Positions 1 through 64,000 of a DNA stretch of 64,000 bases are shown here, piece after piece. The stretch comes from a bacterium (GTDB taxonomy: Bacteria > Verrucomicrobiota > Kiritimatiellia > CAIKKV01 > CAITUY01). The position numbers were made by a program, and so were the translations under genes. The stretch spans positions 518-64,517 of the forward strand of contig JBAXPK010000007.1 in the NCBI GenBank assembly GCA_037132275.1, written 5' to 3'. Numbering within the stretch: position 1 is the stretch's first letter; each line of letters begins with the position of its first letter. Below the pieces are notes generated by a model. It made no database searches and was not told the origin of the DNA. It saw nothing but the letters and a program-made list of their open reading frames with translations.

Positions 1-1
1 C

Positions 2-1873
2 GGCAGCCTGACGGCGGCATCCCTGAGTGTGGCGAGCGGCGCGACTCTGGAATATACGCCCAGTAGCGCCCCGATCACGGTGACGGGCGCCCTGACGTTG
101 AACGGCACGCTGAACATCACGGGCTCGGGCTTCGGTGTCGGCACCTACACGCTCTTCAACTACGGCTCGCTCAGCGGCAGCGGGCTGGTCGTAGGCTCGG
201 TGCCTGATAGTTCTCATCGTTACTCCATCTCGACCAACGCGCCAGGTGAGGTGCAACTCCTTGTCGAGAACACTCCTCCCTCGGTGTCCCTTGTGGCGCC
301 GACCAGCGGGGTGACGTACCTGCGAGGCCAGACGGTGTCACTGGCGGCGACGGCGGCCGATGACGTGTCGGTGGCCGGGGTGACCTTCACTGTAGACGGT
401 GTTCTGGTGGGAACCGACACGGTGGAGCCCTACACGGCGAGCTGGACGGCCACGACGGTGGGCAGCCATGAGCTGACGGCGGTGGCGCAGGACGGAGCCG
501 GGTTGATGAGCACGTCGACGGTGACGGTGACAGTGGCGCAGCCTTCGGTGACGCATGTGGGGGCGACCTACAGCGAGGGGAATGCAAACGGCCATGAATA
601 TGGGGTTGATGCCTTCACCAGTATCCAGGGCGCGATCGAAGCGGTGCAGGCCGGAGGAACGGTCTGGGTGACAAACGGCGTCTACAACACGGGTTCGACG
701 AACCTGAACGGGGTGGAGACGCGTGTGGCGCTGACCAAGGCGGTGACGGTGCGCAGTATCAACGGCGCGGCCGTGACGGTCATCGAGGGCGCGGCGGATA
801 AGTCCGCGACAAACGGCCCGTCGGCCGTTCGGTGCGCCTATGTGGGCGGCGGGGCGTCATTGGTCGGCTTCACGCTGACCAACGGGCATACCCGTGAGCT
901 GCCGACAGGGAGTTACACCCCCGCGTGGGACTTACAGGTTTTCGGTGGCGGTATCTTCGCCGAGGCGGGCGGACTGGTTTCGGATTGCCTCATCAAGGGC
1001 AACACGGCGAGCCTGGGTGGTGGCGGCGCGGCGGTCGAAAGCGCGGCGACGCTGCGCGACTGTGTGGTGGTCGGCAATAGTTCGCCCTACGGCGGCGGTG
1101 TGGCGGCGCTGACCACGGCTATGGTGGAGAGTTGCACGCTGAGCGACAACAGCGCGAGCACGCAAGCTGGCGGGTTGTATGCCGACCATGCGGTCGTGCG
1201 CAACACGATCATATGGAGCAACACGGCGCCGACGTCGGCTGAGTACTTCCGCAGCGCTGGCACGTTCCTTCGGAACTGCGCCAAGCCGCTGCCCGTGGGC
1301 ACGGGGAATATCGCGGTGGCTCCGCAGTTCATCGGTCAGGCGTGGGGCAACTACGCGCTGGCGGGAACCTCGCCGTGTATTGACGCGGGGACGAACCAGT
1401 CGTGGATGACCGGCGCGAAGGATGTGAACGGCCAGACCCGCCTGCAGGACGGTAATGGCGATGGCAAGACGATCGTGGATATCGGCGCCTATGAGTTTGG
1501 TGCGGCGCCGAGGCTGGTGATCACGGCCAATGGGTTCAACGCGCCGTTGACGGTGGCGGCAGGCGAGCGGGTCCAGGTGGCGATCACGGTGAACAAGGGG
1601 GCGGGCGTGCCGAACAAGGACTGGTGGCTGTTGCAGGAGACTCCGGATGCCAATTGGCAGTACTACGACACGGCATCAGGTCTCTGGAAGACGGGCATCA
1701 AGGTCACCTACAAGGGGCCGTTTGCCTCGATGGGCGTGACGCCGATGCTTGAGAGCACGACGCTGCCGGTGGGGACGAACCTGTTCTACTTCGGCGTGGA
1801 CTCCAGGATGGACGGGATCCTGCAGCCAGACAAGCTGATCTACGACAGCGTCCAGGTCATTGTGACGCCGTAA
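2..1873 (+). CDS. Secreted right-handed parallel beta-helix protein with a Big-like domain, 5'-truncated at the window edge
   Basis: Frame is open from base 2, and the reported 29..1873 ORF starts at a GTG, so the gene continues upstream. Gly/Asn/Ser-rich repeats such as GGGIFAEAGG...NTASLGGGGAAV...NSASTQAGG are typical of pectate-lyase-like beta-helices. A Big-like segment is present (VSLVAPTSGVTY...SVAGVTFTVDG). The C-terminal ~100 aa are shared with ORF 20903..22987. Confidence 0.55.
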   Translation, partial: GSLTAASLSVASGATLEYTPSSAPITVTGALTLNGTLNITGSGFGVGTYTLFNYGSLSGSGLVVGSVPDSSHRYSISTNAPGEVQLLVENTPPSVSLVAPTSGVTYLRGQTVSLAATAADDVSVAGVTFTVDGVLVGTDTVEPYTASWTATTVGSHELTAVAQDGAGLMSTSTVTVTVAQPSVTHVGATYSEGNANGHEYGVDAFTSIQGAIEAVQAGGTVWVTNGVYNTGSTNLNGVETRVALTKAVTVRSINGAAVTVIEGAADKSATNGPSAVRCAYVGGGASLVGFTLTNGHTRELPTGSYTPAWDLQVFGGGIFAEAGGLVSDCLIKGNTASLGGGGAAVESAATLRDCVVVGNSSPYGGGVAALTTAMVESCTLSDNSASTQAGGLYADHAVVRNTIIWSNTAPTSAEYFRSAGTFLRNCAKPLPVGTGNIAVAPQFIGQAWGNYALAGTSPCIDAGTNQSWMTGAKDVNGQTRLQDGNGDGKTIVDIGAYEFGAAPRLVITANGFNAPLTVAAGERVQVAITVNKGAGVPNKDWWLLQETPDANWQYYDTASGLWKTGIKVTYKGPFASMGVTPMLESTTLPVGTNLFYFGVDSRMDGILQPDKLIYDSVQVIVTP

Positions 1874-1900
1874 GCAGGAATGATGTTGGTTAGTGGTTCT

Positions 1901-1940
1901 GAACCCGGAGACAACGAGTGTTGTCTCCGGGTTCTCTTTA
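1901..1940 (+). terminator. Rho-independent terminator
   Basis: Perfect 15-bp inverted repeat GAACCCGGAGACAAC / GTTGTCTCCGGGTTC (1901-1915 and 1920-1934) with a 4-nt loop, followed by TCTTT. It lies 28 nt after the stop of the upstream CDS. Confidence 0.7.
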
Positions 1941-2055
1941 AGCGAAGCCCTTGCGCAAAAGCGCCACGCAAAGGTGTAACCACTCCCTAATCCCTGACTA
2001 ACATTTCGGATTCATAGTCAATTCCATTTGTTCAAGGCGTTGACACTGTGCGAAA

Positions 2056-3438
2056 TTGAAATTTATGAGCCAGACAAACAACAACGAAACAGAAGAGAAA
2101 CGGTTCTCCAAATGGCATACTGCCAGTGCGTGCCTCGGCTTGTGTTTCTTTTGCCTGGTATGGGGGGGGATATCCGTCCAGCATGGGTTTTTCCCTGGGT
2201 ATTTGCTTCGCAACGCCTATGAGGGGGCCAAAGCGGCAAGGGCTAGCTTGCACTATTGGCACATGCGATATAGCGACGACCTCTGGTCGACAAACCGGTT
2301 TTCGCGTAGTGGTGTCACGATTCATGACCCGGCCAGGACGTTTGAGGGCTACACCTTGTATACGTCCGGACACAGTCAGGCAGCGGTGCTGATGGATATG
2401 GGCGGGAAGGTTGTCCATGAATGGAAACTGCCCTATGACCAAATATGGGATTCGTCCGGCGAGGTGAAATATCCCCGCCCTCCCCACCAGGTCTTCTGGT
2501 TCAAGGCGAAGGTCTTTCCGAATGGCGATCTTATGGCCGTTGTGGAAGGAAATGGGGGCACACCCTGGGGCCAGGGAATCATCAAGATAGACCGCGATTC
2601 CCGCCTCATCTGGAAGTACCTGGGCTGTGCGCATCACGACTTCAGCATCGGCGACGACGGACGCGTCTACGGGTTGACGCATGCCATCCGTGAGGAACCC
2701 CTAACTAACCTGCCGCTGAGCTATCCCTGCCTGGAAGATTTTGTCGTGGTGCTGTCGCCGGACGGCAAAAAGGAGCAGCAGGTCTCGATGTTCGAAGCCC
2801 TCGCCAATTCGCGTTACAGGCGGGCTCTGGAAGCGGCGCCGAAAACCCCCTACGGGGAATATCTCCATTGCAACGCGGTTCGCGTGGTTGACAAACAGAT
2901 CGTGCGGAATTTCCCCTTTGCGCATGAGGGGCAGGTATTTGTTTCGATCCGTGAATTCAGCGCCGTGGTGCTTGTTGATCTCAGTAAGCGTTCGGTCGTG
3001 AACGCGCTGATTGGTTCATGGAGGTATCAGCATGATCCGGACTTTCTGGATAACGGCCACGTCATGCTCTTCGATAACTATGGCAACATGGAGGATGGGG
3101 GGATTTCGCGTGTCATCGAGTTTGATCCCCTGACCGGCGGCGTGGTGTGGTCTTACCATGGTACGGATGCCAACCCCCTGAGCAGCGAGAAGCGGTCGAA
3201 CGCCCAGCGGCTGCCCAATGGGAACACGCTCATCACGGAATCGGATTCAGGAAGACTCCTCGAAGTGACGACCCAAGGTGACGTGGTCTGGGAATTCATC
3301 AATCCCGTCAGGGGTGGAAAGAAAGGGGAGCTCATCCCGGTCATCAGCACCGGCGAGCGCATCGCGCCGGAAAGCCTCGATCCGTCGTTCCGCGACACTC
3401 TTGCTTCAAAACAAACTCAAACGAAAGGCTCACCGTGA
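2056..3438 (+). CDS. Arylsulfotransferase (ASST)-like beta-propeller protein with an N-terminal transmembrane anchor
   Basis: The ORF opens at TTG 2056; the first ATG is at 2065 (MSQTNNN...). An N-terminal hydrophobic segment is present (ACLGLCFFCLVWGGISV). Repeated propeller-like blocks with HHDF, NGHVMLFDNYGN and NGNTLITESDSGRLLEVTTQGDVVWEF are reminiscent of the Arylsulfotran_2/ASST families. It is the first gene of a sulfation operon. Confidence 0.45.
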   Translation: MKFMSQTNNNETEEKRFSKWHTASACLGLCFFCLVWGGISVQHGFFPGYLLRNAYEGAKAARASLHYWHMRYSDDLWSTNRFSRSGVTIHDPARTFEGYTLYTSGHSQAAVLMDMGGKVVHEWKLPYDQIWDSSGEVKYPRPPHQVFWFKAKVFPNGDLMAVVEGNGGTPWGQGIIKIDRDSRLIWKYLGCAHHDFSIGDDGRVYGLTHAIREEPLTNLPLSYPCLEDFVVVLSPDGKKEQQVSMFEALANSRYRRALEAAPKTPYGEYLHCNAVRVVDKQIVRNFPFAHEGQVFVSIREFSAVVLVDLSKRSVVNALIGSWRYQHDPDFLDNGHVMLFDNYGNMEDGGISRVIEFDPLTGGVVWSYHGTDANPLSSEKRSNAQRLPNGNTLITESDSGRLLEVTTQGDVVWEFINPVRGGKKGELIPVISTGERIAPESLDPSFRDTLASKQTQTKGSP

Positions 3439-3446
3439 ATACACGC

Positions 3447-3695
3447 ATGACCGTATTTTTGTTAGCCATTGTAAGTCTCTTTGGCATTGTGCCTTCGGCC
3501 ATGGCTTATGTCGGACCCGGTGCGGGACTGACGCTGGTCGGATCGTTTATCGGGCTTTGCCTCACCCTGTTGGTGGCTTTGTGGGCTGTCCTTTCGTGGC
3601 CGATTCGCAGACTGCTTAAGCGCAGGGGACGGGGCGCTTCAGGTGGAGAAAAGGCTCCTGAGATGGATCACACACATGACAGCCCCTCTTCTTGA
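3447..3695 (+). CDS. Small hydrophobic membrane protein (2 predicted transmembrane segments)
   Basis: ATG at 3447 lies 9 nt after the ASST-like stop. The sequence MTVFLLAIVSLFGIVPSAMAYVGPGAGLTLVGSFIGLCLTLLVALWAVLSW is strongly hydrophobic with a basic tail. No homolog recognised. Confidence 0.35.
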   Translation: MTVFLLAIVSLFGIVPSAMAYVGPGAGLTLVGSFIGLCLTLLVALWAVLSWPIRRLLKRRGRGASGGEKAPEMDHTHDSPSS

Positions 3696-4131
3696 CCTGA
3701 TTGACACGCGTTTGCTGGGATTCCTGCCTGACTTGGCTAAAATCGCGGTGTGGGCCGTGCTGTGCAGCATCATCTCCATGGCACTCTACCGGTGGCTTTC
3801 CCCGCAGAAGCGGCTGGCGGCGGCCAAAGATGACGCCAACCGGACGCGCCTGACGCTTTCCCGCTACGATGGTCCAGGGGACGGGTTGCCCCCGCTCATC
3901 AGGGCATCGTTACTCGCGGCACTCCGGCATATGGGTTTGTGTTTGGGGCCCGCTCTTGTGTCTTCAATTCCCGTGATCGCCATATTCCTATGGATGAACG
4001 CCGTCTACGGCACACCGGCGCGGGACACCCTGTCATTCGGCCCGTCCTGGTTCAGGGCATGGTATGTGCCGTTCAGTGTCGTCATGCTGGCGGCATCACT
4101 GACGATCAAGAAGGTGTGGCGCATTGTGTAG
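3676..4131 (+). CDS. Hypothetical membrane protein
   Basis: Internal ATG (MTAPLLDL...) of ORF 3643..4131 was chosen to minimise overlap. Hydrophobic segments AKIAVWAVLCSIISMALY, SIPVIAIFLWMNAVY and FSVVMLAASLTI are present. No homolog recognised. Confidence 0.35.
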   Translation: MTAPLLDLIDTRLLGFLPDLAKIAVWAVLCSIISMALYRWLSPQKRLAAAKDDANRTRLTLSRYDGPGDGLPPLIRASLLAALRHMGLCLGPALVSSIPVIAIFLWMNAVYGTPARDTLSFGPSWFRAWYVPFSVVMLAASLTIKKVWRIV

Positions 4132-4155
4132 GCGGGGTCTGCTGGAGTAAGGTTC

Positions 4156-5280
4156 ATGGACAAAACAACACAAGAGAGTTCGGACTTTCAGGTTGACTGG
4201 TTGACAAACCGATTGAGCCAATGGGTCTGGAAGTCGCCGGGGCGTGCTGTTCGGCTGGGGAACCATGAGAGCCGGTGGTTTGCCGATGAATTACAGTCCT
4301 GCCCGGTTCAGAAGCCGGTGTTCATTGCGGGGTTGGCAAGGTCGGGAACCACGATCCTGCTGGAGTTCATGGCGATGCTAGACGGGGTGGCCACCCATCG
4401 ATACCGTGATTTCCCGCTGGTGCATATGCCTATCTGGTGGAACGAGTTCCTGAACCTCACTCCCCGGAAACGCATGGAGCCCGTCGAAAGGAGCCATCGC
4501 GACGGCATTGTGATCACGCCCGAAAGCCCGGAGGCGATGGAAGAGCCCCTCTGGATGAGTTTCTTTCCGCTGGCCCACGACTCGGCGGTCAGCCAGGTGC
4601 TGAATGCGGCCACGGTGAACCCGGGATTTGAAGCGTTTTTCCAAGACCACTTGCGCAAGATCCTGTTCGTGCGCCAGGGTCGCCGCTATGTGTCGAAGGG
4701 CAATTACAACGTCACGCGGCTCGAGTATCTCCTGCGTCTGTTTCCGGACGCACGGTTTGTGGTGCCGGTGCGGGAACCTGCGGGGCACGTGGCTTCACTC
4801 ATCAAGCAGCACCGCATCTTCGGCGAAAATCTTCGAGGCAATCCGCGTGCGCTTGAGTATCTGCGCCGCGTTGGGCACTTCGAATTCGGGCCGGACAGGC
4901 GGGCGATCAATGTGGGGGACACGGTCCTGGCCCGGGAGATTGAAGCGTTGTGGGCCGCCGGCGAAGAGGTGCGTGGTTGGGCCCGATACTGGGCCTCCAT
5001 CCATGGTTTCCTTGCGGGGCGCATGGAATCGGATCCGCTCTTTCGGAAGGCTGTACGACTGGTTCGGTTTGAGGAACTGTGCGAGCGGCCGGCCGCTGAA
5101 CTCAGGAAGATCGCGGAGCATGGTGAGTTTACAGATGCCGCGCGAGGCGCGGACTCTTTCGCGGAACGAATTCGGTTCCCTCGGTACTACGCGCCTTCGT
5201 TCAGTGAAGCCGACGGGATGGCCATTAAGGACGAAACGGCGTCCGTGTTCATGCGACTCATGCGTCTCCAACAACAATGA
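4156..5280 (+). CDS. PAPS-dependent sulfotransferase
   Basis: Carries the 5'-PSB-type P-loop of sulfotransferases (FIAGLARSGTTILLEFM). Size (374 aa) and downstream helical regions fit the sulfotransferase fold. It sits directly upstream of pstS-like and the PAPS-synthesis genes. Confidence 0.6.
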   Translation: MDKTTQESSDFQVDWLTNRLSQWVWKSPGRAVRLGNHESRWFADELQSCPVQKPVFIAGLARSGTTILLEFMAMLDGVATHRYRDFPLVHMPIWWNEFLNLTPRKRMEPVERSHRDGIVITPESPEAMEEPLWMSFFPLAHDSAVSQVLNAATVNPGFEAFFQDHLRKILFVRQGRRYVSKGNYNVTRLEYLLRLFPDARFVVPVREPAGHVASLIKQHRIFGENLRGNPRALEYLRRVGHFEFGPDRRAINVGDTVLAREIEALWAAGEEVRGWARYWASIHGFLAGRMESDPLFRKAVRLVRFEELCERPAAELRKIAEHGEFTDAARGADSFAERIRFPRYYAPSFSEADGMAIKDETASVFMRLMRLQQQ

Positions 5281-5293
5281 AAGGGCTCGTATT

Positions 5294-6244
5294 ATGAAGA
5301 ACAGGCAGTTTTATAATGGGATGTCGGTATTACTTGCCGTGGTTTCGCTTCTGGGCGCAGGCTGCGGTAAGCGGCAGACTGCGCCGGAGGCCCGGATCAC
5401 GGTTTCGGGTGCCTGGGCGCTTTACCCGATGATGGTGAAATGGGCGGAAGAATATAGGAAGTCACATCCCGGGATTCAGATCGATATTTCTGCAGGCGGA
5501 GCCGGAAAAGGGATGACGGATGCCTTATCAGGCGCCGCCGATATCGGCATGGTTTCACGGGATATCAATCCCTCCGAAGCGGGTAAGGGGGCATGGTGGG
5601 TGGCGGTGGTCAAGGATGCCGTGATTCCCGTCATGAATGCCTCAAACCCGAACGGCGGCATCCTCGCCAAACGGGGTCTCAAGAAAGAGGAATTTACCGC
5701 CATCTTTGTGAAGGGAAATGTTCAGGATTGGAGTTTTGCGGGCGGCACACCAACTCCGCTTCATGTTTATACTCGATCAGACGCCTGCGGCGCAGCGGAA
5801 ACCTGGGCCAAGTATCTTGGCGCCAAGCAGGAAGACTTGAAGGGAACCGCCGTTTACGGGGATCCCGGCGTGGCCGAAGCCGTGCGCAAAGACGTGTCAG
5901 GCATCGGGTTCAATAATCTGATTTTCGCCTATGACATCAAGAGCGGTCAACCCCTTCCGGGTATATGCGTCATCCCCATCGACAGCAATGGGAACGGCGC
6001 CGTGGATCCCGGGGAGGATTTCTATGGGACCCACAAGGCGGTCATGCAGGCAATTGCTACGGGGCGTTATCCCTCCCCGCCAGCCCGTGATCTGAATCTG
6101 GTGCATCATGGGCCCCCCCCGTCCGGACCTGTTGCCGATTTTATCAAGTGGGTGCTTGCGGAGGGGCAAGCGTTTGTATCCGAAGCCGGCTATATCGCCC
6201 TGCCCGCTGAAATCCTCAACAGCCAGAAGGCAAAGCTGAAATAG
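5294..6244 (+). CDS. pstS: PstS-family periplasmic oxyanion-binding lipoprotein (phosphate-binding protein homolog)
   Basis: Signal peptide plus lipobox (LLAVVSLLGAGCGK). Alignable to E. coli PstS: SGAWALYPMMVKWAEEY against TGAGATFPAPVYAKWADTY, and SAGGAGKGMTDALSGAADIGMVSRD against [22 protein letters not shown]. Contains a C8 tract at 6113-6120. Confidence 0.65.
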   Translation: MKNRQFYNGMSVLLAVVSLLGAGCGKRQTAPEARITVSGAWALYPMMVKWAEEYRKSHPGIQIDISAGGAGKGMTDALSGAADIGMVSRDINPSEAGKGAWWVAVVKDAVIPVMNASNPNGGILAKRGLKKEEFTAIFVKGNVQDWSFAGGTPTPLHVYTRSDACGAAETWAKYLGAKQEDLKGTAVYGDPGVAEAVRKDVSGIGFNNLIFAYDIKSGQPLPGICVIPIDSNGNGAVDPGEDFYGTHKAVMQAIATGRYPSPPARDLNLVHHGPPPSGPVADFIKWVLAEGQAFVSEAGYIALPAEILNSQKAKLK

Positions 6245-6247
6245 GCC

Positions 6248-7150
6248 ATGGATCGTGATTCCATACGACAGGGACTGGATTGCTGGGGCCGCCGAGGCAT
6301 GGTTGCGACGGTGGCGATGTGCATTTTACTCCTACTGCTTATGGCGATGGGCCTGCTGTGGAAATCCTGGCCCATTCTTAGCTCACATTCACTGGCAGGC
6401 CTGTTTCTTTCCAGCGTCTGGAAACCCCATGGAGGGCAGTTCGGATTTCTGGCCTTCATTCTGGGTTCCTTATGCATTACCGGAGTAGCGGTGCTGCTGG
6501 CCGCGCCGGTTTCGTTGTTAACGTCCATCTATCTGTCCGAATATGCCGGACGCCGGATCCGGGCGTTGATGTCGCCCCTGATCGATCTCCTGGCGGGCAT
6601 TCCCTCGGTGGTTTACGGGGTGTGGGGAGTGCTGGTGGTCGTTCCCCTGGTGAAAGATCATCTAGCGCCGGTATTCGGCCGATATTCATCCGGGTATTGC
6701 GTTCTTTCCGCCGGGGTGGTGCTGGCCATCATGATTTTGCCTGTCGTCATTCATGTGGGCCTGGATGTGTTGAAGTCCGTTCCCCAGGGGTTGCGCGAGG
6801 CCTCCCTGTCACTGGGCGCGAATCGGTGGGAAACGGTGAAGCATGTAGTATTGCGGCGTGCGGCGCCGGGCCTGTTGGCCGCCAATGTTTTAGGCGTGTC
6901 GCGGGCCTTTGGCGAGACGATGGCCGTTCTCATGGTGGCGGGGAACGTCGCCGTGACTCCGAAATCCGCATTCGATCCCGCCTACCCGCTACCCGCGCTC
7001 ATTGCCAACAACTACGGCGAGATGATGTCGATCCCGCAGTATGACTCCGCCCTGATGCTGGCGGCGCTCATGCTTTTCGTGGTGGTACTGGGTTTCAATT
7101 TATTGTCGCGCTGGGTTTTTGCCCGTATGGAGTTGCGCATTTCAGGATGA
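6248..7150 (+). CDS. pstC: Pst-type ABC transporter permease (PstC-like)
   Basis: Six-TM permease with the EAA-like loop (...LREASLSLGANRWETVKHVVLRRAAPGL...), positioned between pstS and pstA homologs. Confidence 0.65.
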   Translation: MDRDSIRQGLDCWGRRGMVATVAMCILLLLLMAMGLLWKSWPILSSHSLAGLFLSSVWKPHGGQFGFLAFILGSLCITGVAVLLAAPVSLLTSIYLSEYAGRRIRALMSPLIDLLAGIPSVVYGVWGVLVVVPLVKDHLAPVFGRYSSGYCVLSAGVVLAIMILPVVIHVGLDVLKSVPQGLREASLSLGANRWETVKHVVLRRAAPGLLAANVLGVSRAFGETMAVLMVAGNVAVTPKSAFDPAYPLPALIANNYGEMMSIPQYDSALMLAALMLFVVVLGFNLLSRWVFARMELRISG

Positions 7151-7154
7151 ACCC

Positions 7155-8003
7155 ATGAGAAAGCAGATTGAAGAAATTGCCGCCAAAATCCTGATGATCG
7201 GAGCCGCCGTGGTGGTGGCCGGGATGGTCGTTTTGATTCTCGGAACCGTGTTATGGCGCGGCCTCCCGGCGTTGAGTTGGGAAATGATCTCGCAGACTCC
7301 GTCCGGCGGTTACTATCTCGGAAAGGGCGGCGGCATTCTCAATGCCATCGTCGGGTCACTTTCGGTGGCCGGTGGCGCAACCCTGCTGTCGCTCGGCCTG
7401 GCTTTGCCAGTGGCGTTGAGCCTGAATGTCTATTTCAAGACCCATTCCCGACTGGCGGGTTGCGTCAGGGGCTCGTTGGATGTGCTGTGGGGTGTGCCCT
7501 CCATTGTCTATGGCGCCTTCGGGTTTGCGTTTATGCTTTGGCTCGGACTCCGCGCTTCCCTCCTGGGGGGGATTATCACCGTGGCTTTGATGATCCTCCC
7601 CATCATGATCCGGGCCATGGATGAAGTGATTCACATGGTTCCGCACGAGATGCTGGAAGCCTCCGATGCCCTGGGTGCCACCCGGTGGGAGGGCGCCTGG
7701 AAGGTAATCCTCCGGCAGGCGCTTCCCGGACTTGCCAGCGCGGCGCTGATCGCCTTCGGGCGGGGGATCGGGGATGCCGCCTCTGTTCTTTTCACGGCGG
7801 GATTTTCGGACCGGATTCCGATGTCACTTGCGGATCCTGCTGCGACCCTGCCGCTGGCCATATTCTTCCAGTTGGGTACCCCGTTCCCGGAGGTTCAGCA
7901 ACGGGGCTATGCTGCGGCGCTGATATTAACGGCCATCGTGCTGACGGCCAGCGCTCTGGCGCGTCTGGTCAGCCATCGGGCGGGACGGTTTGTAATTCGA
8001 TGA
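7155..8003 (+). CDS. pstA: Pst-type ABC transporter permease (PstA-like)
   Basis: ATG at 7155 lies 4 nt after the pstC stop; the longer 7119 start would overlap. TM-rich sequence with the EAA motif (EASDALGATRWEGAWKVILRQALPGL). Confidence 0.65.
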   Translation: MRKQIEEIAAKILMIGAAVVVAGMVVLILGTVLWRGLPALSWEMISQTPSGGYYLGKGGGILNAIVGSLSVAGGATLLSLGLALPVALSLNVYFKTHSRLAGCVRGSLDVLWGVPSIVYGAFGFAFMLWLGLRASLLGGIITVALMILPIMIRAMDEVIHMVPHEMLEASDALGATRWEGAWKVILRQALPGLASAALIAFGRGIGDAASVLFTAGFSDRIPMSLADPAATLPLAIFFQLGTPFPEVQQRGYAAALILTAIVLTASALARLVSHRAGRFVIR

Positions 8004-8013
8004 AGGACATACC

Positions 8014-8775
8014 ATGACAGCCAATACCCCTATTGAAGTGAAAGACCTGAATGTGCATTACGGCACGATCCATGCTTTGAAAAATATCCACGTTAGTATC
8101 CCCAATTGCCAGATCACGGCAGTCATCGGCCCCTCGGGGTGCGGTAAGTCTACCTTGTTGCGTTCGTTCAACCGCATGCTCGACACCATGGATGATGTGC
8201 GGGTCACAGGCGGGGTGCTGGTCGACGGTGAGAATATTTTTGCGGCCAATGCGGATGTGCCGCGTCTACGCCGCAAGATGGGACTGCTTTCTCAGCGGCC
8301 GTTTCTCCTGCCTATGTCGATCTATGACAATGTGGCCTACGGGCCGCGCATCCATGGGATCAGCCGCCATTCCGACCTGGATTGCACCGTGGAAAAATAC
8401 CTCCGGATGGCCAACATGTGGGATGAGGTCAAGGATCGTCTTCGCGAGCCCGCTGCAAAGCTGTCGATCGGTCAACAGCAACGGCTCTGCCTGGCGCGGG
8501 GCCTCGCTGTGGAACCCGAGATTATCCTGGCGGACGAGCCCACCTCGGCGCTGGACCCGATTTCAAGCCGTCACATTGAACAACAATTCCGAGAGTTACG
8601 GGCTGACTACACGCTGGTGATGGTGACCCATATTCTTCGGCAGGCCCGTCGCCTGGCCGACTATGTGCTTTTCATGTATCTGGGTGAACTCATCGAGCAC
8701 GGGCCGGCGGCCGAACTGTTTGAGAATCCCCGCGAGGAATTGACGAAGGATTATATCAAGGGAACGATCAGTTAG
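8014..8775 (+). CDS. pstB: Pst-type ABC transporter ATP-binding protein (PstB-like)
   Basis: Near full-length colinearity with E. coli PstB: Walker A AVIGPSGCGKSTLLR, PMSIYDNVAYG, LSIGQQQRLCLARGLA, ILADEPTSALDPIS and LFMYLGELIEHG. Length of 253 aa matches PstB rather than CysA. Confidence 0.8.
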   Translation: MTANTPIEVKDLNVHYGTIHALKNIHVSIPNCQITAVIGPSGCGKSTLLRSFNRMLDTMDDVRVTGGVLVDGENIFAANADVPRLRRKMGLLSQRPFLLPMSIYDNVAYGPRIHGISRHSDLDCTVEKYLRMANMWDEVKDRLREPAAKLSIGQQQRLCLARGLAVEPEIILADEPTSALDPISSRHIEQQFRELRADYTLVMVTHILRQARRLADYVLFMYLGELIEHGPAAELFENPREELTKDYIKGTIS

Positions 8776-8786
8776 GAGGCCAGGCC

Positions 8787-9308
8787 ATGGTGAGTAGTAA
8801 GATTCAACCTGCAGTCGTGTGGTTCACCGGATTATCAGGGTCCGGCAAGAGTACCCTTGCTGAGAAGGTGGAGCACGCCCTGAAGATGCGTGGCGTGGAC
8901 ACCGAGATTCTGGATGGCGACCGGGTTCGCGCGGTCTTTCCGAGCATCGGGTTCTCCCTTGAGGAGCGCAACGCGCATATCCGCCGCATGGGCTTCATGG
9001 CGGGTCTCCTTGAGAAACACGGTGTGGTGGTGCTGGCGAGTTTCGTGTCGCCTTATGCAGAGGCCCGCCAGGCGGCGCGGTGGCAATGCCGCAATTTTAT
9101 TGAGGTCTATCTTTCCACCCCCCTCGCCGAATGCGAGCGGCGCGATGTGAAAGGTCTCTACGGCAAGGCGCGCCGGGGCGAGATCTCCAACTTCACCGGA
9201 GTCAGTGATCCGTATGAAGTTCCGGAGAATCCGGATCTGGTTATCGACACCACCGCCATGAGTGTGGAGGAATCTGTTGCCCTGGTTCTGGGGAGATTGC
9301 AGTCATGA
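8787..9308 (+). CDS. cysC: Adenylylsulfate (APS) kinase
   Basis: [16 protein letters not shown] Walker A and an LDGDRVR loop. A 173-aa standalone kinase domain. Confidence 0.8.
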
Positions 9309-10210
9309 CAATCCATTCCCTGACCCATTTGAAGCAACTGGAAGCCGAGAGCATTCATATCATGCGCGAGGTGGCCGCAGAATTCGAGCGGCCGGTCATG
9401 CTTTACTCGGTCGGGAAAGACTCATCGGTCATGGTGCGGCTGGCCCAGAAGGCCTTTTACCCCGGACGGATTCCCTTTCCACTGATGCATGTGGATACAG
9501 GTTTCAAATTCGGGGAGATGATTGAGTTCCGTGACCGGTTTGTGAAGGAGATCAAGGCGGATCTTATTGTGCATCAGCATGAAAAATCAGCCGACCTGTC
9601 GGTGAATCCCTTTGCCCTCGGAACCCAGAAGTGCTGTGCGATACTTAAGACGCAGGCTCTGGTGGAAGCCATACGCAAACATAAGTTTGACGCCGCTTTC
9701 GGGGGCGCCCGCCGCGAGGAGGAGAAATCGCGGGCCAAGGAGCGGGTGTTCTCCTTTCGGGACGAGCTCGGGCAGTGGGATCCCAAAAACCAGCGTCCGG
9801 AACTGTGGAGCCTCTATAATACCCGGGTCAACACAGGCGAATCCATCCGAGTATTCCCCATCTCCAACTGGACCGAGTTGGATGTCTGGCAATATATCTA
9901 CATGGAAAAGATTCCGGTGGTGCCCATGTACTTTGCGCAGGAGCGCGACATGATTGTGAGGGATGAGCAGTTGATTCCGTTCCAGGAAACCACGCCGCTC
10001 AAACCGGGCGAACACCCCTGCAAAGTGCTGAGTCGATTCCGCACCCTGGGCTGTTATCCCTGTACCGGGGCCATCCGGTCATCGGCGTCAACGGTGGCGG
10101 AAATCATCGAGGAAATGATGGTCGTACGCATCTCCGAACGTTCGACCCGCGTGATTGATCATGACGCCGAGGGCTCGATGGAAATGAAGAAACGGGAAGG
10201 GTATTTCTAG
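9305..10210 (+). CDS. cysD: Sulfate adenylyltransferase subunit 2 (CysD/NodP)
   Basis: Near-identical block structure to E. coli CysD: [38 protein letters not shown] (PP-loop SxGKDS), [22 protein letters not shown] and [15 protein letters not shown] overlap with cysC. Confidence 0.9.
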
Positions 10211-10211
10211 A

Positions 10212-12143
10212 ATGAATGCGATTGAGGCATTTCTGGCGGAGAATGAGAAGAAGGATCTGCTTCGGTTTTCGACGGCGGGCAGCATTGACGACGGCAAGTC
10301 AACCCTGATCGGCCGTTTACTGCACGACTCAAAGAATGTCTACGAGGATACGCTGGCGTCGATCAAAAAGGCGTCTCGTGAAAAAATGTCGGAGGAACAG
10401 ATCGACCTTGCCTTGCTCACTGACGGTCTTAAGGCAGAACGCGAGCAGGGGATCACCATTGACGTCGCCTACCGCTATTTTTCGACACCGCGCCGGAAAT
10501 TCATCATCGCCGACACGCCCGGACACGAGCAATACACCCGGAATATGGCGACCGGCGCCTCGACCGCCAATCTTTCGGTTGTGCTGGTGGATGCGCGTCA
10601 TGGCATCCTTCCCCAGACGCGGCGCCATGCGTTTATCGCCTCCCTGCTGGGGGTGCCGCACATGATTGTGGCCGTGAACAAAATGGATGCCGTGGACTAT
10701 CGGGAAGACGTCTTTCAGGCGATTCGCGACGAGTTCGCTGAGTTTGCCTCGAAGCTGGGCATCAAGGATCTGCGTTTCATTCCGCTGAGTGCCCTCAAGG
10801 GCGATAACGTCGTCCATCGCAGTGGAAACATGACCTGGTACCGGGGCGAAAGCCTGATGGAAATCCTGGAGAACGTCTACATCGGCAGCGACCATAATCT
10901 CGTGGATCTGCGGTTCCCCATCCAATATGTGGTGCGCCCGGATATGGGCTTCCGCGGCTATGCCGGAGTTGTCACCTCCGGTGTCATCCGTCGGGGGGAT
11001 GAGGTGTTGGCGCTCCCTTCGATGAAAGTCAGCCGGGTCAAATCGATTGTCACCTTTGATGGCGACGTGGAAGAGGCCTGTTCGCCCATGTCGGTAACGG
11101 TCACCCTGGAAGACGAGCGTGATATCAGCCGCGGGGAAATGCTGGTCCGTCCGCATAACCTTCCCAAAATGGACCGGCGTTTTGAAGGCATGGTGGTGTG
11201 GATGGGGGATGCCCCAATGGATCTGAATGCCAGCTATTTCATCAAGCACACCACCCGCCTGACCCGGTGCCGGGTGGACGAAATCCGTTACAAGGTGAAT
11301 GTGAACACCCTGGCCAGAGAGGCCATGACGGGACTCGCCTTGAATGACATTGGCCGGGTTGTCTTCACCGCCAATCAACCCCTGTTCAGTGATTCCTACG
11401 AGAAGAACCGGGGAACCGGCTCATTTATCCTGATTGACCCCGTGACCAACGCCACTGCGGCAGCCGGGATGATCATTGATCGCGAACCAGCGGAACAGCT
11501 TGTTTCCCGCATCACCCCCGGGGTAGGGGCGCACACGATGAGCCGGCATGGCCGCCAGATCGAGGCCGGGGAGCGGGTGGCGCGTTATGGGCAGAAGCCG
11601 GCGACCCTGTGGCTGACCGGTCTGGTGGGATCGGGAAAATCAAGTCTGGCTGGCGCGCTAGAGCGGAAGCTTTTCGACTTGGGCGCCGTCAGCGTTGTCC
11701 TCGATGGTTCGAATGTGCGGTCGGGCCTCAACCGTGAACTGGATTTCACGTCCGAGGGGATGGCCGAACATCTCCGCCGCGTCGCTGAGATGGCTCGGCT
11801 CCTGAACGATGCCGGGTTGGTGGTTATATGCGCCTTTGTTTCCCCTCATGAAAAGGTGCGCCGGCAGGTGGCTGAAATTATTGGAATCGACCGGTTTCTG
11901 GAAGTTCACGTGGATGCGCCCCTTGAGTGGTGCCAGGCTCACGACCACACTGGGTTCTATCAGCGGGCCGAGGTAGGCGAGGTGCGCAACGTGGCGGGCA
12001 TCAGTTTTCCTTATGAAGCGCCGACCACGCCCTCGCTCAGGGTGTCGACGCCGGATATGACGCCTGAAGGTGCTGTATCAATCGTCATGAACCTGCTGCG
12101 TAAACAAGGGATATTCCCGGTCGGTGCTCTCTCAAATGAGTGA
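10212..12143 (+). CDS. cysN: Bifunctional sulfate adenylyltransferase subunit 1 (GTPase) / APS kinase, NodQ-like
   Basis: N-terminal EF-Tu-like GTPase ([27 protein letters not shown]). C-terminal APS kinase ([33 protein letters not shown]). 643 aa. Confidence 0.85.
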
Positions 12144-12176
12144 AGTTAATACTTTGCTGGCAGGGGTGATGCCTAA

Positions 12177-12590
12177 TTGAAGATTCCAAACAGCGTGGAA
12201 CGCGTTCTTAAATTTGGCGTGGTCGGGGTCTTGACCTTCGCGCTGGATCTTATTCTTCTTTATGTTTGTATCGACTGGTTGGAATGGAATTACATTATCG
12301 CGACGGGAATCGCGTTCACAATGGCCGTTTCTGTAAACTATTATGGCGACCGGCGCTGGGTGTTCAAAGGCACTCTCAGGTCCATCCGGGCGGGGTATGT
12401 TATTTTCATGGTCATCGGATGCGTGGGCGCGGCCATTGCCATGGTCGGCATGTCCGTCCTCGTGGGGGTTTTCCACATTCATTATTTTGCATCGCGCATC
12501 GCCATTGCGAGCCTGGTGGGCCTGTGGAACTATTTCATGAACCTCTATGTAAACTTTCAGGTGACAGGCAAGCACGGGGAGGCTTCCTGA
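12177..12590 (+). CDS. GtrA-family membrane protein
   Basis: TTG start. FGVVGVLTFALDLILLYVCIDWLEWNYIIATGIAFTMAVSVNYYGDRRWVF is typical of GtrA-like four-TM proteins associated with glycan translocation. Confidence 0.55.
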   Translation: MKIPNSVERVLKFGVVGVLTFALDLILLYVCIDWLEWNYIIATGIAFTMAVSVNYYGDRRWVFKGTLRSIRAGYVIFMVIGCVGAAIAMVGMSVLVGVFHIHYFASRIAIASLVGLWNYFMNLYVNFQVTGKHGEAS

Positions 12591-12633
12591 ATCTGTTTCC
12601 CGTCCCCGCAGCCCGGGTGTGCCGGCTTGCGAG

Positions 12634-12664
12634 CATCTAACGTGAGCGTTGTTGTTTCCTAACA
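12634..12664 (+). promoter_or_regulatory. Bipartite conserved motif CATCTAACG-N10-TGTTTCCTAACA (copy 1)
   Basis: Sits 42 nt upstream of the ATG at 12707. An identical bipartite arrangement with the same 10-nt spacer recurs at 12922-12952. Confidence 0.4.
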
Positions 12665-12706
12665 TAGGGTGTCTATCGTCTTTCCAAGTTAAGGAGGAAT
12701 GACGAT

Positions 12707-12895
12707 ATGAAATGTTTAAAATGCAACGACGAAGTAGATATTAAGAAGAACGAAATCCCGCCACGTTGGTACGGGCATTACGAGAACGCGAAACTCGCGA
12801 AGCTCATGTGCGTGGAATGCCTTGTGACCCATAAAGAGATATGGGATTTGGTACGGACGGGGTGTGGGGGTGGTAAGCAAGCCCTTTCGGCTTGA
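12707..12895 (+). CDS. Small zinc-ribbon-like protein (62 aa, CxxC...CxxC)
   Basis: Strong Shine-Dalgarno AAGGAGGA 7 nt upstream. Cys pairs at C3/C6 and C35/C38 (MKCLKCN...MCVECLV). Flanked by the conserved motif pair. Confidence 0.4.
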   Translation: MKCLKCNDEVDIKKNEIPPRWYGHYENAKLAKLMCVECLVTHKEIWDLVRTGCGGGKQALSA

Positions 12896-12921
12896 CTGTT
12901 CTCGTCCACCCTGCTGACGAA

Positions 12922-12952
12922 CATCTAACGAGCGGGTCGCTGTTTCCTAACA
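12922..12952 (+). promoter_or_regulatory. Bipartite conserved motif CATCTAACG-N10-TGTTTCCTAACA (copy 2)
   Basis: Same 9-mer and 12-mer with the same spacing as copy 1. It lies 51 nt upstream of the ATG at 13004. Confidence 0.4.
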
Positions 12953-13003
12953 GGGTTGGCTTATGATGTGGTTTTTGATCGTTTACAAACGGAGCAACAT
13001 ATC

Positions 13004-13330
13004 ATGGCAAAGAAGGCAGTGAAAAGCGCGGTGACGACGCGTGCAACGGTAAAACCGCAACTACCCCGGCGTAAGCGGGTAACATTCCGGTTTCAGGCGA
13101 AAGAAGGAGCCGATGTGCGTGTGGCGGGGAGTTTTAACAACTGGGATCCCAAGGCCCGGCTCCTGAACCCGGCGAAGGGAAACGGCGAGTACGCCAGTGC
13201 GATTCTGCTTCCGGCGGGACGTCACGAATACAAGTTCATCGTGGATGGCCAATGGCTTGGTGATCCGGTCTGTGCTGAGAAGGTTCCGGACGGGCACGGC
13301 GCGATGAATAGCGTGGTTGTGGTCGAGTAG
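13004..13330 (+). CDS. Small CBM48/AMPK-beta-like glycogen-binding-domain protein
   Basis: The ORF opens at TTG 12956, but an ATG at 13004 fits the upstream motif spacing. VTFRFQAKEGADVRVAGSFNNWDP...EYKFIVDGQWLGDP is the hallmark of CBM48/E-set N-terminal domains. Confidence 0.5.
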   Translation: MAKKAVKSAVTTRATVKPQLPRRKRVTFRFQAKEGADVRVAGSFNNWDPKARLLNPAKGNGEYASAILLPAGRHEYKFIVDGQWLGDPVCAEKVPDGHGAMNSVVVVE

Positions 13331-13379
13331 GTGGGTGCGGTATCGCCCCGGGTACTCCGATAACGGGGCAACCAAAACG

Positions 13380-14318
13380 ATGACACGATTTCCTGGCGTA
13401 TTATTGTTGTCTTTCCTGGGCATGACGGCTACCGCCCTGGCCGGTGCCGACACAAATTTTTTCTCTGAGGTCGCCGGGCGATTTCACCCGTCCAAGCCGT
13501 CTGCGGTCATGAATTACGACGTGAGCTACGCTCTGATGAGTATTCGTCTCAAGCGCGTCGCCAGCGCCACGATGACCGCCACCGAGGGGGTGTGGTGCGG
13601 TAGCGTCTCCAACTCGTCGAGCCCCGCCTGCATGATCGATTTTTTTGTCGCCACGCCCCGGGGCGACGAGGGCGAGATGAGTCTATATAAGCGCACGGTC
13701 TCCGTGCTGACCCTACCGGATTTGAAACTCATTACGTATGTGAAGCAAAACGATGAATTCATCAAGCCGTTCTTCGGGAAAGGGCGGCGGATGAAATATA
13801 CCGAGGAGTATAACTTCGAGCCCGCCGCTATGACCTACCGCCGCCACGATTTTGTGACCGGCACGGTGGAAACGAATCTCCAGGGCATGGCCGACCTGGC
13901 TAGGCAGAGCACGGAAGTCGCCGATGTGATCCGTGCCTTGTATGCGTCCTACCAGGGGGCCCCGGCGGTCGGTCGGCCTGTGGCGGACAAGATTCATTTT
14001 AACGTGGATGGCGCCGTCCGGACGTTCGATCTCAAGATGAAGAAGGGACGGATATCAGTCCCTGTTCTGTCTCGGAAACTCATGGCGTTGTATGCCGACA
14101 TCCAGCCGGGGGCGGGATGTACCGACCGGAATGAAAGCTTTTCCATGTGGTGCGTGCCGTTCAAGGAACTCTCTCGTGAAACGAATGATCCGAAACTGCA
14201 GCAACTTGCCGAAACGAGTCTGGAGTGCTCCATGGTGCCCTTATCAGGAGAGTACGCTTTGTTCCTGGGCAGTTTGCAGTGCACGCTCGCCACCATTGGC
14301 ACCCATTCCTGGGATTAA
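13380..14318 (+). CDS. Secreted hypothetical protein
   Basis: ATG at 13380 gives a signal peptide MTRFPGVLLLSFLGMTATALAGA. No recognisable domain. Confidence 0.4.
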   Translation: MTRFPGVLLLSFLGMTATALAGADTNFFSEVAGRFHPSKPSAVMNYDVSYALMSIRLKRVASATMTATEGVWCGSVSNSSSPACMIDFFVATPRGDEGEMSLYKRTVSVLTLPDLKLITYVKQNDEFIKPFFGKGRRMKYTEEYNFEPAAMTYRRHDFVTGTVETNLQGMADLARQSTEVADVIRALYASYQGAPAVGRPVADKIHFNVDGAVRTFDLKMKKGRISVPVLSRKLMALYADIQPGAGCTDRNESFSMWCVPFKELSRETNDPKLQQLAETSLECSMVPLSGEYALFLGSLQCTLATIGTHSWD

Positions 14319-14407
14319 GCTCAACCCTAGGGGCCGGGCGCGATGCCGGGGCAGTACTGACTAGACCCCAATGAAATCCTAATGGTTGTCAAACATTGCT
14401 CTAACGA

Positions 14408-16810
14408 TTGAATGTTATAATTCACATCCATATGGAATCAGCTACGGGTACAATGACAGGCGGCGATGATCTGGCAAGGCTCCGCAGCCTGTTGCAGATG
14501 GGTGAAGGCGGTGACCGCCTGGCTGAGGCGCTGCCATTCGGCATTGGCGATGCGACGGCAGGCGCCGAGAACGAACTGCAGACGGTGGTAACTGGTCCTC
14601 GCGAACAGGTAGATCTGGCCCGTGCGGTGGAGGAATCGAGCTACTTCAAGAACCTCATGCGGCGCGCCGCCGTGGGGGAAGCCTCCAAGAGCCTGGTTCG
14701 GGACATTAAGGATTTCCTGGCGGACAACCGGGAGTCGGCTTGGGAGAACAGTTGGGTGTACTTCCCGGCAGACCTCATGACGCCTTATGCGCAGTCCGTG
14801 TTCGAGGGGGATCTGTATGCCGACAAACAGGCGCCGGGCGTCCGCCGATCAGATGCAGGCCGTTTTGAGATTCAACGCAACGGGATCCGTTGCGTTCGCA
14901 TTCCCGTAAGTTATCTCCTGAAGCTGGCACTGGCCGATGCCATCAGCTTCGGTCGGGAACCGCACCCGGTGGTTCGCAGCACAGGCGAGAGGCTGATGCG
15001 TCATTTCCTCAACGACAACACCTCTCCCGAGACGCTGTCGTTCCACACAGTGGGTTCATCGTCCGAGCCGGGATTGGGCCGTGCGCTGGCAGAGGAGACG
15101 CTGAGGCGTTTTCTGCTGGTGCAGTTTCTGACCATGTACGCGAACGAGAAGTTCGAGCTGCGCGCAAGGGGGCAGCAGACGCTGGTCTGCCTCGCGCCGC
15201 ACACCCCCCGGCGCCAGAAGCAGTTGAATGAAATGGTGGCGGACTCGTTCTATCGCGACCTCTTCATGAGTCCATGCCTGTCAGGGTGGGATCGCGGGGA
15301 GGACAAGTACCATTATATGATCCTGTGCCACGAGGTGCTTTCGCGCAGCCGGCTCAACACCATGGCAAAGCTGCGCGAGTGTGGCATTCTTTCACGGGAT
15401 TTGGTGACCCTGCCGACGGTGTCCAACACGAGCCTGGCCAACAACGGCACGCATATCACCCTGGGCAGCCGCCGCCTTACCGCCTTGATGGCCCCCGGCG
15501 GGGGCAATGGGTTCACGGCGCAGGACGAAAAACGGACGGGCGACCTCGTTGTAAAGATTGTTGAACATTTTCTCCCCCTCTTTGTCGGGACTTACACAGC
15601 GGCGCCGCACCGGTTGGATTTTCGCGACTTTCATCCGGAGTCAGTGTTGGGATTTCTGCCGCACGAACTCGACTTCACCCATTTGCGCATGTTGTGGCGG
15701 CGCTGGCAGGGCAAGGCCGATCTCAAATGCCTGGGGGTCACGCTGACGCCCTTCGGGCCGCGTGCGCTGGATCGTTTCCTGGCCACGGTGCTCGGGTTAC
15801 GCGGCGACTGGGTGCCGGATCAGCGCCTGATTGACTACCTTGTCTCGCCCCTGAGCACGGACCACAGTCCGGCCCTTGACGGGACGATAGGCAATGATGA
15901 GCGGCTCAAGCGGGATCTGGCCCAGATGGGTGTGTTTGACCCACGGATGTCTTTCTACTCCCTGTATCGCCAGCGGATTTTCTCCAAGATGGGATTCTGC
16001 GGGTTTGAGGGGCGCCACTACAGCCAGTTCGCGAGCATCACCCGGGACATGGCTGCGGCCACCGATATGCAGCGGCTGGTTACCGCGTTGGCCTACCAGT
16101 ATGTGTTGACTGGCGCCGTGACCCATGTAGACATCCCGGACACGCCTGAAGTCGAGAGCGAACGGCGCCAGGTCTTTTTCGGGACGGCCATCGGTATCCC
16201 GACGTTTTTTGTCAGAACTCAGACCTCGAACCGGTTTCTCCAGCATATCCTGGGACGAGCGGCACGAACCCGTGATAGTCACCGGTATTCGGGGCGCACC
16301 CGCGTTTATAACGACGAATACCGCCGGGCACTAGTGGCAACCCTGGAACATGACGGTGCGGGGCTGATCGAATCCCTCGGGCTCGGTGAGACCGTGAGCG
16401 ACCTGAAGCGGAGAATCGAGCCGGCCGGAAAAGGATCGGCGCTGGACGCCCTCCTCACGGGAATTCTGGACGAGGCGGGAACCTCATCACCGCTGAAAGC
16501 GTCCGCAGGGACATTCAACGAGGCGGCGGAACGCTACTACCGGGACACCCTGCTGAAGAATTTTGTGGCTGAAGCGCTTGATTTGTTCGCCCGCGACCTG
16601 AAGGAACTCGCAAGCCGCTCGTCTGGCGGTGGGGAGGAGGCGAAGGCCCTATTGTCGGCGCTAAACGGGGAGGATCCGACTTCCTTCCTGGAGGCGGTAC
16701 GGGGCACGGTGCTGGAAGGGAAAGTCTCCCAGTCCGTTCTGGTCAAGCTCATCAGCCTCGTACTGCTGGTCATCCGCCACCACTGTGAAGAGAACGGAGG
16801 CAAACCATGA
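14408..16810 (+). CDS. Large (about 800 aa) cytoplasmic protein of unknown function
   Basis: Long ORF with coding-like composition, no signal peptide or TM, and no P-loop or other motif I can recognise. Start uncertain (ATG 14408, 14432 or 14453). Its stop overlaps the psd start (ATGA at 16807-16810). Confidence 0.5.
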   Translation: MNVIIHIHMESATGTMTGGDDLARLRSLLQMGEGGDRLAEALPFGIGDATAGAENELQTVVTGPREQVDLARAVEESSYFKNLMRRAAVGEASKSLVRDIKDFLADNRESAWENSWVYFPADLMTPYAQSVFEGDLYADKQAPGVRRSDAGRFEIQRNGIRCVRIPVSYLLKLALADAISFGREPHPVVRSTGERLMRHFLNDNTSPETLSFHTVGSSSEPGLGRALAEETLRRFLLVQFLTMYANEKFELRARGQQTLVCLAPHTPRRQKQLNEMVADSFYRDLFMSPCLSGWDRGEDKYHYMILCHEVLSRSRLNTMAKLRECGILSRDLVTLPTVSNTSLANNGTHITLGSRRLTALMAPGGGNGFTAQDEKRTGDLVVKIVEHFLPLFVGTYTAAPHRLDFRDFHPESVLGFLPHELDFTHLRMLWRRWQGKADLKCLGVTLTPFGPRALDRFLATVLGLRGDWVPDQRLIDYLVSPLSTDHSPALDGTIGNDERLKRDLAQMGVFDPRMSFYSLYRQRIFSKMGFCGFEGRHYSQFASITRDMAAATDMQRLVTALAYQYVLTGAVTHVDIPDTPEVESERRQVFFGTAIGIPTFFVRTQTSNRFLQHILGRAARTRDSHRYSGRTRVYNDEYRRALVATLEHDGAGLIESLGLGETVSDLKRRIEPAGKGSALDALLTGILDEAGTSSPLKASAGTFNEAAERYYRDTLLKNFVAEALDLFARDLKELASRSSGGGEEAKALLSALNGEDPTSFLEAVRGTVLEGKVSQSVLVKLISLVLLVIRHHCEENGGKP

Positions 16811-17823
16811 TGGCACACCAGTATGTGGAACGGCGGAGTGCGTGCGCCGTCGGCGAGACGTTTTTTGGCGACCCGGTTGTCTCTTTTTTGTATTCACGGA
16901 TCCGTGAGGAGTCAGGGTGGTTGTACCGGGCGCTGACCTCATCCCGGCTGACCAACCTGCTGGGGATATTGCAGTTCGATGTCCGTCCCCGCGATCCCGC
17001 CCGTATGCGTTGGCGGCTGGCATCGGCGTGTGGAGTGGACTTTTCGGAATGTGCCGACCCGTTGGAGACTCTCGATACGGCGCGCAAGGTCTTTGAGCGC
17101 AAGATTCGCTATTGGGAGTGCAGGCCCATGGATCCCGATCCCGGGGCGATCGTATCCCCTTCGGATGCCCGTCTCTTGGTGGGTTCGTTCCAAAAGGTTT
17201 CCGGTTTGTTGCTCAAAGAAAAATTCTTCCGCTTCGAGGAATTGTTGGGCGATGATAAACTCGGCTGGCAGGAATCGTTCCGCGGCGGGGATTATGCCGT
17301 GTTACGACTGACGCCCGACAAGTACCATCGCAACCATGCGCCCGTGACCGGGGTGGTGAGGGATATCTACGAAGTGGACGGGGTCTTCCAGTCCTGCCAC
17401 CCCGCTGTCGTCATTGCCCAGGCCACGCCCTATTCCAAGAACCGGCGGACGGTTACGATCATTGACACCGATGTGCCGGGCGGAACACAAGCCGGGCTGG
17501 TGGCGATGGTCGAGGTGGTGGCGCTGATGATTGGCGAGATTGTGCAGTATTACTGTCAGGAGCGATACGATGCCCCCTTGGCAGTGTATAAAGGATTGCA
17601 CCTCTTGCGAGGATGCCCAAAGAGTCTGTTCCGCCCCGGCAGTTCCACGGTTGTGCTGGTGTTTCAACCGGGGCGCATCCGGTTTAGCGAGGATCTTGTG
17701 GCAAACCTCCGGCGTACCGATGTGAGGAGTTGTTACAGCGATGGAGAAGGAGGCGCCGTGGTGGAAACCGATGTGGCAGTCAGGTCAACCATTGCCCGCG
17801 TCGTTCCGGGAGGCCAGGCATGA
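16807..17823 (+). CDS. psd: Phosphatidylserine decarboxylase proenzyme (pyruvoyl-dependent)
   Basis: LTPDKYHRNHAPVTGVVRDIYEVDG against E. coli [25 protein letters not shown]. A GSST-type self-cleavage site (FRPGSSTVVLVF against KLGSTVINLF). 338 aa. Confidence 0.7.
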   Translation: MMAHQYVERRSACAVGETFFGDPVVSFLYSRIREESGWLYRALTSSRLTNLLGILQFDVRPRDPARMRWRLASACGVDFSECADPLETLDTARKVFERKIRYWECRPMDPDPGAIVSPSDARLLVGSFQKVSGLLLKEKFFRFEELLGDDKLGWQESFRGGDYAVLRLTPDKYHRNHAPVTGVVRDIYEVDGVFQSCHPAVVIAQATPYSKNRRTVTIIDTDVPGGTQAGLVAMVEVVALMIGEIVQYYCQERYDAPLAVYKGLHLLRGCPKSLFRPGSSTVVLVFQPGRIRFSEDLVANLRRTDVRSCYSDGEGGAVVETDVAVRSTIARVVPGGQA

Positions 17824-18923
17824 GCGCCGCCATCGTCGTGGGAATCATGACGCTCTGCCTCGGGGTATTGTTTTTCTGGGCGTTTCGCGTCCTGCCCGGC
17901 GAGCCGTGGCAAATTCTGGCGGTATGGCCGCGCCAGAAGGAGCCTGATGGCACATGGCGCGGTACGAACCTGACTTACTATGGTCTATTCAATGGTCTAG
18001 GATTGGCGGTGGCGGTGGCGGTGACGGTGTTTCTGCTGGGAACCATGCGAATGCCGCTGCCCTATGTGGCGTGGTGTGTCTTTGTTCTCCTGGCGGTCAC
18101 GGTTCCTGCTTCCAAAATTGTCAATCGCATGGTGGAGGGACATTGGCACGGGTTCACCATTGGAGGGGCCTCATTCGTCGGGATGGTGGCGGGCCCCTGG
18201 TTGGTCTGGGGTATTTCCCGCCTGACTCTGTCAGCGGAGGAAGGGGCGATGGCGACGGTGTCTGTGATGGGTGCCATAGCGTGTGCCTATGCGTTGGGTG
18301 AAGGCATCGGGCGGTTAGCCTGCATCAGTTTCGGCTGTTGTTACGGGCGACCGCTGGCGGACTGTCCAGCCTGGCTTTCAAAATTATTCACTCACGGGGC
18401 TTTTGTCTTTGAGGGACGCTTAAAAAAATCCTCTTACGAACACAGGTATGAAGGCAAACGCCTGATTCCTGTGCAGGCCCTGACCGCCATCATCTCCAGC
18501 ATGGCCGGGCTCGTCGGCATGGCGGTATTCCTGGGCGGGCATCCGGTTCTAGCCTATGTGATGCCGGTTGTCGCTACGCAGGTGTGGAGGTTTGTGTCGG
18601 AATTCCTGCGGGCGGATTACCGGGGGGCGGGGCGGATTACTGCCTACCAGGGCATGGCCCTTGCGGGAGCGGCCTATACGGTGGCGCTTGGCCTTCTGTG
18701 GTCCGGCACGCTGGCGCTTACTCCCGATGTGGCTCGCGGCCTGGCGTTGCTATGGACTCCTGGCGCGATTCTATTAATTGAAGCCGTCGCCCTCTTTGTT
18801 GCCATTCGCATGGGCCTCAGTACAGTCACAACGGCCAGAATTCATTTCGGCCTCAGGCAGGATGGCGTGCCACCCGTGTCCCCTGCCTTGCGAACATCTG
18901 ACGGCTCGCTAACTCAGGACTAA
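17820..18923 (+). CDS. Divergent Lgt-family (prolipoprotein diacylglyceryl transferase-like) membrane protein
   Basis: ATGA overlap with psd. Multi-TM. WHGFTIGGASFVGMVAG against Lgt W.GGMSFHGGLIG. GEGIGRLACISFGCCYGRP against Lgt GAGRLGNFINGELWGR, with GN/NGE replaced by AC/GCC. WRFVSEFLRADYRG against Lgt FRIIVEFFRQPD. Confidence 0.5.
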   Translation: MSAAIVVGIMTLCLGVLFFWAFRVLPGEPWQILAVWPRQKEPDGTWRGTNLTYYGLFNGLGLAVAVAVTVFLLGTMRMPLPYVAWCVFVLLAVTVPASKIVNRMVEGHWHGFTIGGASFVGMVAGPWLVWGISRLTLSAEEGAMATVSVMGAIACAYALGEGIGRLACISFGCCYGRPLADCPAWLSKLFTHGAFVFEGRLKKSSYEHRYEGKRLIPVQALTAIISSMAGLVGMAVFLGGHPVLAYVMPVVATQVWRFVSEFLRADYRGAGRITAYQGMALAGAAYTVALGLLWSGTLALTPDVARGLALLWTPGAILLIEAVALFVAIRMGLSTVTTARIHFGLRQDGVPPVSPALRTSDGSLTQD

Positions 18924-18942
18924 TCTTTCTGCGGCATAGTCC
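18917..18942 (+). promoter_or_regulatory. Palindromic motif GGACTA-N14-TAGTCC containing the GACTAATC core (site 1)
   Basis: GGACTAATCTTTCTGCGGCATAGTCC overlaps the stop of the Lgt-like gene and lies just upstream of the secreted-protein gene. Its arms covary with site 2. Confidence 0.4.
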
Positions 18943-18950
18943 GCTGATCT

Positions 18951-19703
18951 ATGGCCGGTTCCCATAACCCTATCATGTCGGCGGGAGTCCTTCTCCTGAC
19001 TCTCTGCCTCCTTCCTGTCCACGCGGCCCATCCTCGCTTCTCTATCCCATCCCCAATCGCGCAGCCCTCTCCACTCACGAATAGGCCATCATTAATACCT
19101 TCCCCTTCCTTCTCTCGCTATTCCATCATCCTGACCCGGATGCCATTTGGAAACGAGGCGCCCTCTGTCGCCACTGCGGCCCGGGCCGAGGCCGCGGACA
19201 TTCCGGCTGAAAGTTTCTCCAAGACCCTTACGCTGTGCGCGATTACCCGAAGCCATGACACCGGCAAAGTCCAGGTTGGGCTTGTGGACCATGAGACCCG
19301 AAAAAGTTACTTCCTTGGCGAGGGTGATAAAGAAGATGGCCTGGAACTGAAGGAGGCCGATTATGTGGAGGAGAAGGCGTTACTCGCGATGGGGGAGAAG
19401 GAAGTGTGGTTGACGATGAAGGCGGGGGCGATGAAGACCCCTACGGGTGTCCGCAATCCATTCGGTTTTGAGAGCGCAACGTCTTCTCCACCGCCAAGCC
19501 CCGATGAGTCCGGAACCATGACCTTAGCGGCTATGAGCGGGGAGGCGGAGCCTGCCGCCGACAGTTTTAAGAAGCTCGTTATGAGTTCTCAAATGGAACT
19601 GCTTCGCGCCCGTGGCGCCAAGGGCCCGCCCTTGCCCATGGCCCTCACGCCAGAAATGGATGATCAACTCGTCAAGGAAGGCGTCCTCGCCCAGACGGAG
19701 TAG
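18951..19703 (+). CDS. Secreted Pro/Ser-rich hypothetical protein
   Basis: A signal-peptide-like N-terminus (alternative start MSAGVLLLTLCLLPVHAA at 18975). Low-complexity PSP-rich region. Flanked on both sides by GACTAAT motifs. Confidence 0.4.
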   Translation: MAGSHNPIMSAGVLLLTLCLLPVHAAHPRFSIPSPIAQPSPLTNRPSLIPSPSFSRYSIILTRMPFGNEAPSVATAARAEAADIPAESFSKTLTLCAITRSHDTGKVQVGLVDHETRKSYFLGEGDKEDGLELKEADYVEEKALLAMGEKEVWLTMKAGAMKTPTGVRNPFGFESATSSPPPSPDESGTMTLAAMSGEAEPAADSFKKLVMSSQMELLRARGAKGPPLPMALTPEMDDQLVKEGVLAQTE

Positions 19704-19745
19704 GACAGAACGACATGGCGGGCGAGTATGAGCGCCCTTACAAAG

Positions 19746-19783
19746 TTCTGACCGCAGACTAATTCGAGACTAATCATTCTGCG
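19746..19783 (+). promoter_or_regulatory. Tandem AGACTAAT direct repeats (11-bp register) plus palindrome AGACTA-N14-TAGTCT (site 2)
   Basis: AGACTAATTCG AGACTAATCATTCTGCGGCATAGTCT lies 60-100 nt upstream of the response-regulator start. An 11-bp direct-repeat register is typical of OmpR/PhoB-family binding sites. Confidence 0.45.
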
Positions 19784-19843
19784 GCATAGTCTGACCCAGA
19801 TTATATCCCGGGCGCTGTTCCCGTTCGCAGGGACGACTATTCT

Positions 19844-20542
19844 ATGGCTGTTGCTCAGAAACATATACTGATTGTTGAAGACGAGGATGATATCCTTGAG
19901 TTGGAGCGCTACAATCTGACGCGGGAGGGCTTCAGCGTGGCCGCAGTTTCGCGCGGCGAGGATACCCTCAAGGCGGTGACCCAGAAGAGGCCGGATCTCA
20001 TTCTCCTGGATCTCATGCTGCCGGGTATGAACGGGCTTGAAGTGTGCCAGAAACTCAAAGCAGATCCCTCAACCGCCGACATCCCGATCATCATGGTCAC
20101 AGCCAAAGGCGAGGAATCGGACATCATTGTGGGGCTGGAACTCGGGGCGGACGATTATGTGAACAAGCCCTTCAGCATCAAAGTGCTCATTTCCCGCATC
20201 CGTGTTGCGCTGCGCCGTCAGCCGATCAAAGCTTATGACCAGAAGCATGGCCTGCGGGTCGGTGACGTGGAGATCAATCCCAGCCGTTTTCAGGTGAAGA
20301 TCAAGGGAAAACCCATTGTGGGGCTCACGGTGACAGAGTTCCACCTGCTTCACTTTCTTGCCAGCCGTTCAGGCCGTGTCATGAACCGGCAACAGATCCT
20401 GGATGCTGTGCGCGGTGAGGATATTGCCGTGACTGAGCGGGCGGTGGATGTCCAGATGGTCGGCTTACGCAAGAAGCTCGGCTCCGCCGCAGATTACATT
20501 GAGGCCGTGCGTGGAGTGGGATACCGCTTCAGGGACGGCTGA
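19844..20542 (+). CDS. OmpR/PhoB-family response regulator (orphan, no adjacent kinase)
   Basis: REC domain (ILIVEDEDDI...LILLDLMLPGMNG...IIMVTAKGEE). C-terminal winged helix (...GLTVTEFHLLHFLASRSGRVMNRQQILDAV...VGYRFRD). Confidence 0.85.
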   Translation: MAVAQKHILIVEDEDDILELERYNLTREGFSVAAVSRGEDTLKAVTQKRPDLILLDLMLPGMNGLEVCQKLKADPSTADIPIIMVTAKGEESDIIVGLELGADDYVNKPFSIKVLISRIRVALRRQPIKAYDQKHGLRVGDVEINPSRFQVKIKGKPIVGLTVTEFHLLHFLASRSGRVMNRQQILDAVRGEDIAVTERAVDVQMVGLRKKLGSAADYIEAVRGVGYRFRDG

Positions 20543-20628
20543 GTCCTGCTGTGACCCTGTCGATGGCCCGCTGATCGCGCCTCCACACCTCCTTAAAACA
20601 CGTTTTCCACCCTTTCGGTGTCTCCGTA

Positions 20629-20636
20629 AGACTAAT
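20629..20636 (+). promoter_or_regulatory. Third AGACTAAT core copy (site 3)
   Basis: AAGACTAATTGAAAAAAACGG lies in the 360-nt AT-rich intergenic region upstream of the secreted-protein gene at 20903. Confidence 0.3.
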
Positions 20637-20902
20637 TGAAAAAAACGGAAGCTCTAATTCACTCCAAACGCTCATTTTTCATGATGCTGATGTTTTCAAA
20701 GGCTTAGGAGGTGCGCGAAGTCGGTCGGCATGGTCGGCAACAAGGCGCGGCAAGAAAGAACAGAGAAGGAGGTGAACACGAGAAAAGACGGGGATGGAAT
20801 ACGGAAGAAGGCGTGAGTCGATAACCAGTAAGATAGCATTTAACTTGAGCAAGATCATAAACGGAAAAGTTAAGACTAAAGAAACAAACAGGAATAAAAA
20901 GA

Positions 20903-22987
20903 ATGAAGAAGAATCAAAAAACTAAAATATTAGGACTGATGTCCGCTGCGGCGTTATCGCTCGGCATGCAGCAGGCCGGGGCCGCCGACGTCACAGTGTC
21001 GGCCGATATTACTGCGAATACAACGTGGTCGAGCAATAACGTGTACAAATTGGATCGCCTGATCTTCGTCAAGAACGGGGCGACCTTGACCATCCAACCT
21101 GGGACGGTTGTCCGCGGATTGCCGATCGGCCCCGTGCCACAGCAACCGGGAACGTTGCTCATCGCGCGCGGTTCGAAGATCAATGCCCAGGGCACGGCGG
21201 CGAACCCGATCGTGTTCACGGACCAGTATGACAACAATGTCGGGTCAAATCCCGGAAGCGTTGTCAATGGTAATGACTATGGCGCGCTGAACAACCAACT
21301 CACCGGGCAGTGGGGTGGCTTGATTCTCGCGGGCAAGTCCTACATTGCCTGGGACGGGATGGACAGTGTTGGCGTCTACACGCCGGACGGTACGGTCGCC
21401 ACAGCGATCGAAGGTCTGAGCAGCACGAGCGACATCAACTACGGCGGTAACAACGACCTCGACAACAGCGGCGTCTTAAACTACGTCTCGGTTCGTTATG
21501 GTGGTTACATCCTCGGGTCGTCGAAGGAAATCAACGGTATTACCTGCTGCGGCGTGGGCCGTGGTACAACGTTGGATCATCTCGACGTCTACAACACCAA
21601 GGACGACAATATCGAGTTCTTCGGCGGCACAGTCGGCATGAAGCACTTGATTGCCTGGGGTGGTAATGACGACGGGATTGACACCGACACCGGCTGGCGC
21701 GGCAAGATCCAGTTCGCGATGGTGGTTCAGGGTTACAACACCTTGGTGGGCCCTGCCCCCCAGGCTCCTGACTCCGGCGACAAAGGGTTGGAGTGGGACG
21801 GTGCGGGCGACAGCACGGGGTTCAATGACGATCCCCAGTCCTGTGGCACGATGTTCAACTTCACGCTCGTCGGCATGGGCTCGAACTCCATGGACCAGGC
21901 GAACACCGCCTTCAACCTGCGCGACAACGCGGGTGGACGGTTGTACAACGGCCTTGTTCTGGATTTCGGTGGCGGTTGCACCCTGATCGAGGGTAACACC
22001 AACTCCTGGCCTCTTGGCGCAAACTGCTCGGCGATGAAACTGTTCCAGGACTATGCCCAGGACAGCTACTTCACCAGCGGCACGAACAAGCAGGGCGTGG
22101 CTCTGACCTACAAGCCGGCCAATATCAACTACATCGGCTATCCCGATGCCATCGCCGGGTCCAAGAAGATGGAATTCAAGAAGATTGCGTTCTGGAACAT
22201 GGGCATCCCTCATTCCATCGGTATGAATGCCGGGTTCGACACCACTGCCGGCAAACTGCTGTGCGGGTCGGACAATGGTCGTTTCTCAACCCATGAACAC
22301 TTCGGTTTCTACCCGGACAATACGGGTTATGACATCGTCGCGGCGGGCAACGCAGGCGGCAATACGGTTGAAGCAGCTCTTCCGATCCAGTACTACGAGC
22401 GGGACGCTGTCGCGGCCACATTCCAGCCGACGTTCCGTTCGGGTGCTCACCCCTACACCAACGTCAAGTTGATTGACCCCCGCGTCACCACCAACCTTAT
22501 GACCAAGGGTATCATGCCTCCGGCCGACGGATTCTTCACCCCTGTGAACTTCCTTGGCGCAATGGGCACGAAGAACTGGGCGGGTCCGTGGAGCACGGCG
22601 TGGCGCTTGGGTGGTTTTGTGACCAACGGCGTGCCTACCGGCGACGAAACCGGTATCGTGCCTAAGATCACCAAGACCGGCTCGGGTTCCACCGGCAAGG
22701 TGAACATCTCGCTGGCCAACGACTCTTATCTGGGGACGCAGGCGGACTTCTGGCTGATTGCAGCCAAGGGAACCACCTACTACCACTACAACTTGGCCAA
22801 CAACAAGTGGGTGTTAGGTCTCAATCCCACCTATCAGGGGGCCTTGATCGACCTGGGTGTGACCCCGATGTCGATGACGTACCTGCCCACAGGCAGCTAC
22901 ACGGTGTACTTCGGTGTGGATCTGGTCAAAGATGGCGCTCTCCAGTTGGACAGCCTGTCTGTCGCGGCCGTGACCTACACGCGGTAA
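20903..22987 (+). CDS. Large secreted protein; C-terminal ~100 aa domain shared with CDS 2..1873
   Basis: Signal peptide MKKNQKTKILGLMSAAALSLGMQQAGA. Gly/Asn/Thr-rich. C-terminus DFWLIAAKGTTYYHYNLANNKWVLGLNPTYQGALIDLGVTPMSMTYLPTGSYTVYFGVDLVKDG aligns with the C-terminus of the first CDS. Confidence 0.6.
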   Translation: MKKNQKTKILGLMSAAALSLGMQQAGAADVTVSADITANTTWSSNNVYKLDRLIFVKNGATLTIQPGTVVRGLPIGPVPQQPGTLLIARGSKINAQGTAANPIVFTDQYDNNVGSNPGSVVNGNDYGALNNQLTGQWGGLILAGKSYIAWDGMDSVGVYTPDGTVATAIEGLSSTSDINYGGNNDLDNSGVLNYVSVRYGGYILGSSKEINGITCCGVGRGTTLDHLDVYNTKDDNIEFFGGTVGMKHLIAWGGNDDGIDTDTGWRGKIQFAMVVQGYNTLVGPAPQAPDSGDKGLEWDGAGDSTGFNDDPQSCGTMFNFTLVGMGSNSMDQANTAFNLRDNAGGRLYNGLVLDFGGGCTLIEGNTNSWPLGANCSAMKLFQDYAQDSYFTSGTNKQGVALTYKPANINYIGYPDAIAGSKKMEFKKIAFWNMGIPHSIGMNAGFDTTAGKLLCGSDNGRFSTHEHFGFYPDNTGYDIVAAGNAGGNTVEAALPIQYYERDAVAATFQPTFRSGAHPYTNVKLIDPRVTTNLMTKGIMPPADGFFTPVNFLGAMGTKNWAGPWSTAWRLGGFVTNGVPTGDETGIVPKITKTGSGSTGKVNISLANDSYLGTQADFWLIAAKGTTYYHYNLANNKWVLGLNPTYQGALIDLGVTPMSMTYLPTGSYTVYFGVDLVKDGALQLDSLSVAAVTYTR

Positions 22988-23013
22988 TCCCTTTGCATAG
23001 TATATGAAGGAGG

Positions 23014-23048
23014 CTGGCAGCAGGGGTGACCCTGCTGCCAGTTTTTTT
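23014..23048 (+). terminator. Rho-independent terminator
   Basis: 12-bp stem CTGGCAGCAGGG / CCCTGCTGCCAG with loop GTGA, followed by TTTTTTT. It lies 27 nt after the stop at 22987. Confidence 0.8.
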
Positions 23049-23170
23049 GTCTACAAAAGGGTGGGAGGGCGTCGTGATATAAAGAATGCAAACCCAAAAC
23101 ACACACGGGTTTAATATCAGGCTAACAATCGGAACCTATAATCACGCCTTTAATCAAAGGAACACATCTC

Positions 23171-24400
23171 ATGACAAACAGATTTTGGGCACAAACCAAC
23201 ATCTTCACAACACTGGCGATCACAAGCGGCCTTATGCTGGCATTAGCCGGAGGATGCAAGCCGTCTGAGCCGTCTCTTCCAACTTCAAGAAACGCAGGAC
23301 AGGCCGGACCCCTCGGATATGGCTGGGTTTTCGCGTGTGCGATCACCAATGATGAGATAGACCTGAGTGACCGCTGTCTGGCCCAGAAAGCGGTGGCTCT
23401 TGCCTATCTAGCCGAAGGTAATGTCGAAATGGCCCAGGCGTGTGCGTTGCAGATCGAGGATTACAGCCGGGGAATGGTACTCGCCGCCATCGCGGAGTGG
23501 CTTGTCGCGCATAACGAGTCTGAGAAGGCCGAGGCATTGCTTCCGGCGCTGGAAGCCAGTGGATTTGTGGCGAAGGATTGGCAGCGTGAGTACATTGGTT
23601 CGGCCATCATACGGGTTCAAGCCCTATTGGGTAAGGAGCAAGTAGTGGTCAAGAACGCCGCAAAATTCAGCGACCACTCCCGTCTTGGGGGTGATGTCGC
23701 GGCGAGTCTGGCACTCGTGCTGGCGCGAACTGGCCGCGTGGATGAAGCCACGGGCATTCTCGGAAATCTGACGCAGACGAACGGGCTTAATACCGCAGAT
23801 TCAAGCGTGAAAGGGTACTTGGATATGGCCGCGTTGGGGCGACTTGACCGGGGTGCGGTGACGCAGGCGCTCGTCAAGGCCTGGGAAGCGGCGGGAACCA
23901 TCCGGCCGCCCCGGCGGTGGGATCTGCAGTTAGAGGTGATTGATGCCATGACCAAACAGGGGATGTCCAAGGACGCCCTCGAACATCTTGCCCTGACATC
24001 CTCCAACATCACGATCGCCGTTAAACTTCCCCCGGAGGTTCACTCCGCGATGCTCTGCCAGTGCGCGCTGTTATGGAAAAAACTGGGGCAACCACAGAAC
24101 GGTGAGGCTCTGCGCGGCGAGGCAGAAAAAGCCATTGCTCGAAAAATGGAAGTGATCTTCCAGCCCGGTGCCTACGCGATCATCGCAACGATGTACGCCG
24201 AAGCCGGCGATCTAGCACAGGCCAGAACGTGGTATGGCCGCGCCCTGGACGTGGCCGCCGGTCTTGAGAACCGCCGACCCAGGGCCCAGGCTGGCGTGGA
24301 AGTGTGTGAGTCGTTGGCAAGACATAAAGAGGTTATTGATGCGGGCATCCAAAAGAGGCTTGAACGCCTCAACGGGACATTTGATGTCGCGCAACCCTAA
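23171..24400 (+). CDS. Helical-repeat (TPR-like) lipoprotein
   Basis: Signal plus lipobox (LMLALAGGCKP). Alpha-helical Ala/Leu-rich repeats. The 3' end overlaps the downstream receptor start by 17 nt. Confidence 0.45.
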   Translation: MTNRFWAQTNIFTTLAITSGLMLALAGGCKPSEPSLPTSRNAGQAGPLGYGWVFACAITNDEIDLSDRCLAQKAVALAYLAEGNVEMAQACALQIEDYSRGMVLAAIAEWLVAHNESEKAEALLPALEASGFVAKDWQREYIGSAIIRVQALLGKEQVVVKNAAKFSDHSRLGGDVAASLALVLARTGRVDEATGILGNLTQTNGLNTADSSVKGYLDMAALGRLDRGAVTQALVKAWEAAGTIRPPRRWDLQLEVIDAMTKQGMSKDALEHLALTSSNITIAVKLPPEVHSAMLCQCALLWKKLGQPQNGEALRGEAEKAIARKMEVIFQPGAYAIIATMYAEAGDLAQARTWYGRALDVAAGLENRRPRAQAGVEVCESLARHKEVIDAGIQKRLERLNGTFDVAQP

Positions 24401-27400
24401 AGGGTGGTTGTTGGCGGTTGTTTTGATTACGGGACTCGCATGGGCACTGCCAACCTGCGGGCAGATTCCTTTTGGGGGGATTCGCGGTTCGGTTTCAGAT
24501 GCGGAGTTCGGAGGCCCGGCGGCACAGGCCACGATCCAGGTGGTGGAACTGAACAAGGGGCAGGTCACATCGGAGGACGGGCATTTCATTGTCGAGGGAT
24601 TGCCGCCGGGAAACTACACCATAACGGTCTCAAAGCCGGGTTACGAGCGGCATGTCCAATCGGCTGTAATCGTGGTAGCCGGGGCGTTGACGGATTTGGC
24701 GATTGAGTTGAAGGGTGAATTCACCGAGATGGAGGAATTGACGGTGCGCGACTTGGAATTGACGGATACCGCGAGCGAAACCGGCCTGCTGAACCTGCGC
24801 CGCAATACGCTGTCGTTCCAAGATTCCGTCAGCAAGGACATGATGCGGCGCGCCGGGGCAAGTGATGCGGCCGGGGCGCTGAAACTGGTCGTTGGTGCCT
24901 CGGTGGTGGACGGCAAGTACGCCACCGTTCGAGGCATGAGTGACCGGTATGTCGGGGTTGCGCTGAATGGCATGCGTGTACCCAGTTCCGATCCCAAGAA
25001 GCGCGCCGTACAATTGGATATCTTTCCTTCCGGAACGATCGAGAGCATGACCGTGTCCAAGACCTTCACCGCGGATCTGCCGGGTGATTACAGCGGCGGC
25101 GGTGTCAATATCCGGACGATTTCGATTCCTGAAAAGCCGTTTATGAAAGCATCCCTATCTCGTGAGGTCAATGGGCAGTTTACCGGGAAAGATGGCTTCG
25201 TCACCTACGACGGGTCGGGGTGCAGCCAGTGGGGTCGCGATCAGGGGTCGCGGGCCATGCCGACGGATTTGGCGAACATGACTCGGAATCCGATTCTTAC
25301 CAGTAGCATTATCGCGGGTGGTTCACTGCCGTCGAGCTTCTCGTTACACAATCAGTTGGTGGACGCCGATCATCCGCAAGACCCCGTCTATGCGGAGTAT
25401 GACCGCATTACCCGTTCCCTCTCCCCTGCCATGGGTGTCAAGTTTACCAAGGTGCCCGACGGGAACTATGGGTATTCGCTGAGTGGAGGCAGTCGCAAGG
25501 ATGTGGGAGGCGGCTGGACGGCGGGGGGGATTGGCGCGTTCACCTACAGCGACAAGTTTACGGTGCAGGATGCGGCCGAGCAGTCCTACTCGCGGGCCGA
25601 GTTCGGAGGTGTGAATCTCGCGGACAACAACCAGTTCCGCCGCCAGACCGGGAGTCAGGAAGTCAAGGACAGCATGCTGGCGTCGGTGGGATTGGCCCAA
25701 GGGGATGAGCAGGCGTTTGGATTCACATGGCTCAGGACTCAGGCCGCCACAGACCGTGCCTCCATCAGAAATGACATGACGTTTCCCAATACGATGCCTG
25801 TGGATGCTCAGGTGGATCGGGTTCAGGGCATCCAGTACACCGAGCGATCCACGGATTCCAAGCAGTATACCTGGCATCGGAAGTTTGATCCGGTGGAGGT
25901 TGAGTTGTTCGGGGCGCACAATGTCGTTCGACAGTACGATCCGGATACGCGGCGTTTCAAAGAACAAGTTTCGCGGTCGGGGCCGGAGGAGTGGAATTTT
26001 ATCATTCCCCAACCCTCCAGCGTGATGTCCGTCTACAATGCTGCGCGTATCTGGCGTGATATCGAAGAGGATAACACCCAAGAGGGAATCAACCTTAACC
26101 TCCCCTTCAAGGCAAACGATTCCGATGGCCGATTCAAACTCGGCGCACTCAAAGACATGACCCAGCGGTCGTTTACTCAGTCGGCTTTCACCTATCTCGG
26201 GGTGTCGCGGTTCCGCCAGAAGCCCCCCGCTGACAGTTCCGATGCTGATGCGCAGAAGTGGTACACCAATGATGTCAAGAGTGCCGATTTCAAGACGACC
26301 TCGTCGGATCCCTCCGCGTTGTGGACGGATACTTTTACGGCTGACAATAATATCGGCGCCGGGCCCTATCAGAACGAAATGCGGTGGTATATCATTCCGC
26401 AGATCGGGCAGAATAACGTAAACTATCAAGCCAGTCAGGATCTTCCCTCAGGGTATTGGATGCTGGATTATCCGTTAACGTCGCGACTCAAGGCCCTTGC
26501 CGGCGCCCGGCTTGAAGTTACCGACATTTCGATCGATCCGATTTCGGCTTATGAAGCCATCCAGCCGGGAAGTTATTCCTACTCGGTGTTGACCCTGGAG
26601 TCGGGCGCGTATTCCTTCAAGCCCGCCACGCGGGCTGACGTCCAGACCCATATGCAGGAGGCGGACTGGTTGCGCTCGATGGGTCTGGTGTACGAACTCG
26701 CCCCGAAAATGAACCTTCGGGTCAACTGGTCGCAGACCATTGCTCGTCCCACCATTCGGGAGTTGGCCCCGGTGCTGTCGGTGGATCCCATCGAAAACGA
26801 GAATTTTGTCGGTAATCCGAACCTGAAGGTTTCGCATGTGGAAAACGATGACGTGCGATGGGAGTGGTTTCGGAAGCCGGGCGAGGTGTGGGCGGTCAGC
26901 TGGTTTTACAAGAAGATCACCGATCCTATTGAAAAGATCTCCTTTAACTATTACGGTGACCCGTATGTCGTGGCGGTCAACTATCCTGAGGGCCAGGTTT
27001 CCGGAATGGAATACGAGGCCCGAAAAGACCTCGATTTCCTGCCTGGGCCTTTCGGATACCTGCATGTGGGCGCCAACTATACCCGCATGAAATCACTAGT
27101 GGTGTTGCCCGATGAATATGCGAACCGGTTGAAGAACTACGATCTTTATCCCGAGGAGCGGGATCCTTCCGACGAGTATGTGTCGCCCTTTGACCAGTTT
27201 GCGAAGGGCTTTGTCTTCAGTTTCTTTAATATGGAAGATGTTGGGAAATCGAAGGGGGCTACGCGTGACATGGAGGGGCAGCCGGATTTTCTATTCAACT
27301 TCAACTTGGGATATGACATTGAGAAATGGGGAACCTCCATCAACTGGTTCTATAACATTCGCGGCGATATGCTTAAGACCGGCGCGGCAGTGGCGGATTA

Positions 27401-27614
27401 CGCCATTCCCGATGTGTACACCAAGAAGCTAGCAACGGTTAACCTGGGTCTGACACAGAAGCTTACCAAGACTGTAAGTTGCACCGTCGGTGCCCAGAAC
27501 CTTCTGGATCAGGAGATCCGGGAAGTTTACCGGCTGCCGGATGGCAAGGAGATCCCCAAACGAAGCTACCGCGAAGGGATTCGCTACACCTTCAGCATTT
27601 CAGGAACCTGGTAA
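24384..27614 (+). CDS. TonB-dependent outer-membrane receptor with an N-terminal carboxypeptidase-regulatory-like domain
   Basis: ATG at 24384 gives a signal peptide MSRNPKGWLLAVVLITGLAWALPTCGQ. CarbopepD-like region (IQVVELNKGQVTSEDGHFIVEGLPPGNYTITVSKPGYERHV). Plug domain (ATVRGMSDRYVGVALNGMRVPSSDP). C-terminal aromatic residue (...SISGTW). Confidence 0.75.
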   Translation: MSRNPKGWLLAVVLITGLAWALPTCGQIPFGGIRGSVSDAEFGGPAAQATIQVVELNKGQVTSEDGHFIVEGLPPGNYTITVSKPGYERHVQSAVIVVAGALTDLAIELKGEFTEMEELTVRDLELTDTASETGLLNLRRNTLSFQDSVSKDMMRRAGASDAAGALKLVVGASVVDGKYATVRGMSDRYVGVALNGMRVPSSDPKKRAVQLDIFPSGTIESMTVSKTFTADLPGDYSGGGVNIRTISIPEKPFMKASLSREVNGQFTGKDGFVTYDGSGCSQWGRDQGSRAMPTDLANMTRNPILTSSIIAGGSLPSSFSLHNQLVDADHPQDPVYAEYDRITRSLSPAMGVKFTKVPDGNYGYSLSGGSRKDVGGGWTAGGIGAFTYSDKFTVQDAAEQSYSRAEFGGVNLADNNQFRRQTGSQEVKDSMLASVGLAQGDEQAFGFTWLRTQAATDRASIRNDMTFPNTMPVDAQVDRVQGIQYTERSTDSKQYTWHRKFDPVEVELFGAHNVVRQYDPDTRRFKEQVSRSGPEEWNFIIPQPSSVMSVYNAARIWRDIEEDNTQEGINLNLPFKANDSDGRFKLGALKDMTQRSFTQSAFTYLGVSRFRQKPPADSSDADAQKWYTNDVKSADFKTTSSDPSALWTDTFTADNNIGAGPYQNEMRWYIIPQIGQNNVNYQASQDLPSGYWMLDYPLTSRLKALAGARLEVTDISIDPISAYEAIQPGSYSYSVLTLESGAYSFKPATRADVQTHMQEADWLRSMGLVYELAPKMNLRVNWSQTIARPTIRELAPVLSVDPIENENFVGNPNLKVSHVENDDVRWEWFRKPGEVWAVSWFYKKITDPIEKISFNYYGDPYVVAVNYPEGQVSGMEYEARKDLDFLPGPFGYLHVGANYTRMKSLVVLPDEYANRLKNYDLYPEERDPSDEYVSPFDQFAKGFVFSFFNMEDVGKSKGATRDMEGQPDFLFNFNLGYDIEKWGTSINWFYNIRGDMLKTGAAVADYAIPDVYTKKLATVNLGLTQKLTKTVSCTVGAQNLLDQEIREVYRLPDGKEIPKRSYREGIRYTFSISGTW

Positions 27615-27618
27615 TTCA

Positions 27619-28545
27619 ATGAAGAAGGACGGCATCAACAAAGGACTGAAGCAGAGCTGGGCATGGGCGCTGATCTCGGCGCTTTTTGTCATGCCTGTCG
27701 CGGACGCGGCGGAGCCCGGCCCCGGGGAGTCCGGAGTTGCCCAGCCACCTGTCTCCGCCATGGTTGCGTCGGCGCCGGGCTGGTGGGGTGCAATGGCCCG
27801 GCAACCATGGGCGAAGCGATTGGCCCGCATGTGGACCGGCGAGGAGCCGGATGATGCCAGCAGTGCGGTGATGGGTGGGCGCATGGGTGCTTTCCTGGAT
27901 GTGGTTGAACAGGGCAACTTGTTTCACATTTTCCGGAAAGGAGGGCCGATCATGTGGCCCCTGTTTTGCGCCGCGCTTTTGTCCTTGGGCACCGTTTTGG
28001 AACGGGCCGGTTTTTTCACCTTGGAGCGTTTTCGCAGGAATGCCGCCGAGCAACGGAAATTCATGGCGGCGCTCAGGGATGGGAGCATCGAGCAGGCGGC
28101 CGCGATTAGTGCTGGCAGTCGCTTCTATGTAGTGCGTGTGCTCGGTTACGCAGTGTCCCATTCAGGATCCGCCTTGGAAGGGGCGATACAATATGCCAAG
28201 GAACGTGAACTGCACCGGTATCGCCGGGGCATCCCCATGCTGGATACGGTGATCACCCTGGCGCCGCTGCTCGGTTTGCTGGGCACGGTGACGGGTATGA
28301 TGGCGTCATTTTCACTGATCGGTGGCGAACTGGGCGCCCCGGGGGCGATCACGGGCGGGATTGCCGAGGCCCTGATTGCCACCGCGTTCGGACTGGGTAT
28401 TGCGATTACCAGCTTGATTCCCTTCAATTTGATGAATCAGAAACTGGAGACCGCAACCCAGGAGATTGATGAAGCCGCCAGTGCGATGATGATCCTGCTC
28501 GCGGGGCGGATGGGGTTCCCTCATGGGCAAGGAGGCGTCGCATGA
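27619..28545 (+). CDS. exbB: MotA/TolQ/ExbB proton-channel protein (ExbB paralog 1)
   Basis: GPIMWPLFCAALLSLGTVLER...LDTVITLAPLLGLLGTVTGMMASFSLIG...GGIAEALIATAFGLGIAI. Signal-like N-terminal periplasmic extension. Confidence 0.75.
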   Translation: MKKDGINKGLKQSWAWALISALFVMPVADAAEPGPGESGVAQPPVSAMVASAPGWWGAMARQPWAKRLARMWTGEEPDDASSAVMGGRMGAFLDVVEQGNLFHIFRKGGPIMWPLFCAALLSLGTVLERAGFFTLERFRRNAAEQRKFMAALRDGSIEQAAAISAGSRFYVVRVLGYAVSHSGSALEGAIQYAKERELHRYRRGIPMLDTVITLAPLLGLLGTVTGMMASFSLIGGELGAPGAITGGIAEALIATAFGLGIAITSLIPFNLMNQKLETATQEIDEAASAMMILLAGRMGFPHGQGGVA

Positions 28546-29246
28546 TCGGGCGCGTGTTGGGATTCATCTTCGGTATCTCGATTCTTGCAGGTGTGTTGCT
28601 GTTCGGGGGCCTGCTCATGCCCCAGGGCAAAAAGAACGCCCACATTAAAAACGTCGAACTGCTTTCAGGGGACATGCAAAAGGAAGAAAAGAAGGTGGAG
28701 CAGCCTCCGCCTGAAAAACCGCCGGAGGAACTGCAGGCTCAAAAGGATCAGCCGCCGGAGATCAGCGAGGTTACGGCCGCTCCCCAGATGTCCGATAATA
28801 CCCCGGCACTGGACGCCGCAAGCCTGAGTTCCATCATGTCGGCGCTGAATCCCGGGAGCGGAGGCGGCGAATTCGGGTCGTCCGTTAACCTAGCCTCAGG
28901 CGGCCGCATCGGGGGAACCGGTAAGGCTGGCAGCCAGGCAAGCGAGGGCCTGGACAAGGCTTTCGGTATGGACGATATCGATCAGAAGCCACGGGTCATT
29001 GTCCAGACGCCCCCAGCGTATCCGGCCGAGTTGCGGGGCAAGAAAATGGGAGGCGTTGTGCAGGTTGCCTTTGTCGTGACGACGACAGGTCAGGTCTTCA
29101 ATCCGCGTGTGGAGACTGCCTCCCATCCGGCCTTCGGGGCGCCGGCTCTAGCTGCCGTGCGACAGTGGAGGTTCGAGCCCGCCGTCAGGGGCGGGACCAG
29201 AGTGAAATGCCGGATGCGGGTTCCGATCAAATTTCAGGCGGGGTAG
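28542..29246 (+). CDS. tonB: Energy transducer TonB
   Basis: N-terminal TM, Pro/Glu/Lys-rich spacer (EQPPPEKPPEELQAQKDQPPE), and a C-terminal TonB domain (PPAYPAELRGKKMGGVVQVAFVVTTTGQVFNPRVETAS...AVRQWRFEPA). Confidence 0.8.
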   Translation: MIGRVLGFIFGISILAGVLLFGGLLMPQGKKNAHIKNVELLSGDMQKEEKKVEQPPPEKPPEELQAQKDQPPEISEVTAAPQMSDNTPALDAASLSSIMSALNPGSGGGEFGSSVNLASGGRIGGTGKAGSQASEGLDKAFGMDDIDQKPRVIVQTPPAYPAELRGKKMGGVVQVAFVVTTTGQVFNPRVETASHPAFGAPALAAVRQWRFEPAVRGGTRVKCRMRVPIKFQAG

Positions 29247-29249
29247 TTC

Positions 29250-30656
29250 ATGAAGACCATCAAACACTATTACTGGCTTGGCTTGGCTGTTGCCCTGTGG
29301 GGCGCGGCTACGCTTTCCGTTCAGGGAGTTCCGTCAACGGCAACGAATGCGGCGCCCCCCTCCGCGGCGATCGCGGCCTTGTGGAAGGATCCCGTGTTCC
29401 AGAAACAATTCGTCGGGAGCTACGGGATCTCGGCGGAACTCGAGCCCCGGGTGACGCCGGAGGAAGTGGCGCTTCTGGAGCGTCTCCGCCCATTGATGGG
29501 GACGAATCTTCGCGCGGCGGCCAAGTTGTTGGAGAGTGAAATCAAGCCAAATTCCTCGGCGATGCTGGATTTCAACCTGGGCAGTATCTATTTCCAGCAG
29601 GACCAGATGGACAAGGCGGCGCGGCGCTATCGCCGCGCCGTGGAGAAATTCCCCTCCTTCCGCCGGGCGTACCGCAATTTGGGCATGATCCAGGTGCGTG
29701 ACGGGAAATACGACGAGGCCATTGCGAGCTTCACCCGGATGATTGAATTGGGCGGTGGCGACGCCTATTCCTATGGTCTTCTGGCATTCGCGTATGCGGC
29801 GAAGGATGACTATCTGGCGGCCGAAGCGGCGTATCGCAATGCCTTGCTGCTCCAGCCCGACAACACGGAATGGCGACTGGGGCTGACCCGGTGTGTATTC
29901 AAGCAGCAGAAATTCGAGGATGCCGTCTCGCTTCTCGACGTGCTGATCCAGCACTATCCGGAGAAGCCGGAATTCTGGCTCCTGCAGGCCAATGCGTATC
30001 TTGGTCTGAAACGGCCGTTGAAGGCGGCGGTCAATCTGGAATGTCTGGATCGCATGCAGAAAGCCTCGCCCGAAAACATGGTTCTGCTGGGGGACTTGTA
30101 TCTGGGCGAGGATTTGGCGGATCTGGCAGCACAAGCCTACGGGTTGGGCCTGTCGGGGGAGCCCGCCTTACCTACGGCCCGTGTAATCCGGTGCGCCCAA
30201 CAACTGGCAGCCAAGGGCGCCTTCGGGCAGGCGAGGTTCGTCGCCGCCCGTCTTCGTGCCCTGCGCGAGAAATCGCTGGAGCCCGCAGACCGTGCACAAT
30301 TGGCCAAACTCGATGCGCGCATTGCCTTGGCGCGTGGGGATGAGGGGCCCGAGTTGGTGCGGGCGCTGGAGGAGACCCTCAAGTTGAACCCTCTGGATGG
30401 CGACGCCCTGATGCTGATGGCCCAATATTTTTCACGCAAGAATGAATCGGAACGAGCCGTCCTGAACTATGAACGTGCGGCCGAAATCCCGGAGTTTGAG
30501 GTGCAGGCCCGGACGCGGCATGCGCAGTTGCTGGTCGGCCTGGGTCGGTTTAACGATGCGCTGCCTCTGCTCCGGCGGGTACAGGAAGTGAAACCGCGCG
30601 AGGAGATTGCCCGTTACCTCGAGCAAATCGAACGTATTGCAAGGAGTAAACGATGA
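29250..30656 (+). CDS. Secreted TPR-repeat protein (TtpD-like)
   Basis: Signal peptide plus multiple TPR-like 34-aa repeats (AYRNLGMIQVRDGKYDEAIASFTRMIEL...). Confidence 0.65.
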   Translation: MKTIKHYYWLGLAVALWGAATLSVQGVPSTATNAAPPSAAIAALWKDPVFQKQFVGSYGISAELEPRVTPEEVALLERLRPLMGTNLRAAAKLLESEIKPNSSAMLDFNLGSIYFQQDQMDKAARRYRRAVEKFPSFRRAYRNLGMIQVRDGKYDEAIASFTRMIELGGGDAYSYGLLAFAYAAKDDYLAAEAAYRNALLLQPDNTEWRLGLTRCVFKQQKFEDAVSLLDVLIQHYPEKPEFWLLQANAYLGLKRPLKAAVNLECLDRMQKASPENMVLLGDLYLGEDLADLAAQAYGLGLSGEPALPTARVIRCAQQLAAKGAFGQARFVAARLRALREKSLEPADRAQLAKLDARIALARGDEGPELVRALEETLKLNPLDGDALMLMAQYFSRKNESERAVLNYERAAEIPEFEVQARTRHAQLLVGLGRFNDALPLLRRVQEVKPREEIARYLEQIERIARSKR

Positions 30657-31441
30657 CGTCAAAGAGAGCTTTGATTATGGCGGCTTTATGCGGCTCTGCC
30701 CTTTGGGCGGCGGCTGGCGCACCGCCGGGTGCGGGGGCGCCGCCCGAGGGTCCGGCCTTGGCGGAGACTAGGCTGGTTCTTGATAAGTGGATCGAGACGC
30801 AGCAGGTTATCGCCCGGGAGCGCAAGGACTGGCAGCAGGGCAAGGATATGCTGGAGTCACGCCTGGAACTGGCGCGCAAGGAGGCCGCGACCATTGACGA
30901 GAAACTCAAGCAGGTCGAGGCGGCCTCGGCGGTGGCAGCCAAACAGCGGGCGGCCATCCAGGAGGACATCACAAGACTCAAACACTCCTCTGAACGTCTG
31001 TCCTCCGCCGCTTACCGTTTGGAAGCCAACATCAGGTTGTCGTTCCCGATGCTGCCCGATCCCGTGCAGACCAAACTCAAGCCGCTGTATGACCGCATCC
31101 CGCTCCATGGCGCCACGACCAAGGTGACCGCAGCCGAGCGGTTCCAGAACGTGTTGGGCATCCTGAGCGAGGCGATGAAGGCCAACAACGAAATCCCCGT
31201 GGTGTTTGAGGTTCGTACCCTTGCGAACGGGAAACCGGCCGAAGTCCGAGTGCTCTATGTGGGGCTGGGTCAGGCCTACTATCTGAGCACGGCAGGGGAG
31301 GCCGGTATCGGCCGGCCCTCCACCAACGGTTGGGTTTGGGAAGCCTCCGACGGAATTGCGCGGGAAGTGCTCAAGGCAATTGAAATACAGGAAGGCAAGC
31401 GCCCGCCCGCCTTCGTTTCCCTGCCGGTGGTGCTTAAATGA
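30653..31441 (+). CDS. DUF3450-like coiled-coil periplasmic protein (TonB-system accessory, TtpB-like)
   Basis: Signal peptide, long coiled-coil, and conserved position in Ttp/TonB2-type clusters between the TPR protein and the large ExbB homolog. ATGA overlaps with both neighbours. Confidence 0.45.
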   Translation: MTSKRALIMAALCGSALWAAAGAPPGAGAPPEGPALAETRLVLDKWIETQQVIARERKDWQQGKDMLESRLELARKEAATIDEKLKQVEAASAVAAKQRAAIQEDITRLKHSSERLSSAAYRLEANIRLSFPMLPDPVQTKLKPLYDRIPLHGATTKVTAAERFQNVLGILSEAMKANNEIPVVFEVRTLANGKPAEVRVLYVGLGQAYYLSTAGEAGIGRPSTNGWVWEASDGIAREVLKAIEIQEGKRPPAFVSLPVVLK

Positions 31442-32868
31442 AAATGATCTTCACAGGAATGATACTACTGGCTTGGACGCTGACGGCGGCGGAGCCCGCT
31501 CCCGGTCCGACGGCCTCTCCGGCCTTGAAAGGGCTGGCCCAGTCGGCCCAGGCGGAATTGGAGCGCGCCACCCGCGAACTCAACGAGTTGAGGGACGAGA
31601 TCGCGACGGCGAAAGTCCCCCTGGCCGAAGAGCTGGCGAAATGGGAGGACAACCTCGTGCAGGGCCGACGCAAACTGGATCAGGCCCAAAAGATGGCTGA
31701 TTCGGGAACTATGGAAATGGTCGCGCTCAAGGCGGAGCAGAAGTCACGTGAGGACGAGTTGGCATACATCGCCAATTTGCTGGACGAGTATGCCCGAACC
31801 TGCGAGACCAAGGCTTCAATTACCGAACTGCAGGTGCTGGCCTCGGCCTTGGAGGCCGCAAAACAGGCTCCCAACAATCCGACCCTTTCTTCAGACGACC
31901 GGTTTGACCGCCAGGTGGCCGTGGCCGATTTGACCTGTACCCGGCTGGCCGAGGCGATTGGCGGAGCGCGTTTTGGCGGCACTGCGGTGGGTCCGGACGG
32001 GACGGTTGAGGAGGGGCAGTTCCTTACGGTTGGCCCGGCGGCGATGTTTGGTTCGACAAACGGTTCATTGGCCGGGGTTGTGCTCCCGCAACCGGGCTCC
32101 TCAAAGCCCATGGTCCGCCCTTTGGAAGGTGAGCTGCAGACCGGTCTGGCTGGACTCATCGCTACCGGCAAGGGTGCTCTGCCGGTGGATCCGTCGCGCG
32201 GCGGCGCCTTGAAGGCGCTGGTCCATAAATTCGACATTGTAGAGGTTTTTAAAAAAGGGGGCCCGATCATGTGGCCGCTGTTGGTGGCGGCCGCCCTGTC
32301 ACTCCTGACTGTCGTTGAGCGCCTCATCTTTTTGACGCTCGAGCAAAGCCGCCGCAATCCGCAGGCCGTCCAGCGGTTTCTTGAGGCCGTGACCGACGGC
32401 GACTTCGAACGGGCGCTCGCCGTCGGGGGGAAATCGCGTTTCTTTGTGCTGAGGGCGCTGGCCTATGCGCTCGAACACCGCGAGAAGTCCATTTCGAATG
32501 CGCTGCTGTTCTCCCAATCACGTGAAATGCGGCGCTACCGCCGCGGGATTCCCGTTCTGGACACGGTCATCACGCTCGCTCCGCTGCTGGGCTTGCTGGG
32601 CACGGTGACGGGCATGATGGGATCCTTTGCCCTGATCGGCGGCGAGCTCAGCGCCCCCGGGGCGATCACGGGAGGTATCGCCGAGGCGTTGATCGCGACC
32701 GCGTTCGGCCTTGGCATCGCCATCACGAGTCTCATCCCTTTTAACATGTTGAATGCGCGCATGGAAGAAGCCCGGCAGGAAATGGAGGCGGCGGCCATCC
32801 AGCTGGAATTGCTCGTGAACCGCCCGGCAGGCCCGTTGGAGGCCATGGGCCAACATCAGACTAATTAA
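31438..32868 (+). CDS. Large MotA/TolQ/ExbB-family protein with a periplasmic N-terminal extension (TtpC-like, ExbB paralog 2)
   Basis: 476 aa. C-terminal channel domain (GPIMWPLLVAAALSLLTVVER...LDTVITLAPLLGLLGTVTGMMGSFALIG...) is near-identical in motif content to paralog 1. An N-terminal coiled-coil of about 250 aa follows a signal peptide. Confidence 0.7.
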   Translation: MKMIFTGMILLAWTLTAAEPAPGPTASPALKGLAQSAQAELERATRELNELRDEIATAKVPLAEELAKWEDNLVQGRRKLDQAQKMADSGTMEMVALKAEQKSREDELAYIANLLDEYARTCETKASITELQVLASALEAAKQAPNNPTLSSDDRFDRQVAVADLTCTRLAEAIGGARFGGTAVGPDGTVEEGQFLTVGPAAMFGSTNGSLAGVVLPQPGSSKPMVRPLEGELQTGLAGLIATGKGALPVDPSRGGALKALVHKFDIVEVFKKGGPIMWPLLVAAALSLLTVVERLIFLTLEQSRRNPQAVQRFLEAVTDGDFERALAVGGKSRFFVLRALAYALEHREKSISNALLFSQSREMRRYRRGIPVLDTVITLAPLLGLLGTVTGMMGSFALIGGELSAPGAITGGIAEALIATAFGLGIAITSLIPFNMLNARMEEARQEMEAAAIQLELLVNRPAGPLEAMGQHQTN

Positions 32869-32881
32869 GGAGAATGAATCG

Positions 32882-33304
32882 ATGCATGGCGGTGGAGGCG
32901 GTGGACCAGGGAAAAAGGCACGGATCGAGATCATCCCGCTGATCGACATCATATTCTTTTTGCTGGCCACCTTTATCATGGTCTCGCTGTCCATGACCCA
33001 GAATCAGGGCGTTTCGGTGGCGTTGCCGAGCGCGGCTTCGGCGGCCTCGTTGGGCGACCAGCAGGAAATGCAAAAGTCAGTCACCCTGAGTGTCACGGAA
33101 AAAGGCGAGGTGTTCTACAACAAGGAAAAGATTTCGATCGCGCAGTTGCCGATGCGGCTGCAGAACTACAAGACCACCAGCAAAGACCCCAAGGTGATTG
33201 TCAACGCCGATGCGGGGGCGAATTTCAAAAATGTGGTGGCAGTTCTGGATGAAGCCCGAAAGTGCGGGATCGCCAAAGTGGGGATAAACACGGACAAAAA
33301 ATAG
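32882..33304 (+). CDS. exbD: Biopolymer transport protein ExbD/TolR
   Basis: IEIIPLIDIIFFLLATFIMVSLSM...VALPSA, with a periplasmic C-terminal domain. Confidence 0.8.
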   Translation: MHGGGGGGPGKKARIEIIPLIDIIFFLLATFIMVSLSMTQNQGVSVALPSAASAASLGDQQEMQKSVTLSVTEKGEVFYNKEKISIAQLPMRLQNYKTTSKDPKVIVNADAGANFKNVVAVLDEARKCGIAKVGINTDKK

Positions 33305-33373
33305 CAATCAAGGATGAAAAGGAGAACACGGATGAAAAAGGCAGGAAACAGAGAAGTTAAAACAGGAGGAGCA

Positions 33374-34282
33374 ATGAATAAGATTATCTGGATGACCATG
33401 ATAGTGGCCGGTGGAGTCAGTCTCTGCCCGGCACAGGAGAAGACAAAACTGGATGCAGGCGGTGACTCCATGATTGCCGAGGCGTCGCAGGAGGCGGCGA
33501 CCCCCTGGCGCGTGTCGGGCGGGCTGTTGTACAAGAACTGGCTTTACGAGCATGATGCCCTGCAACAGCGGGGACCCACCACGGCCAAGGGGGGGGAGGA
33601 CTGGGAAAATGGAAGCACCTCCGGGAACGGGTCGGGATTGCAGTTGAAAATGGGACGCGGGGATGGGGTCTTGGACGTGTCCTTTGTCAAGTCCGACCTC
33701 AGGTACGAGTTCAGTAAGCCCAAGTACAAGCAGACTATCGATACCGTGTCGCGTGATTTTGAAGTGACGTGGTCACAAATCACCGGCCGCAACAACCAGG
33801 CCGAGTACGGGACGGTCATGGGGTTCCGTTATCTAGGGATGCAAAAGAACGACACCGCCGTGGAAAACGGAGTGTCCGGGGAGATGAGTAATGGCAATGT
33901 GAACTGGATGATGCTGGAGGGTGGATACACCGGCAACTGGCGGCCTTTTGATACGCCGACATTCCAGGCGCACGGTTCGATCCTGTTCTTCCTGGGCGAG
34001 GCGTCGGGAACCGCCCGCAGCGGCATGGACACGAATGTGACTGATGGCGTCTTTTCAGAAACCTATAGCGACCAGTACTCCCTGGCCTACGGCGGTCGCG
34101 CCTCGTTTGGCGTGGATGTTTCCATTACCAAGAGGGTCTGGGTGTCAATCGACTACATGCGCGAGTGGTTGTATTCGTTCGACGCCACGGACACCGGGAT
34201 CGTGGTTTTCCCGGATAACAGTGATGCGCTGTTCATTGAGAATCATCATGCGGTTATGGCAAGCCTGAACTACGTGTTCTAG
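33374..34282 (+). CDS. Outer-membrane beta-barrel protein (porin-like)
   Basis: RBS AGGAGGA and signal peptide MNKIIWMTMIVAGGVSLCPAQE. Alternating hydrophobic beta-strand pattern. C-terminal ...SLNYVF. Confidence 0.5.
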   Translation: MNKIIWMTMIVAGGVSLCPAQEKTKLDAGGDSMIAEASQEAATPWRVSGGLLYKNWLYEHDALQQRGPTTAKGGEDWENGSTSGNGSGLQLKMGRGDGVLDVSFVKSDLRYEFSKPKYKQTIDTVSRDFEVTWSQITGRNNQAEYGTVMGFRYLGMQKNDTAVENGVSGEMSNGNVNWMMLEGGYTGNWRPFDTPTFQAHGSILFFLGEASGTARSGMDTNVTDGVFSETYSDQYSLAYGGRASFGVDVSITKRVWVSIDYMREWLYSFDATDTGIVVFPDNSDALFIENHHAVMASLNYVF

Positions 34283-34313
34283 TGTGCCCTGGGGCAAACA
34301 CGGGAGATATATT

Positions 34314-34949
34314 ATGCATACAGGCGCCTCAAGGTGGCGGCAGGGAATGGCTGCGGTCTGCTTGACCGGCCTCATGGCCGGTTGTGCTACAACGGGAACC
34401 ACCGTCGTCTCGAAAACCGAGGGAGGGCGTGTTGCGGAGGGGCAACGCCTCCTTGTGGTATCGCAACTGGCCTCGCTGGACGAAGCCTGGGCCGGGGCTT
34501 TCGCGAAGGCTATCGTTTCCGAACTCAGGAAGGTCGGCTCGCCAGCCCAGATTCAAAGTCGATCCCCCCTGGCACTGCAGAGCGACAAGGTCCGGTATGC
34601 GGATCAGATTGCGGAGTTCAAGCCGGATCTGGTTCTGGTCATCGAACCCGGCGATGGAATGGTTGACGCCCGGGGGAGAAGTTTCAAGCGAACGTTTGAG
34701 GCTGGAGTATTCCGGAATTATGCCGAACGGGGCCGTCGTGATTTGTCCTGGCGAGGCAAGATCGTGCTTGAGCCGGCGGGGGCGTTTGTCACGGCCGATG
34801 ACATGCCCGCCTTGGCCCGGGATTTGGTGGCCAGGATGATGGCTGACGGAGTGCTTCCGAAACCGAGACGAATCGTTATTATTTCGACCCCGGTGACTTC
34901 AAAGGCGACTGCCGTGCGCCCTGAATCCACGAGAGGCTTTGGTCGTTAA
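34314..34949 (+). CDS. Hypothetical lipoprotein
   Basis: Lipobox LTGLMAGCATTG. No recognisable domain. Confidence 0.4.
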   Translation: MHTGASRWRQGMAAVCLTGLMAGCATTGTTVVSKTEGGRVAEGQRLLVVSQLASLDEAWAGAFAKAIVSELRKVGSPAQIQSRSPLALQSDKVRYADQIAEFKPDLVLVIEPGDGMVDARGRSFKRTFEAGVFRNYAERGRRDLSWRGKIVLEPAGAFVTADDMPALARDLVARMMADGVLPKPRRIVIISTPVTSKATAVRPESTRGFGR

Positions 34950-35121
34950 GCTGATTCAGAAGTAACACCCTGCTAATTGTTTTCAAATCCAGCATTCGTT
35001 TACTCTGTCCGCAGTGAGTCATGGAGCGCGGATCAGGGATGATGCGCGTGGCGTAATGGGTTGTGATGAGGCGTCCGGCGTTGCGTTGCGGGCGCGTGGA
35101 AATTATGGAGGATTGAACGAA

Positions 35122-36300
35122 GTGAACAATCGTGACCGAATACATCAACATCGCCTATCCACCGCCGTCGTGTGTGTCGGCCTTGCCATGGGATTGACGT
35201 TTTGCTCTTCCTGCAGCACTCCACCAGCGGCGGACGATGGGATTGTAGGTATTATCTACAACGCAGCGGTTCGTCCCGACACCGGACATATGGTCGGGAA
35301 ACCCATGGTGACGCAACCGACTCCGGCAGTTGCCGTGCAGGGTACGGTCACCCCGGATTCTCCGGTGACGACCAGTTCCCCGGCAAGCGGGTCCTCGACG
35401 AATAGCTCGCTCGAAGGACAATATTGCTACCGAATATCCCCCGGGGATGTGCTTGCCATTTCCTATTTTGCGCACCCCTTGATCGACCTGAAAGAATACC
35501 TGATCGACAGCCAGGACGTCCTGACGATTACGGTGGCCGGGCAGGATGCCCGCACGGCGGATGTGGTGGTGCGGCCCGACGGAAATATTTCCTTCTATCT
35601 GATCGGCGACGTATCCGCGCGGGGCCTGTCTGTGTCCCAGGTGCGTGAAGAGATCACCAAGCGGATGGCCAAGTTCATGCCGGCGGCTGAAGTCACGGTT
35701 ATGCTCAAGGTGGCCAATGCCCTTACCAGTGAATTTCTCAACACGCTCAGGAGTAATACAGACTTGGGCGCGACGCGCATTATACAGGTTCGGTCGGATG
35801 GCACGGTGACCTTTCCGTTGGTCGGAGAAGTCCGCGCCATGGGGAAAACCCTCCCCGAACTATCTCGAGAGGTTGAAAAGAAGTACGACCTGTTGTTCAG
35901 GCGAGGCATTTCGGTGAGCCTGAACCTGAATTCCAGTTCGGTCGGGAACATCGCCGTCCTGGGAGAGGTGCAGAATCCAGGACGTTACACGATCAGCAGC
36001 CCGGTCAGCCCGTTCTTCGCCTTGGCCATGGCGGGTGGCGCCAAGGAAACCGGCAGGAAATCGCAGGTCGTGGTTGTGAGCCGCCGTCCGGATGGCAAGG
36101 TGGGTTGGACGGTGGTCAATCTTGATATTGACTCCGGCCAGCCGCTCGGCCCGGAAATCGCCCTCGCTCCCCAGGACATGCTGTTGGTGCCCAAGACCGG
36201 GGTATACAGCCTGAATCTATTTGTGGAACAGTATATTCGCAGGATGATGCCAGTGAACACAAGCATGGGCTTCGGCTACAATCTAAACCATGTATTCTAG
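35122..36300 (+). CDS. Polysaccharide export outer-membrane protein (Wza-like)
   Basis: GTG start after a GGAGG RBS. Poly_export/SLBB features (YRISPGDVLAISYF...VRPDGNISFYLIGDVSARGLSVSQVREEITKRMAKF...QVRSDGTVTFPLVGEVRAMGKTLPEL). Confidence 0.75.
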   Translation: MNNRDRIHQHRLSTAVVCVGLAMGLTFCSSCSTPPAADDGIVGIIYNAAVRPDTGHMVGKPMVTQPTPAVAVQGTVTPDSPVTTSSPASGSSTNSSLEGQYCYRISPGDVLAISYFAHPLIDLKEYLIDSQDVLTITVAGQDARTADVVVRPDGNISFYLIGDVSARGLSVSQVREEITKRMAKFMPAAEVTVMLKVANALTSEFLNTLRSNTDLGATRIIQVRSDGTVTFPLVGEVRAMGKTLPELSREVEKKYDLLFRRGISVSLNLNSSSVGNIAVLGEVQNPGRYTISSPVSPFFALAMAGGAKETGRKSQVVVVSRRPDGKVGWTVVNLDIDSGQPLGPEIALAPQDMLLVPKTGVYSLNLFVEQYIRRMMPVNTSMGFGYNLNHVF

Positions 36301-36309
36301 GAGAATCTC

Positions 36310-38373
36310 GTGACGTCGTATAATGATCTTATAAAAAGTTCGCTCCGTTTGTTGATCTATCACCGGCAGCGGATCTGGTGGATTACCACCCGTATCCTTG
36401 TGGTGACCGTTGTGATTACCGCCTTCTGCCTGGCGTTTCGCCCCCGGTATGTGGCCCGAACCACGATTACCATCCTTCCAACACGCAGTGAGATCGGGTA
36501 TGCGAGTCAGAGCGGTAACTGGGCCTCCAGCCCCGCGACCTTGCTCGGCAAAACTTATGAGGAAACCCTGTCCAGCCTGACCCTCGCGCAGGATGTGGCG
36601 CGCACGTTGCTGGAGCGGGATCGGGCGGAATATAACAACGGCGGTCCGTTGGGCCATATGCGCCGTCAACTGATCGGACCGGCCTTTGGTTTCTTCAACA
36701 AGGTGCTGGCGTTGCTGAATACCGGACGATGGGAGACCCAGGATCCCGCAGTAGCATTGGGCCAAGCCATCCAGTATCGCACCGACGTCAAGAATTTGCA
36801 GGGCTCGTATGTCTATGAGATTGCCGTCACCTGGGAGAATCCCAAGATCGCGGCGACCATGGCGAACCTGATCGCGGAACGCAACGTGGCCTTGACCTTG
36901 AAAGCCAACCAGGAAGAGATGCGAACCACCCGCGAGTTCATTGAGAAGCGGATTGTCGAGACCAAGAGCGAACTGACGGACGTGGATAAGAAGATCAGGG
37001 ATTACCGCGTCAGTGAGAAGCTCTACGCCGCCTCAACGGACTTGGATCTTAGCCTCCAGGAACAGTCGCAATACCAACGGGAACTTACGGCCATCCAGGT
37101 TAATCGGGCTCAATTGGACACCAAGATCGATGCGCTCAAGGCCTACCAGACACCGGTGGCCATGGTGGCGATCGAGTCGGAACGGGCCGAACTGAAAACG
37201 CGGGAAACCGCAATCCAAAAGGCCATTGATGCGCAAATGGCAAAATTGGACAAGTTGCCTGCCAAGGAGGCCGGGCTGTTGGACTTGTACCGGACCCGGT
37301 TGACCACGGAACGTGCCCTGGCCGCGCTGCAGGATCGGCTGCTTGACACCAAGGTATCGGAAGCGGCGCAACTCAGTACCGCGCGGGTGATTGACAAAGC
37401 CATCATACCCCTCTATCCCGAGGGACCGCTTATGCTCAAGAATATCCTGGCCGCGATCATTGTCGGCCTGCTCTTATCCGCAGGCTTTGTCTTGATGATG
37501 GAGGCGTGGCGTCCCGGGCTGAGAAGCCGCGAAGACCTTGGCGTTGAAAGCGATACCCTGCTTGGACTCGTCCCCTTTGTCACTCCGAATGACCGTGATG
37601 CGATAGGACACGGCGATCCCGACGAGGAGAAACAGGGCGGGGGCCTGCCAGAATTCTTTCGCAGTTTGGTGTATGGGCGCCACGGCACCGTGGAGCACCG
37701 CCGCATCGCCAAGCGGCACCTGGAGCACCTGTTGCTTCGCCTAACGGATGGCTCCGTCGTCCCGCTACCGCGTATTTGCATGTTTGTGAGCCTTAACGGT
37801 GGCGAGGGGAAGACTTACCTCATTGAGCAACTTGCCAAACTCGCCAGGGAGGCGGGGCTTAAAATCCTGCTTATTGACGCAAACTTCGGAGCCCCCGGGT
37901 TATGTCAACTATTTGGCCGTCCGCCTGCAGCCGGGTTGGCGGAGGTGCTGTCCTGTGCCGCCGAGGTTAAGGACGTGGTGGTATCCGTCAGTCCAGGTGT
38001 GGATATGATCGGCGCCGGTCTTATGAGAATTAATTCACAGGCAAAATGGGCGGTGGAGGCCACCCGCGTGGCGATGGCTGGACTGGGGGCGGGTTATGAC
38101 CTCATCCTGGTTGATTCCGGGGCATTGCGCAGTGATCCTTCAGTAACCCGCTTGCTTCCCCTGATGACGGATGTCCTGTGCGTCATGGATGCGAAAACAT
38201 CACGACGTAACGATGCGGTGGAGGTGCGGCAGCGTCTTGATGGCGCCAAAGTCAAAGTCAGGTTCATTTTGAACAAGAAAATATACTCGGGCGATTATCT
38301 CTTCGAGGCCGGAACAAATGGGCACGTAGCGTCGGAAAGTGCGGCCAGACCGCTGGCGCGAAGCCGTGTGTAA
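36310..38373 (+). CDS. Polysaccharide co-polymerase / tyrosine autokinase (Wzc-like, PCP-2a)
   Basis: An N-terminal Wzz-type domain with two TM segments and a long coiled-coil. C-terminal Walker A-like SLNGGEGKTYL within a CapB/BY-kinase-like domain (ILLIDANFGAPGL...LILVDSG). Confidence 0.7.
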   Translation: MTSYNDLIKSSLRLLIYHRQRIWWITTRILVVTVVITAFCLAFRPRYVARTTITILPTRSEIGYASQSGNWASSPATLLGKTYEETLSSLTLAQDVARTLLERDRAEYNNGGPLGHMRRQLIGPAFGFFNKVLALLNTGRWETQDPAVALGQAIQYRTDVKNLQGSYVYEIAVTWENPKIAATMANLIAERNVALTLKANQEEMRTTREFIEKRIVETKSELTDVDKKIRDYRVSEKLYAASTDLDLSLQEQSQYQRELTAIQVNRAQLDTKIDALKAYQTPVAMVAIESERAELKTRETAIQKAIDAQMAKLDKLPAKEAGLLDLYRTRLTTERALAALQDRLLDTKVSEAAQLSTARVIDKAIIPLYPEGPLMLKNILAAIIVGLLLSAGFVLMMEAWRPGLRSREDLGVESDTLLGLVPFVTPNDRDAIGHGDPDEEKQGGGLPEFFRSLVYGRHGTVEHRRIAKRHLEHLLLRLTDGSVVPLPRICMFVSLNGGEGKTYLIEQLAKLAREAGLKILLIDANFGAPGLCQLFGRPPAAGLAEVLSCAAEVKDVVVSVSPGVDMIGAGLMRINSQAKWAVEATRVAMAGLGAGYDLILVDSGALRSDPSVTRLLPLMTDVLCVMDAKTSRRNDAVEVRQRLDGAKVKVRFILNKKIYSGDYLFEAGTNGHVASESAARPLARSRV

Positions 38374-38387
38374 GGAGCGTCGCCGGG

Positions 38388-39773
38388 ATGGGGGCGATCT
38401 TTAAAAACGGAGCCACGAGCGCCCGCATGGCGGCTTGGGCATGGTGGGTGTTGTTATGGATCGCCATAACAGGGGTGACCCTGTTTGTGGATACAATGCC
38501 GGGATGGACCCGTTTGTATCTGTTGACGGCGTTCGGGTTGGGAAGCGGTTTGATCCTGGTGCGGTTACGGCCCCGTAAGATCCCTGTCCTGAACTACCAC
38601 AGTGTGTCTGCGGATCCGGAGTGGTTACAGATTGGAGACCGTGTGTCGCTCACGCCGACCGCCTTTGAGCGCCAACTGGCGTATCTGGCACGGCAGGGAT
38701 ACCAGAGTTTGTTTGTCAGCGAGGTGCATACCCTTCTGGCCGGGTGCCATAATCCGGAATCGCAGGTCAAGCATGTGGCGCTGACGTTCGATGATGGCTA
38801 TGCGGATAATTGGATCGCTGCTTTTCCTTTGCTCAGGAAATATGGCATCAAGGCAACGATATTTGTCAGCACCGGTTTTATTGCCGATGCGGATCGGTGT
38901 CGGCCGACCATCGGGGAAGCGATCCCGGATGCCTTGGACTGGAGCGGGTATCTGACGTGGCCCGAATTGCGTGCCATGCAGACCAGCGGCCTGGTAGAGA
39001 TCCAGTCGCACGGCGGTTCGCATTCGCGTGTGTTTTCGGGGCCGGAATTGCAGGGCTTTGTCGGGCCGGGCAAGCCGAATCTGTGGTTGCTTTGGAATAA
39101 CCGCCCTGAAACCCGGAAGGGATGGTGGCGAGAGTTGGAGGATGACCGTTCATTGTGGGGTCATCCGGTATTCCGGCAGGCGCCCGCGCTGGCCCACCGG
39201 GCCTATCATCCTGACCCGGACGCAGTGGCAAGCCTGATGTCATGGGCGGGGGGTGCCGGAAGGGCTGTCTTTGCCGGGTCGGATTGGGAACGCTGCTTGT
39301 TTGAGGAGTGGCGTCGTGAGCGTCATGTGCATGGCGCCCCGGGGAGCCGTGAGGGCCGCGAGGAATATGAGCGGCGCGTTGAGGAAGACCTGGGTGAATC
39401 CAGGAAAATATTGGAGCGGGAACTGGGGGTGATGGTGGATGTGTTGTGCTGGCCGGAAAACTGTTTCTCTGAAGAAGGCGAGCAAATGGCGCGCCGCATG
39501 GGTTATCTGGCCACGGTTTCCAATCGGCACAGGAGCCGGAATGTTGTGGGAGAAGCGCCGGAATCCATTGTACGTGTGTTCATTGGAGGCCGGGCGGCGG
39601 GAGTGAAGTCCCCGTTATTGGACTACGTGGCGTTCATCCTGGAGCTCAAGGTGTTTGAGGGTTGGTACAATTGGTATCCGGTGCTGGCGGTAATGCACTT
39701 AGCCAGGAAGGTTATGTTCACTGCCAGAAGGGTGTGTTCATGTCGCAGGGATTACTTGTCAATTTGGTCCTGA
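38388..39773 (+). CDS. Polysaccharide deacetylase (NodB-homology) with N-terminal TM segments
   Basis: VALTFDDGYADNWIAAFPLLRKYGIKATIFVSTGFI...WPELRAMQTSGLVEIQSHGGSH, the NodB motifs TFDDG and H...H. Confidence 0.75.
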   Translation: MGAIFKNGATSARMAAWAWWVLLWIAITGVTLFVDTMPGWTRLYLLTAFGLGSGLILVRLRPRKIPVLNYHSVSADPEWLQIGDRVSLTPTAFERQLAYLARQGYQSLFVSEVHTLLAGCHNPESQVKHVALTFDDGYADNWIAAFPLLRKYGIKATIFVSTGFIADADRCRPTIGEAIPDALDWSGYLTWPELRAMQTSGLVEIQSHGGSHSRVFSGPELQGFVGPGKPNLWLLWNNRPETRKGWWRELEDDRSLWGHPVFRQAPALAHRAYHPDPDAVASLMSWAGGAGRAVFAGSDWERCLFEEWRRERHVHGAPGSREGREEYERRVEEDLGESRKILERELGVMVDVLCWPENCFSEEGEQMARRMGYLATVSNRHRSRNVVGEAPESIVRVFIGGRAAGVKSPLLDYVAFILELKVFEGWYNWYPVLAVMHLARKVMFTARRVCSCRRDYLSIWS

Positions 39774-41155
39774 TGGTCGGGGTGGTGGCGTTCGCGCTGT
39801 TGACCTGCCTTGCGCCGTCCATGGCCGTGGTGGCGGGGATGGCTTCCATCGTGTTTGCCGCTACAGTGCGGTGGCCGGACTATGTCCCCAAGTGGGGCTT
39901 TTATGCCATCGTGGGCCTTGTTCCGTTAAGTGCGATTGGCGGGCATTTGCCTATCCCTGTTGTCAATTCTCTGACAAAACTGATGTTTCTGCTGGCGTTC
40001 GGATGGTTGCTGATAGGCGGCATTCTAGGCAACCGGCGTTTTGTAGTCGGGCCGCAAGGCCTGGCCGCGATGGCATTCGCCGGGACGTCGGTACTGGCCT
40101 ATATATATTGTGAAAAGACGGAGGCTACCTTTCCCGTCCTGATGCGTTTTCTCAATCACGTGCTTCTGTTCCTTCTCGCGGTTAACGTGCTCAAGACGAA
40201 GCGCGATATCGCCATCCTTTTTGGTGTTATCGTGATCACGTGCCTGGTTTCGGCGGTAGGGGGCATCCTGAGTCCGAACCTGTGGAGTCATGAGCATGGC
40301 ACGGCCGGGGAGCGCCTCGCGGGCTGGACGCTCCAGGATGATGCGCCTACGTTTGGGTTCTTCCTGTTGATGGGTATTTTGATCAGTTTCTATTATCTCC
40401 TGGTGACACGGTTGGCCTGGTTGCGGGTCGCACTGCTGCCGGTGATTGGTATTTTGGTTTATGCCATGGTCTCCACTTATGCGCGGAGTACCTTTATCGT
40501 TCTTGTGGCGGCCGTGGGATTCACTCTTTTCAAGTTGAGAAAACGCATACCAGTGGTGTTCGCCCTGCTTTGCCTGTGCGTGATCACCCTGGCTGTGGCA
40601 CCGCTGATTCCCCGCGCCTTCTATTCGCGGATCACGTCGATTGGGCGCCAGTTCGACAGTGAGGGTCGGAGGGATCCCACGGTTCAATGGCGCATTGATA
40701 GCGCCCGCATCGGATTTGATATGTTCATGCAAAGCCCCCTGATGGGGCGGGGCCCTGGAAACTTTCCCGAAGAGTATCTATCCCGGGAGTTCCGATACGA
40801 CCGGGCCTATCGTCCGAAAAGCGTGGTCGGCAACACCTATGTATCGGTGCTTTATCAAGTCGGTTTCCTCGGGTTTGCGATACTAACCTTGCTCATGTTC
40901 ATGGCATGGCGGGATCTGCGGGCCGTGAAAGCGTCTTATACAGTTGAGGGCGCAGGCGTCTGGCCGCCCGCCTTTTTAAACGACGCGGCTATCCTTCTTC
41001 AGATTCTGCTGGTGGCGCTTTTGATGTTTTCCCTTTTCGGGGCCATTGAGAAGGAGAAGTACCTCTGGGCTGTTCTGGCAACAGCCGCCGTGCTGGCCCG
41101 TATAAGACGCGAGGAATTGCCCCCTGCGATTTCTGCGAAGCCGGTGGAAGGGTGA
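39740..41155 (+). CDS. O-antigen ligase / Wzy-like polysaccharide polymerase family membrane protein
   Basis: About 10-12 TM segments with a large periplasmic loop near the C-terminus. Start chosen as MSQGLLVNLV..., which overlaps the deacetylase end by 34 nt. Confidence 0.55.
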   Translation: MSQGLLVNLVLMVGVVAFALLTCLAPSMAVVAGMASIVFAATVRWPDYVPKWGFYAIVGLVPLSAIGGHLPIPVVNSLTKLMFLLAFGWLLIGGILGNRRFVVGPQGLAAMAFAGTSVLAYIYCEKTEATFPVLMRFLNHVLLFLLAVNVLKTKRDIAILFGVIVITCLVSAVGGILSPNLWSHEHGTAGERLAGWTLQDDAPTFGFFLLMGILISFYYLLVTRLAWLRVALLPVIGILVYAMVSTYARSTFIVLVAAVGFTLFKLRKRIPVVFALLCLCVITLAVAPLIPRAFYSRITSIGRQFDSEGRRDPTVQWRIDSARIGFDMFMQSPLMGRGPGNFPEEYLSREFRYDRAYRPKSVVGNTYVSVLYQVGFLGFAILTLLMFMAWRDLRAVKASYTVEGAGVWPPAFLNDAAILLQILLVALLMFSLFGAIEKEKYLWAVLATAAVLARIRREELPPAISAKPVEG

Positions 41156-41162
41156 CATTACC

Positions 41163-42395
41163 ATGATGGCCCCCGGGGTGGTTCCGGAAATCACAAGTGA
41201 TGCCCTGCATCGGGATTATCCCGCCCTGACGGTGGTCGAGACCCGCTGCCTGCGGGATGTTGCCTGTGGCATTTATCCCTGTTACTTCCGGCGTCTGTCC
41301 GATCGGCTCAGGGTCGCTTCCTCGGCGGTGGCGCTTATTGCCGATATCGGCGATATCCAAATCAATCCGGCATTTCAGCCGCGTGAATACCTGCTTGGTG
41401 ACAATGCCCGGCAACATTTCATTCATGGAACCGCGCGGTTGCCGCAGGCCCTGAAGGATTCCGCCAAGCGGCGGCTGCCCACCGCGCTACTCCGCCGCCT
41501 GTCGAAGGATCGGTTCTGGTATGAATCATGGGCGACGGTTGATGCCCGGGTGTTCAAGCTCAAGCCCTTCGAGCGCGTTACGCCGGAAGGCTCAGCTGAT
41601 ATGTTCAAGCCGGATTTCTCACTCCGCAACGCGGATGCTCTGGTCGAAGGGGTGGCCTGTCATCTGGAGCGTTTCGTCCGGGACATGGAGGAGCATTATC
41701 CCGAGCATGATCACATCATGATGATCGGCGGCAAGGACAGCCAGCTTCTCGCCCTGATCCCCAAGCGGCGTCCGGAACGGTGGCATGTGTTCAGCGCCGC
41801 CCCGAATAGCAGTCTCGTTTTGCAATGGCTGGCGTGGAATAATGTGGAGGCGGCAGAGGTATTCAGCGACGACGGGCGGAACGTGGAGACGCAGAGCGAA
41901 ACGCAACGCAAGATCGTTTGCAGCGATCTCTACTCGGATCCTCGACACATGCGCTGGCTACCGGCACTGCGCCGCATTGCCAGGAGCTTCACCTCCCGAT
42001 GTTTTTTTTGGTCCGGCTCCGCCGCCGATGCGCTGCACGTCGGACACTCGTTTCATCAGCGCTATGCGTCCCGGGATCCCGTGGAATTCTTCGATATCCA
42101 TCTAAAGCGCGTGCCGTGCCTCGTCGGAAACTACCATCAGGTGGTCAAGAACTTTACGGGCTGCCCGTTGCTTTGCCCTTATCAGACGGATGAAATCTGG
42201 CGCGAGGTTTACTCCCACCATGGCCCTGCGGTCATTCCCGCCGGTGTGGATCTTCGCCCCCGTATCGGCGAACGGCTGGCAGGGCGGCCCATCCGCTGGC
42301 TGGACACCAATCCCGGACCTGAGCCCTACCGGTATGAGCAGCCGTTCAATGCCCGTGAAATCTATTTAAAACGATTGAGGAGTATTCGTTCTTAA
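41163..42395 (+). CDS. Hypothetical cytoplasmic protein with a PP-loop-like IGGKDS motif
   Basis: HIMMIGGKDSQLLAL resembles the SGGxDS motif of PP-loop ATP pyrophosphatases, but with the first Ser replaced. No other recognisable domain. Confidence 0.3.
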   Translation: MMAPGVVPEITSDALHRDYPALTVVETRCLRDVACGIYPCYFRRLSDRLRVASSAVALIADIGDIQINPAFQPREYLLGDNARQHFIHGTARLPQALKDSAKRRLPTALLRRLSKDRFWYESWATVDARVFKLKPFERVTPEGSADMFKPDFSLRNADALVEGVACHLERFVRDMEEHYPEHDHIMMIGGKDSQLLALIPKRRPERWHVFSAAPNSSLVLQWLAWNNVEAAEVFSDDGRNVETQSETQRKIVCSDLYSDPRHMRWLPALRRIARSFTSRCFFWSGSAADALHVGHSFHQRYASRDPVEFFDIHLKRVPCLVGNYHQVVKNFTGCPLLCPYQTDEIWREVYSHHGPAVIPAGVDLRPRIGERLAGRPIRWLDTNPGPEPYRYEQPFNAREIYLKRLRSIRS

Positions 42396-42461
42396 TCGAA
42401 TCCTGACGTTCTGCTTGTTGTCGCCTGACAGGTTGTTGGCAGGCTACAGCATGAAAAAGGT

Positions 42462-44165
42462 GTGACAGGCCCTGGGGGGATTGTGGCGTTTGGCGGGGGT
42501 ACTCATTCGATGAACCTTAAAGAAATCTGGATGGAAATAGAGGCGGTTCCGCTGTCGTCGTCCATGCATGAGGTCTTTGACCTGTTTCGCCATCACCGGG
42601 ATTGGCCATTTTTACCGGTGGTGGATGAGGGCAGGCGGGTGGTCGGCGTGGTGAGGGAGCACGACATGAAGGGCCATGCCTACGCCCAGTTCGGGCGCGA
42701 TCTTGTCAAGCGGCATTTGTTAGATGAATTCCTTAAGCCTGCTCTGGTTCTGCCCGTGGGTATTACGGAGAAGGAGTTACTGGATGCCTCGGCGCGGAAC
42801 CCCAATCCCGATGGCGTTGTCTTTACTGAAGAGGGACGGTATCGGGCCGTGTTGCTGAACCGGGCCATCCTGTGCCTGTTTGAACAACAGCATCTCGAAA
42901 CCGAGGTGAGGCTGGCCCAGGCCCAGAAAATGGAGGCCATCGGCACCCTGGCGGGCGGAATCGCCCATGACCTGAACAACATCCTCACTCCGATTCTAGG
43001 ATATGCGGAACTCATGAGTCTGATGCAACGGCAGGGCGAGTCCATTGACAAGGATGTGATTGACCAGATTACCGTGAGCGCTACCCGCGCACGGGAAATC
43101 GTAAAACAGATTCTCGCCTTTAGCCGCCACCAGAAGAGCGAACGCTGTCCCGTCAGCCTGAGCCGTTCCATCAAGGAAACGATTAGAATGATCAGTTCCT
43201 CGCTGCCGGCTACGATTGACATCGAGATCCGCCTGAATGTTGAGAATGACATTGTCCTGATGAATCCCGATGAGATGCACCGCGTCATTATGAACCTCTG
43301 TACCAACGCCTACCACGCCATGAGGGAGCGGGGCGGGCGGATGCAGATCACGCTCGACCACCACCAGGGCCCCGTGCTTGGATGGTCCACATATACCGAA
43401 CTGCTTCTGGGCGACTATCTGCGGCTGTCTGTTGCCGACACCGGAGTCGGCATCGAGCCCGATCTTCTTCCCCGCATTTTCGAGCCGTTTTTTACGACCA
43501 AGAAGCAGGGGGAAGGCACCGGCCTGGGATTGCCCATTGTGCATGGCATTGTGTCGCGTTCCAAGGGGTTGATTTCCGTCGAGAGCCGGGTTGGCAAGGG
43601 CTCCACCTTCCATCTCTATTTCCCGGTTGTGGTGGATGACTCGCACGGCGTCGGGCGGCGGTCTCCCGAAATTAACGAAGGCGAACCCAGTGAGTTGTCC
43701 CCGGTCACCTCGAGAAACCGAGTCCTTTTTGTGGATGATGAATTTGCCGTCACCCGGCTGGCGAGCATGATTCTTCCGAAATACGGTATAGCGGTCGTGA
43801 CAGAGAATGACAGCCGCAAAGCGTTGGCGACCTTTCGGGAGTGTGCCCACGACTTTGATCTGCTGGTGACCGATCAGACCATGCCGGGTCTCACGGGTGT
43901 TGATCTGGCGCGTGAAGCTCTCCTCATCCGGCCCGACCTGCCCGTGATTATGTGCACGGGTTACAGTGAAGCGGTGTCTCCTGAAGAGGCATGCGAGGCG
44001 GGTGTTTGCGAGTATGTGCTCAAACCCCCGGACTTCCAGAAAATGGCCTCATCCATCCGCAGGCAGGTGTGTCTAAGCCAACGGCGTTCAGCCCTGAGCC
44101 AGTTCTCCGCCGGGAGGGGTGTTCCTGCGCCTCTTGCAGGCGTTGGAGGTCTGGATGAGAATTGA
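42462..44165 (+). CDS. Hybrid sensor histidine kinase (CBS pair - HisKA - HATPase - REC)
   Basis: H-box MEAIGTLAGGIAHDLNNIL. N/G boxes (NLCTNAYHAM...GTGLGLPIVHGIV). C-terminal receiver (VLFVDDE...DLLVTDQTMPGLTGVDLA...VIMCTGY). The start may be at 42510 (MNLKEIW). Confidence 0.8.
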   Translation: MTGPGGIVAFGGGTHSMNLKEIWMEIEAVPLSSSMHEVFDLFRHHRDWPFLPVVDEGRRVVGVVREHDMKGHAYAQFGRDLVKRHLLDEFLKPALVLPVGITEKELLDASARNPNPDGVVFTEEGRYRAVLLNRAILCLFEQQHLETEVRLAQAQKMEAIGTLAGGIAHDLNNILTPILGYAELMSLMQRQGESIDKDVIDQITVSATRAREIVKQILAFSRHQKSERCPVSLSRSIKETIRMISSSLPATIDIEIRLNVENDIVLMNPDEMHRVIMNLCTNAYHAMRERGGRMQITLDHHQGPVLGWSTYTELLLGDYLRLSVADTGVGIEPDLLPRIFEPFFTTKKQGEGTGLGLPIVHGIVSRSKGLISVESRVGKGSTFHLYFPVVVDDSHGVGRRSPEINEGEPSELSPVTSRNRVLFVDDEFAVTRLASMILPKYGIAVVTENDSRKALATFRECAHDFDLLVTDQTMPGLTGVDLAREALLIRPDLPVIMCTGYSEAVSPEEACEAGVCEYVLKPPDFQKMASSIRRQVCLSQRRSALSQFSAGRGVPAPLAGVGGLDEN

Positions 44166-44964
44166 GGACAAGAAGCGTCCCTTGCTGGAAAGAGTCGTTC
44201 ACCGTCTTTACCGGTGGCTAATCGTGGCGCATATTCAGGACCCTGTGGTGAAGCAGAGACTGAAAATGTTGTGGTACGCACCGGGGTATTGGCCACTGTT
44301 ACTGCTATGGTCCTTACCATTCCGTACCCGGTTGATGTTGCTGGTTCGGTTTTTGCGGATCGACTGGTGCGTGTTGCATGGGCACACTCCCTTCCAGTGC
44401 GCCGCCGTATGCCGGGCCTTGGCGGAACGGCCAGCTATTCCGGGCGAGGCGATGGTTGAGGCTGGTTGCTGGCAGGGAGGCAGTTCCGCGAAATGGAGTA
44501 TCCTCTGCAAGACGCTCGGATACACTCTTGCCGTCTATGATTCATTCGAGGGGGTGGAGGGCTCGAGGCCGCCTGAGGGCGAATATGATTTCTCAGGAGA
44601 GTATGCCGCAGACGAACACGTTTTCTGTGCAAACATTAGGAAATACGGAGAAGCCGAGGTGTGTCGAACCTACCGGGGCTGGTTCTCCGACACGATGGCG
44701 CCGGACAAAATTTCCTTCAAGGTGCGCACCGCCTATATTGACTGCGACACAGCCAAAGGGACGAAGGAGGCACTAGCCGGACTCGCTCCGGTTTTGACAG
44801 GGCGGGCCTCTGTTTTTTCACAGGACTGCCATATCCCTTCGGTGTTGCGACTGCTCGTTGACCCCGCCACCTGGAGGGATTTGGGTTTGGCGGTGCCGAT
44901 CATGACAAGGATTGATCGACGCCTGGTGCGTTTTGAAGTTGAAACGGGAATGCAGCCTTTGTGA
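44155..44964 (+). CDS. TylF/MycF-family SAM-dependent O-methyltransferase
   Basis: EAGCWQGGSSAKWSI matches the TylF-family E.G.W.GGS motif. About 270 aa. Embedded in the glycan locus. Confidence 0.5.
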   Translation: MRIEDKKRPLLERVVHRLYRWLIVAHIQDPVVKQRLKMLWYAPGYWPLLLLWSLPFRTRLMLLVRFLRIDWCVLHGHTPFQCAAVCRALAERPAIPGEAMVEAGCWQGGSSAKWSILCKTLGYTLAVYDSFEGVEGSRPPEGEYDFSGEYAADEHVFCANIRKYGEAEVCRTYRGWFSDTMAPDKISFKVRTAYIDCDTAKGTKEALAGLAPVLTGRASVFSQDCHIPSVLRLLVDPATWRDLGLAVPIMTRIDRRLVRFEVETGMQPL

Positions 44965-44968
44965 CATC

Positions 44969-46093
44969 ATGACCCGTCCACGCATTCTTCACCTGATCCA
45001 CCACCTGCGCATTGGCGGGGCCGAGACTCTGCTTGTGGAATTGCTGCCGCGTCTGGAGGAAGCAGGATTCGATGTTCACGTTGCCTGCCTTGACGACCGG
45101 GGGCCTCTTTTTGAGGAACTGCAACGGCGGAGCATTCAGGCTCATTTCATCGGGCGAAAGCGCGGGCTCGACCCCGTTGCGGTCTGGCGGCTTGTGCGGC
45201 TGCTTCGAAACCTGCGCATCGACATTCTCAACACCCATTCGTTCTCCGCCGGGCTGTGGGGGCGGATCGCCGCTATTTTGGCGCGCACTCCGCATATCGT
45301 AACCACCATTCATACGGTGGCGGGATGGAGCCAGTCCCTGAAACAGCGGATCGGCAACCGGCTGCTCCAGCCGTTCACCGACCGGATTGTCGCGGTCAGC
45401 GAGAGTGTCCGACGCTCCCTCATCAGGCAAGGACTGCCGCGTGATGCGATCCAAGTCATCTATAACGGGATCCGCGTTGAAGGTTTCAGGCGCTCGACTT
45501 CTGTGGCAGTGGATCGGAAACGGCTCGGACTGCATCCGGAAGGTTGCCTGATTGGCATGATTGGCCGGTGCAGTCCTGAAAAGGGCGGATTTGACTGGGT
45601 GCAGATGATGGCGCACCTTGCCCGCAGGGATGCCAGGGTGCATGGGGTGCTGGTCGGAAACGGTCCCGAGCAGGCTTCCTGGCAAGCGTTGGCAACGGCA
45701 TTGGGAGTTGCGGATCGAATACGGTTTGTCGGGATCAAAACCGATATAGCTCCGTGGTTGGCGATTATGGATGTGCTGGTCTGCCCCTCAATCCAGGAAT
45801 CCTTCGGGATTGCCGCCCTTGAGGCGCAAGCGGCGGGCGTTCCGGTGGTGGCTACCCGCGTGGATGGTTTTTTGGAGGCGTTGCACGACGGCGAAGATGC
45901 CTTGCTGGTGGATCCGGGGAATGCCGCCGGCATGGCGGAAGCGGTTCAAAGTATGCTGGCATCAAATGACATGGCCAGTAAACTGACTGATGGTGGCCGG
46001 AAGAATGTCGCCAGGTTCGGCATTGATAAAACCGTACAACAATATGCCGCGCTTTATAAGAAACTTCTTGGCGCTCAGAACACGAAGTCATGA
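44969..46093 (+). CDS. Glycosyltransferase family 4 (GT-B)
   Basis: ILHLIHHLRIGGAETLL near the N-terminus. C-terminal EX7E-like region (SIQESFGIAALEAQAAGVPVVATRVDGFLE). Confidence 0.75.
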   Translation: MTRPRILHLIHHLRIGGAETLLVELLPRLEEAGFDVHVACLDDRGPLFEELQRRSIQAHFIGRKRGLDPVAVWRLVRLLRNLRIDILNTHSFSAGLWGRIAAILARTPHIVTTIHTVAGWSQSLKQRIGNRLLQPFTDRIVAVSESVRRSLIRQGLPRDAIQVIYNGIRVEGFRRSTSVAVDRKRLGLHPEGCLIGMIGRCSPEKGGFDWVQMMAHLARRDARVHGVLVGNGPEQASWQALATALGVADRIRFVGIKTDIAPWLAIMDVLVCPSIQESFGIAALEAQAAGVPVVATRVDGFLEALHDGEDALLVDPGNAAGMAEAVQSMLASNDMASKLTDGGRKNVARFGIDKTVQQYAALYKKLLGAQNTKS

Positions 46094-48069
46094 AATATCT
46101 ACTGATACTGGGGCTTGTGATCCTGGTCGCCCGCCCATGCGTTGGTGAGAATCTTATCCCTCATGGTGACTGGAGAACAGGAAGTGACCCCTCGCCATGG
46201 GTCGTCGCTCAGGGTGATGGCAAGGTGTTGGGTTTCGACAAAGGCAAGGACGGCAACCGCTGCCTCAAAATCGATTTGCCTCCGGGGCGGTCAATTCGCC
46301 TGGAAATCCCGACTATCACGGTTGATCCCAAGAAGAAGTACAGGTTTCAGTATCAGTACAAGACAACCGCCAAACGGATTGTCTGGTCGACAATTGCGGT
46401 GGAGTACTTCAATCCCGGACGGAGCCTCGGGGCACAGTCGATGGCGTTTCTGGATAACCAGGCAGAGTGGAAGACGAAGGAGTACCTGCTGATCATTCCT
46501 GAAGGCACGACGACGTGCAAGGTTCGTCTGAAGATAACGGAGACCGGGGACTACTGGATAGACGGAGTTTCAATCTCTGAAATCAGCGGCAAGGAAGCCT
46601 CAAGACTATCCCTTGTCGGGAAGATGAAAGCTATCCCCGTCAGGAAGGCCAGGCGACTTCCGGAAATCGCGCCCGAGGGCAAATATTCCGTCAGGCAAGT
46701 CAAGGACGTATGGTGGCTGTTTGATCCCGAGGGTAAGGCGTTCTGGAATGTGAGCCTGTGGGGTGGCGGGCCCATCGGGGAGGACGGGGAATTGCCGCTT
46801 CGAAAGACCATCCAGTCCCGCTATTATATGACCGGTAAGACTAACGAATACTACAATACCGTGTTTGACAACTTAACAGAGTGGGGCTTCAACTCGATGG
46901 GGGCGGGGGTGGAAATCGGGCCGATGAACCGGGCTCTCCAGATGAGACAACTCAACAAGGCGGCCACCCTTCCCTATGTTGACACCCTGGTGTTGAGCAT
47001 CAACCTGCCAGGTCGGGATGGGCACCGGTTGTGGGAGATTGCAGAAGGCCTTTACGGGGTGGGGCGGGTCAAGGTGGAAGACCTGGCGATGGTGGACCGA
47101 AATTCAAAGCCGGTGCTGGGTACCGCAGTGCCCTTTCCCGATGTGTTCAGTGAGAAATTTAGAACTGCCTATGACCTGTATGTGAAGGAGTGGTTTGAAA
47201 AGAGGCGGGCAGGGGATTGTTTTGCGGTCTGCCTGGATAATGAACTGCCCTGGGCGGAACTGCCTCAAGCCATCTATTCGCCAGCCTGTCGCCGGGAATT
47301 CGCGGATTTTGCAAAGGCGAAATTCAAGGGCCGGATTGACGAGTACAACAAGCGCTATAATACGGGACTCAAGACTTTCGAGGAGCTTGACAACACGATG
47401 CCGCATCGATCCGGTGGCGTTGGCGACGAATTGATCTTTGAGTTTCTGAGGCGCTACATCCGTGAGTATTTTGCCTTTCAAATCGCCACGGTGCGGAAGT
47501 ACAGGCCGGACTGTCTCATCATTGGCCAACGGCTCCCCTTCGCTGCGGCCATGGATGGCTTCGGCCGGACGAAAGCCATCTATGATTGGTGCATCGACTT
47601 GTTTTCCGTGTATGACATGATCGGTCTCAATGTCTATCCCCAGGGACAGGACCACTTTACGCGCGACCAGATGCGAACCGTCGAATACTTCCACAAGAAG
47701 ACGGGCCGGCCTCTGGTCATTACGGAATGGTGTATTTGCTGCGAACAATCAGGAGTCCCCACCACGGTTGGTTGGCCGTTGTGGAGCACCGTTCCCACTT
47801 GGGAGGACAGGGGGAACGGATACAGGAACTGCCTGATCCAGTTGGCCAGTTTGCCCTACGTTGTTGGGGCACATTGGTTTTCTTCATACAACGGCTACAC
47901 GTGGATAGAAGGGGTTCGCCAGCCCGCTTATAATCACGGTTTTTATCAGGACGATTACACGCCGAATCCCGTGTTTCTGAAAAAAGTTGTCGAGGCCAAC
48001 AAGATGGTGACGCACATGGAGCGGAAGGCGGGTTTCTCCGTGGATGACATAAAGTACCTGAGGGAGTAG
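46090..48069 (+). CDS. Secreted clan GH-A-like (TIM-barrel) glycoside hydrolase with an N-terminal CBM-like beta-sandwich
   Basis: Signal peptide MKYLLILGLVILVARPCVG. Putative acid/base CLDNELPW and nucleophile VITEWCI motifs. The N-terminal 150 aa are beta-sandwich-like. Confidence 0.4.
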   Translation: MKYLLILGLVILVARPCVGENLIPHGDWRTGSDPSPWVVAQGDGKVLGFDKGKDGNRCLKIDLPPGRSIRLEIPTITVDPKKKYRFQYQYKTTAKRIVWSTIAVEYFNPGRSLGAQSMAFLDNQAEWKTKEYLLIIPEGTTTCKVRLKITETGDYWIDGVSISEISGKEASRLSLVGKMKAIPVRKARRLPEIAPEGKYSVRQVKDVWWLFDPEGKAFWNVSLWGGGPIGEDGELPLRKTIQSRYYMTGKTNEYYNTVFDNLTEWGFNSMGAGVEIGPMNRALQMRQLNKAATLPYVDTLVLSINLPGRDGHRLWEIAEGLYGVGRVKVEDLAMVDRNSKPVLGTAVPFPDVFSEKFRTAYDLYVKEWFEKRRAGDCFAVCLDNELPWAELPQAIYSPACRREFADFAKAKFKGRIDEYNKRYNTGLKTFEELDNTMPHRSGGVGDELIFEFLRRYIREYFAFQIATVRKYRPDCLIIGQRLPFAAAMDGFGRTKAIYDWCIDLFSVYDMIGLNVYPQGQDHFTRDQMRTVEYFHKKTGRPLVITEWCICCEQSGVPTTVGWPLWSTVPTWEDRGNGYRNCLIQLASLPYVVGAHWFSSYNGYTWIEGVRQPAYNHGFYQDDYTPNPVFLKKVVEANKMVTHMERKAGFSVDDIKYLRE

Positions 48070-48933
48070 TCAGGTTGCCGGCTTCCCGCAGGAATGCCGC
48101 TTCCGATAAATCACATAGCGCATATCGGAACAGGTCGTCCTGAAATGTTCGTGAATCTGCGCCGGGGAAGATAGTTCCTCGCATAAGAGGTAGTCTTCCT
48201 GCTTCACCAAATCACAGTTCTTTTCCAACGACTGCTGAATGCGATCCCATTCGATGTGATCGTGAGGGTAGACATGAATGTCGCCTTCCGCGTTCAATCC
48301 GAAAAGTCTTCTATTGATCAGGCGCCGCCACGCAATGATCGAAAATAGCTTAAGGGCCTTATTCCGCAGCCGCACTCCCGCAGGAACTCGCTGCAGGCGA
48401 TGAAGTTGCGTCCGATATTCATAGTAAACAGGTGAATTCCCCAGCCAGAAAGAAGGGCATTTTTCGTGATCGATGAACAGCAAGCCGCCCGGTTTTGTTG
48501 TTCGAATCATTTCTTCAACGGCGCCGAGGTAGTCGGGAATATGATGCAGAACCGAGTAGGTGGCAACCATGTCAAACGTGTCGTTCTCGAAGCCCGCCAG
48601 ATCGGTGCCGTTGAGGAGAAACGTTGTCAGCTTGCGGTTGTTTGGAAATTTCTCAGTCAATAGTTGGAGGCTTTTCTGTGACACATCGGCGGCGACGACA
48701 TTTGCCCCGAGGCGAAGCAGGTGTGTCGTGAGGTTTCCCGTACCCGCTCCCAGGTCAAGAATCGTCCAGGGTTCCGCCGATATAGCCATTTGAGACAGGG
48801 ATTCCCGCAAGACCGTGGCGAGGCGATGCTGTTCTGTCGGGTTGTAGATTTCATAGTGGATGCCATCGTAGTGAGCCGCACAGGCGTTATGCACCCGTTG
48901 GTTATGGAGAACAGCGGGGTCTTTTAAATTCAT
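48070..48933 (-). CDS. Class I SAM-dependent methyltransferase
   Basis: Motif I ILDLGAGTGNLTTHLLRLGANVVAADVS. Acidic residue after beta-2. Confidence 0.7.
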   Translation of the reverse strand: MNLKDPAVLHNQRVHNACAAHYDGIHYEIYNPTEQHRLATVLRESLSQMAISAEPWTILDLGAGTGNLTTHLLRLGANVVAADVSQKSLQLLTEKFPNNRKLTTFLLNGTDLAGFENDTFDMVATYSVLHHIPDYLGAVEEMIRTTKPGGLLFIDHEKCPSFWLGNSPVYYEYRTQLHRLQRVPAGVRLRNKALKLFSIIAWRRLINRRLFGLNAEGDIHVYPHDHIEWDRIQQSLEKNCDLVKQEDYLLCEELSSPAQIHEHFRTTCSDMRYVIYRKRHSCGKPAT

Positions 48934-48934
48934 G

Positions 48935-50128
48935 TCATGTGTGAACGGTCATGTGCCGGTGGGTTTCGGGACTTGCCAGGGACGATTCAGGCCGGTGCGT
49001 TTGCCAGATCACGAAGTTCCTTTTCCGGAGGCAGTTGATGATGGCCGCAAGGGCGGCCAGATTTGCGGTAAAAAAATAGTGGGGCAGGCGAAACAAGGCG
49101 GGGCCGATATTGAGTCGATCCAGCATGGCGCCAATGGCCGAGATCAGGATGAACGAGACTTGAAGCAGGAGCGTCATGCGGTAGAAGGGTTGATGCAGCA
49201 GAAACACGTTGGCAGTGAATGCGGTTAGCGCGAAGACAGGAACCATCCAGCGTAGCAGGCGATGACTGATAACCTGGAGGGCAAACCCGCCGATTCGGAA
49301 CGGATTGAGAACATCGGGTGCGATCCGAAGGCTGGTGAGGCAGCGGGTCATGATTCTGACTTTTCTGGCAAACTCATCCTTCAACTCGGGCAGGACGGCT
49401 TCGCGTGATATTGCGCAGGGCTCGAAGATGTGCCGTTTTTGGTGGTAGCACATGATGAGCAAGGGTTCCATGAAGTCGCTGATCATGGCGGGATCAAGAG
49501 GGATGTACAACGCCCGTCGGACGGCATAGATCGGCCCCGTGGCGCCCGTGCAGGATAACACACGGCTTTCCCATGTCTTAATGTAAGATTCCATGTCGCG
49601 ATAGATTAACTCATGATGAGCCGTTGCCGATCCCCGTGGTGTGAAGTCCACCCGCCGACCTTCCACGCAACCGACATCCTCGCGAGAAAAATGCCAGATC
49701 AACCACTGCAGTGCAGTGGGTTCGTAAAGGGCGTTGGCATCGGAGAACACCAGGATGTCTCCCGTGGCCTGAGCGACGGCGATGTTCTGTGCCGCAGTCT
49801 TTCCCTGTTGCCGCCCTAGCCTGATCAGGTGCACGCCCTGTGCCCGGAATCCGGCCACGATCTCATCCGTCCGATCCGTGGAGCCGTCAGAGACAACGAT
49901 AATCTCCCGTTTCCCACGGGGATAGCCCAGGGAAAGCGCATTTTGGAGTTTCTCCTCAATGACATGTTCCTCGTTGAACGCCGCAATAATAATACTGACA
50001 GACGGCCAGCTATTAGTTGGGGGTGGCGTTGGCTCTCGGTTGAACTGTGACAGGAGCCAGATGATGAGGGGGTAGCCGACATACACATAGACGATGACGG
50101 CTACACTTGACCAGAATAGGAACGCCAT
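48935..50128 (-). CDS. Membrane-bound family 2 glycosyltransferase (processive synthase-like)
   Basis: VSIIIAAFNEEHVIEEKL...VVSDGSTDRT...FSDANA (DxD-like). Q..RW-like HRLLRW. N- and C-terminal TM segments. Confidence 0.7.
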   Translation of the reverse strand: MAFLFWSSVAVIVYVYVGYPLIIWLLSQFNREPTPPPTNSWPSVSIIIAAFNEEHVIEEKLQNALSLGYPRGKREIIVVSDGSTDRTDEIVAGFRAQGVHLIRLGRQQGKTAAQNIAVAQATGDILVFSDANALYEPTALQWLIWHFSREDVGCVEGRRVDFTPRGSATAHHELIYRDMESYIKTWESRVLSCTGATGPIYAVRRALYIPLDPAMISDFMEPLLIMCYHQKRHIFEPCAISREAVLPELKDEFARKVRIMTRCLTSLRIAPDVLNPFRIGGFALQVISHRLLRWMVPVFALTAFTANVFLLHQPFYRMTLLLQVSFILISAIGAMLDRLNIGPALFRLPHYFFTANLAALAAIINCLRKRNFVIWQTHRPESSLASPETHRHMTVHT

Positions 50129-50839
50129 TTAGTAGGTAATCTCCTTGCCGCTGGCGATCACAAAAAACGTCGTCGTCAGAATCCAGAGGTCAAGCCATGT
50201 GCTTTGGTAACGGAGGTAATAGAGGTCGTACACCAGTCGTGCTGACATATCGGGCATGCCGCGGTTATGGATTTGCTGATACCCGGTGATGCCGGGCTTG
50301 ACCAGCAGTCTGATGCGCTGTTCCACATTGTAACGGTTCGCCAACGTCACCACCTCGGGACGCGGGCCGACGAGGCTCATTTCCCCCCGCAGGACATTCA
50401 GCAACTGGGGAAGCTCATCCAGGCCAAAGCGGCGGAGGAATCGGCCCAGGCGGGTCACGCGCGGGTCGTCCTTGAGTTTGTAGACCGGTTCCTCCAGGGC
50501 TTCGATGTTGATGTAATGTTTCAACTGCTCTTCAGCGCCAACCACCATGGAGCGGAACTTGAACATGTTAAAGGGGCGGCCATTCAATCCGGCCCGTGCT
50601 TGCGTGAAGAAGACGGGTCCTCTGCTGGACGTCTTGATGGCCACGGCGATGAGCGCCCAAAGGGGCATGGTGATGATAATTCCCAGAAGGGCGAAGATGA
50701 TATCCGTGCCTCGCTTGATGACTTCCTGTGTTTGAACACTCGTGTTTGTGATTCCACCAGGGGATGGAAGGGCCTCTTCCCATTCGGTGATCGAACCCGG
50801 TTCGCCAACCCATGCCGCCGTTCCGTAATGACCGTTCAT
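50129..50839 (-). CDS. Polyprenyl-phosphate sugar-1-phosphate transferase (small PGT, PglC/WbaP C-terminal-domain type)
   Basis: [13 protein letters not shown]...[14 protein letters not shown] signature of bacterial sugar transferases. A single N-terminal TM. Confidence 0.8.
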
Positions 50840-50903
50840 AATTGTGTCCCCCTGAAATTGGTTGAGTGAAGCAACTGAATGGCAACATCATCCCGAAAAA
50901 CGG

Positions 50904-52445
50904 TTAGCGAGGAATTAGTGATTGGGTATTTTTTGGTCTGGAAGGCGCGGCCCCCGCATCAGCCGGAGTGGGGGCGGTTGCCTCCCGTTCATAGGCCTGC
51001 ATGCGGTGGATGGCAGGCCGCATGATGGCCGTGTAAGCCGCCCAGGCGGCGAGGGCTCCCACCACCACGCGAGCCGGAGACCAGGGGAGAAGCGTTGTCC
51101 AGGGAATGGCAAACAGGATGACTAACACGGCGGCCATGGCGCCTGCGAAGCGACCCCAGGCAAACCAGACCCGCTCCCGTGTCGGGATGCGCCACCAGAG
51201 ATAGCCGGCCACGATCCAGACGGACACCGAGCCGGACAGCGCTATGCCGGGCACGCCCTGGTGGCGCAGTAAGAGATTGCCGATCGCATGGGCGAACACG
51301 GCCAGCAGTCCCATGCCGACCATCCCTTTAAGGTCGCGTCTGATGACATAGAGTCCGGCGAGGCATTGGACGCAGTAAATGGCGGGGATGCTTAGCGCGA
51401 AGATGCGCACAGCGACGATCACGATTTCCGACGAGGGCGCGTCAAACTTGCCGCGCAGGAGGAGGAGGGTGACAATGTCGCGGGCCGCCCAGGCAATAAC
51501 GACAGCCAGCAACATGCCCAGCGCGGAGAGGAACAGCGACCCCTGCTTGGCCAGCCGGTTGGGGTCCGCGATTCTTGCATGAATCCGCACCATCTCGGGT
51601 AACCAGGGTATCAACAGGCTGGTCGAGAGCAGGAAGGGCATCATGCGGGCGAGCCGGTCGGCATAGGAAAACAAGGCGATGGATCCTGGTGCCATGAATG
51701 ACATCATGGCGCGATCCAGGACACCTTCCACCTGCATCTGGATGACGGAGCAGAGCACCACGATGGCGCCCAGCCAAAACGGCAACAGATGACGTGGATG
51801 AACCGGCACCCACCGGGTCGGCAGCATCTGGAAGCCTTTTCGGGTTCCCCATACAAAGAGCAGGAGCCATTGCGAGAAGGCGGCCACCGTCAGTCCCAGG
51901 GTGTAGGCCATGATGCCGCCGTGGCGGCCCAGGGTGAAGAGCGACACAATGGCGATAACGCGCCAGAGGGTCTCGCCCAATTCAGGGACGACAAACAGGC
52001 GGCGCGCATGAAATACGCTTTGTGCGGAGCCGAACAACAGAAACAACAGCAGGGACGGCGCCAGCATGCGGAGCAGCCGTTGTGCGTCATGGGCGGCTGC
52101 GGCGTCGAAGCCCGGCGACGTCAGTTTCACAATCAGGGGAGCGCCGACCCAGATCAGCAGGGTGATGGAAGCGGCGGCGATGATCACGACGATTTGGAAA
52201 TTCTCCGCGAAATCCTTGGGGCCATGGCCTTCGTCCGACTCCACCAGGCACGGCACGGCGGCGGTGCGGATCACCCGCGACAAATCACGCGCCAGGAAAA
52301 CGGCCACGGCCATGGCCACGAACAGGGCATCCACTTCGCGGCTGACGCCAAAGACGGCCGCCAGGCCGATGCTGAGCAGGAGCCCGAGCCCCGAATTTAG
52401 GGCGCGGAGAACGGCCAGTCTAAACCCTGTGGCTCCGAGTGACAC
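50904..52445 (-). CDS. MurJ/MviN- or Wzx-type MOP-superfamily flippase
   Basis: GTG start at 52445 lies 4 nt after the upstream GT4 stop; the ORF-track start at 52835 gives a non-protein-like N-terminus. 12-14 TM segments. N-terminal region LAVLRALNSGLGLLLSIGLAAVFGVSREVDALFVAMAV is typical of MurJ-like proteins. Confidence 0.6.
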   Translation of the reverse strand: MSLGATGFRLAVLRALNSGLGLLLSIGLAAVFGVSREVDALFVAMAVAVFLARDLSRVIRTAAVPCLVESDEGHGPKDFAENFQIVVIIAAASITLLIWVGAPLIVKLTSPGFDAAAAHDAQRLLRMLAPSLLLFLLFGSAQSVFHARRLFVVPELGETLWRVIAIVSLFTLGRHGGIMAYTLGLTVAAFSQWLLLFVWGTRKGFQMLPTRWVPVHPRHLLPFWLGAIVVLCSVIQMQVEGVLDRAMMSFMAPGSIALFSYADRLARMMPFLLSTSLLIPWLPEMVRIHARIADPNRLAKQGSLFLSALGMLLAVVIAWAARDIVTLLLLRGKFDAPSSEIVIVAVRIFALSIPAIYCVQCLAGLYVIRRDLKGMVGMGLLAVFAHAIGNLLLRHQGVPGIALSGSVSVWIVAGYLWWRIPTRERVWFAWGRFAGAMAAVLVILFAIPWTTLLPWSPARVVVGALAAWAAYTAIMRPAIHRMQAYEREATAPTPADAGAAPSRPKNTQSLIPR

Positions 52446-52449
52446 GATG

Positions 52450-53637
52450 TTATGCTCTTCCCGATCGCAGGGGTGACGCCAAGGATGGTAGAGTGGTGAA
52501 CAAACCGAGATAGACGGAGACTTCCTCTTGCAGCGTGAAATGCCGGAGCACCCAAGCCCTGCCACGACGACCAATGTTATCCCACTGGTCTGGCTGGGAT
52601 GATAGTGACCGCAGTTTTCCCGCCAAATCCAGAGTGTTTCCTTCTTCTGCCAGCCACTCCCTGTTTGAAGGGGGAATGGCTTCCGGTATCCCGGCGTGAC
52701 GGGTTGCAACCACAGGCAAGCCTGCCGCCTGTGCTTCCAGAATGGTGATGGGGATTCCCTCCCTATCGCCGTTTCGAGCTGTTCGGCTGGGCAGAACAAA
52801 GGCATCGTGTTCCCGCAGAATCCCAGGGATGTCACGGTTGGATGCCTCCCCTTTGAAGTTCACCCTGTCCTTGACGCCCAGTCTCTGCGCCAGATTCTCC
52901 AGATGACGCCGTTGGGGGCCATCGCCCCATATGTTCAAGCGAAGGGGCAGGAGGGTCAGGTTCCGGATCATCGCTACGGCGTGGAGCAGATCGTCAAACC
53001 CCTTCTTTTCCACGAGTCTCCCGATGCTGACAAGGCGGAAGGCGTCGGGCTGGGGAGGGGGATGGTTGACTGGCGGAAAGCGTGAGATGTCCACGCCGCA
53101 GTGGATTATTCTGATGCGTTCCGCAGGGCAACCGAGTTCAATCAACCGGGCTTTTCCATGTTCCGAGATCGCTACGGCCTGTGTCTTCGATTCCCATAAT
53201 GATGTGTAGGTTCCAGGACGGACGTGGCTCATGAAGAGATCGAACGCGTGAAACACCACGACCAGCGGGATACCCAGGTCGCGAGCCGCTGGCGATATGG
53301 CGGCGCCAGCGCCGCCGAAATGCGCGAGGATGACGTCAGGCCGGATGTCCTGGAGTGTCTGGCGGGTTTTCCGGTACGGTAAGGGAAACCGGTACACTCC
53401 GAGGCAATGTTTTTGAATCGCGAAGGCCGCCTTTTGCGGGAACGAAAGAGGCAGCAGTTTCACCCGGACGAAGGGCCTTTCGCCCTCATTCACCCTGACG
53501 GTTGTCATGACATGATTTTCCGTTCCCGCCTGTTCCAGTCCCTGGACGAGCTCATAGATGAACGTTTCGCTAATCCGGTTGAACTTCGTGCATATATGGG
53601 CGATCCGCATGGTGTCGTGCCTGTTAGTCGAGGTCAA
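52450..53637 (-). CDS. Glycosyltransferase family 4 (GT-B)
   Basis: MRIAHICTKFN...GGAGAA. C-terminal EGIPITILEAQAAGLPVVATRHAGIPE. Confidence 0.75.
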   Translation of the reverse strand: MTSTNRHDTMRIAHICTKFNRISETFIYELVQGLEQAGTENHVMTTVRVNEGERPFVRVKLLPLSFPQKAAFAIQKHCLGVYRFPLPYRKTRQTLQDIRPDVILAHFGGAGAAISPAARDLGIPLVVVFHAFDLFMSHVRPGTYTSLWESKTQAVAISEHGKARLIELGCPAERIRIIHCGVDISRFPPVNHPPPQPDAFRLVSIGRLVEKKGFDDLLHAVAMIRNLTLLPLRLNIWGDGPQRRHLENLAQRLGVKDRVNFKGEASNRDIPGILREHDAFVLPSRTARNGDREGIPITILEAQAAGLPVVATRHAGIPEAIPPSNREWLAEEGNTLDLAGKLRSLSSQPDQWDNIGRRGRAWVLRHFTLQEEVSVYLGLFTTLPSLASPLRSGRA

Positions 53638-53799
53638 TGGACATTAGGAAAATGTCTATATTCCGATATCTCGGTGGTGGGTGTGTTTGCGACACGTTAG
53701 TTTTGAGTTACAAGTGAAGGCTTTCCCGCGCCATATCCGCCACAAGAGAGATGACCTTCCGTGCGGTTAGCAACGCAGGGATGCCCAATCATCACAAGG

Positions 53800-54453
53800 T
53801 CATAATGATACGGTCAGACCGACAGTTTCGCCATTGTGCTGATCGAGCGACATGTCGGCGATGCGGTTGCAATGACCCCCGATCTGGCCGAGGTTGGAGA
53901 CGACCACACATGCTGCCAGCAAAGCCTTGATTGGAATACCCGGTTGGTTGAGGGCGGCTTCAAAACGGGCGGTCAGTCTGCGGTGGACCATGGTGAGTGT
54001 GGCGCAATCTTCCCTGGTGGCATGAGCCGCGTTAGCGTTTTGGGAAACGACAGCGTTGATGGCTTTGGCGCAGGACGTGGCGGCAAGTTTGGCCAGAAGC
54101 GAGATGTCGCGGGCGGTCGCGGGAAGTCCGAGCAACGCGATGGCTCCGGTTTGATGGGCGACTTTCTTGGTCAGGACACCGATCTGGCCCAATTCATGGG
54201 CGATTATGGCCAGGGCGGAAACAGGGTGGAGGTTGTCGTTTGTAGGTGTCTGGAAGGGTAAGATTTCCAGGCATTTCTCCTTGATTTGGATCTTGCGTCG
54301 ATTCCAGTTCTGGGCGTGGCTGATTACGGATTCAGCAGCCGTGTCATTGCCCGTGATGGCGGCCTCAGCCGCCTGCGGAACCTGGCTTTGTATCGAGTCC
54401 GCCAATTCGCGGATTTCATTTTTCAATGCGTCAATCTGAGAGTGTTGTTTCAT
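53800..54453 (-). CDS. PhoU-domain protein
   Basis: Two PhoU-type repeats: LAIIAHELGQIGVLTKKVAHQ against E. coli ISKTIAELERIGDVADKI, and VVVSNLGQIGGHCNRIADM against CARSIERIGDRCQNICEF. Confidence 0.55.
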   Translation of the reverse strand: MKQHSQIDALKNEIRELADSIQSQVPQAAEAAITGNDTAAESVISHAQNWNRRKIQIKEKCLEILPFQTPTNDNLHPVSALAIIAHELGQIGVLTKKVAHQTGAIALLGLPATARDISLLAKLAATSCAKAINAVVSQNANAAHATREDCATLTMVHRRLTARFEAALNQPGIPIKALLAACVVVSNLGQIGGHCNRIADMSLDQHNGETVGLTVSL

Positions 54454-54651
54454 GGGGTGTCCATCTATCGTTAGTCATTCGGTTGGTATATTCCCTCCAG
54501 TCTGTTGGGGCAGTGATAGCGGTGTGTAATAATTCCGTTTGAATGGCGGGTGTTCCAGACAGGTTGAGACAGCGCAGAGGCTGAGGTTCATGTGAGGGGC
54601 AGACCAGCTATGGACGTCGGAAAACACCTTGATCCGTGTCCGCCGGATGAG

Positions 54652-55311
54652 TTATCTCGCCGCCCAGAGCATGCCCCGTAGCACAATCTCGCGCGCTTCA
54701 GAAACCTCGAAGTCCTTGTGAGTATGTCCCCAGCAGGCGACAAACACCCGGCCTTTGCCGTAGGTTTTGGTGTAGGCGTAAGGCATGACGGTGCCCGCCT
54801 GGTAACGATCACGCTCACCATGGGTACCGCTAAAGATCGTACGGCACAGCACGTGGACGCTCGGATCAACGTGAATGAAATATTGCTCGGTGTCGGGCAT
54901 CGTAAAGTTGTTCAAGCCCTTCACGATGGGATGCCGGGGATCCACAATCTCGACCGTGTAGGAGGGAATGCAGTTGCCGGGGTGTGCCACCCATTGCCCG
55001 CCGGTCATCCATTGGTACTCCGTGTGGTTCCGGAATGAGTCAATGATGCCGCCATGCCAGCCGGCAAGCCCGACCCCGGCTCGCACCGCCGCCAGCAATC
55101 CGTCTGCCTGGGGATCCTCGATCTTTCCCATGGTCCAGCACGGGACGATCAAATCCTGAGCCGCCAGGAGATCCTTGTCGGCATAACTGGTTAAGCTGTC
55201 GGAAATCTTCACCTCAAAACCCTTCGCGGCCAGAAGCGGCGCAAATACATCGACCGACTCCTTGGGCGTGTGCCCATTCCAGCCGCCCCAAACCATCAGT
55301 GCTTTTTTCAT
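54652..55311 (-). CDS. ThuA-domain protein (class I glutamine-amidotransferase-like fold)
   Basis: MKKALMVWGGWNGHTP...LIVPCWTMG...GLAGWHGG is typical of the ThuA family. Confidence 0.5.
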   Translation of the reverse strand: MKKALMVWGGWNGHTPKESVDVFAPLLAAKGFEVKISDSLTSYADKDLLAAQDLIVPCWTMGKIEDPQADGLLAAVRAGVGLAGWHGGIIDSFRNHTEYQWMTGGQWVAHPGNCIPSYTVEIVDPRHPIVKGLNNFTMPDTEQYFIHVDPSVHVLCRTIFSGTHGERDRYQAGTVMPYAYTKTYGKGRVFVACWGHTHKDFEVSEAREIVLRGMLWAAR

Positions 55312-55326
55312 ATTGAATTGGCCGTG

Positions 55327-56211
55327 TTATGCGTTTCTGAAGCGCCGGGTAAGATCGCCATAGGCGTCGATGCGGCGATCCCGTAGAAAAGGCCAGATTC
55401 GGCGAATGGTTTCGCTCTGGTCTAAATTCACTTGGGCCATGAGTAGCTCATCCTTTTCCGTCCCGGCGGTAGCCATGAATTCGCCCTGGCAACCGGCGGC
55501 AAAGGTGTGCCCCCAGAAGTTAATGCCGTTGCCCCCGGCGGATGAGGATTCGAAGCCAACCCGGTTGACGCTGAGTACGGGCAGCCCATTAGCGATGGCA
55601 TGTGACCGCTGAATGGTGATCCAGGCGTCAAGCTGGCGCTGTTTTTCGTCCTGAACATCAGCGGGATCCCAACCGATGGCGGTCGGATAAATCAGGATTT
55701 GAGCGCCATCCAGTGCCATCAATCGGGCCGCTTCCGGGTACCATTGATCCCAGCAAACCAGCACCCCCAGTTTGCCAACGGAGGTGGGTATGGCGTGGAA
55801 TCCGAGGTCGCCCGGGGTGAAATAGAATTTTTCGTAGAAAGCGGGATCATCCGGGATGTGCATCTTGCGATACAGGCCGGCAATGGAACCGTCGGTTTCG
55901 AATACTACGGCGGTATTGTGATACAACCCTGCCGCCCGCCGTTCGAAGAATGACCCGACAAGCACGACGTGGTTGTCCCGCGCCGCCTTGGCAAAGGTGT
56001 CCGTCAACGGCCCCGGAATCGGCTCGGCCAGGGAACAAAGTTCCGGATTTTCAACCTGGCAGAAATAAAGAGAGGTGTGCAGTTCGGAGAGAACAACCAG
56101 TTTGGCGCCGGCCTGTGCCGCCTCCCGGATCGCCGCCACGCTCTTGGCCACGTTGGCAACACGATCGGGTCCGAATGAATGTTGGATCAGGGCTGTCTTG
56201 AGCAGTTTCAT
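55327..56211 (-). CDS. aguB: N-carbamoylputrescine amidase (carbon-nitrogen hydrolase)
   Basis: Nitrilase-superfamily catalytic triad context (LVVLSELH...RKMHIP...VLVCWDQWYPEAAR). Adjacent to and co-directional with aguA. Confidence 0.7.
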   Translation of the reverse strand: MKLLKTALIQHSFGPDRVANVAKSVAAIREAAQAGAKLVVLSELHTSLYFCQVENPELCSLAEPIPGPLTDTFAKAARDNHVVLVGSFFERRAAGLYHNTAVVFETDGSIAGLYRKMHIPDDPAFYEKFYFTPGDLGFHAIPTSVGKLGVLVCWDQWYPEAARLMALDGAQILIYPTAIGWDPADVQDEKQRQLDAWITIQRSHAIANGLPVLSVNRVGFESSSAGGNGINFWGHTFAAGCQGEFMATAGTEKDELLMAQVNLDQSETIRRIWPFLRDRRIDAYGDLTRRFRNA

Positions 56212-57236
56212 CCCAATACTCCTTTGGGTAGTTGCATGGTCACACAGTGCAGTGATCCATGCTGGAGAATGAGAGCTGAACAGTCAATGCCGATAATCTT
56301 TCGGCCCGGGAAGGCCTTCCCGATAATATCGAGAGCATGATGGTCCTGCGGATCCGTATAAACCGGGACCAGAACAGCCCCGTTCAAAACCAGGAAGTTG
56401 GCATAGGAGACCGGCAACCGATGCCCCTCTTCGTCGTGCCGGGCTGACGGCCAGGGGAGTGGAAGCAGCCGATAGGGAGTGCCTGCCGGGGTTTTCAGCG
56501 CCCCCAGTTCGTTGGCCATGGCGGACAGTTCAGCGAAATGCTCGTCGGAGGGGTCGTCGCAAGCTTGGTAGATAAGGGTGTCATGTGGGGCGAAGCGGGC
56601 CAGCATATCCACATGCCCATCCGTATCATCCCCTGCCAGATAGCCGTGCTCCAACCACAGGACGCGCGATACTCCGAGATATCGTTTAAGGGTCTCTTCG
56701 GTTTCTGCCCGGTTCAGGTGTGCGTTCCGGTTCGGGTTGGCGTTGCAGGAGGTGGTCGTCAGGAGGGTGCCGTGTCCATCGCTCTCGATGCTGCCGCCTT
56801 CGAGGACGAAATGAATAGGCCGGAGATGGGTTCCGCTAAAGACCCCGTGTTCCTTAAGTTCCTTTGAAATAACGTTGTCGAAATTGGCGTGAAACTTGCC
56901 GCCCCATCCATTGAACAGAAAGTCCAGAAGCACAGGCCGGTCGTTTTCGATGATGGTGATGGGCCCGAAATCGCGTGCCCAGGTATCGTTGGAGGGGATT
57001 GGGAAACAATGGACCCGCTCGGAAAGCGCGGCGGTATGCCGGAGGACGGTATGGACTTCATCAGGGGTGGTGGTGACGACGATAACCTGTCCATGATGGG
57101 AAGCTTCCGCAATGATCCGCGCAAAAGTCTCCCGGGCCTGGTTGATATACGGTTTCCAGTCCGTTCCCTCATGGGGCCAGGCCAGCAAGACACCATCCTG
57201 CTCCTCCCATTCCGCAGGGTATCGAGGGGTATTCAT
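56208..57236 (-). CDS. aguA: Agmatine deiminase
   Basis: PAEWEEQDGVLLAWPH...NDTWARDFGP...VLEGGSIESDGHGTLLTTTSC, the agmatine deiminase family. ATGA overlap with aguB. Confidence 0.8.
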   Translation of the reverse strand: MNTPRYPAEWEEQDGVLLAWPHEGTDWKPYINQARETFARIIAEASHHGQVIVVTTTPDEVHTVLRHTAALSERVHCFPIPSNDTWARDFGPITIIENDRPVLLDFLFNGWGGKFHANFDNVISKELKEHGVFSGTHLRPIHFVLEGGSIESDGHGTLLTTTSCNANPNRNAHLNRAETEETLKRYLGVSRVLWLEHGYLAGDDTDGHVDMLARFAPHDTLIYQACDDPSDEHFAELSAMANELGALKTPAGTPYRLLPLPWPSARHDEEGHRLPVSYANFLVLNGAVLVPVYTDPQDHHALDIIGKAFPGRKIIGIDCSALILQHGSLHCVTMQLPKGVLG

Positions 57237-57247
57237 AAGTTATGAAA

Positions 57248-57943
57248 TTATTTCCCCTGCCCGTAATAGGCAGCGGCCCCATGCTTCCTCAAGTAATGCT
57301 TGTCCAGCAACACTCTTGGCACGGACCTTGTCGCTGGAGCAATCTGAAGGGTCTCGGACGCCAGCTTGCAGAGGAACTCCAGCACCACCGCATTTTCAAC
57401 CGCCGTTGCCGCTGACTTTCCCCAAGTGAAGGGGCCATGGCTGGCCACCAGGACGCCGGGGAAAGCCTGGGAATCAAGGTTCGTGAACCGTTCGACAATC
57501 ACCCGGCCGGTATTCACCTCATAGTCGCCGGAGATTTCCTTTCCCGTCAACAGCCGGGTACAGGGGACCGTTCCGTGATAGTAATCGGCATGCGTGGTAC
57601 CGAGGGCCGGGAGTTCGCGTCGTGCCTGAGCCCAGGCCGTGGCAAACAAGCTGTGCGTATGTACCACTCCGCCAACGTTCGGGAACGCACGATACAACTC
57701 CAGATGGGTTGGCGTATCGGAACTGGGCTTCAAATCCCCTTCCACCACCTCGCCGGTCTTGAGCGAAACCACCACCATGTGCCGGGGCTTCATCCTGGCA
57801 TAAGTTACGCCCGACGGCTTGATGACGATCAGGCCCTGTTGGCGGTCAATCCCGCTGACATTCCCCCATGTCTGCACCACGAGTCCTTCGGCCACCAGCC
57901 GCACATTCGCGGCGCACACGTCCTTTTTAAGTGCTTCCAGCAT
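57248..57943 (-). CDS. araD: L-ribulose-5-phosphate 4-epimerase
   Basis: Colinear with E. coli AraD over the full length (TWGNVSGIDRQQGLIVIKPSGV, VVEGDLKPSSDTPTH, HTHS, LLDKHYLRKHGAAAYYGQ). Confidence 0.85.
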   Translation of the reverse strand: MLEALKKDVCAANVRLVAEGLVVQTWGNVSGIDRQQGLIVIKPSGVTYARMKPRHMVVVSLKTGEVVEGDLKPSSDTPTHLELYRAFPNVGGVVHTHSLFATAWAQARRELPALGTTHADYYHGTVPCTRLLTGKEISGDYEVNTGRVIVERFTNLDSQAFPGVLVASHGPFTWGKSAATAVENAVVLEFLCKLASETLQIAPATRSVPRVLLDKHYLRKHGAAAYYGQGK

Positions 57944-57965
57944 CGATCACCCTCTTCCTATATAA

Positions 57966-59498
57966 TCAGCGCCCGACGCCTTGGAGAAGATGATAGGCGA
58001 TGTCATTCCAGCGGAGCTCATTCTTGAGCGTCGCAAGCGTGGTGCCTTCGCCGATCCGGATCATCTCAATTCCGGTGATGGAGGCGAAATTTTCGAGGTG
58101 TTCAACCGTCACGGCGCTGCTGAATGCGGAGTGGTGCGCGCCACCGGCATAAATCCAGGCTGCGGCCGCCGTCTTGAAGTCCGGCAACGCTTCCCAGGTG
58201 GCGCAGGCCACCGGCAACTTGGGCAGGGGATGGGGTGGTTTGACCACGTTCAGTTCGTTGACAATCAGGCGGAAGCGGTTGCCCATATCCACCAGGGTCG
58301 CATTCAGTGCCGGACCTGGTTTGGCGGTGAACACCAAGCGGGCCGGGTCTTCCTTGCCTCCAATACCCAGCGGATGGATTTGTAGCGAAGGTTTGGCGGC
58401 AGCGATGGACGGGCAGACTTCCAGCATGTGGGCCCCCAGCACCAGTGGCCGCTTCGGGTCAAGATGATAGGTATAATCCTCCATCCAACTCGTACCGCCT
58501 TTGAGGTCGGCCGCCATGGCCTTCATACCGCGTAGCAGGGCGCAGGTTTTCCAGTCGCCCTCGGCGCCGAATCCGTATCCTTCGGCCATCAGGCTCTGGA
58601 CCGCCAAGCCTGGGAGTTGCTTCAGGCCGTGGAGATCCTCGAAGGTGGTCGTGAAGCCTTTGAATCCGCCCTTTTCCAGAAAGGTTCGCAACCCGACCTC
58701 AATCCGGGCGGCATCCTCAAGGCGGCTACGCTTGGCCCCGCCCTTACGCAAGGCCGGTGCCACCGAGTAGGCGCCGTCATAGGCGGCGCACTGGGCCGCG
58801 ACCGCTTTGGAGTCCACGGCATTGATGATCGCGACCAGCTCACTCACGGGATGGGTGTTCACGGAGTAGCCCAGACGGATTTCGGCGGCGACTTTGTCGC
58901 CCTCGGTGACGGCTACCTGTCGCATATTGTCACCGAAACGCACAAACTTGGCGCCCTGAAGATCGTTCCACCCGCGTACGGCGCGTTCCCAGGCCGCAAT
59001 GCGATCCTGAACCTCCCGGTCCTGCCAGTGCCCGACCACAACCTTACGCTCCAGGCGCAGGCGGGCATGGATGAAGCCGTGCTCCCGGTCGCCGTGGGCC
59101 GACTGGTTCAGGTTCATGAAATCCATGTCAATGGACGACCATGGCAGATCGCGGTTGAACTGCGTGTGCAGGTGAAGCATCGGCTTGTGGAAGCCCGTGA
59201 GCCCCGCGATCCACATCTTCGAGGGGGAGAACGTGTGCATCCAAAGGATGATGCCGCCGCACGACGGATCATGATTGGCCTCCGCCAGCGTGTTTCGGAT
59301 TTCATCGGGTGTCTTGACCACGGGCTTGAAGACCATCTTCAGCGGAAGTCGGCCAGAGGAGTTGAACCCGTCCACGATCTTGCCCGAATTTTCTGTCACC
59401 TGGGCCAGTGTTTTGGGTCCATAAAGATGCTGGCTTCCGGTAATGAACCACACAGTCAGATTGTCAGCGATATTTTTCATAGGCATCATTCGATCCAT
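57966..59498 (-). CDS. araA: L-arabinose isomerase
   Basis: [12 protein letters not shown] at the N-terminus. About 500 aa. Metal-binding E/H context typical of AraA. Confidence 0.85.
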
Positions 59499-59663
59499 TT
59501 ATCTCATCGATGATCGTCATCATCACTTCATTAGTCTCATTCCGCCCCGTCATCGGGAGCCCACTCCCGTTGTGTCTGGGCGTGATCGTTTAAGGCACTA
59601 TAACAATTTTTTTTAGCGGCACCAGCGAAACTTCCGCGCCGGTTTCCGGGCCTCGAAATAAGA

Positions 59664-59688
59664 AAACCGCGGTTCAGAGAACCGCGGT
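59664..59688 (-). promoter_or_regulatory. Hairpin with U-tract in the araA upstream/leader region (candidate attenuator or palindromic operator)
   Basis: AACCGCGGTTC-AGA-GAACCGCGGTT, an 11-bp perfect stem built from the self-palindromic decamer AACCGCGGTT in duplicate. On the minus strand it is followed by TTTTCTTATTT. It lies about 165 nt upstream of the araA start. Confidence 0.4.
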
Positions 59689-60185
59689 TAACATGGCGAG
59701 CATATGCCTGCTGCCGGGCGCCCCAGTCGGCCAGTAGACCCGGAACTTTATAGCGCTTGTGGCGCTGTTCCAATATGTCACCAACCTCAGGTCTCCTATA
59801 TAAAAAAGCATAGATTATGCCAGTGGATAACGGTGGTCCACTTTTAACGATACCTTTGCATGAAAGGCTGATAATCCGGAAAAAAATAAAAAAAAGGGCG
59901 CAAAATAGTCTTGTCGCTGTCTCTTGGGAAGGGAGGGAATCTCAGTGTTGAGACAGTCCCGTGCGACATTGCGAATGGACAAACCCTGAGGTTTCGGCCA
60001 TCTTTTAAGGCATGGGACTATATGACAGAGATTATATGAAGGAGACCCATTCCGGGGATCATGAGGAGAGTTCCGGGCCAGGGCTGATGAAATCGCGGTG
60101 GCCGCGTTGGGTTATGATCGCACTCATCTTGTTGATGGCCGGGATTATGGCCATGCATGCAATAAAATAGAGGAGGAGACCCTTT

Positions 60186-60710
60186 ATGAAATGGCTAATA
60201 TTTACGGTTCTTGCGGTGGTCGTGGCTTCAGTGGTTCGGGCTCAATCCGGCACGGGGGTGGTTGTGGGCGCTCAGGCGCCTGAATTTATGGCGCTCGATA
60301 GCGATGGTCGCACCAATAAACTCTCGGATTATCGGGGGAAATGGGTTGTGCTGTATTTTTATCCCAAGGCCTTCACCCCGGGGTGCACAACGGAGTCATG
60401 CAGTCTTCGCGACGGGCATGCCAGTCTGGACGAGCTAAAGGCGGTCATCATCGGGGTCAGTTTGGATACCGTTGAGAAGCAGGCCAAATTCAAGAAGGAA
60501 TATAATCTGCCGTTCATCTTATTGAGCGATTCCGACAAAGCCATCTCCAGGGCCTATGACAATCTTGCCTTGGGCAGCCTTTTTGCCAAGCGCCGCACCT
60601 TCATCATCAGTCCCGACGGGAAAATTGCCCACATCATCGAATCGGTCAAACCCGGTTCCCACGACAAGCAGGTGGCGGATGTGCTGAAGGATCTGCAGCG
60701 GAAAATATAG
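60186..60710 (+). CDS. Periplasmic Bcp/AhpC-TSA-family peroxiredoxin
   Basis: RBS GAGGAGG. Signal peptide MKWLIFTVLAVVVASVVRAQ. Catalytic motif VVLYFYPKAFTPGCTTESC. Confidence 0.8.
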   Translation: MKWLIFTVLAVVVASVVRAQSGTGVVVGAQAPEFMALDSDGRTNKLSDYRGKWVVLYFYPKAFTPGCTTESCSLRDGHASLDELKAVIIGVSLDTVEKQAKFKKEYNLPFILLSDSDKAISRAYDNLALGSLFAKRRTFIISPDGKIAHIIESVKPGSHDKQVADVLKDLQRKI

Positions 60711-60728
60711 AGACGAGGATAAGACCGC

Positions 60729-61562
60729 ATGACGACCGATTCTCTTCCCATCCGTTCCTGCGGGGAGTGTTGTACCCGGTTGGTTGATTTTGGGGTGATG
60801 CTTCAAGGCCGACCGGTGCTGGAGCATATTAATCTCCACATGCATTGCGGGGAACTGACCTCCCTGATCGGGCCGAACGGGGCCGGGAAGACCTCCCTTC
60901 TGCGGGCCATGGTCGGGGAACTTTCGCACACGGGCACACTTCGTTTCATCCATCACGGGAACATTGAGACGACAAAGCCTTTACGGATCGGGTATGTGCC
61001 CCAGAAACTGGAACTGGATCGGACATCGCCAACCACCGTCCTCGACCTGTTTGCCGGGGCGTTAAGCCGCTGGCCGCTTTGGGTGGGAACCCGGAAAGCG
61101 GTACGTGTGGAGGCCCTGTCGAAACTGGAGTTGGTCGGAGGGGAATCGCTCCTCGACCGGCGGCTCTCGGAGATTTCGGTGGGGCAACTCCAGCGGGTTT
61201 TGCTGGCGTTGGCGCTGGCGCCTATTCCGGAACTGCTTTTGCTTGATGAGCCCGTGGCGGCGCTTGACCAGGGCGGCATGGAGCGGTTCTATCAAACCGT
61301 GTCCCGGATGAGGACGGAATATGACCTCTCTATTCTTCTGGTCTCTCATGATCTGACCTCCGCCGCGCAATTTGCGGACCGGATGATCCTGTTAAATCGC
61401 ACGATCCTGTGTGACGGGGCTCCCCGCGAGGTGTTGTTGAGCCCGCTGATCCGCCAGGCGTTCGGATTTGGTTTTACCGCACAGGAGATTGCGGGACGCC
61501 GACCGGCGTTAAAGGATCTGGAGCACGAACAATGCGCTCTCCCGATGGAGGGGATCCCGTGA
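60729..61562 (+). CDS. Metal (Zn/Mn-type) ABC transporter ATP-binding protein
   Basis: Walker A LIGPNGAGKTSLLRAM. Signature LSGGQLQRVLLALAL-like (ISVGQLQRVLLALAL). Walker B LLLLDEP. ZnuC/TroB-like length. Confidence 0.7.
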   Translation: MTTDSLPIRSCGECCTRLVDFGVMLQGRPVLEHINLHMHCGELTSLIGPNGAGKTSLLRAMVGELSHTGTLRFIHHGNIETTKPLRIGYVPQKLELDRTSPTTVLDLFAGALSRWPLWVGTRKAVRVEALSKLELVGGESLLDRRLSEISVGQLQRVLLALALAPIPELLLLDEPVAALDQGGMERFYQTVSRMRTEYDLSILLVSHDLTSAAQFADRMILLNRTILCDGAPREVLLSPLIRQAFGFGFTAQEIAGRRPALKDLEHEQCALPMEGIP

Positions 61563-61582
61563 CACTGTGGCAGACCCTCTTG

Positions 61583-62389
61583 ATGAACCTGCCCTTTGAA
61601 TGGGCCCATTATGATTTTATGGGCAATGCGCTTCTGGCGGTGCTTCTGGTGTCGCCGGTGCTGGCGGTGCTGGGATGCCTGGTGGTCAATAACCAGATGG
61701 CGTTCTTTTCGGAGGCCATGGGGCATTCCGCGTTGACAGGCCTCGCGCTGGGCGCGTTGCTGGGCCTGGCCGACCCGACCGTGACTATTGTGGGATTTGC
61801 GATGTTGCTGGCGCTGGCAATGTTCCTGATGCGGCGGTACAGCGCCGTGCCGCCGGATACCAGCATCGCCCTGGTCATGGCCTTTGTAGTGGCGTTGGGC
61901 GTGGTGCTGTTGTCCCGCGGAGGCGGGTTTGCCAGGTATTCCCGCTATTTGATTGGCGACATTTTGACCATAACGTCCCATGAATTGGGGTGGCTTGCGA
62001 TTTTATCAGGGCTGGTGGGGTGTATTTGGTTGTTTTTGTTCAATGCCTTTTTCTTTGTCAGCCTCAATCGTTCCCTGGCGGCGAGCCGCGGTCTGCCGGC
62101 GGCGTTGCTGGAGGCGGTTTTTTCCGTGCTGGTCGCCGTGGTGGTGGCGGTGAGCATCCCATGGGTAGGCTTGCTGGTGATCAATTCCATGCTGATCCTT
62201 CCGGCGGCTACCGCGCGGAACCTGGCTCGGAATACCCGTTGGTACATGCTGGGAGCGGTGCTGGTCAGTCTTTTTTCCGGCGTGCTCGGCCTCGTCTGTT
62301 CCTACTATTGGAACACCGCCACCGGTGCCACCATCGTTCTTTGGGCCTGCGGCTTCTTTGCCGCTTCATTGGTATTGAGAAGGAGGTAG
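61583..62389 (+). CDS. Metal ABC transporter permease (ZnuB/TroCD family)
   Basis: MNLPFEWAHYDFMGNALLAVLLVSPVLAVLGCLVVNNQMAFFSEAMGHSALTG matches the ABC-3 family N-terminus. The start at 61583 was chosen to avoid overlap. Confidence 0.7.
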   Translation: MNLPFEWAHYDFMGNALLAVLLVSPVLAVLGCLVVNNQMAFFSEAMGHSALTGLALGALLGLADPTVTIVGFAMLLALAMFLMRRYSAVPPDTSIALVMAFVVALGVVLLSRGGGFARYSRYLIGDILTITSHELGWLAILSGLVGCIWLFLFNAFFFVSLNRSLAASRGLPAALLEAVFSVLVAVVVAVSIPWVGLLVINSMLILPAATARNLARNTRWYMLGAVLVSLFSGVLGLVCSYYWNTATGATIVLWACGFFAASLVLRRR

Positions 62390-62440
62390 GGCAGGCGCGC
62401 CGCCGCCCGCCCTACCGGGGCTTGACGCGGAGCGGGTCAA

Positions 62441-63199
62441 TTGCCAGTATCCATGTCTATGACAGAACCGCATGAAATCCTGGATATCCAGCAGCAGTTG
62501 GTGAACAGCGACGTGTCGCCGATGCGGAAATATCTCGCTTTGGTGATCGGGCGGGGGAGTTGGCTGACCTTGATGAAGTATGAACTCATCATCCTGCTCT
62601 GTTCCCTGACGCCGGGGGCCTTGGGTCTGGTGATGCGCAAAGCGCTCTATCCGCTGTTGCTCAAGAAGTGCGGACGGAATGTCGTCTTTGGCGCCAATAT
62701 CGTGCTGCGTCACCCGAAAAAGATCGTCATCGGCGATAACGTGGTGGTCGACGATAACTGCCTGCTCGATGCCAAGGGCGATTCCAATGCCGGCATTACC
62801 ATTGGTTCAGGTGTGTTTATCGGACGGAACACAATTCTCCACTGCAAGAACGGCGACATCATCATCGGCGACGATGTGAATATTGGTTTTAACTGCGATA
62901 TTGCCTCCTCCCACCGGGTGGAAATCGGGCGCAAGGTTCTGATTGCCGCCTACAGCTATATCGTTGGCGGCGGGCATGACTTCTCCAAATCGGATGCCTC
63001 GGTCATGGATCAGAAACGTATTGCCCGCGGGATTACCATTGGCTCCGAGGCTTGGATCGGGGCGGGTGTTATTGTTCAGGACGGCTGCACCATCGGGGAA
63101 GGAACCATCGTCGGCGCCGGCGCCGTGGTGGCGGATAATCTTCCCGCCAAAGTCGTTGCCGTCGGGCTGCCCGCCAGAGTTCTCCGCGCCCGTGATTAA
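62441..63199 (+). CDS. Hexapeptide-repeat (left-handed beta-helix) acetyl/acyltransferase
   Basis: IGDNVVVDDNCLLDAKGDSNAGITIGSGVFIGRNTILHCKNGDIIIGDDVNIGFNCDIAS hexapeptide repeats, with an N-terminal hydrophobic segment. Confidence 0.7.
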   Translation: MPVSMSMTEPHEILDIQQQLVNSDVSPMRKYLALVIGRGSWLTLMKYELIILLCSLTPGALGLVMRKALYPLLLKKCGRNVVFGANIVLRHPKKIVIGDNVVVDDNCLLDAKGDSNAGITIGSGVFIGRNTILHCKNGDIIIGDDVNIGFNCDIASSHRVEIGRKVLIAAYSYIVGGGHDFSKSDASVMDQKRIARGITIGSEAWIGAGVIVQDGCTIGEGTIVGAGAVVADNLPAKVVAVGLPARVLRARD

Positions 63200-63684
63200 C
63201 CGCGTCGATAAAGCGTGACAATAGTCTCGGCGACTTGGAGCGCCGAGTGTGTTGCGGTATCGACCTGATGAGGAAGCGAGGCGTACAGGCCCTTGCGTTT
63301 TGCCAGCAAATCCAAAATGCGCTGCATGCGGTTCTGTTCTTCCAACAGGGGGCGGTTGCGATCCTTCGCGGTACGCTCAAAGATGACCTCGGGTGTGGCG
63401 GTCAGGCACACGACCAAGCCGGTCCGGCTATAGTCGCGAATGTTGTCAGGATTGAGTACCACTCCACCGCCACAGGCGATGACCAGGCCTTTCTCTTGCG
63501 AAAGTTCCTGAGCCAAAGCCCGCTCCAGCGTCCGGAAATGCGGTTCGCCCTCCTCGGCAAAAATACGGGAGATGGGCTTGCCGGCCCGCTCCTCAAGAAT
63601 CGTGTCCATGTCGACAAATTTCATCCCGAGTCGACTGGCCAGTAACTTTCCCACCGTGCTTTTGCCGGAGCCCATGAATCCCAT
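63196..63684 (-). CDS. aroK: Shikimate kinase; the frame stays open upstream of the first ATG
   Basis: GFMGSGKSTVGKLLA Walker A, DMDTILEER, and RALAQEL...VIACGGGVVL. The conserved beta-1 strand NIVLMG is encoded upstream of the first ATG, with no stop before the window edge. Confidence 0.75.
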   Translation of the reverse strand: MGFMGSGKSTVGKLLASRLGMKFVDMDTILEERAGKPISRIFAEEGEPHFRTLERALAQELSQEKGLVIACGGGVVLNPDNIRDYSRTGLVVCLTATPEVIFERTAKDRNRPLLEEQNRMQRILDLLAKRKGLYASLPHQVDTATHSALQVAETIVTLYRRG

Positions 63685-64000
63685 GAGAACGATGTTGGGC
63701 GTGCAGTCCCCTGCCGCCTTGTGCGGCAGGAACGGACGATTGGCAGCAAACGTGTGTGCGTGCTGCCAATCACGTTCACCCGCGACACAAGGTCGCGAGG
63801 GTCTATCGAAAATGAGCCGACCGGCGCAGAACGTTTTTTCGGCACGGCCGGTGAGCCGCCGGCCGTCGAAGGGCGTGTTGCGTGATTTGGAGGCGAATTC
63901 CTCGGCCCGGACGATCCACTCGCTGTCGAGATCCAGCAGGATCAGGTCGGCGGGAGCACCAGGGGCGAGTGTCGGGGCGGGCCGTCCCAGAACGCTCGCC
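63685..64000 (-). CDS. Dihydroorotase-like (cyclic amidohydrolase) C-terminal region, 5'-truncated and in frame with aroK
   Basis: Minus-strand translation ...ADLILLDLDSEWIVRAEEFASKSRNTPFDGRRLTGRAEKTFCAGRLIFD matches the dihydroorotase C-terminal consensus (SKS.NTPF.G..L.G.V). A 35-aa linker follows, then NIVLMGFMGSGKS with no stop codon. Confidence 0.45.

What the first reader, a model, noticed from the sequence alone, without database searches (positions are those of the whole stretch)
2056..12590. A roughly 10 kb sulfation super-operon supplies PAPS to two sulfotransferases rather than to sulfur assimilation
Eleven co-directional genes have gaps of 0-33 nt or ATGA-type overlaps. They encode an ASST-like protein, two small membrane proteins, a PAPS-dependent sulfotransferase, pstSCAB-like genes, cysC, cysD, a NodQ-like cysN/cysC fusion, and a GtrA-like protein. 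No APS/PAPS reductase or sulfite reductase is present. The architecture therefore resembles NodPQ-type dedicated PAPS production for sulfating a glycan or lipid. The GtrA protein and the downstream EPS locus make a sulfated surface polysaccharide or glycolipid the obvious candidate product. The roles of the ASST-like protein and the two tiny membrane proteins are unexplained.
Basis: partly seen in the sequence, partly recalled or inferred. Interest (0 to 1): 0.7.

Follow-up and report, generated by a model that had tools for sequence, protein, structure and literature searches.

The report
Sulfate uptake, activation and sulfation operon
Twelve tightly packed genes appear to import sulfate, turn it into the sulfate donor PAPS, and feed a widespread but unstudied four-gene module. 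That module pairs a cytoplasmic PAPS-using sulfotransferase with a membrane-anchored outward-facing aryl-sulfotransferase-like enzyme, which may explain how bacteria sulfate molecules outside the cytoplasm.

Summary
Twelve (not eleven) co-directional genes at 2065-12590 are spaced -32 to +33 nt, and every family assignment was confirmed. No APS/PAPS or sulfite reductase lies in the 64 kb.

The interpretation needs three corrections.
1. The ASST-like protein belongs to the PAPS-independent aryl-sulfotransferase fold. Its best structural match is Cpz4, the second enzyme of the caprazamycin two-step sulfation. The two enzymes therefore probably act in series, not in parallel on PAPS.
2. The ASST-like protein, both small membrane proteins and the PAPS sulfotransferase form a four-gene cassette. 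It keeps the same order in 34-39 of 62 loci from at least seven phyla. The pst/cys/GtrA genes are linked to it only in the window's closest relatives. The EPS locus lies 22 kb away, so the acceptor is unknown.
3. The 'pstSCAB' genes belong to a distinct subfamily. Its binding protein has lost five of six phosphate-ligating hydroxyls and the proton acceptor. Elsewhere it sits beside cysH, cysDN, sat, sulfite reductase and Rrf2 regulators, never PhoU. It is probably a sulfate importer.

The APS-kinase domain fused to CysN is degenerate, which explains the separate cysC.

Verdict: a real operon and a new variant of known sulfation systems. The mechanism is inferred, not shown.

The parts
1901..1939 (+). 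Terminator-like hairpin (15-bp stem, 4-nt loop, then TCTTT) after the upstream Big_7-domain gene. It marks the likely 5' boundary of the transcription unit.
   Evidence: Read directly from the sequence. It was not picked up by the consensus scan because the T-run is short.
2065..3438 (+). g1: ASST/Cpz4-like six-bladed beta-propeller with an N-terminal transmembrane anchor. Predicted to be extracytoplasmic and a PAPS-independent sulfuryl transferase.
3447..3695 (+). g2: small membrane protein. It has a signal peptide with an AxA site, an invariant Tyr-(V/I)-Gly-Pro-Gly-Ala-Gly at the predicted mature N-terminus, one TM helix, then WP(I/L/V)R and a basic tail.
   Evidence: Conserved next to the cassette. 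There are 1463 cluster representatives at E<=1e-3. Of the best 150, 145 carry Y[VI]GPGxG and 119 have AxA immediately before it. In locus L039 the module is fused to a Phosphodiest-family enzyme.
3676..4131 (+). g3: three-TM membrane protein with a basic helical hairpin between TM1 and TM2. This is the short form; most relatives carry an insert of about 95 aa (motif HKKxWWN) between TM2 and TM3.
   Evidence: Conserved next to the cassette in 32 loci. Alignment. The AF2 model is weak (pLDDT 64, four helices). There is no significant fold match; the top hit is a TMCO1 chain at E 0.47.
4156..5280 (+). g4: cytoplasmic PAPS-dependent sulfotransferase (Sulfotransfer_3). It has a 5'-phosphosulfate-binding loop GLARSGTT and no signal peptide or TM segment.
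   Evidence: PF13469 E 1.8e-15. The nearest solved relatives are mycobacterial Stf proteins and TPST1/2, all weak at E about 0.007. Sequence shown. It has 62 relatives in genome contigs.
5294..6244 (+). g5: lipoprotein substrate-binding protein of a divergent PstS (S-type) subfamily. Predicted to bind sulfate.
   Evidence: PF12849 E 6e-32, but TIGR02136 scores 91 bits against a cut-off of 206. Binding residues are replaced relative to C. perfringens PBP-1. The replacements are invariant in the subfamily. Context is sulfur assimilation.
6248..7150 (+). g6: PstC-type ABC permease.
   Evidence: TIGR02138 274 bits, above the 196 cut-off.
7119..8003 (+). g7: PstA-type ABC permease.
   Evidence: TIGR00974 184 bits, cut-off 193.
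8014..8775 (+). g8: PstB-type ABC ATPase.
   Evidence: TIGR00972 331 bits, cut-off 343.
8787..9308 (+). g9: canonical APS kinase CysC.
   Evidence: PF01583 E 9e-56. Motifs [28 protein letters not shown] and NFTG are intact.
9305..10210 (+). g10: sulfate adenylyltransferase small subunit CysD.
   Evidence: NF009214 477 bits, above the 413 cut-off.
10212..12143 (+). g11: CysN GTPase subunit fused to an APS-kinase-like domain with degenerate catalytic motifs.
   Evidence: GTP_EFTU E 1.8e-44 and APS_kinase E 5e-50. DGD is changed to DGS, KGLYKKAR to TGFYQRAE, and NFTG to NVAG.
12177..12590 (+). g12: GtrA-family small membrane protein, the last gene of the block. It is linked only in this lineage.
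   Evidence: PF04138 E 1e-18. Present after cysNC in L002 at 89% identity and absent from the other cassette loci.

Best explanation
This is one transcription unit built from three modules.

**Module A (g5-g8): sulfate import.** This ABC importer descends from the Pst phosphate family. Its binding protein has a remodelled anion pocket, and it most likely takes up sulfate.

**Module B (g9-g11): sulfate activation.** CysD and CysN make APS, and the stand-alone CysC makes PAPS. The kinase-like domain fused to CysN is probably catalytically dead or regulatory.

**Module C (g1-g4): sulfation cassette.** This self-contained cassette occurs in many diderm phyla. The cytoplasmic Sulfotransfer_3 enzyme (g4) spends PAPS to make a sulfate ester on a carrier at the inner face of the membrane. 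The carrier is presumably phenolic. The two small membrane proteins (g2, g3) present or move that sulfuryl group across the membrane. The membrane-anchored, outward-facing ASST/Cpz4-like propeller (g1) then passes it to a final acceptor outside the cytoplasm. This resembles the Cpz8 -> aryl sulfate -> Cpz4 two-step sulfation, but spans the membrane.

GtrA (g12) is a lineage-specific addition and hints at a lipid-linked acceptor.

**Shown:** gene content, spacing, families, fold, motif conservation, cassette conservation and transporter context.
**Inferred:** sulfate specificity, serial action of the two enzymes, the roles of g2 and g3, and the acceptor.
For: **Operon structure.**

**Families.**

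**Precedent for serial action.** Cpz8 is PAPS-dependent and Cpz4 is an ASST-type enzyme. They act in series through a phenolic sulfate (PMC4257720; PMC13426309).

**Cassette conservation.**
- g1-g2-g3-g4 occur in the same order and on the same strand in 34 loci, and 5 more lack only a detectable g2.
- Hosts include Alpha- and Gammaproteobacteria, Planctomycetota, Flavobacteriaceae, Pontiella, Gemmatimonadaceae and Tepidisphaeraceae.
- No other neighbour is conserved.

**Variant cassettes.** Some loci keep g2, g3 and g4 but replace g1 with Sulfatase-family and Phosphodiest-family enzymes. In one locus the g2 module is fused to the Phosphodiest-family enzyme. This ties g2 to an enzyme that handles sulfate or phosphate esters outside the cytoplasm.

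**Transporter binding site.** Relative to C. perfringens PBP-1, S11/T12/S13/S41/S129/T131 become A40/W41/A42/A70/C165/A167. R125, G130 and S59 are kept (with residue roles from PMC5381212). The changes are invariant in the subfamily.

**Transporter context.**
- Neighbours in 83 loci: Rrf2 16, CysH 6, CysD 5, CysN 5, sulfite reductase 4, CysK 3, Sat 3, TauE 3, PhoU 0.
- 13 of 36 long loci carry a sulfur-assimilation gene, against 1 of 53 control loci (Fisher p 1.7e-5).
- A Kiritimatiellae MAG repeats the arrangement Rrf2, transporter, a different Sulfotransfer_3 gene, cysC, cysD, cysNC.

**Degenerate fused kinase domain.**
Against: - No experiment exists and no carrier has been identified. Unlike the Cpz system, no type III PKS or other phenol-making enzyme lies in the window or is conserved near the cassette.
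- g2 and g3 have no recognisable family, and the g3 model is poor.
- The catalytic-residue correspondence for g1 rests on sequence alignment to Cpz4 and on remembered E. coli ASST numbering. It was not checked by superposing coordinates.
- The subfamily SBP keeps Arg161, Asp163 and Ser88. A tested canonical S-type PstS (SphX) does not bind sulfate (PMC13614923). Specificity must therefore come from the substitutions, and this is untested.
- About half of the long transporter loci show no sulfur gene nearby.
- PhoU absence was tested only by tblastn with two queries and by a top-25 Pfam tally.
- Single-transcript status is inferred from spacing only.
Confidence: 0.45

Rival explanations
1. Both sulfotransferase-like proteins act in parallel on PAPS to decorate a surface polysaccharide or glycolipid. 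That product is made by the downstream EPS locus and flipped with help from GtrA.
For: PAPS synthesis genes, a PAPS-type sulfotransferase and GtrA share one block. An EPS locus with Poly_export, GNVR, Wzy_C, GT2/GT4, Bac_transf and a MurJ-like flippase lies at 35.0-53.6 kb.
Against: g1 has the PAPS-independent ASST/Cpz4 fold and a predicted periplasmic location. The EPS locus is 22 kb away, behind a phosphatidylserine decarboxylase, a response regulator and a TonB-receptor/ExbBD cluster. The cassette recurs without EPS or GtrA neighbours.
Confidence: 0.12
2. Modules A and B are the organism's ordinary assimilatory sulfate uptake and activation genes, with cysH and cysI elsewhere. The sulfation cassette merely landed upstream and is co-transcribed, so PAPS is not dedicated to sulfation.
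For: The same transporter subfamily sits next to cysH, sulfite reductase, cysK and sat in other organisms. The cassette is normally not linked to PAPS genes: 1 of 53 control loci. Only 64 kb of the genome is visible.
Against: No reductase, cysK or cysE lies within 64 kb. A Kiritimatiellae relative again couples the transporter and cysC/D/NC with a sulfotransferase rather than a reductase. The tight spacing is conserved in L002.
Confidence: 0.2
3. g1-g3 and g4 are functionally independent. The periplasmic ASST-like enzyme exchanges sulfate among environmental phenols, for detoxification or scavenging, as proposed for enterobacterial AssT. g4 sulfates an unrelated cytoplasmic metabolite.
For: Known ASSTs transfer sulfate between exogenous phenols, and their natural role is unknown (PMC13426309).
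Against: The order g1-g2-g3-g4 is strictly conserved across phyla in 34-39 loci, often with overlapping or abutting genes. That is hard to explain without a shared function. The g2/g3/g4 trio persists when g1 is swapped for sulfatase-fold enzymes.
Confidence: 0.13
4. g5-g8 are a genuine low-affinity S-type phosphate transporter. They might, for example, balance phosphate released from PAP and PPi turnover. The substitutions only tune affinity.
For: PstC passes the equivalog cut-off, and PstA and PstB nearly do. Arg161, Asp163 and Ser88 of the binding site are retained.
Against: Five of six hydroxyl ligands and the proposed proton acceptor are lost, and the losses are invariant. No PhoU was found in 83 loci, and the only PhoU-domain gene in the window is 45 kb away on the other strand. 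Sulfur-assimilation genes are significantly enriched nearby.
Confidence: 0.15

Closest known systems
Caprazamycin two-step sulfation (Cpz8 PAPS-dependent sulfotransferase, Cpz6 type III PKS phenol carrier, Cpz4 ASST-type transferase) of Streptomyces sp. MK730-62F2
   Same: A PAPS-dependent sulfotransferase and an ASST-fold enzyme are encoded together. Cpz4 is the best structural match of g1. The mechanism is serial sulfuryl transfer through an aryl sulfate.
   Different: No PKS or other carrier-making enzyme is present. g1 is membrane-anchored and predicted to be periplasmic. Two dedicated small membrane proteins are present. The cassette is not in an antibiotic gene cluster and is widespread in diderm bacteria rather than actinomycetes. 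Identity of g1 to Cpz4 is only 18-19%.
Dedicated PAPS-supply sulfation loci: NodPQ-NodH (rhizobia), RaxPQ-RaxST (Xanthomonas), CysDNC-Stf0 (mycobacteria), BT0411-BT0416 (Bacteroides). Listed from my own knowledge; the NodH/PF13469 link is in PMC11625862.
   Same: CysD, CysN(-C) and an APS kinase are co-located with a PAPS-dependent sulfotransferase. No reductive genes are in the locus.
   Different: Here a transporter is included. The fused kinase domain looks inactive and a separate cysC is present. The sulfotransferase comes as part of a four-gene cassette with an ASST-like partner.
Enterobacterial periplasmic arylsulfate sulfotransferase AssT (PDB 3ELQ)
   Different: g1 lacks the N-terminal beta-sandwich domain. 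It is TM-anchored rather than soluble. It matches PF14269 better than PF05935. It has no dsbL/dsbI neighbours and is instead linked to a PAPS enzyme.
S-type PstS phosphate-binding proteins (C. perfringens PBP-1 4GD5/4Q8R, Synechocystis SphX) with PstCAB
   Same: Best sequence matches of g5. Same Venus-flytrap family PF12849. The permease and ATPase partners are Pst-type.
   Different: Ser11, Thr12, Ser13, Ser41, Ser129 and Thr131 are replaced by Ala, Trp, Ala, Ala, Cys and Ala. No PhoU is nearby. The neighbours are sulfur-assimilation genes and Rrf2 regulators.
Sbp/CysP-CysTWA sulfate ABC transporter (TC 3.A.1.6)
   Same: Predicted substrate and physiological role. Co-location with cysDN, cysH and similar genes.
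   Different: A different ABC family. CysT and CysW models score about 50 bits against cut-offs of 246-329. The binding protein is not Sbp-like.

Membership tests
Dedicated PAPS-supply sulfation locus (NodPQ/NodH type) | ATP sulfurylase (CysD + CysN) and APS kinase encoded together | tested here: met
   CysD 477 bits, CysN GTP_EFTU E 1.8e-44, CysC E 9e-56 with intact motifs.
Dedicated PAPS-supply sulfation locus (NodPQ/NodH type) | PAPS-dependent sulfotransferase in the same transcription unit | tested here: met
   g4 PF13469 E 1.8e-15 with a GLARSGTT PSB loop. Gaps are 33 nt or less along the block. A single transcript is inferred only.
Dedicated PAPS-supply sulfation locus (NodPQ/NodH type) | PAPS not used for assimilation (separate housekeeping genes, or no reductive pathway) | not testable with these tools
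   No cysH or cysI in the 64 kb. The rest of the genome is not available.
ASST (PAPS-independent arylsulfate sulfotransferase) family | Six-bladed beta-propeller fold of AssT/Cpz4 | tested here: met
ASST (PAPS-independent arylsulfate sulfotransferase) family | Catalytic His with supporting His/Asn/Arg residues | tested here: inconclusive
   H193/H194, H271-x-N273, S297-x-R299 and Q-H326-D327 are invariant or nearly so in 27 homologues and align with Cpz4 motifs. The mapping to E. coli His252/His356/Asn358/Arg374/His436 was made by motif, not by superposing coordinates.
ASST (PAPS-independent arylsulfate sulfotransferase) family | Sulfuryl transfer from aryl sulfates without PAPS | not testable with these tools
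   Requires an enzyme assay.
Cpz-type two-step sulfation | PAPS-dependent sulfotransferase and ASST-type transferase encoded together | tested here: met
   g4 and g1 are in one cassette, conserved in 34-39 loci.
Cpz-type two-step sulfation | Dedicated enzyme (type III PKS) that makes the phenolic sulfate carrier | tested here: not met
   No PKS in the window. No conserved neighbour beyond the four genes.
Pst phosphate ABC transporter | PstC, PstA and PstB homologues | tested here: met
   PstC 274 bits against a cut-off of 196. PstA (184/193) and PstB (331/343) fall just below their cut-offs.
Pst phosphate ABC transporter | PstS with the phosphate-ligating Ser/Thr residues and a proton acceptor (Asp, or Ser/Thr in the S-type) | tested here: not met
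   TIGR02136 scores 91 bits against a cut-off of 206. Ser11, Thr12, Ser13, Ser41, Ser129 and Thr131 are replaced by Ala, Trp, Ala, Ala, Cys and Ala, and the replacements are invariant in the subfamily.
Pst phosphate ABC transporter | Association with phoU / the Pho regulon | tested here: not met
   PhoU was found in 0 of 83 loci by tblastn with two PhoU queries and was absent from the top Pfam families of 150 neighbours. Sensitivity is limited.
Sbp/CysPTWA sulfate ABC transporter | CysT/CysW permeases and an Sbp-type binding protein | tested here: not met
   CysT and CysW models score about 35-51 bits against cut-offs of 246-329. It may work like this system, but it is not a member.
GtrA family | GtrA/DPMS transmembrane domain | tested here: met
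   PF04138 E 1e-18 over residues 12-125. No partner GtrB-type glycosyltransferase is adjacent.

The most novel reading that the evidence does not exclude
The cassette is a trans-envelope sulfuryl relay with a protein-borne carrier. In this reading, the invariant tyrosine exposed at the mature N-terminus of the tiny membrane protein g2 (AxA|Y-V/I-G-P-G-A-G) is the phenolic sulfuryl handle. It would be charged at the expense of PAPS by g4, possibly before insertion, which may be assisted by the three-TM protein g3. The outward-facing ASST-like propeller would then use it to sulfate envelope or extracellular acceptors. That would be the first natural donor system for a bacterial ASST and a way to sulfate molecules where PAPS does not reach. 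Separately, g5-g8 would be the first sulfate importer of the Pst (TC 3.A.1.7) family.
Probability: 0.12. Interest if true: 0.9.

Novelty: new variant of a known kind. Interest (0 to 1): 0.66.

Why it matters
The natural donors, acceptors and physiological role of bacterial PAPS-independent aryl sulfotransferases are still unknown (review PMC13426309). A four-gene cassette that hard-wires such an enzyme to a PAPS-dependent sulfotransferase and two membrane proteins recurs in many phyla. It offers a concrete system to test how the donor is made and how sulfation can happen outside the cytoplasm.

The operon in this window is the most complete version, with import, activation and transfer in one unit. 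That makes it a good candidate for heterologous reconstitution.

If the Pst-like transporter carries sulfate, many genes now annotated as 'phosphate ABC transporter' in anaerobic and sediment bacteria are mis-assigned. Sulfur and phosphorus budgets inferred from metagenomes would then need correction.

Tried and rejected
- **Pfam and NCBIfam on g2 and g3:** no hits.
- **Word-indexed homology search for g3:** only 4 relatives, so the AF2 model was weak (pLDDT 64). Its fold search was non-significant (best E 0.47, a TMCO1 chain). An Oxa1/TMCO1-like reading of g3 (N-out, cytoplasmic helical hairpin, three TMs) remains a lead only.
- **Exhaustive search with g2 for domain fusions:** the top 150 hits were all small stand-alone proteins. 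The one fusion seen (L039) came from the locus analysis.
- **Rfam scan of the whole window:** nothing.
- **Promoter and terminator scan:** nothing above chance.
- **Literature searches** for the cassette, for PF14269 biology, for Pst-like sulfate transporters and for Kiritimatiellae sulfation: no description found.
- **EPS locus as acceptor source:** considered and rejected as an 'obvious' reading because of distance and lack of conserved linkage.
- **Duplicate APS kinases as simple redundancy:** considered, then rejected in favour of a degenerate fused domain.
- **Caveats:** ORFs in fetched loci were called with a simple greedy longest-ORF rule.

Full report
**Observation**

ORF listing and translation show twelve + strand genes between 2065 and 12590, not eleven. 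The gene calls on an identical public contig agree. Gaps between consecutive genes are 8, -20, 24, 13, 3, -32, 10, 11, -4, 1 and 33 nt. A 15-bp hairpin at 1901-1934 follows the upstream Big_7-domain gene. Consensus scans find no excess of internal terminator-like or promoter-like sites. A single transcript is therefore plausible but remains an inference.

| Gene | Assignment | Key score |
|---|---|---|
| g1 | ASST-like | PF14269 E 6.6e-20, PF05935 E 2.3e-7 |
| g4 | Sulfotransferase | PF13469 E 1.8e-15, PF00685 E 2.4e-5 |
| g5 | PstS-like | PF12849 E 6e-32 |
| g6-g8 | PstC, PstA, PstB | 274/196, 184/193, 331/343 bits (score/cut-off) |
| g9 | APS kinase | PF01583 E 9e-56 |
| g10 | CysD | 477 bits |
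| g11 | CysN fused to an APS-kinase domain | GTP_EFTU E 1.8e-44, APS_kinase E 5e-50 |
| g12 | GtrA | PF04138 E 1e-18 |

A survey of the rest of the window found no APS/PAPS reductase, sulfite reductase, ATP sulfurylase of the Sat type, cysteine synthase or CysQ.

**The core is a four-gene cassette**

A scan of one genome per species with the sulfotransferase g4 returned 62 loci. tblastn of all window proteins against them gave these results:
- 34 loci carry ASST-like, small protein 1, small protein 2 and sulfotransferase in that order on one strand.
- 5 more loci lack only a detectable copy of the very short g2.
- 6 contigs are too short upstream to judge.

The hosts are Alpha- and Gammaproteobacteria, Pirellulales and Tepidisphaeraceae, a flavobacterium, Pontiella (Kiritimatiellota), Gemmatimonadaceae and others. 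A Nitrospinota locus and a Bradymonadaceae locus carry rearranged or partial versions. Clustering all neighbouring ORFs found no fifth conserved gene.

The pst-like, cys and GtrA genes accompany the cassette only in the window's closest relatives: L002 at 92% identity, and L003, which is truncated. The PAPS-supply genes are the lineage-specific addition.

**The ASST-like protein (g1)**

An AlphaFold model built from 27 homologues is confident (pLDDT 89.8). It shows an N-terminal helix (13-43, the membrane anchor), a second helix and a propeller.
- Foldseek against the PDB puts Cpz4 (9kf4/9kf6) first, at E 1.6e-15.
- HMMER aligns g1 with Cpz4 through the motifs Y-x-H271-x-N273, Q-H326-D327, F-D-N and LPNGN.
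- These residues, together with H193, H194 and D195, are invariant in the family alignment.

ASST enzymes use aryl sulfates, not PAPS, through a sulfo-histidine intermediate (PMC13426309). Cpz4 is the second enzyme of a documented two-step sulfation. There the PAPS-dependent Cpz8 first sulfates a polyketide phenol, which then donates to Cpz4 (PMC4257720). Basic residues precede the anchor helix, so the propeller should face the periplasm, where PAPS is not available. The title claim 'PAPS to two sulfotransferases' is therefore unlikely. Serial action is the better reading.

**The two small proteins (g2, g3)**

g2 belongs to a large family, with 1463 cluster representatives at E<=1e-3. Of the best 150 members, 145 carry Y-(V/I)-G-P-G-x-G. 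In 119 of them this motif is directly preceded by A-x-A at the end of a typical signal peptide. It is followed by one TM helix, then W-P-(I/L/V)-R and a basic tail. The mature protein would therefore start with an invariant tyrosine at the outer face of the membrane.

g3 has three predicted TM helices, with a basic helical hairpin between TM1 and TM2. Most relatives carry an extra insert of about 95 residues between TM2 and TM3, with an HKKxWWN motif. Its model is weak and has no significant fold match.

Two further observations tie these proteins to extracytoplasmic ester chemistry:
- In Lysobacterales, Woeseiaceae and Wenzhouxiangella loci, g1 is replaced by Sulfatase-family (PF00884) and Phosphodiest-family (PF01663) proteins, while g2, g3 and g4 stay.
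- In L039 the g2 module (signal peptide, YIGPGAG, TM) is fused to the N-terminus of the Phosphodiest-family protein.

**The sulfotransferase (g4)**

g4 has no signal peptide or TM segment. It carries the PSB loop GLARSGTT. It is only distantly related to solved enzymes: mycobacterial Stf proteins and tyrosylprotein sulfotransferases, at E about 0.007. NodH is in the same Pfam family (PMC11625862).

**The 'pst' genes**

g5 is a lipoprotein whose best solved relatives are S-type PstS proteins. In C. perfringens PBP-1, phosphate is held by the following groups (PMC5381212):
- side-chain hydroxyls of Ser11, Thr12, Ser41, Ser59, Ser129 and Thr131;
- Arg125;
- backbone NH groups;
- Ser13, the proposed acceptor of the phosphate proton.

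The HMMER alignment maps these residues onto g5 as follows:

| PBP-1 | g5 |
|---|---|
| Ser11 | Ala40 |
| Thr12 | Trp41 |
| Ser13 | Ala42 |
| Ser41 | Ala70 |
| Ser59 | Ser88 (kept) |
| Arg125 | Arg161 (kept) |
| Ser129 | Cys165 |
| Gly130 | Gly166 (kept) |
| Thr131 | Ala167 |

The motifs SGA(W/F)ALYP, GGAGKG and RSDACGAA are essentially invariant in more than 100 homologues from Spirochaetota, Kiritimatiellae, Bacteroidales and Desulfobacteraceae. Losing the only proton acceptor is what one expects for a fully ionised ligand such as sulfate. This follows the classical contrast between sulfate- and phosphate-binding proteins, which I cite from my own knowledge.

Context agrees with this reading. 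In a Kiritimatiellae MAG the order is Rrf2 regulator, this transporter, DUF2490, a different Sulfotransfer_3 gene, cysC, cysD, cysNC.

A metagenome scan gave 80 more loci. Neighbours, identified by clustering, Pfam and tblastn, were:

| Neighbour | Loci (of 83) |
|---|---|
| Rrf2 | 16 |
| Porin_O_P | 13 |
| Alginate_exp porin | 10 |
| CysH-type reductase | 6 |
| CysD | 5 |
| CysN | 5 |
| Sulfite reductase | 4 |
| CysK | 3 |
| Sat | 3 |
| TauE | 3 |
| PhoU | 0 |

The PhoU result held with a second query, the window's own PhoU-domain protein. Thirteen of 36 loci of at least 9 kb carry a sulfur-assimilation gene, against 1 of 53 control loci centred on the cassette (Fisher p 1.7e-5). The only PhoU-domain gene in the window is at 53800-54453 on the other strand.

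I conclude that g5-g8 most likely import sulfate. Thiosulfate or a related oxyanion cannot be excluded. Canonical S-type SphX does not respond to sulfate (PMC13614923), so the substitutions would have to carry the change of specificity. That is untested.

**Two APS kinases**

The stand-alone CysC keeps all catalytic motifs. The fused domain is probably inactive or regulatory, which explains the apparent redundancy. The Kiritimatiellae relative has the same pair.

**Acceptor and GtrA**

The EPS locus exists: Poly_export, GNVR, deacetylase, Wzy_C, GT4, GT2, Bac_transf, a MurJ-like flippase and methyltransferases, at about 35.0-53.6 kb. It is 22 kb from the operon. The genes in between are a CBM48 protein, unknowns, phosphatidylserine decarboxylase, an LGT-like protein, a response regulator and a TonB-receptor/ExbB/ExbD/TonB cluster.

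GtrA follows cysNC only in this lineage. It hints at a polyprenyl-linked molecule. The acceptor is otherwise unknown.

**Mechanism proposed**

1. Sulfate is imported by g5-g8.
2. It is activated to APS by g10 and g11, and to PAPS by g9.
3. g4 transfers the sulfuryl group to a carrier at the cytoplasmic face of the membrane.
4. g2 and g3 expose that group on the outside.
5. g1 delivers it to the final extracytoplasmic acceptor.

Steps 1 and 2 are well supported. Step 3 is supported by family membership. Steps 4 and 5 are inferred from fold, topology, strict gene linkage and the Cpz precedent.

**Confidence**

| Claim | Confidence |
|---|---|
| Uptake, activation and PAPS-dependent sulfation | about 0.85 |
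| Sulfate specificity of the transporter | about 0.6 |
| The serial trans-membrane relay | about 0.35-0.4 |

**Novelty**

Dedicated PAPS supply next to a sulfotransferase is a known kind of system, and two-step sulfation is known from one actinomycete pathway. Three things appear to be undescribed in the literature I could search:
- the membrane-embedded, PKS-less, phylogenetically widespread cassette;
- its fusion with an uptake and activation module;
- a Pst-family transporter in a sulfur context.

I rate this a new variant of a known kind, with a smaller chance of something categorically new if the relay uses the g2 tyrosine as carrier.

Noticed in passing
window 12634-12664 and 12922-12952 (+): A 31-nt element, CATCTAACG-N10-TGTTTCCTAACA, occurs twice and is not expected by chance (0 in 100 shuffles). 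One copy is upstream of a small Cys-rich ORF and the other is upstream of the CBM48-domain gene. It may be a shared promoter, operator or leader. There is no Rfam match.
   Followed up: partly
window 12707-12895 (+): A 62-aa ORF with a strong AAGGAGG ribosome-binding site and two CxxC pairs (MKCLKCN...CVEC), which looks zinc-ribbon-like. It has no Pfam hit and lies directly after the operon.
   Followed up: no
window 11530-12143 (+), C-terminal domain of g11: The APS-kinase-like domain fused to CysN has degenerate catalytic motifs ([15 protein letters not shown]), while the separate CysC is canonical. The same pairing is seen in Kiritimatiellae locus L064.
   Followed up: partly
window 53800-54453 (-): A lone PhoU-domain protein (PF01895 E 1.7e-13) lies at the edge of the EPS locus, with no pst genes beside it.
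   Followed up: no
window 24234-33304 (+): A TonB-dependent receptor with a CarboxypepD_reg domain is followed by ExbB-like, TonB, TPR, DUF3450, a second ExbB-like and ExbD genes. Together they form a complete outer-membrane uptake unit.
   Followed up: no
window 35014-53637: An EPS or O-antigen-type locus: Poly_export, a GNVR chain-length protein, polysaccharide deacetylase, Wzy_C, a hybrid histidine kinase, a TylF-like methyltransferase, GT4 (two genes), a GH42-like protein, a methyltransferase, GT2, Bac_transf and a MurJ-like flippase.
   Followed up: partly
L039 7737-10106 (-); L047 6330-9568 (+); also L046, L050, L051: These are variant cassettes in Woeseiaceae, Lysobacterales and Wenzhouxiangella. 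The ASST-like gene is replaced by Sulfatase-family and Phosphodiest-family genes next to g2, g3 and g4 homologues. In L039 the g2 module (signal peptide, YIGPGAG, TM) is fused to the Phosphodiest-family protein.
   Followed up: partly
L064 7512-16996 (Kiritimatiellae MAG JAQUPZ010000009.1): A second, independent sulfation operon: Rrf2 regulator, the same Pst-like transporter subfamily, DUF2490, an APS-kinase fragment, a 284-aa Sulfotransfer_3 gene, cysC, cysD and cysNC.
   Followed up: partly
L024, L029, L030 (Gammaproteobacteria), about 1.3 kb upstream of g2 homologues: A conserved 430-aa protein with no Pfam match occupies the position where the ASST-like gene normally sits. It may be another alternative partner.
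   Followed up: no
L083, L088, L090, L097, L098, L108, L114, L119, L123, L124, L126, L132, L137; and L065, L067, L070, L073, L089, L093, L136, L138, L145, L146: The Pst-like transporter subfamily is often preceded by an anion-porin gene: Porin_O_P in 13 loci and Alginate_exp-type in 10. This suggests a dedicated outer-membrane entry route for the same anion.
   Followed up: partly
window 16807-18923 (+): Phosphatidylserine decarboxylase is followed by an LGT-like (PF01790, weak) membrane protein. An 800-aa and a 333-aa protein with no family match precede them. L002 conserves the two unknowns downstream of its operon.
   Followed up: no

Follow-up and report, generated by a model that had tools for sequence, protein, structure and literature searches.

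According to the Quiocho rule, a site for phosphate offers its ligand a proton acceptor, whereas a site for sulfate offers donors only. The described systems closest to the locus reported here are the E. coli phosphate importer PstSCAB (TC 3.A.1.7; PDB 1IXH, 9K3S), whose membrane anion site comprises PstA Arg220 and PstC Arg237/Glu241 (PMC12976172), and, for the binding protein, the S-type PstS proteins (Synechocystis SphX, 9L8J; C. perfringens PBP-1, 4Q8R/4GD5), which gave the best sequence and fold matches. S-type proteins lack Asp56 of E. coli PstS, carry Ser in its place and still bind phosphate, for which Thr17 and Thr148 of SphX proved key by mutagenesis (PMC13614923, from which the ligand lists of both the E. 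coli and the S-type proteins were taken). The recruitment of a phosphate family for sulfate has a precedent in B. subtilis, where CysP, a member of the PiT phosphate family, acts as a sulfate permease (PMC5840216), and a full-text literature search of incomplete coverage returned no description of a Pst-type or PBP_like_2 sulfate transporter. We propose that the operon described below probably encodes one, i.e., a Pst-derived high-affinity sulfate importer that would here feed PAPS synthesis for sulfation.

The analysed window (the whole stretch of 64,000 nucleotides from a Kiritimatiellia genome) contains a complete Pst-like importer at 5294-8775, placed, as the first-pass annotation had described it, between a sulfotransferase gene and CysC-CysD-CysNC. 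It is separated by 13 nt from the sulfotransferase (end at 5280 to the ATG of the binding protein) and by 11 nt from CysC. The features of the operon are:

2056..3438, + strand: ASST-type arylsulfotransferase-like protein, first gene of the operon (Pfam Arylsulfotran_2, 72 bits)
3643..4131, + strand: small hydrophobic ORF (no match in Pfam or NCBIfam)
4156..5280, + strand: PAPS-dependent-type sulfotransferase (Sulfotransfer_3, Pfam PF13469, 58 bits)
5294..6244, + strand: lipoprotein substrate-binding protein with PstS-like fold and remodelled anion site, putative sulfate binder (PBP_like_2, 114 bits)
5981..6016, + strand: EF-hand-like loop within the binding protein, D230-S-N-G-N-G-A-V-D-P-G-E241
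6248..7150, + strand: PstC-like permease (TIGR02138, 274 bits)
7155..8003, + strand: PstA-like permease, ATG start (TIGR00974, 184 bits)
8014..8775, + strand: PstB-like ABC ATPase (TIGR00972, 331 bits; Pfam ABC_tran)
8787..9308, + strand: APS kinase CysC (PF01583, 188 bits; TIGR00455, 199 bits, above cutoff)
9305..10210, + strand: sulfate adenylyltransferase small subunit CysD (NF009214, 477 bits, above cutoff)
10212..12143, + strand: CysN fused to a second APS kinase domain, CysNC (NF004035, 884 bits, above cutoff)

Given the gaps of 4-13 nt and the overlaps between them, these genes are probably co-transcribed. A TTG at 7119 would give a longer PstA-like frame, but the relatives measure 282 aa; the kinase domain of CysNC is 39% identical to CysC. 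A hairpin terminator lies at 1903-1945, 5' of the arylsulfotransferase-like gene; over 1.8-13.4 kb, a scan for promoters and terminators found no more than shuffled sequence would give, and an Rfam scan for SAM and other sulfur-responsive riboswitches upstream of the operon had no matches in the window or in seven Bacteroidota loci. The entire operon is kept in a relative whose binding protein is 85% identical, with the arylsulfotransferase-like gene in unchanged position, and the same association recurs, together with an Rrf2 regulator, in a Kiritimatiellae MAG at 56% identity. Small ORFs occupy the place of 3643..4131 in two loci (L085 and L086), and the S-C-A-B gene order of the window is found in related loci wherever the contig reaches far enough. 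Pfam detected no SulP, CysZ, PiT, DASS, TauE or CysPTWA-type transporter among the operon genes and the main non-overlapping ORFs of the window (≥200 aa), which bears out the earlier remark that the operon lacks a classical sulfate transporter; a second pst operon is likewise absent from the window.

The binding protein reaches neither of the PstS models, scoring 93.9 bits against TIGR02136 (cutoff 206.6) and 65 bits against TIGR00975 (cutoff 205), a shortfall of more than 110 bits in both cases; the permeases and the ATPase score near or above their own cutoffs (196 for the PstC-like, 193 for the PstA-like and 343 for the PstB-like protein, the first passed and the other two just missed). With the models for CysT and for generic sulfate permeases, the two permeases reach no more than 38-51 bits, and with CysW 20-35 bits (cutoffs 240-415). 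Alignment with E. coli PstC (9k3s_B) shows that the Arg237/Glu241 equivalents are retained in SRAFGETMAV, and alignment with PstA (9k3x_A) that the Arg220 equivalent is retained in GRGIGDAASV, with Glu224 replaced by Asp. The AF2 model of the binding protein (pLDDT 87.5) has only PstS proteins as its top PDB fold matches, and puts residues 41, 72 and 167 each at the N-terminus of a helix.

Ligand positions were mapped through profile alignments to solved PstS structures. The first-pass annotation had pointed to the segment GMVSRDIN (residues 85-92) and had left it undecided whether Asp56 was retained there or replaced by Arg; the segment is as described, and neither holds, as it is Ser88 that aligns with Asp56. 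Ser88 is invariant in the family, and 4gd5 likewise has Ser. Asp90, of the SRD triplet, was considered as the equivalent and rejected, since its position varies (D/E/A/G/S/N) and the alignments place Ser88 there. At E. coli T10, F11, S38 and D56 the window protein has W41, A42, A70 and S88, and at R135, S139, G140 and T141 it has R161, C165, G166 and A167; the equivalent of D137 is kept as D163. Far from all canonical phosphate ligands being conserved, only the Arg and Gly identities remain of the eight, and Ser88 is the sole hydroxyl left. Family-wide, W/F stands for T10, A for S38, C/A/S for S139 and A for T141; these substitutions are near-invariant, both in a 25-sequence alignment and among the top 120 homologues, of which 118 show them. 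Either aromatic, W or F, can fill position 41, and each is found beside sulfur genes. We also considered Trp41 as a required mimic of the Trp N-H donor of the classical sulfate-binding protein and rejected it, because most Bacteroidota members have Phe, including those beside cysH and sulfite reductase. The EF-hand-like loop (D230, G235 and E241 invariant; N232, N234 and D238 conserved to at least 90%) is present across a wider clade and absent from the aligned solved PstS proteins. The framing of the first-pass annotation, which took Asp56 as the residue that excludes sulfate, holds only in part: its loss would not be diagnostic by itself, bona fide phosphate-binding S-type proteins having Ser too. 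Judged on sequence, what decides is that the other Thr/Ser ligands are gone as well.

The family comprises more than 7,900 protein clusters and occurs in Bacteroidota, Kiritimatiellia, Spirochaetota, Omnitrophota, Planctomycetota, Chloroflexota, Desulfobacterota and ANME/Methanoperedens archaea. Its gene neighbourhoods were sampled in 80 species-level genome loci from about 12 bacterial and archaeal phyla, ANME and Methanoperedens included. In 15 of these, from unrelated phyla, cysD/N/C/H or sulfite reductase lies within 10 kb. An Rrf2 regulator is found in 26, mostly directly upstream, with CymR as its best specific NCBIfam match, and sulfur genes or the Rrf2 regulator together mark 39 loci; about half of the 80 have no informative neighbour. 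PhoU is found in none of the 80, nor in the operon of the window. Permease genes of the PstC/PstA type follow the binding protein in every core-family locus that is long enough, and a PstB-like gene is present in 67/80, many of the others sitting on contigs that end inside the operon. A related binding-site class also exists in the form of an orphan binding protein that has no permeases. The Mucilaginibacter operons run sulfite reductase, cobA, cysG-tauE, cysH and a porin, followed by binding protein-PstCAB, the porin matching the selenite/tellurite porin ExtI weakly; in a Desulfobacteraceae locus the operon adjoins TusA, a Se/S carrier and a Sulf_transp gene of the YeeE type.

The loss of hydroxyl ligands, the sulfur-gene neighbours and the absence of a phosphate regulator in 80 genomes together make sulfate import, with routine mislabelling as phosphate transport, the most likely reading, and the earlier suggestion of recruitment from the Pst family for sulfate gains support from three independent sides: the residue mapping, its near-invariance across the family and the sulfur/Rrf2 neighbours without PhoU, where hydroxyl-retaining relatives do adjoin PhoU. 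We infer the ligand, the donor geometry and the fate of PAPS as follows. The lipid-anchored binding protein would take up a fully ionised anion in a cleft of three helix N-termini (41, 70-72 and 166-167), where the predicted donors are backbone amides, Ser88 and Arg161, the last held by Asp163. Phosphate binders use the Thr/Ser hydroxyls to bind their ligand, and two of these are proposed as acceptors of its proton in S-type proteins. With these residues turned into W/F, Ala and Cys, no obvious proton acceptor is left except Ser88, whose hydroxyl could serve as donor or acceptor. The loaded protein would dock onto a PstC/PstA-like heterodimer that keeps the paired Arg anion site, and a PstB-like dimer would power translocation with ATP. 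Imported sulfate could then be converted directly by CysD/CysN to APS and by CysC/CysN-C to PAPS, to be consumed by the adjacent sulfotransferase. Against this reading, a second sulfate importer would be redundant in Mucilaginibacter, as the operons there also carry a domain of the TauE family, which has already been shown to take up sulfate (PMC11535334).

Among the alternatives, the one that survives best, unlikely as we hold it to be, is the import of another oxyanion, i.e., thiosulfate/sulfite, or selenate, molybdate or tungstate, with sulfate at most a side substrate. A site in which side chains make few contacts and which apparently consists mostly of hydrogen-bond donors would be open to any tetrahedral oxyanion in its fully ionised form, and tungstate or arsenate is the ligand of some proteins in PBP_like_2 (PMC10443332). 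A pocket rendered more apolar by the lost hydroxyls and the gained aromatic could fit the sulfane sulfur of thiosulfate, and the neighbours of the Desulfobacteraceae operon and the ExtI-like porin of Mucilaginibacter would also be in keeping with such substrates. However, the recurrent neighbours CysD, CysN, CysC and CysH act only on sulfate, APS and PAPS, and are bypassed in the assimilation of thiosulfate and sulfite; molybdopterin, tungstoenzyme, selD or ars genes form no neighbour cluster in the 80 loci.

An importer of the ordinary high-affinity phosphate kind, though a divergent one, that came to lie in sulfur-related operons by happenstance is improbable; an ordinary phosphate importer was the alternative offered by the first-pass annotation. 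All homologues of known structure or function bind phosphate, the PstC-like permease passes its equivalog cutoff while the PstA- and PstB-like proteins miss theirs by about 10 bits, and 20 of the 80 loci have a neighbouring porin of the Pfam family 'phosphate-selective porin O and P' (Porin_O_P). The retained Arg161/Asp163 (Arg135/Asp137 in E. coli) and the membrane Arg pair, identical to those of phosphate transporters, speak against the sulfate reading, and S-type PstS binds phosphate without Asp56 as well. Yet W/F and Ala here take the places of the key Thr17 and Thr148 of SphX, Ser38 and Ser139 have gone too, and the 0/80 loci with PhoU compare with a PhoU-domain regulator adjacent to two of three hydroxyl-retaining relatives (STT/S/SGT) from the same EF-hand clade. 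The PhoU-domain gene of the window (53800-54453) lies on the opposite strand, 45 kb from the operon. E. coli-type Pho boxes number 3 in the window, where chance alone would give 3.9, with none in the first 17 kb, operon included, a weak test since the consensus of this phylum may differ. Chance placement, moreover, does not explain a sulfur-gene association that recurs across unrelated phyla. A binding protein acting mainly as a sensor or signalling partner, its transport secondary or lost, is very improbable: a HisKA_3 kinase and a GerE-type response regulator do lie directly upstream in about 8-11 Bacteroidota loci, and the orphan class would fit, but the permease and ATPase genes accompany the core family as described above, and both the ABC domain of the ATPase and the membrane anion site are intact.

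Returning to sulfate import, we lean towards a broader view, in which the family represents an unrecognised group of sulfate ABC importers, derived from Pst by the stripping of hydroxyl ligands and systematically annotated as phosphate transporters, while the wider EF-hand-loop clade has diversified into several anion specificities. If true, thousands of genes labelled "phosphate ABC transporter" or "substrate-binding domain-containing protein" would be misannotated, and metabolic reconstructions of many anaerobes, soil Bacteroidota and methane-oxidising archaea would over-count phosphate uptake and miss sulfate uptake. The sulfate-entry step would be filled for lineages such as ANME, for which the specificity of the putative sulfate transporters was stated to be uncertain (PMC6286981). 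The family would also constitute a natural, sequence-readable conversion of a phosphate site to a sulfate site, making the Quiocho rule directly testable within one fold, and the signature GA[WF]ALYP / GGAGKG / RSDxxGA could become an annotation rule.

Compared with the known systems, the importer shares with E. coli PstSCAB the four-component architecture, the S-C-A-B order, the fold of the binding protein and the equivalents of Arg135/Asp137, PstC Arg237/Glu241 and PstA Arg220. It differs in the binding site (Ser for Asp56, Trp/Phe for Thr10, Ala for both Ser38 and Thr141, Cys for Ser139), in having no phoU, in its location amid sulfate-activation genes and in the extra EF-hand-like loop. 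With S-type PstS it has in common the Ser for Asp56 in a conserved S-R motif and, apparently, the Asp-Arg pair of the proposed Asp-Arg-Thr triad (D108, placed by eye, and R265, from the 4jwo alignment). SphX Ser15, Ser16, Thr17, Thr45, Ser146 and Thr148, all in contact with phosphate, however, correspond here to Ala, Trp/Phe, Ala, Ala, Cys and Ala, and the proposed proton acceptors of the triad, Thr17 and Thr148, to W/F41 and A167, near-invariant in the family; the window protein also exceeds the S-type proteins in length by about 60 residues and shows D-type-like features (GAxxxYP, R-S-D). The proposed substrate and pathway role, feeding CysDN, are those of Sbp/CysP-CysTWA (TC 3.A.1.6), the coupling to sulfate activation (cysDN, cysC, cysH) is seen in the window and in 15/80 loci, and the anion site would similarly be dominated by helix N-terminal backbone amides with few side-chain ligands. 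The binding protein of that system is SBP_bac_11, whereas the one described here is PBP_like_2 and matches only PstS models; an Arg contacts the predicted anion site here, while the classical sulfate-binding protein, in the account of Pflugrath and Quiocho, reportedly uses no charged ligand. Finally, B. subtilis CysP resembles this importer as a member of a phosphate family recruited to sulfate, with phosphate-critical residues lost and a location in a cys operon (PMC5840216), and differs from it as a secondary carrier of unrelated sequence, without binding protein or ATPase.

The first-pass annotation had placed a four-gene Pst-like transporter between a sulfotransferase and CysC/CysD/CysNC, and every detail of this layout was borne out, including the open reading frames and the gaps of 13 and 11 nt. 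The genes are part of a tight array, which also holds a small hydrophobic ORF upstream of the sulfotransferase:

2056-3438, + strand, ASST-type arylsulfotransferase-like gene, upstream
4156-5280, + strand, Sulfotransfer_3 sulfotransferase, 13 nt before the binding-protein gene
5294-6244, + strand, lipoprotein-type binding protein, 316 aa (PBP_like_2)
6248-7150, + strand, PstC-like permease, co-directional with the binding-protein gene
7155-8003, + strand, PstA-like permease, likewise co-directional
8014-8775, + strand, PstB-like ATPase, likewise co-directional
8787-9308, + strand, CysC, 11 nt after the PstB-like gene
9305-10210, + strand, CysD, downstream of CysC
10212-12143, + strand, CysN-APS kinase fusion, downstream of CysD

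APS kinase is present twice, as the free CysC and as the C-terminal domain of CysN (11595-12101), the two copies being 39% identical with P-loops that appear intact by eye. The nine-gene operon is kept in a relative with a binding protein 85% identical to this one. The gene preceding it, for an Ig-domain protein, ends in a terminator, a strong hairpin (window 1903-1945) that is rich in GC and has a T-rich tail. A perfect TTGACA (window 2041-2046) is found only ca. 10 nt ahead of the ASST-like ORF as annotated, so near that either the true start codon or the promoter is uncertain. The absence of a classical sulfate transporter from the operon, also claimed earlier, held in Pfam searches: no SulP, CysZ, PiT, DASS, TauE or CysPTWA-type protein was detected among the operon genes and those main ORFs of the 64-kb window that are non-overlapping and 200 aa or longer, nor does this window contain a second pst operon.

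The PstC-like permease passes its NCBI equivalog cutoff (274 bits versus 196), the PstA-like permease and the PstB-like ATPase fall slightly under theirs (184 versus 193 and 331 versus 343 bits), and the binding protein is far under both PstS models (94 versus 207 and 65 versus 205 bits), even though its PBP_like_2 membership is clear. An AlphaFold model of the latter, built from a 25-sequence alignment, was confident (pLDDT 87.5, pTM 0.81) and its best PDB fold matches were exclusively phosphate-binding proteins. When the permeases were aligned with the E. coli complex solved by cryo-EM, the membrane anion site, as defined for PstC and PstA (PMC12976172), proved to be retained at the Arg237/Glu241 equivalents of the PstC-like permease and at the Arg220 equivalent of the PstA-like one, in which Glu224 is replaced by Asp.

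The ligand positions of the binding protein were mapped by profile-to-PDB alignments against D-type PstS, in which Asp56 is kept (8ods, 35yt), and S-type PstS, with Ser at this position (4gd5, 4q8r), and the results were mutually consistent. E. coli Thr10 corresponds to Trp41, Phe11 to Ala42, Ser38 to Ala70, Asp56 to Ser88, Arg135 to Arg161, Asp137 to Asp163, Ser139 to Cys165, Gly140 to Gly166 and Thr141 to Ala167. Whether Asp56 was retained or replaced by Arg had been left open at first pass; the profile alignments answer with Ser88 rather than Arg89 or Asp90, and the latter, the candidate for a retained Asp, stands at a position that varies within the family. Ser88 alone is not diagnostic, because Ser at this position is the hallmark of S-type PstS, which still bind phosphate and for which Thr17 and Thr148 have been proposed as proton acceptors (PMC13614923). 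In contrast to S-type PstS, both of these positions, together with the Ser38 and Ser139 equivalents, are swapped in our protein for residues unable to accept or donate such bonds, and it is this combination that is distinctive. Ser88 has a hydroxyl that could serve as donor or acceptor; apart from it, the predicted site has no obvious side-chain proton acceptor. Structures of phosphate- and sulfate-binding proteins gave the classical rule that an acceptor-free site fits sulfate and cannot be a phosphate site, and by this rule we infer a sulfate-like rather than phosphate-like composition. Phe can stand in for Trp41, and Ala or Ser for Cys165, also in loci beside sulfur genes, and therefore the site must depend on backbone amides together with Ser88 and Arg161. 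The Arg161 and Asp163 equivalents belong to phosphate sites too.

Homologues of the binding protein are numerous, with more than 7,900 clusters (90% identity) at E below 1e-5. Only 175 among 1.8 billion representatives (50% identity) fall below 1e-30, and the family is therefore tight. The best 120 homologues are 53-90% identical to our protein (one is identical), GA[W/F]A[L/M]YP is found in 118 of them, and GGAGKG, [M]xSR and RSDACGAA are likewise near-invariant. In a rough neighbour-joining tree the hydroxyl-free sequences form one block adjoining a hydroxyl-rich trio. Remoter relatives differ at the ligand positions and have in common a conserved EF-hand-like loop (D-x-N-x-N-G-x-x-D-x-x-E), which in our protein reads D-S-N-G-N-G-A-V-D-P-G-E (residues 230-241, window 5981-6016) and matches the canonical Ca2+ pattern. 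That the loop is conserved in the core family as well as in the wider PBP_like_2 clade, and absent from the aligned solved PstS proteins, suggests a structural or regulatory Ca2+ site. The wider clade also includes a third site class (GAYALxP / xGTGxG / RSDxSGAA; proteins P0169, at 8001-8984 of locus L093, P0202 and P0206), in the one informative locus of which the binding protein is an orphan that lacks permeases and lies beside heterodisulfide-reductase-like genes.

Scanning one genome per species for the pattern recovered at least 573 relatives, of which 80 loci were retained, from Bacteroidota (cultured Mucilaginibacter and Flavobacterium among them, e.g., Mucilaginibacter sp. E4BP6 and Flavobacterium taihuense), Verrucomicrobiota, Kiritimatiellia, Planctomycetota, Omnitrophota, Spirochaetota, Chloroflexota, Desulfobacterota and the archaeal ANME-1, ANME-2 and Methanoperedens. 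All flanking ORFs were clustered and cluster representatives annotated. PstC/PstA-like genes follow the binding protein wherever the contig is long enough, and a PstB-like gene is present in 67 loci. An Rrf2 regulator occurs in 26, mostly directly upstream (best specific NCBIfam match CymR, a cysteine-metabolism regulator, below cutoff), CysD, CysN, CysC, CysH or NirA-type sulfite reductase within 10 kb in 15, and one or the other in 39; about half of the neighbourhoods are uninformative. Outer-membrane channels adjoin ca. 40 loci (Porin_O_P 20, Alginate_exp 15, DUF2490 5-7). The Mucilaginibacter transporter genes make up the distal end of an array that runs sulfite reductase-cobA-cysG/tauE-cysH-porin, cysD-cysN come after the transporter in an ANME-1 MAG, and TusA and a YeeE-type transporter lie beside it in a Desulfobacteraceae locus; additional Pfam-annotated contexts are consistent with this pattern. 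PhoU was found in none of the 80 loci (Pfam tally of 99 unclassified neighbours; phmmer), whereas among three control relatives of the same clade that retain the hydroxyl-bearing STT/S/SGT motifs, two adjoin a PhoU-domain regulator gene that is transcribed divergently and the third, on a short contig, has none.

In 8-11 loci (L003, L012, L059, L074, L077 and other Bacteroidota) Rrf2 is replaced by a HisKA_3 kinase and GerE-type response regulator pair directly upstream of the porin gene. Four Mucilaginibacter loci (L006, L007, L015, L027; about 6200-7750) encode, within the sulfate-reduction operon, a siroheme-synthase N-terminal domain fused to a TauE/SafE membrane domain. As members of the TauE family have recently proved able to take up sulfate (PMC11535334), these operons may hold two sulfate entry routes.

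The rest of the window includes the following features:

19844-20542, + strand, OmpR-family response regulator (best NCBIfam match PhoB, 238 bits, cutoff 296), with no recognised histidine kinase adjoining
24234-32868, TonB-dependent receptor, two ExbB/MotA-like genes, TonB_C, TPR protein and DUF3450
35014-53637, exopolysaccharide cluster (Poly_export/SLBB, polysaccharide deacetylase, Wzy_C, GT4, GT2, Bac_transf, MurJ-type flippase, methyltransferases)
53800-54453, - strand, stand-alone PhoU-domain protein, 217 aa, between a GT4 glycosyltransferase and a ThuA-like gene

Lying 45 kb off on the other strand, the organism's PhoU-type protein is unlinked to the Pst-like transporter.

The most economical reading of these sequences is that the system imports sulfate with high affinity and derives from Pst. 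Thiosulfate, sulfite or another group-VI oxyanion would look the same as sulfate by sequence. Sulfate imported by the predicted transporter would be converted by CysDN/CysC to PAPS for the adjacent sulfotransferase. The 64-kb window lacks cysH and sulfite reductase and holds a large exopolysaccharide cluster, and therefore sulfation rather than assimilation is the likely purpose of the operon in this organism; the exopolysaccharide pathway could plausibly supply the acceptor for the PAPS-dependent sulfotransferase.

The ligands listed for PBP_like_2 proteins of solved structure in a 2023 survey were phosphate, arsenate and tungstate, sulfate not being among them (PMC10443332), and a Pst-type sulfate transporter was not described anywhere in the full-text literature that we searched, whose incomplete coverage makes this absence of evidence only. 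This large and widespread family is apparently misannotated and can easily be tested. Although its binding protein departs from what defines those of PstSCAB and Sbp/CysP-CysTWA, the predicted importer would resemble the former in its mechanical working and the latter in its physiological role.

Follow-up and report, generated by a model that had tools for sequence, protein, structure and literature searches.

The window analysed here is a stretch of 64,000 nucleotides (64 kb); its host is a PVC-group bacterium. It carries a triad of co-oriented genes on the + strand which encode, in order, a large soluble protein of about 785 residues (14453..16810), a phosphatidylserine decarboxylase (PSD) family pyruvoyl decarboxylase proenzyme of 338 aa (16807..17823) and a divergent Lgt-fold membrane transferase of 367 aa with about nine TM helices (17820..18923). 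ATGA overlaps join the genes at both junctions (16807-16810 and 17820-17823), and the ORF list and the reading of the sequence agree with the three frames and the coupling described in an earlier, sequence-only reading. The first frame had been given there as 800 aa. This longest ORF is present, from TTG 14408, and the start is too early, because a TATAAT -10 hexamer (14416..14421, + strand) lies inside the beginning of the frame and a Pho-box-like direct repeat, CAAAC-N6-CTAAC with an 11-bp period (14390..14405, + strand), is found just 5' of the TTG; both elements were recognised by reading the sequence, and the opening stretch of the 800-aa frame is promoter sequence. The gene probably starts at ATG 14453, and the resulting 785-aa protein has the same sequence as database protein P0001.

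As judged from its sequence, the large protein founds a family outside Pfam and NCBIfam, within which sequences from different phyla are still 52-58% identical, a tight conservation. A Pfam search of 27 family members gave no match even at E values up to 10, no match was obtained among PDB sequences, and the hhalign comparison of the family with GshA was not significant; sequence methods likewise gave no tie to GshA or to the Pfam ligase families GCS2, Glu_cys_ligase and Pup_ligase. The original supposition that this frame belongs to no well-known annotated family is in line with these searches. Its AF2 model, of moderate confidence (pLDDT 74.8), has the predicted fold of glutamate-cysteine ligase (GCL) and glutamine synthetase (GS), which provides a likely placement for a partner in which no motif had been placed before: the protein probably adopts the fold of the ATP-dependent gamma-glutamyl-amine ligases. 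Three candidate motifs, G-A-E54-N-E56 (14555-14581), N-N-G-T-H349 (15440-15466) and F-E534-G-R536 (16001-16024), contain residues (E54, E56, H349, E534 and R536) that are invariant in the family and placed on predicted strands. Their correspondence with metal- and ATP-binding residues (a G-x-E-x-E strand, a His and E-x-R) was drawn by eye, with two of the motifs in low-confidence segments, since the model is poor around the His and E-x-R motifs (pLDDT below 50 for residues 310-345 and 507-537). Compared with GCL and its fold relatives (GshA, GshAB, YbdK/GCS2, PafA/Dop and glutamine synthetase), to none of which it has detectable sequence similarity, the protein is some 300-400 residues bigger; it has a C-terminal helical domain and highly conserved inserts for which the AF2 model is poor.

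The second protein matches the Pfam family PS_Dcarbxylase (PF02666; E 2e-35, 122.7 bits) and falls far under every NCBIfam PSD equivalog cut-off, the best score being 120.3 against 371 bits. The residues of a pyruvoyl enzyme are kept, as had been proposed. A predicted catalytic Asp lies in SPSDARL (17155-17175), a His in YHRNHAPVTG (17323-17352) and a predicted self-cleavage site, PG/SST, at 17635-17652, and the SPSDA, YHRNH and PGSST motifs are conserved in 68 orthologues. The likeness to E. coli Psd (PDB 6L06/7CNW) extends to the PF02666 domain, the Asp and His motifs, both spanned by the alignment with the E. coli beta chain, and the G-S-S/T self-cleavage site for the pyruvoyl cofactor; the differences are the scores below all PSD equivalog cut-offs and a conserved N-terminal HQY.ER extension. 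Like Psd, the enzyme probably acts on a terminal alpha-amino acid that is bound to a lipid, and its substrate would be the gamma-glutamyl (or cysteinyl) headgroup of a phosphorus-free lipid rather than phosphatidylserine.

The third protein has the Lgt membrane fold, and its score against Pfam LGT (PF01790), 27.7 bits, is marginal over the 24.9 cut-off; against the NCBIfam equivalog it reaches 23 bits, the cut-off being 334. It shares 15% identity with E. coli Lgt (PDB 5AZB/5AZC), has one more N-terminal TM helix, and was matched to the 5AZB sequence neither by phmmer nor by a profile of the family. Public annotations name proteins of this family 'prolipoprotein diacylglyceryl transferase'. 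In the hhalign alignment, G142-RLGNFINGELW-G154 of E. coli corresponds to G164-RLACISFGCCY-G176, within the altered signature GEGIGRLACISFGCCYGRP (18297-18353), so that R143 and G154 are kept while N146, N149 and E151 become C168, F171 and C173. These three E. coli residues are part of the network recognising phosphatidylglycerol (PG), and the E151A/Q exchange inactivates E. coli Lgt. The replacement of GN..NGE by AC..GCC reported previously is therefore essentially right by alignment; C168, C173 and the further Cys174, an addition relative to E. coli Lgt, are invariant in 30 family members. Two other blocks had been described as retained. The first, W.GG.SFHGG, is partly kept as GGASFVG (18162-18182), with its His replaced by Val; this is the position of H103 in HGGL, the proposed lipobox-peptide binding site (Mao 2016). 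The second, RF..EF.R.D, is retained as W256-R257-FVS-E261-FL-R264-AD (18585-18626), in which R257, E261 and R264 are invariant with the spacing of R239-x3-E243-x2-R246 in E. coli Lgt, a correspondence drawn by eye, the hhalign match having ended before that region. Counted over 30 family members, a protein has on average 17.3 Lys+Arg in the loops matching the periplasmic head and arms of Lgt and 1.9 in those of the other face, the opposite of the charge bias of E. coli Lgt. This charge count predicts that the catalytic face lies on the cytoplasmic side rather than in the periplasm, and the acceptor would be a small molecule instead of a lipobox protein.

The arrangement of the three genes is conserved far beyond chance. 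Sixty-three related loci extend far enough downstream to be informative; in 60 of them the large gene is followed on the same strand by the PSD-like and the Lgt-like gene, which are directly adjacent in 55. The carriers comprise Victivallales-like bacteria, Desulfobacterota, Brocadia and Acidobacteriota, the order Desulfobacterales being rich in the triad, and co-occurrence extends to hundreds of anaerobic bacteria, near phosphate-starvation genes. The idea of a conserved functional unit is thus borne out across phyla, and relatives keep the gene order instead of scattering it. Literature searches gave no description of a system composed of a PSD-like, an Lgt-like and such a large protein, in agreement with the sequence-only reading.

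That reading had overlooked the phosphate-starvation (Pho) setting of the operon. A pstS-pstC-pstA-pstB phosphate ABC transporter (5348..8775, + strand; Pfam PBP_like_2, two BPD_transp_1 and ABC_tran) lies upstream, with PstB matching TIGR00972 (331 bits) and PstS-family matches as well, and a PhoB-like response regulator (19844..20542, + strand; Pfam Response_reg and Trans_reg_C) lies immediately downstream, whose best NCBIfam model is PhoB TIGR02154 (237.6 bits, under the 296 cut-off). The repeat at 14390-14405 ends 10 bp before the -10 hexamer, at the position expected of a -35 element. No TTGACA-like -35 is present, and a sigma-70 scan gives no -35/-10 pair at 14416-14421, which fits an activator-dependent promoter. 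PhoB-dependent promoters combine a TATAAT-type -10 with the lack of a TTGACA-like -35. The repeat is the sole exact match to CMAACA-N5-CTAAC in the window, and this motif is also found upstream in the close relatives L002, L004 and L005. A related repeat, [G/T]THAC-N6-TTHAC (at most one mismatch), precedes the large gene in 48 of 77 loci (45 of the 48 on the gene strand), compared with 16% among shuffled sequences and 3.9% among coding controls, the loci being phylogenetically related and the counts accordingly not independent. There are 64 exact sites in a total of 1.16 Mb, 27 of which fall within 450 bp upstream of the large gene; the repeat also precedes pstS (3 of 6 pstS promoters only) and a PHP-GT4 gene. 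By analogy, the repeat is regarded as a candidate Pho box. PhoB-like regulators (at least 40% identity) adjoin the triad in 22 related loci, pst/phoU genes occur nearby in 20, and one or the other lies within 8 kb in 29 of 80; in the isolate Citrifermentans bremense (L049), phoB-HK-phoU is inserted within the triad itself. Genes of lipid remodelling are among the neighbours as well: a fusion of a PHP phosphoesterase with a GT4 glycosyltransferase is found in 25 loci, at times between the PSD-like and Lgt-like genes, and a Zn phospholipase C in 13. These features suggest that the triad belongs to the Pho regulon and would be controlled by PhoB.

A chemical counterpart is offered by the BACys ('N-butyramide cysteine glycerol') lipids, which are induced only under phosphate limitation (Ding et al. 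2024, PNAS, PMC11181052). In phosphate-starved Desulfatibacillum alkenivorans, PE, PG and cardiolipin are almost wholly replaced by glucuronosyl and BACys lipids. The structure is tentative, based on MS2 only; the headgroup yields the ion C7H13O3N2S+ (m/z 205.064), and the cores are DAG, acyl/ether and diether, shared with PE, PG and the remaining polar lipids. By formula computation, gamma-Glu-Cys minus CO2 is C7H14N2O3S, which upon loss of H gives 205.0641 and matches the ion. At the formula level, a set consisting of a ligase, a decarboxylase and an S-diacylglyceryl transferase accounts for the composition of the reported headgroup. It is consequently proposed, with a probability of roughly 0.55, that the triad is a Pho-regulated operon which makes a phosphorus-free S/N glycerolipid of the BACys class from phospholipid. 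Among the three functions suggested in the sequence-only reading, the biosynthesis of an unusual aminolipid fits the folds, the Pho context and the BACys formula.

In the proposed pathway, the Lgt-like enzyme would take the diradylglyceryl unit from PG or a different phospholipid and attach it to the thiol of either free cysteine or gamma-Glu-Cys, giving a thioether lipid and glycerol phosphate, from which the phosphate could be recovered. Transfer of the whole unit would predict BACys cores equal to those of PE and PG, as reported. The large ATP-dependent ligase would couple the gamma-carboxyl of glutamate to the amine of cysteine, as glutamate-cysteine ligase does, and the PSD-like pyruvoyl enzyme would strip the alpha-carboxyl from the terminal H3N+-CH(COO-) group, which resembles the serine of phosphatidylserine, to leave a 4-aminobutanamide. 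These steps would yield N-(4-aminobutanoyl)-S-(diradylglyceryl)-cysteine or the isomeric S-diradylglyceryl-gamma-glutamyl-cysteamine. We infer all of the substrates, as well as the order of the three steps, which is uncertain, the membrane orientation, the control of the operon by PhoB and what the product is. The BACys producer belongs to the Desulfobacterales, whereas the triad of the window comes from a PVC-group bacterium; among the best 120 matches listed for the triad proteins, none is named after Desulfatibacillum. The paper of Ding et al. (2024; PMC11181052) is confined to chemistry and proposes no genes, and no published gene assignment for BACys was found in the literature searches. 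If the proposal is true, the triad would provide genes for the phosphorus-free cysteine lipid described chemically in 2024.

The closest competitor to this assignment is that the Pho-regulated operon makes another phosphorus-free lipid, for example a diacylglyceryl amino-acid lipid with an O or N linkage, or a thioether lipid carrying a different gamma-glutamylated headgroup, with the same roles for transferase, ligase and decarboxylase. The Pho context and the fold evidence apply to it equally, the link between the triad and BACys consists of a formula match and taxonomy only, and the three invariant cysteines of the Lgt-like signature show a chemistry unlike that of classical Lgt. We nevertheless consider it distinctly the less likely explanation, at perhaps a minority share, as, within the material covered, no reported phosphate-starvation lipid other than BACys has a headgroup that requires exactly an amide ligase, a decarboxylase and a cysteine link, and no further orphan lipid of matching composition was found in the literature searches.

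Readings that keep the Lgt homologue in its textbook role fare worse. It might be a starvation-specific lipoprotein diacylglyceryl transferase using a donor other than PG, with ligase and decarboxylase serving some other starvation function, such as a small thiol or a polyamine-like compound. The Lgt fold and the catalytic arginines are indeed present, the altered residues are those recognising PG (N146 and E151), and a classical Lgt would be without donor where PG is nearly gone, as described for phosphate-starved Desulfatibacillum. This is nonetheless improbable: the proposed peptide site at H103 of HGGL is lost too, the charge bias predicts a cytoplasmic catalytic face, away from exported prolipoproteins, and the cross-phyla translational coupling to two soluble enzymes, one of them ATP-dependent by predicted fold, is left unexplained. 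The alternative route of lipoprotein lipidation contemplated earlier is disfavoured for these reasons. Still less probable, and largely refuted, is the notion of ordinary housekeeping psd and lgt genes placed after an unrelated conserved gene, with coincidental Pho neighbours. Pfam does assign the PSD and LGT families, and the public annotation of the Lgt-like proteins agrees with it; however, the NCBIfam equivalog scores (120 against 371 and 23 against 334 bits), the signature and HGGL motifs changed at invariant positions, the order kept in 60 of 63 loci across phyla, the ATGA coupling and the enriched upstream repeat all argue against it. Moreover, a tblastn search with E. coli Lgt detected none of the Lgt-like genes yet found a canonical lgt 6 kb from one of them, in Brocadia locus L023. 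The earlier doubt that the Lgt homologue serves as the housekeeping enzyme is upheld by these observations.

The BACys-class assignment would place the triad beside other systems that exchange phospholipids for phosphorus-free lipids in a Pho-linked manner. Phosphate-starvation remodelling proceeds through PlcP/Agt to glycolipids, through BtaA/BtaB to the betaine lipid DGTS, through OlsB/OlsA to ornithine lipid, and through SQDG synthesis. The phosphoesterase-glycosyltransferase fusion that often neighbours the triad is PlcP/Agt-like. Lgt-type transferases, GCL-fold ligases and pyruvoyl decarboxylases are, to our knowledge, absent from all of these systems, and we know of none that yields a thioether-linked lipid.

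The genes flanking the triad, both on the + strand, are less widely distributed. A protein of 250 aa, hydrophobic and signal-peptide-like at its N-terminus (18951..19703; ORF list), is encoded 28 bp past the Lgt-like gene and is followed by a terminator-like hairpin (19816-19835). It has no Pfam or NCBIfam match, and its gene was not found beside the triad in any of the 80 related loci searched; the gene may represent a fourth operon member specific to the lineage. Directly 5' of the operon promoter, a 333-aa protein with a hydrophobic N-terminus (13317..14318), likewise without a match in Pfam or NCBIfam, also precedes the triad in L001, L002 and L004 (59-91% identity), this position being conserved only in the closest relatives.

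The three co-oriented ORFs called in the window (14408-16810, 16807-17823 and 17820-18923, all on the (+) strand) read ATGA at both junctions, each stop codon overlapping the next start, which confirms the three-gene operon described in the sequence-only reading. The first product, given there as 800 aa, corresponds to the longest ORF from 14408, but initiation at ATG 14453 is more likely, since the resulting 785-aa protein is identical to a database protein (P0001) and the sequence just before this codon resembles a promoter. The motif readings made at that stage were mostly correct; the exception is the Lgt 'SFHGG' block, which reads SFVG here. The view of the three genes as a unit holds across phyla. 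With one genome scanned per species, relatives of the large protein turned up in no fewer than 549 representative genomes, among them those of Geobacter, Syntrophus, Desulfobacterales, anammox, Acidobacteriota and PVC bacteria, and its homologues number at least 2894; 80 loci were kept for analysis. The unit is conserved in 60 of the 63 informative loci (those with at least 2.7 kb downstream of the large gene), the genes for the PSD-like and Lgt-like proteins lying on the same strand. These two genes are directly adjacent in 55 of the 63, and in the five non-adjacent cases the insert is either a gene encoding a phosphoesterase-glycosyltransferase fusion (PHP-GT4) or a phoB-histidine kinase-phoU block. 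Comparison of neighbours across the related loci yielded no further gene conserved in all of them. The large protein itself is unusually conserved, with 52-58% identity between the PVC-group lineage of the window and Geobacter, Desulfosarcina, Syntrophus, Brocadia or Acidobacteriota.

The large protein has no Pfam or NCBIfam match. Searches of 27 family members against Pfam at E values up to 10, of the PDB with the family profile, and by hhalign against E. coli GshA all returned nothing. Against 1.84 billion representative proteins the family profile gave 875 matches, which are the family itself and fragments, and the best 150 listed show no bridge to a known family. Its placement came from fold comparison alone, the sequence methods being blind to the relationship: the structural model predicts a gamma-glutamyl-amine ligase of the glutamate-cysteine ligase/glutamine synthetase (GCL) fold, lying, in contrast to the characterised enzymes, outside every GCL/GS sequence family. 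GCL and its fold relatives are known to use ATP to activate the gamma-carboxyl group of glutamate, which an amine then accepts. Three motifs characteristic of this fold, G-A-E54-N-E56, N-N-G-T-H349 and F-E534-G-R536, are invariant in the family and lie on predicted strands, the mapping onto the fold having been made by eye and two of the three motifs falling in poorly predicted segments of the model.

AlphaFold models worst (pLDDT below 50) those parts of the large protein that are best conserved (residues 310-345 and 406-537, window 15335-15442 and 15623-16018), of which LSRS.LN..AKLRE.GI..R.LV.LP.VSN.SLANNGTH and FHPE..LGFLPHELDFTHLRM.WRRWK.KA are examples. Such regions may fold only on a partner, membrane or substrate, or may represent a new insert domain. 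The last helix (window 16739-16774, LVKLISLVLLVI) is hydrophobic, a character that is conserved, and could act as a membrane tether for a soluble ligase.

For the middle protein, membership of the pyruvoyl decarboxylase superfamily is readily apparent from the Pfam PS_Dcarbxylase match (E 2e-35), from an alignment with the beta chain of E. coli Psd that spans the catalytic Asp and His motifs, and from the PG/SST self-cleavage site, which is kept in all 68 orthologues examined. It nevertheless differs from characterised phosphatidylserine decarboxylases in that its score comes nowhere near any of the NCBIfam PSD equivalog cut-offs.

The third protein is a divergent relative of Lgt. Its match to Pfam LGT is marginal (27.7 bits, the cut-off being 24.9), neither phmmer nor the family profile recovered E. 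coli Lgt from the PDB, and the kinship to that enzyme came from structure comparison. R143, G154 and the R239-E243-R246 network, proposed as the diacylglyceryl-transfer centre of Lgt (Mao et al. 2016), are retained. In contrast, H103 of the HGGL motif, which the same authors propose as the lipobox-peptide site, is replaced by Val. N146, N149 and E151, which in Lgt belong to the network that recognises phosphatidylglycerol (PG), are replaced by Cys, Phe and Cys, with a third invariant Cys adjacent. The three cysteines (C168, C173 and C174; signature at window 18297-18353) occupy positions that are Asn, Glu and Leu in Lgt; they might, for instance, carry a covalent S-diacylglyceryl intermediate, bind a metal or act as a redox switch. 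In 30 members the loops homologous to the periplasmic head and arms of Lgt carry a mean of 17.3 Lys+Arg, versus 1.9 on the opposite face. E. coli Lgt, with its periplasmic active site, shows the reverse charge bias. Under the positive-inside rule these counts predict, from loop composition, that the Lgt-like enzyme turns its catalytic face toward the cytoplasm. The protein thus differs from Lgt in its signature, in the HGGL motif and in its predicted orientation.

Upstream of ATG 14453, a direct repeat CAAAC-N6-CTAAC (14390-14405) is followed after 10 bp by TATAAT (14416-14421). A repeat of 11-bp period, [G/T]T[A/C/T]AC-N6-TT[A/C/T]AC, is present, when up to one mismatch is allowed, in the 300 bp preceding the large gene at 48 of 77 loci, compared with 16% of shuffled sequences and 3.9% of coding controls, the loci being related and the counts accordingly not independent. 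In 45 of these 48 it is on the gene strand. Exact sites number 64 in 1.16 Mb, and 27 of them fall no more than 450 bp ahead of the large gene. The repeat, sometimes in tandem, is also found upstream of pstS (three of six loci) and of the PHP-GT4 gene (about half), and in the isolate Citrifermentans bremense R1 (L049) a second exact copy (GTAACCGACGTTTCAC) is located 42 bp before the PSD-like gene. It is this TTHAC-type repeat that is enriched upstream, and not the E. coli-type Pho box (CTGTCAT-N4-CTGTCAT). We take it to resemble the known PhoB/PhoP boxes of other bacteria, and the operon is predicted to be under PhoB control.

The neighbouring genes point in the same direction. In the window, an arylsulfotransferase-like gene and a sulfotransferase gene (2056-5280) are followed by pstS, pstC, pstA and pstB, then by cysC, cysD and a cysN-cysC fusion (8787-12143), by genes for a GtrA-like membrane protein, a CBM48/AMPK-type carbohydrate-binding protein and an uncharacterised 333-aa protein (12177-14318, between cysNC and the operon), and by the triad, an uncharacterised protein and a response regulator matched best by the PhoB model of NCBIfam. 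Across the 80 related loci, pst or phoU genes lie in the flanks of 20, a regulator at least 40% identical to that of the window is present in 22, and a Zn-dependent phospholipase C in 13. In C. bremense R1 (L049:10193-16925), phoB, a histidine kinase gene and phoU separate the large gene from the PSD-like/Lgt-like pair. The PHP-GT4 fusion (~811 aa) is found in 25 of the 80, for example at L052:2797-5232 (-), and at L060:13657-16038 it lies between the PSD-like and Lgt-like genes; only its GT4 domains were detected by Pfam, the PHP-like N-terminal region being assigned by eye from an H-x-H start. The window, in which only weak GT4 matches were found (at 45380 and 52546), lacks this fusion. Collectively, a Pho-linked operon that makes a phosphorus-free lipid appears likely.

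A candidate product is available from phosphate-limited Desulfatibacillum alkenivorans. According to Ding et al. 2024 (PMC11181052), phosphatidylethanolamine, PG and cardiolipin are almost completely replaced there by glucuronosyl glycerolipids and by new sulfur-containing aminolipids, tentatively 'N-butyramide cysteine glycerol' (BACys) lipids on the basis of MS2 alone, with a headgroup ion C7H13O3N2S+ at m/z 205.064 and the diacyl, acyl/ether and diether cores of the other polar lipids. Genes for BACys are not named in that paper, and no later assignment was found in the literature searched to mid-2026. Removal of CO2 from gamma-Glu-Cys leaves, by calculation, C7H14N2O3S, for which an [M-H]+ ion at 205.0641 fits the BACys headgroup ion, a 4-aminobutanamide on cysteine being a decarboxylated gamma-glutamyl group. 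We consider it somewhat more probable than its contrary (about 0.55) that the triad is specifically the BACys pathway. The large protein, as gamma-glutamyl-amine ligase, would supply the amide of the headgroup. The PSD-like decarboxylase would need a free alpha-amino acid end such as the serine of phosphatidylserine, and the glutamyl moiety of gamma-Glu-Cys could offer a similar one. The Lgt-type enzyme would place the whole diradylglyceryl group on the cysteine thiol; intact transfer from PG would explain the core lipids common to BACys and the other polar lipids, and would release glycerol phosphate for phosphate recovery. By analogy with PlcP and Agt, PHP-GT4 is a candidate one-protein counterpart of both, which could account for the co-induced glucuronosyl lipids. 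If the decarboxylase instead acted first, on S-diradylglyceryl-cysteine, a gamma-Glu-cysteamine thioether would result, an isomer of the same formula. The complete scheme, in which a membrane-inverted Lgt-family enzyme with a small-molecule thiol acceptor, a new GCL-fold ligase family and a PSD-family decarboxylase acting on the headgroup convert phospholipid directly into a thioether aminolipid (BACys) with recycling of phosphate, is evenly balanced in our estimate. No Desulfatibacillum orthologue of the triad was identified by name with a Desulfobacterales-specific profile and cluster look-ups, in the two lists of best 120 matches.

The same enzyme logic could also serve a different phosphorus-free lipid, which is rather unlikely. 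A starvation-specific lipoprotein transferase using a donor other than PG is strongly disfavoured: the Lgt-like protein has lost HGGL, its loop charge bias is reversed, and its gene is coupled to those of two soluble enzymes. Least credible is a plain housekeeping psd and lgt pair, against which stand the scores of both proteins, their altered invariant residues and the conserved synteny. A Candidatus Brocadia MAG (L023) bears on this directly, as a canonical lgt (4199-5026 (-), 31% identity to E. coli Lgt over 288 aa) coexists ~6 kb from the Lgt-like gene, so that the latter is, at least here, not the housekeeping copy. Plasmalogen or ether-lipid synthesis, betaine-lipid synthesis and variants of lipoprotein N-acylation were dropped because none would need a ligase, a decarboxylase and an Lgt-like enzyme together.

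Pho-linked replacement of phospholipids is well known from PlcP/Agt, BtaAB, OlsBA and SQDG. The triad would share this physiological category, whereas its enzymology would be new and would supply genes to the BACys class, near-total phospholipid substitutes in a phosphate-starved sulfate reducer that are at present orphan lipids. As far as we could find, no system combining Lgt-like, PSD-like and GCL-fold ligase activities has been described, and we know of no Lgt-family enzyme with a non-protein acceptor. If the BACys assignment is correct, this would be the first such enzyme, possibly with inverted topology, together with a highly conserved GCL-fold ligase family missing from Pfam and an extension of PSD-family chemistry to a phosphorus-free lipid. 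BACys-type lipids would then constitute a major overlooked 'sulfur-and-nitrogen for phosphorus' strategy of anoxic environments, the capacity being widespread, and the triad could mark phosphorus sparing in sediments, aquifers, digesters and anammox reactors. Free lipids of this type could matter immunologically too, since bacterial lipoproteins owe their activity on Toll-like receptor 2 (TLR2) to an S-diacylglyceryl-cysteine core.

Several minor features accompany the operon. The window holds two APS-kinase copies (cysC and the cysN-cysC fusion); provision of PAPS, the sulfate donor, and sulfotransferases in a Pho neighbourhood suggest sulfated phosphorus-free molecules under phosphate starvation, or sulfur for a cysteine lipid. 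The longest pstS ORF (TTG 4628, 538 aa; 4628-6244) overlaps the sulfotransferase ORF (4156-5280), and its true start is probably near 5348, since the PBP domain begins only at residue 251. The position of the 333-aa protein is kept in the related loci L001, L002 and L004, with the GtrA-like and CBM48 genes also present in L001 and the CBM48 gene in L002. Downstream of the PhoB-like regulator, the region 20903-32868 encodes uncharacterised proteins of 694 aa (with a signal-peptide-like N-terminus) and 409 aa, a TonB-dependent receptor (24234-27614), two ExbB/TolQ-like proteins, a TPR protein and a DUF3450 protein, and may be a phosphate-starvation uptake system. Directly after the Lgt-like gene, ~18 of the 80 loci, from Geobacteraceae and others, carry a gene for a small membrane protein of ~170-180 aa (L014:12346-12861, L081:10715-11257), for which a flippase or accessory role is possible. 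The Geobacteraceae representative has no Pfam match, the 180-aa L081 copy is annotated DUF2062, and the Zn-dependent phospholipase C often comes next.
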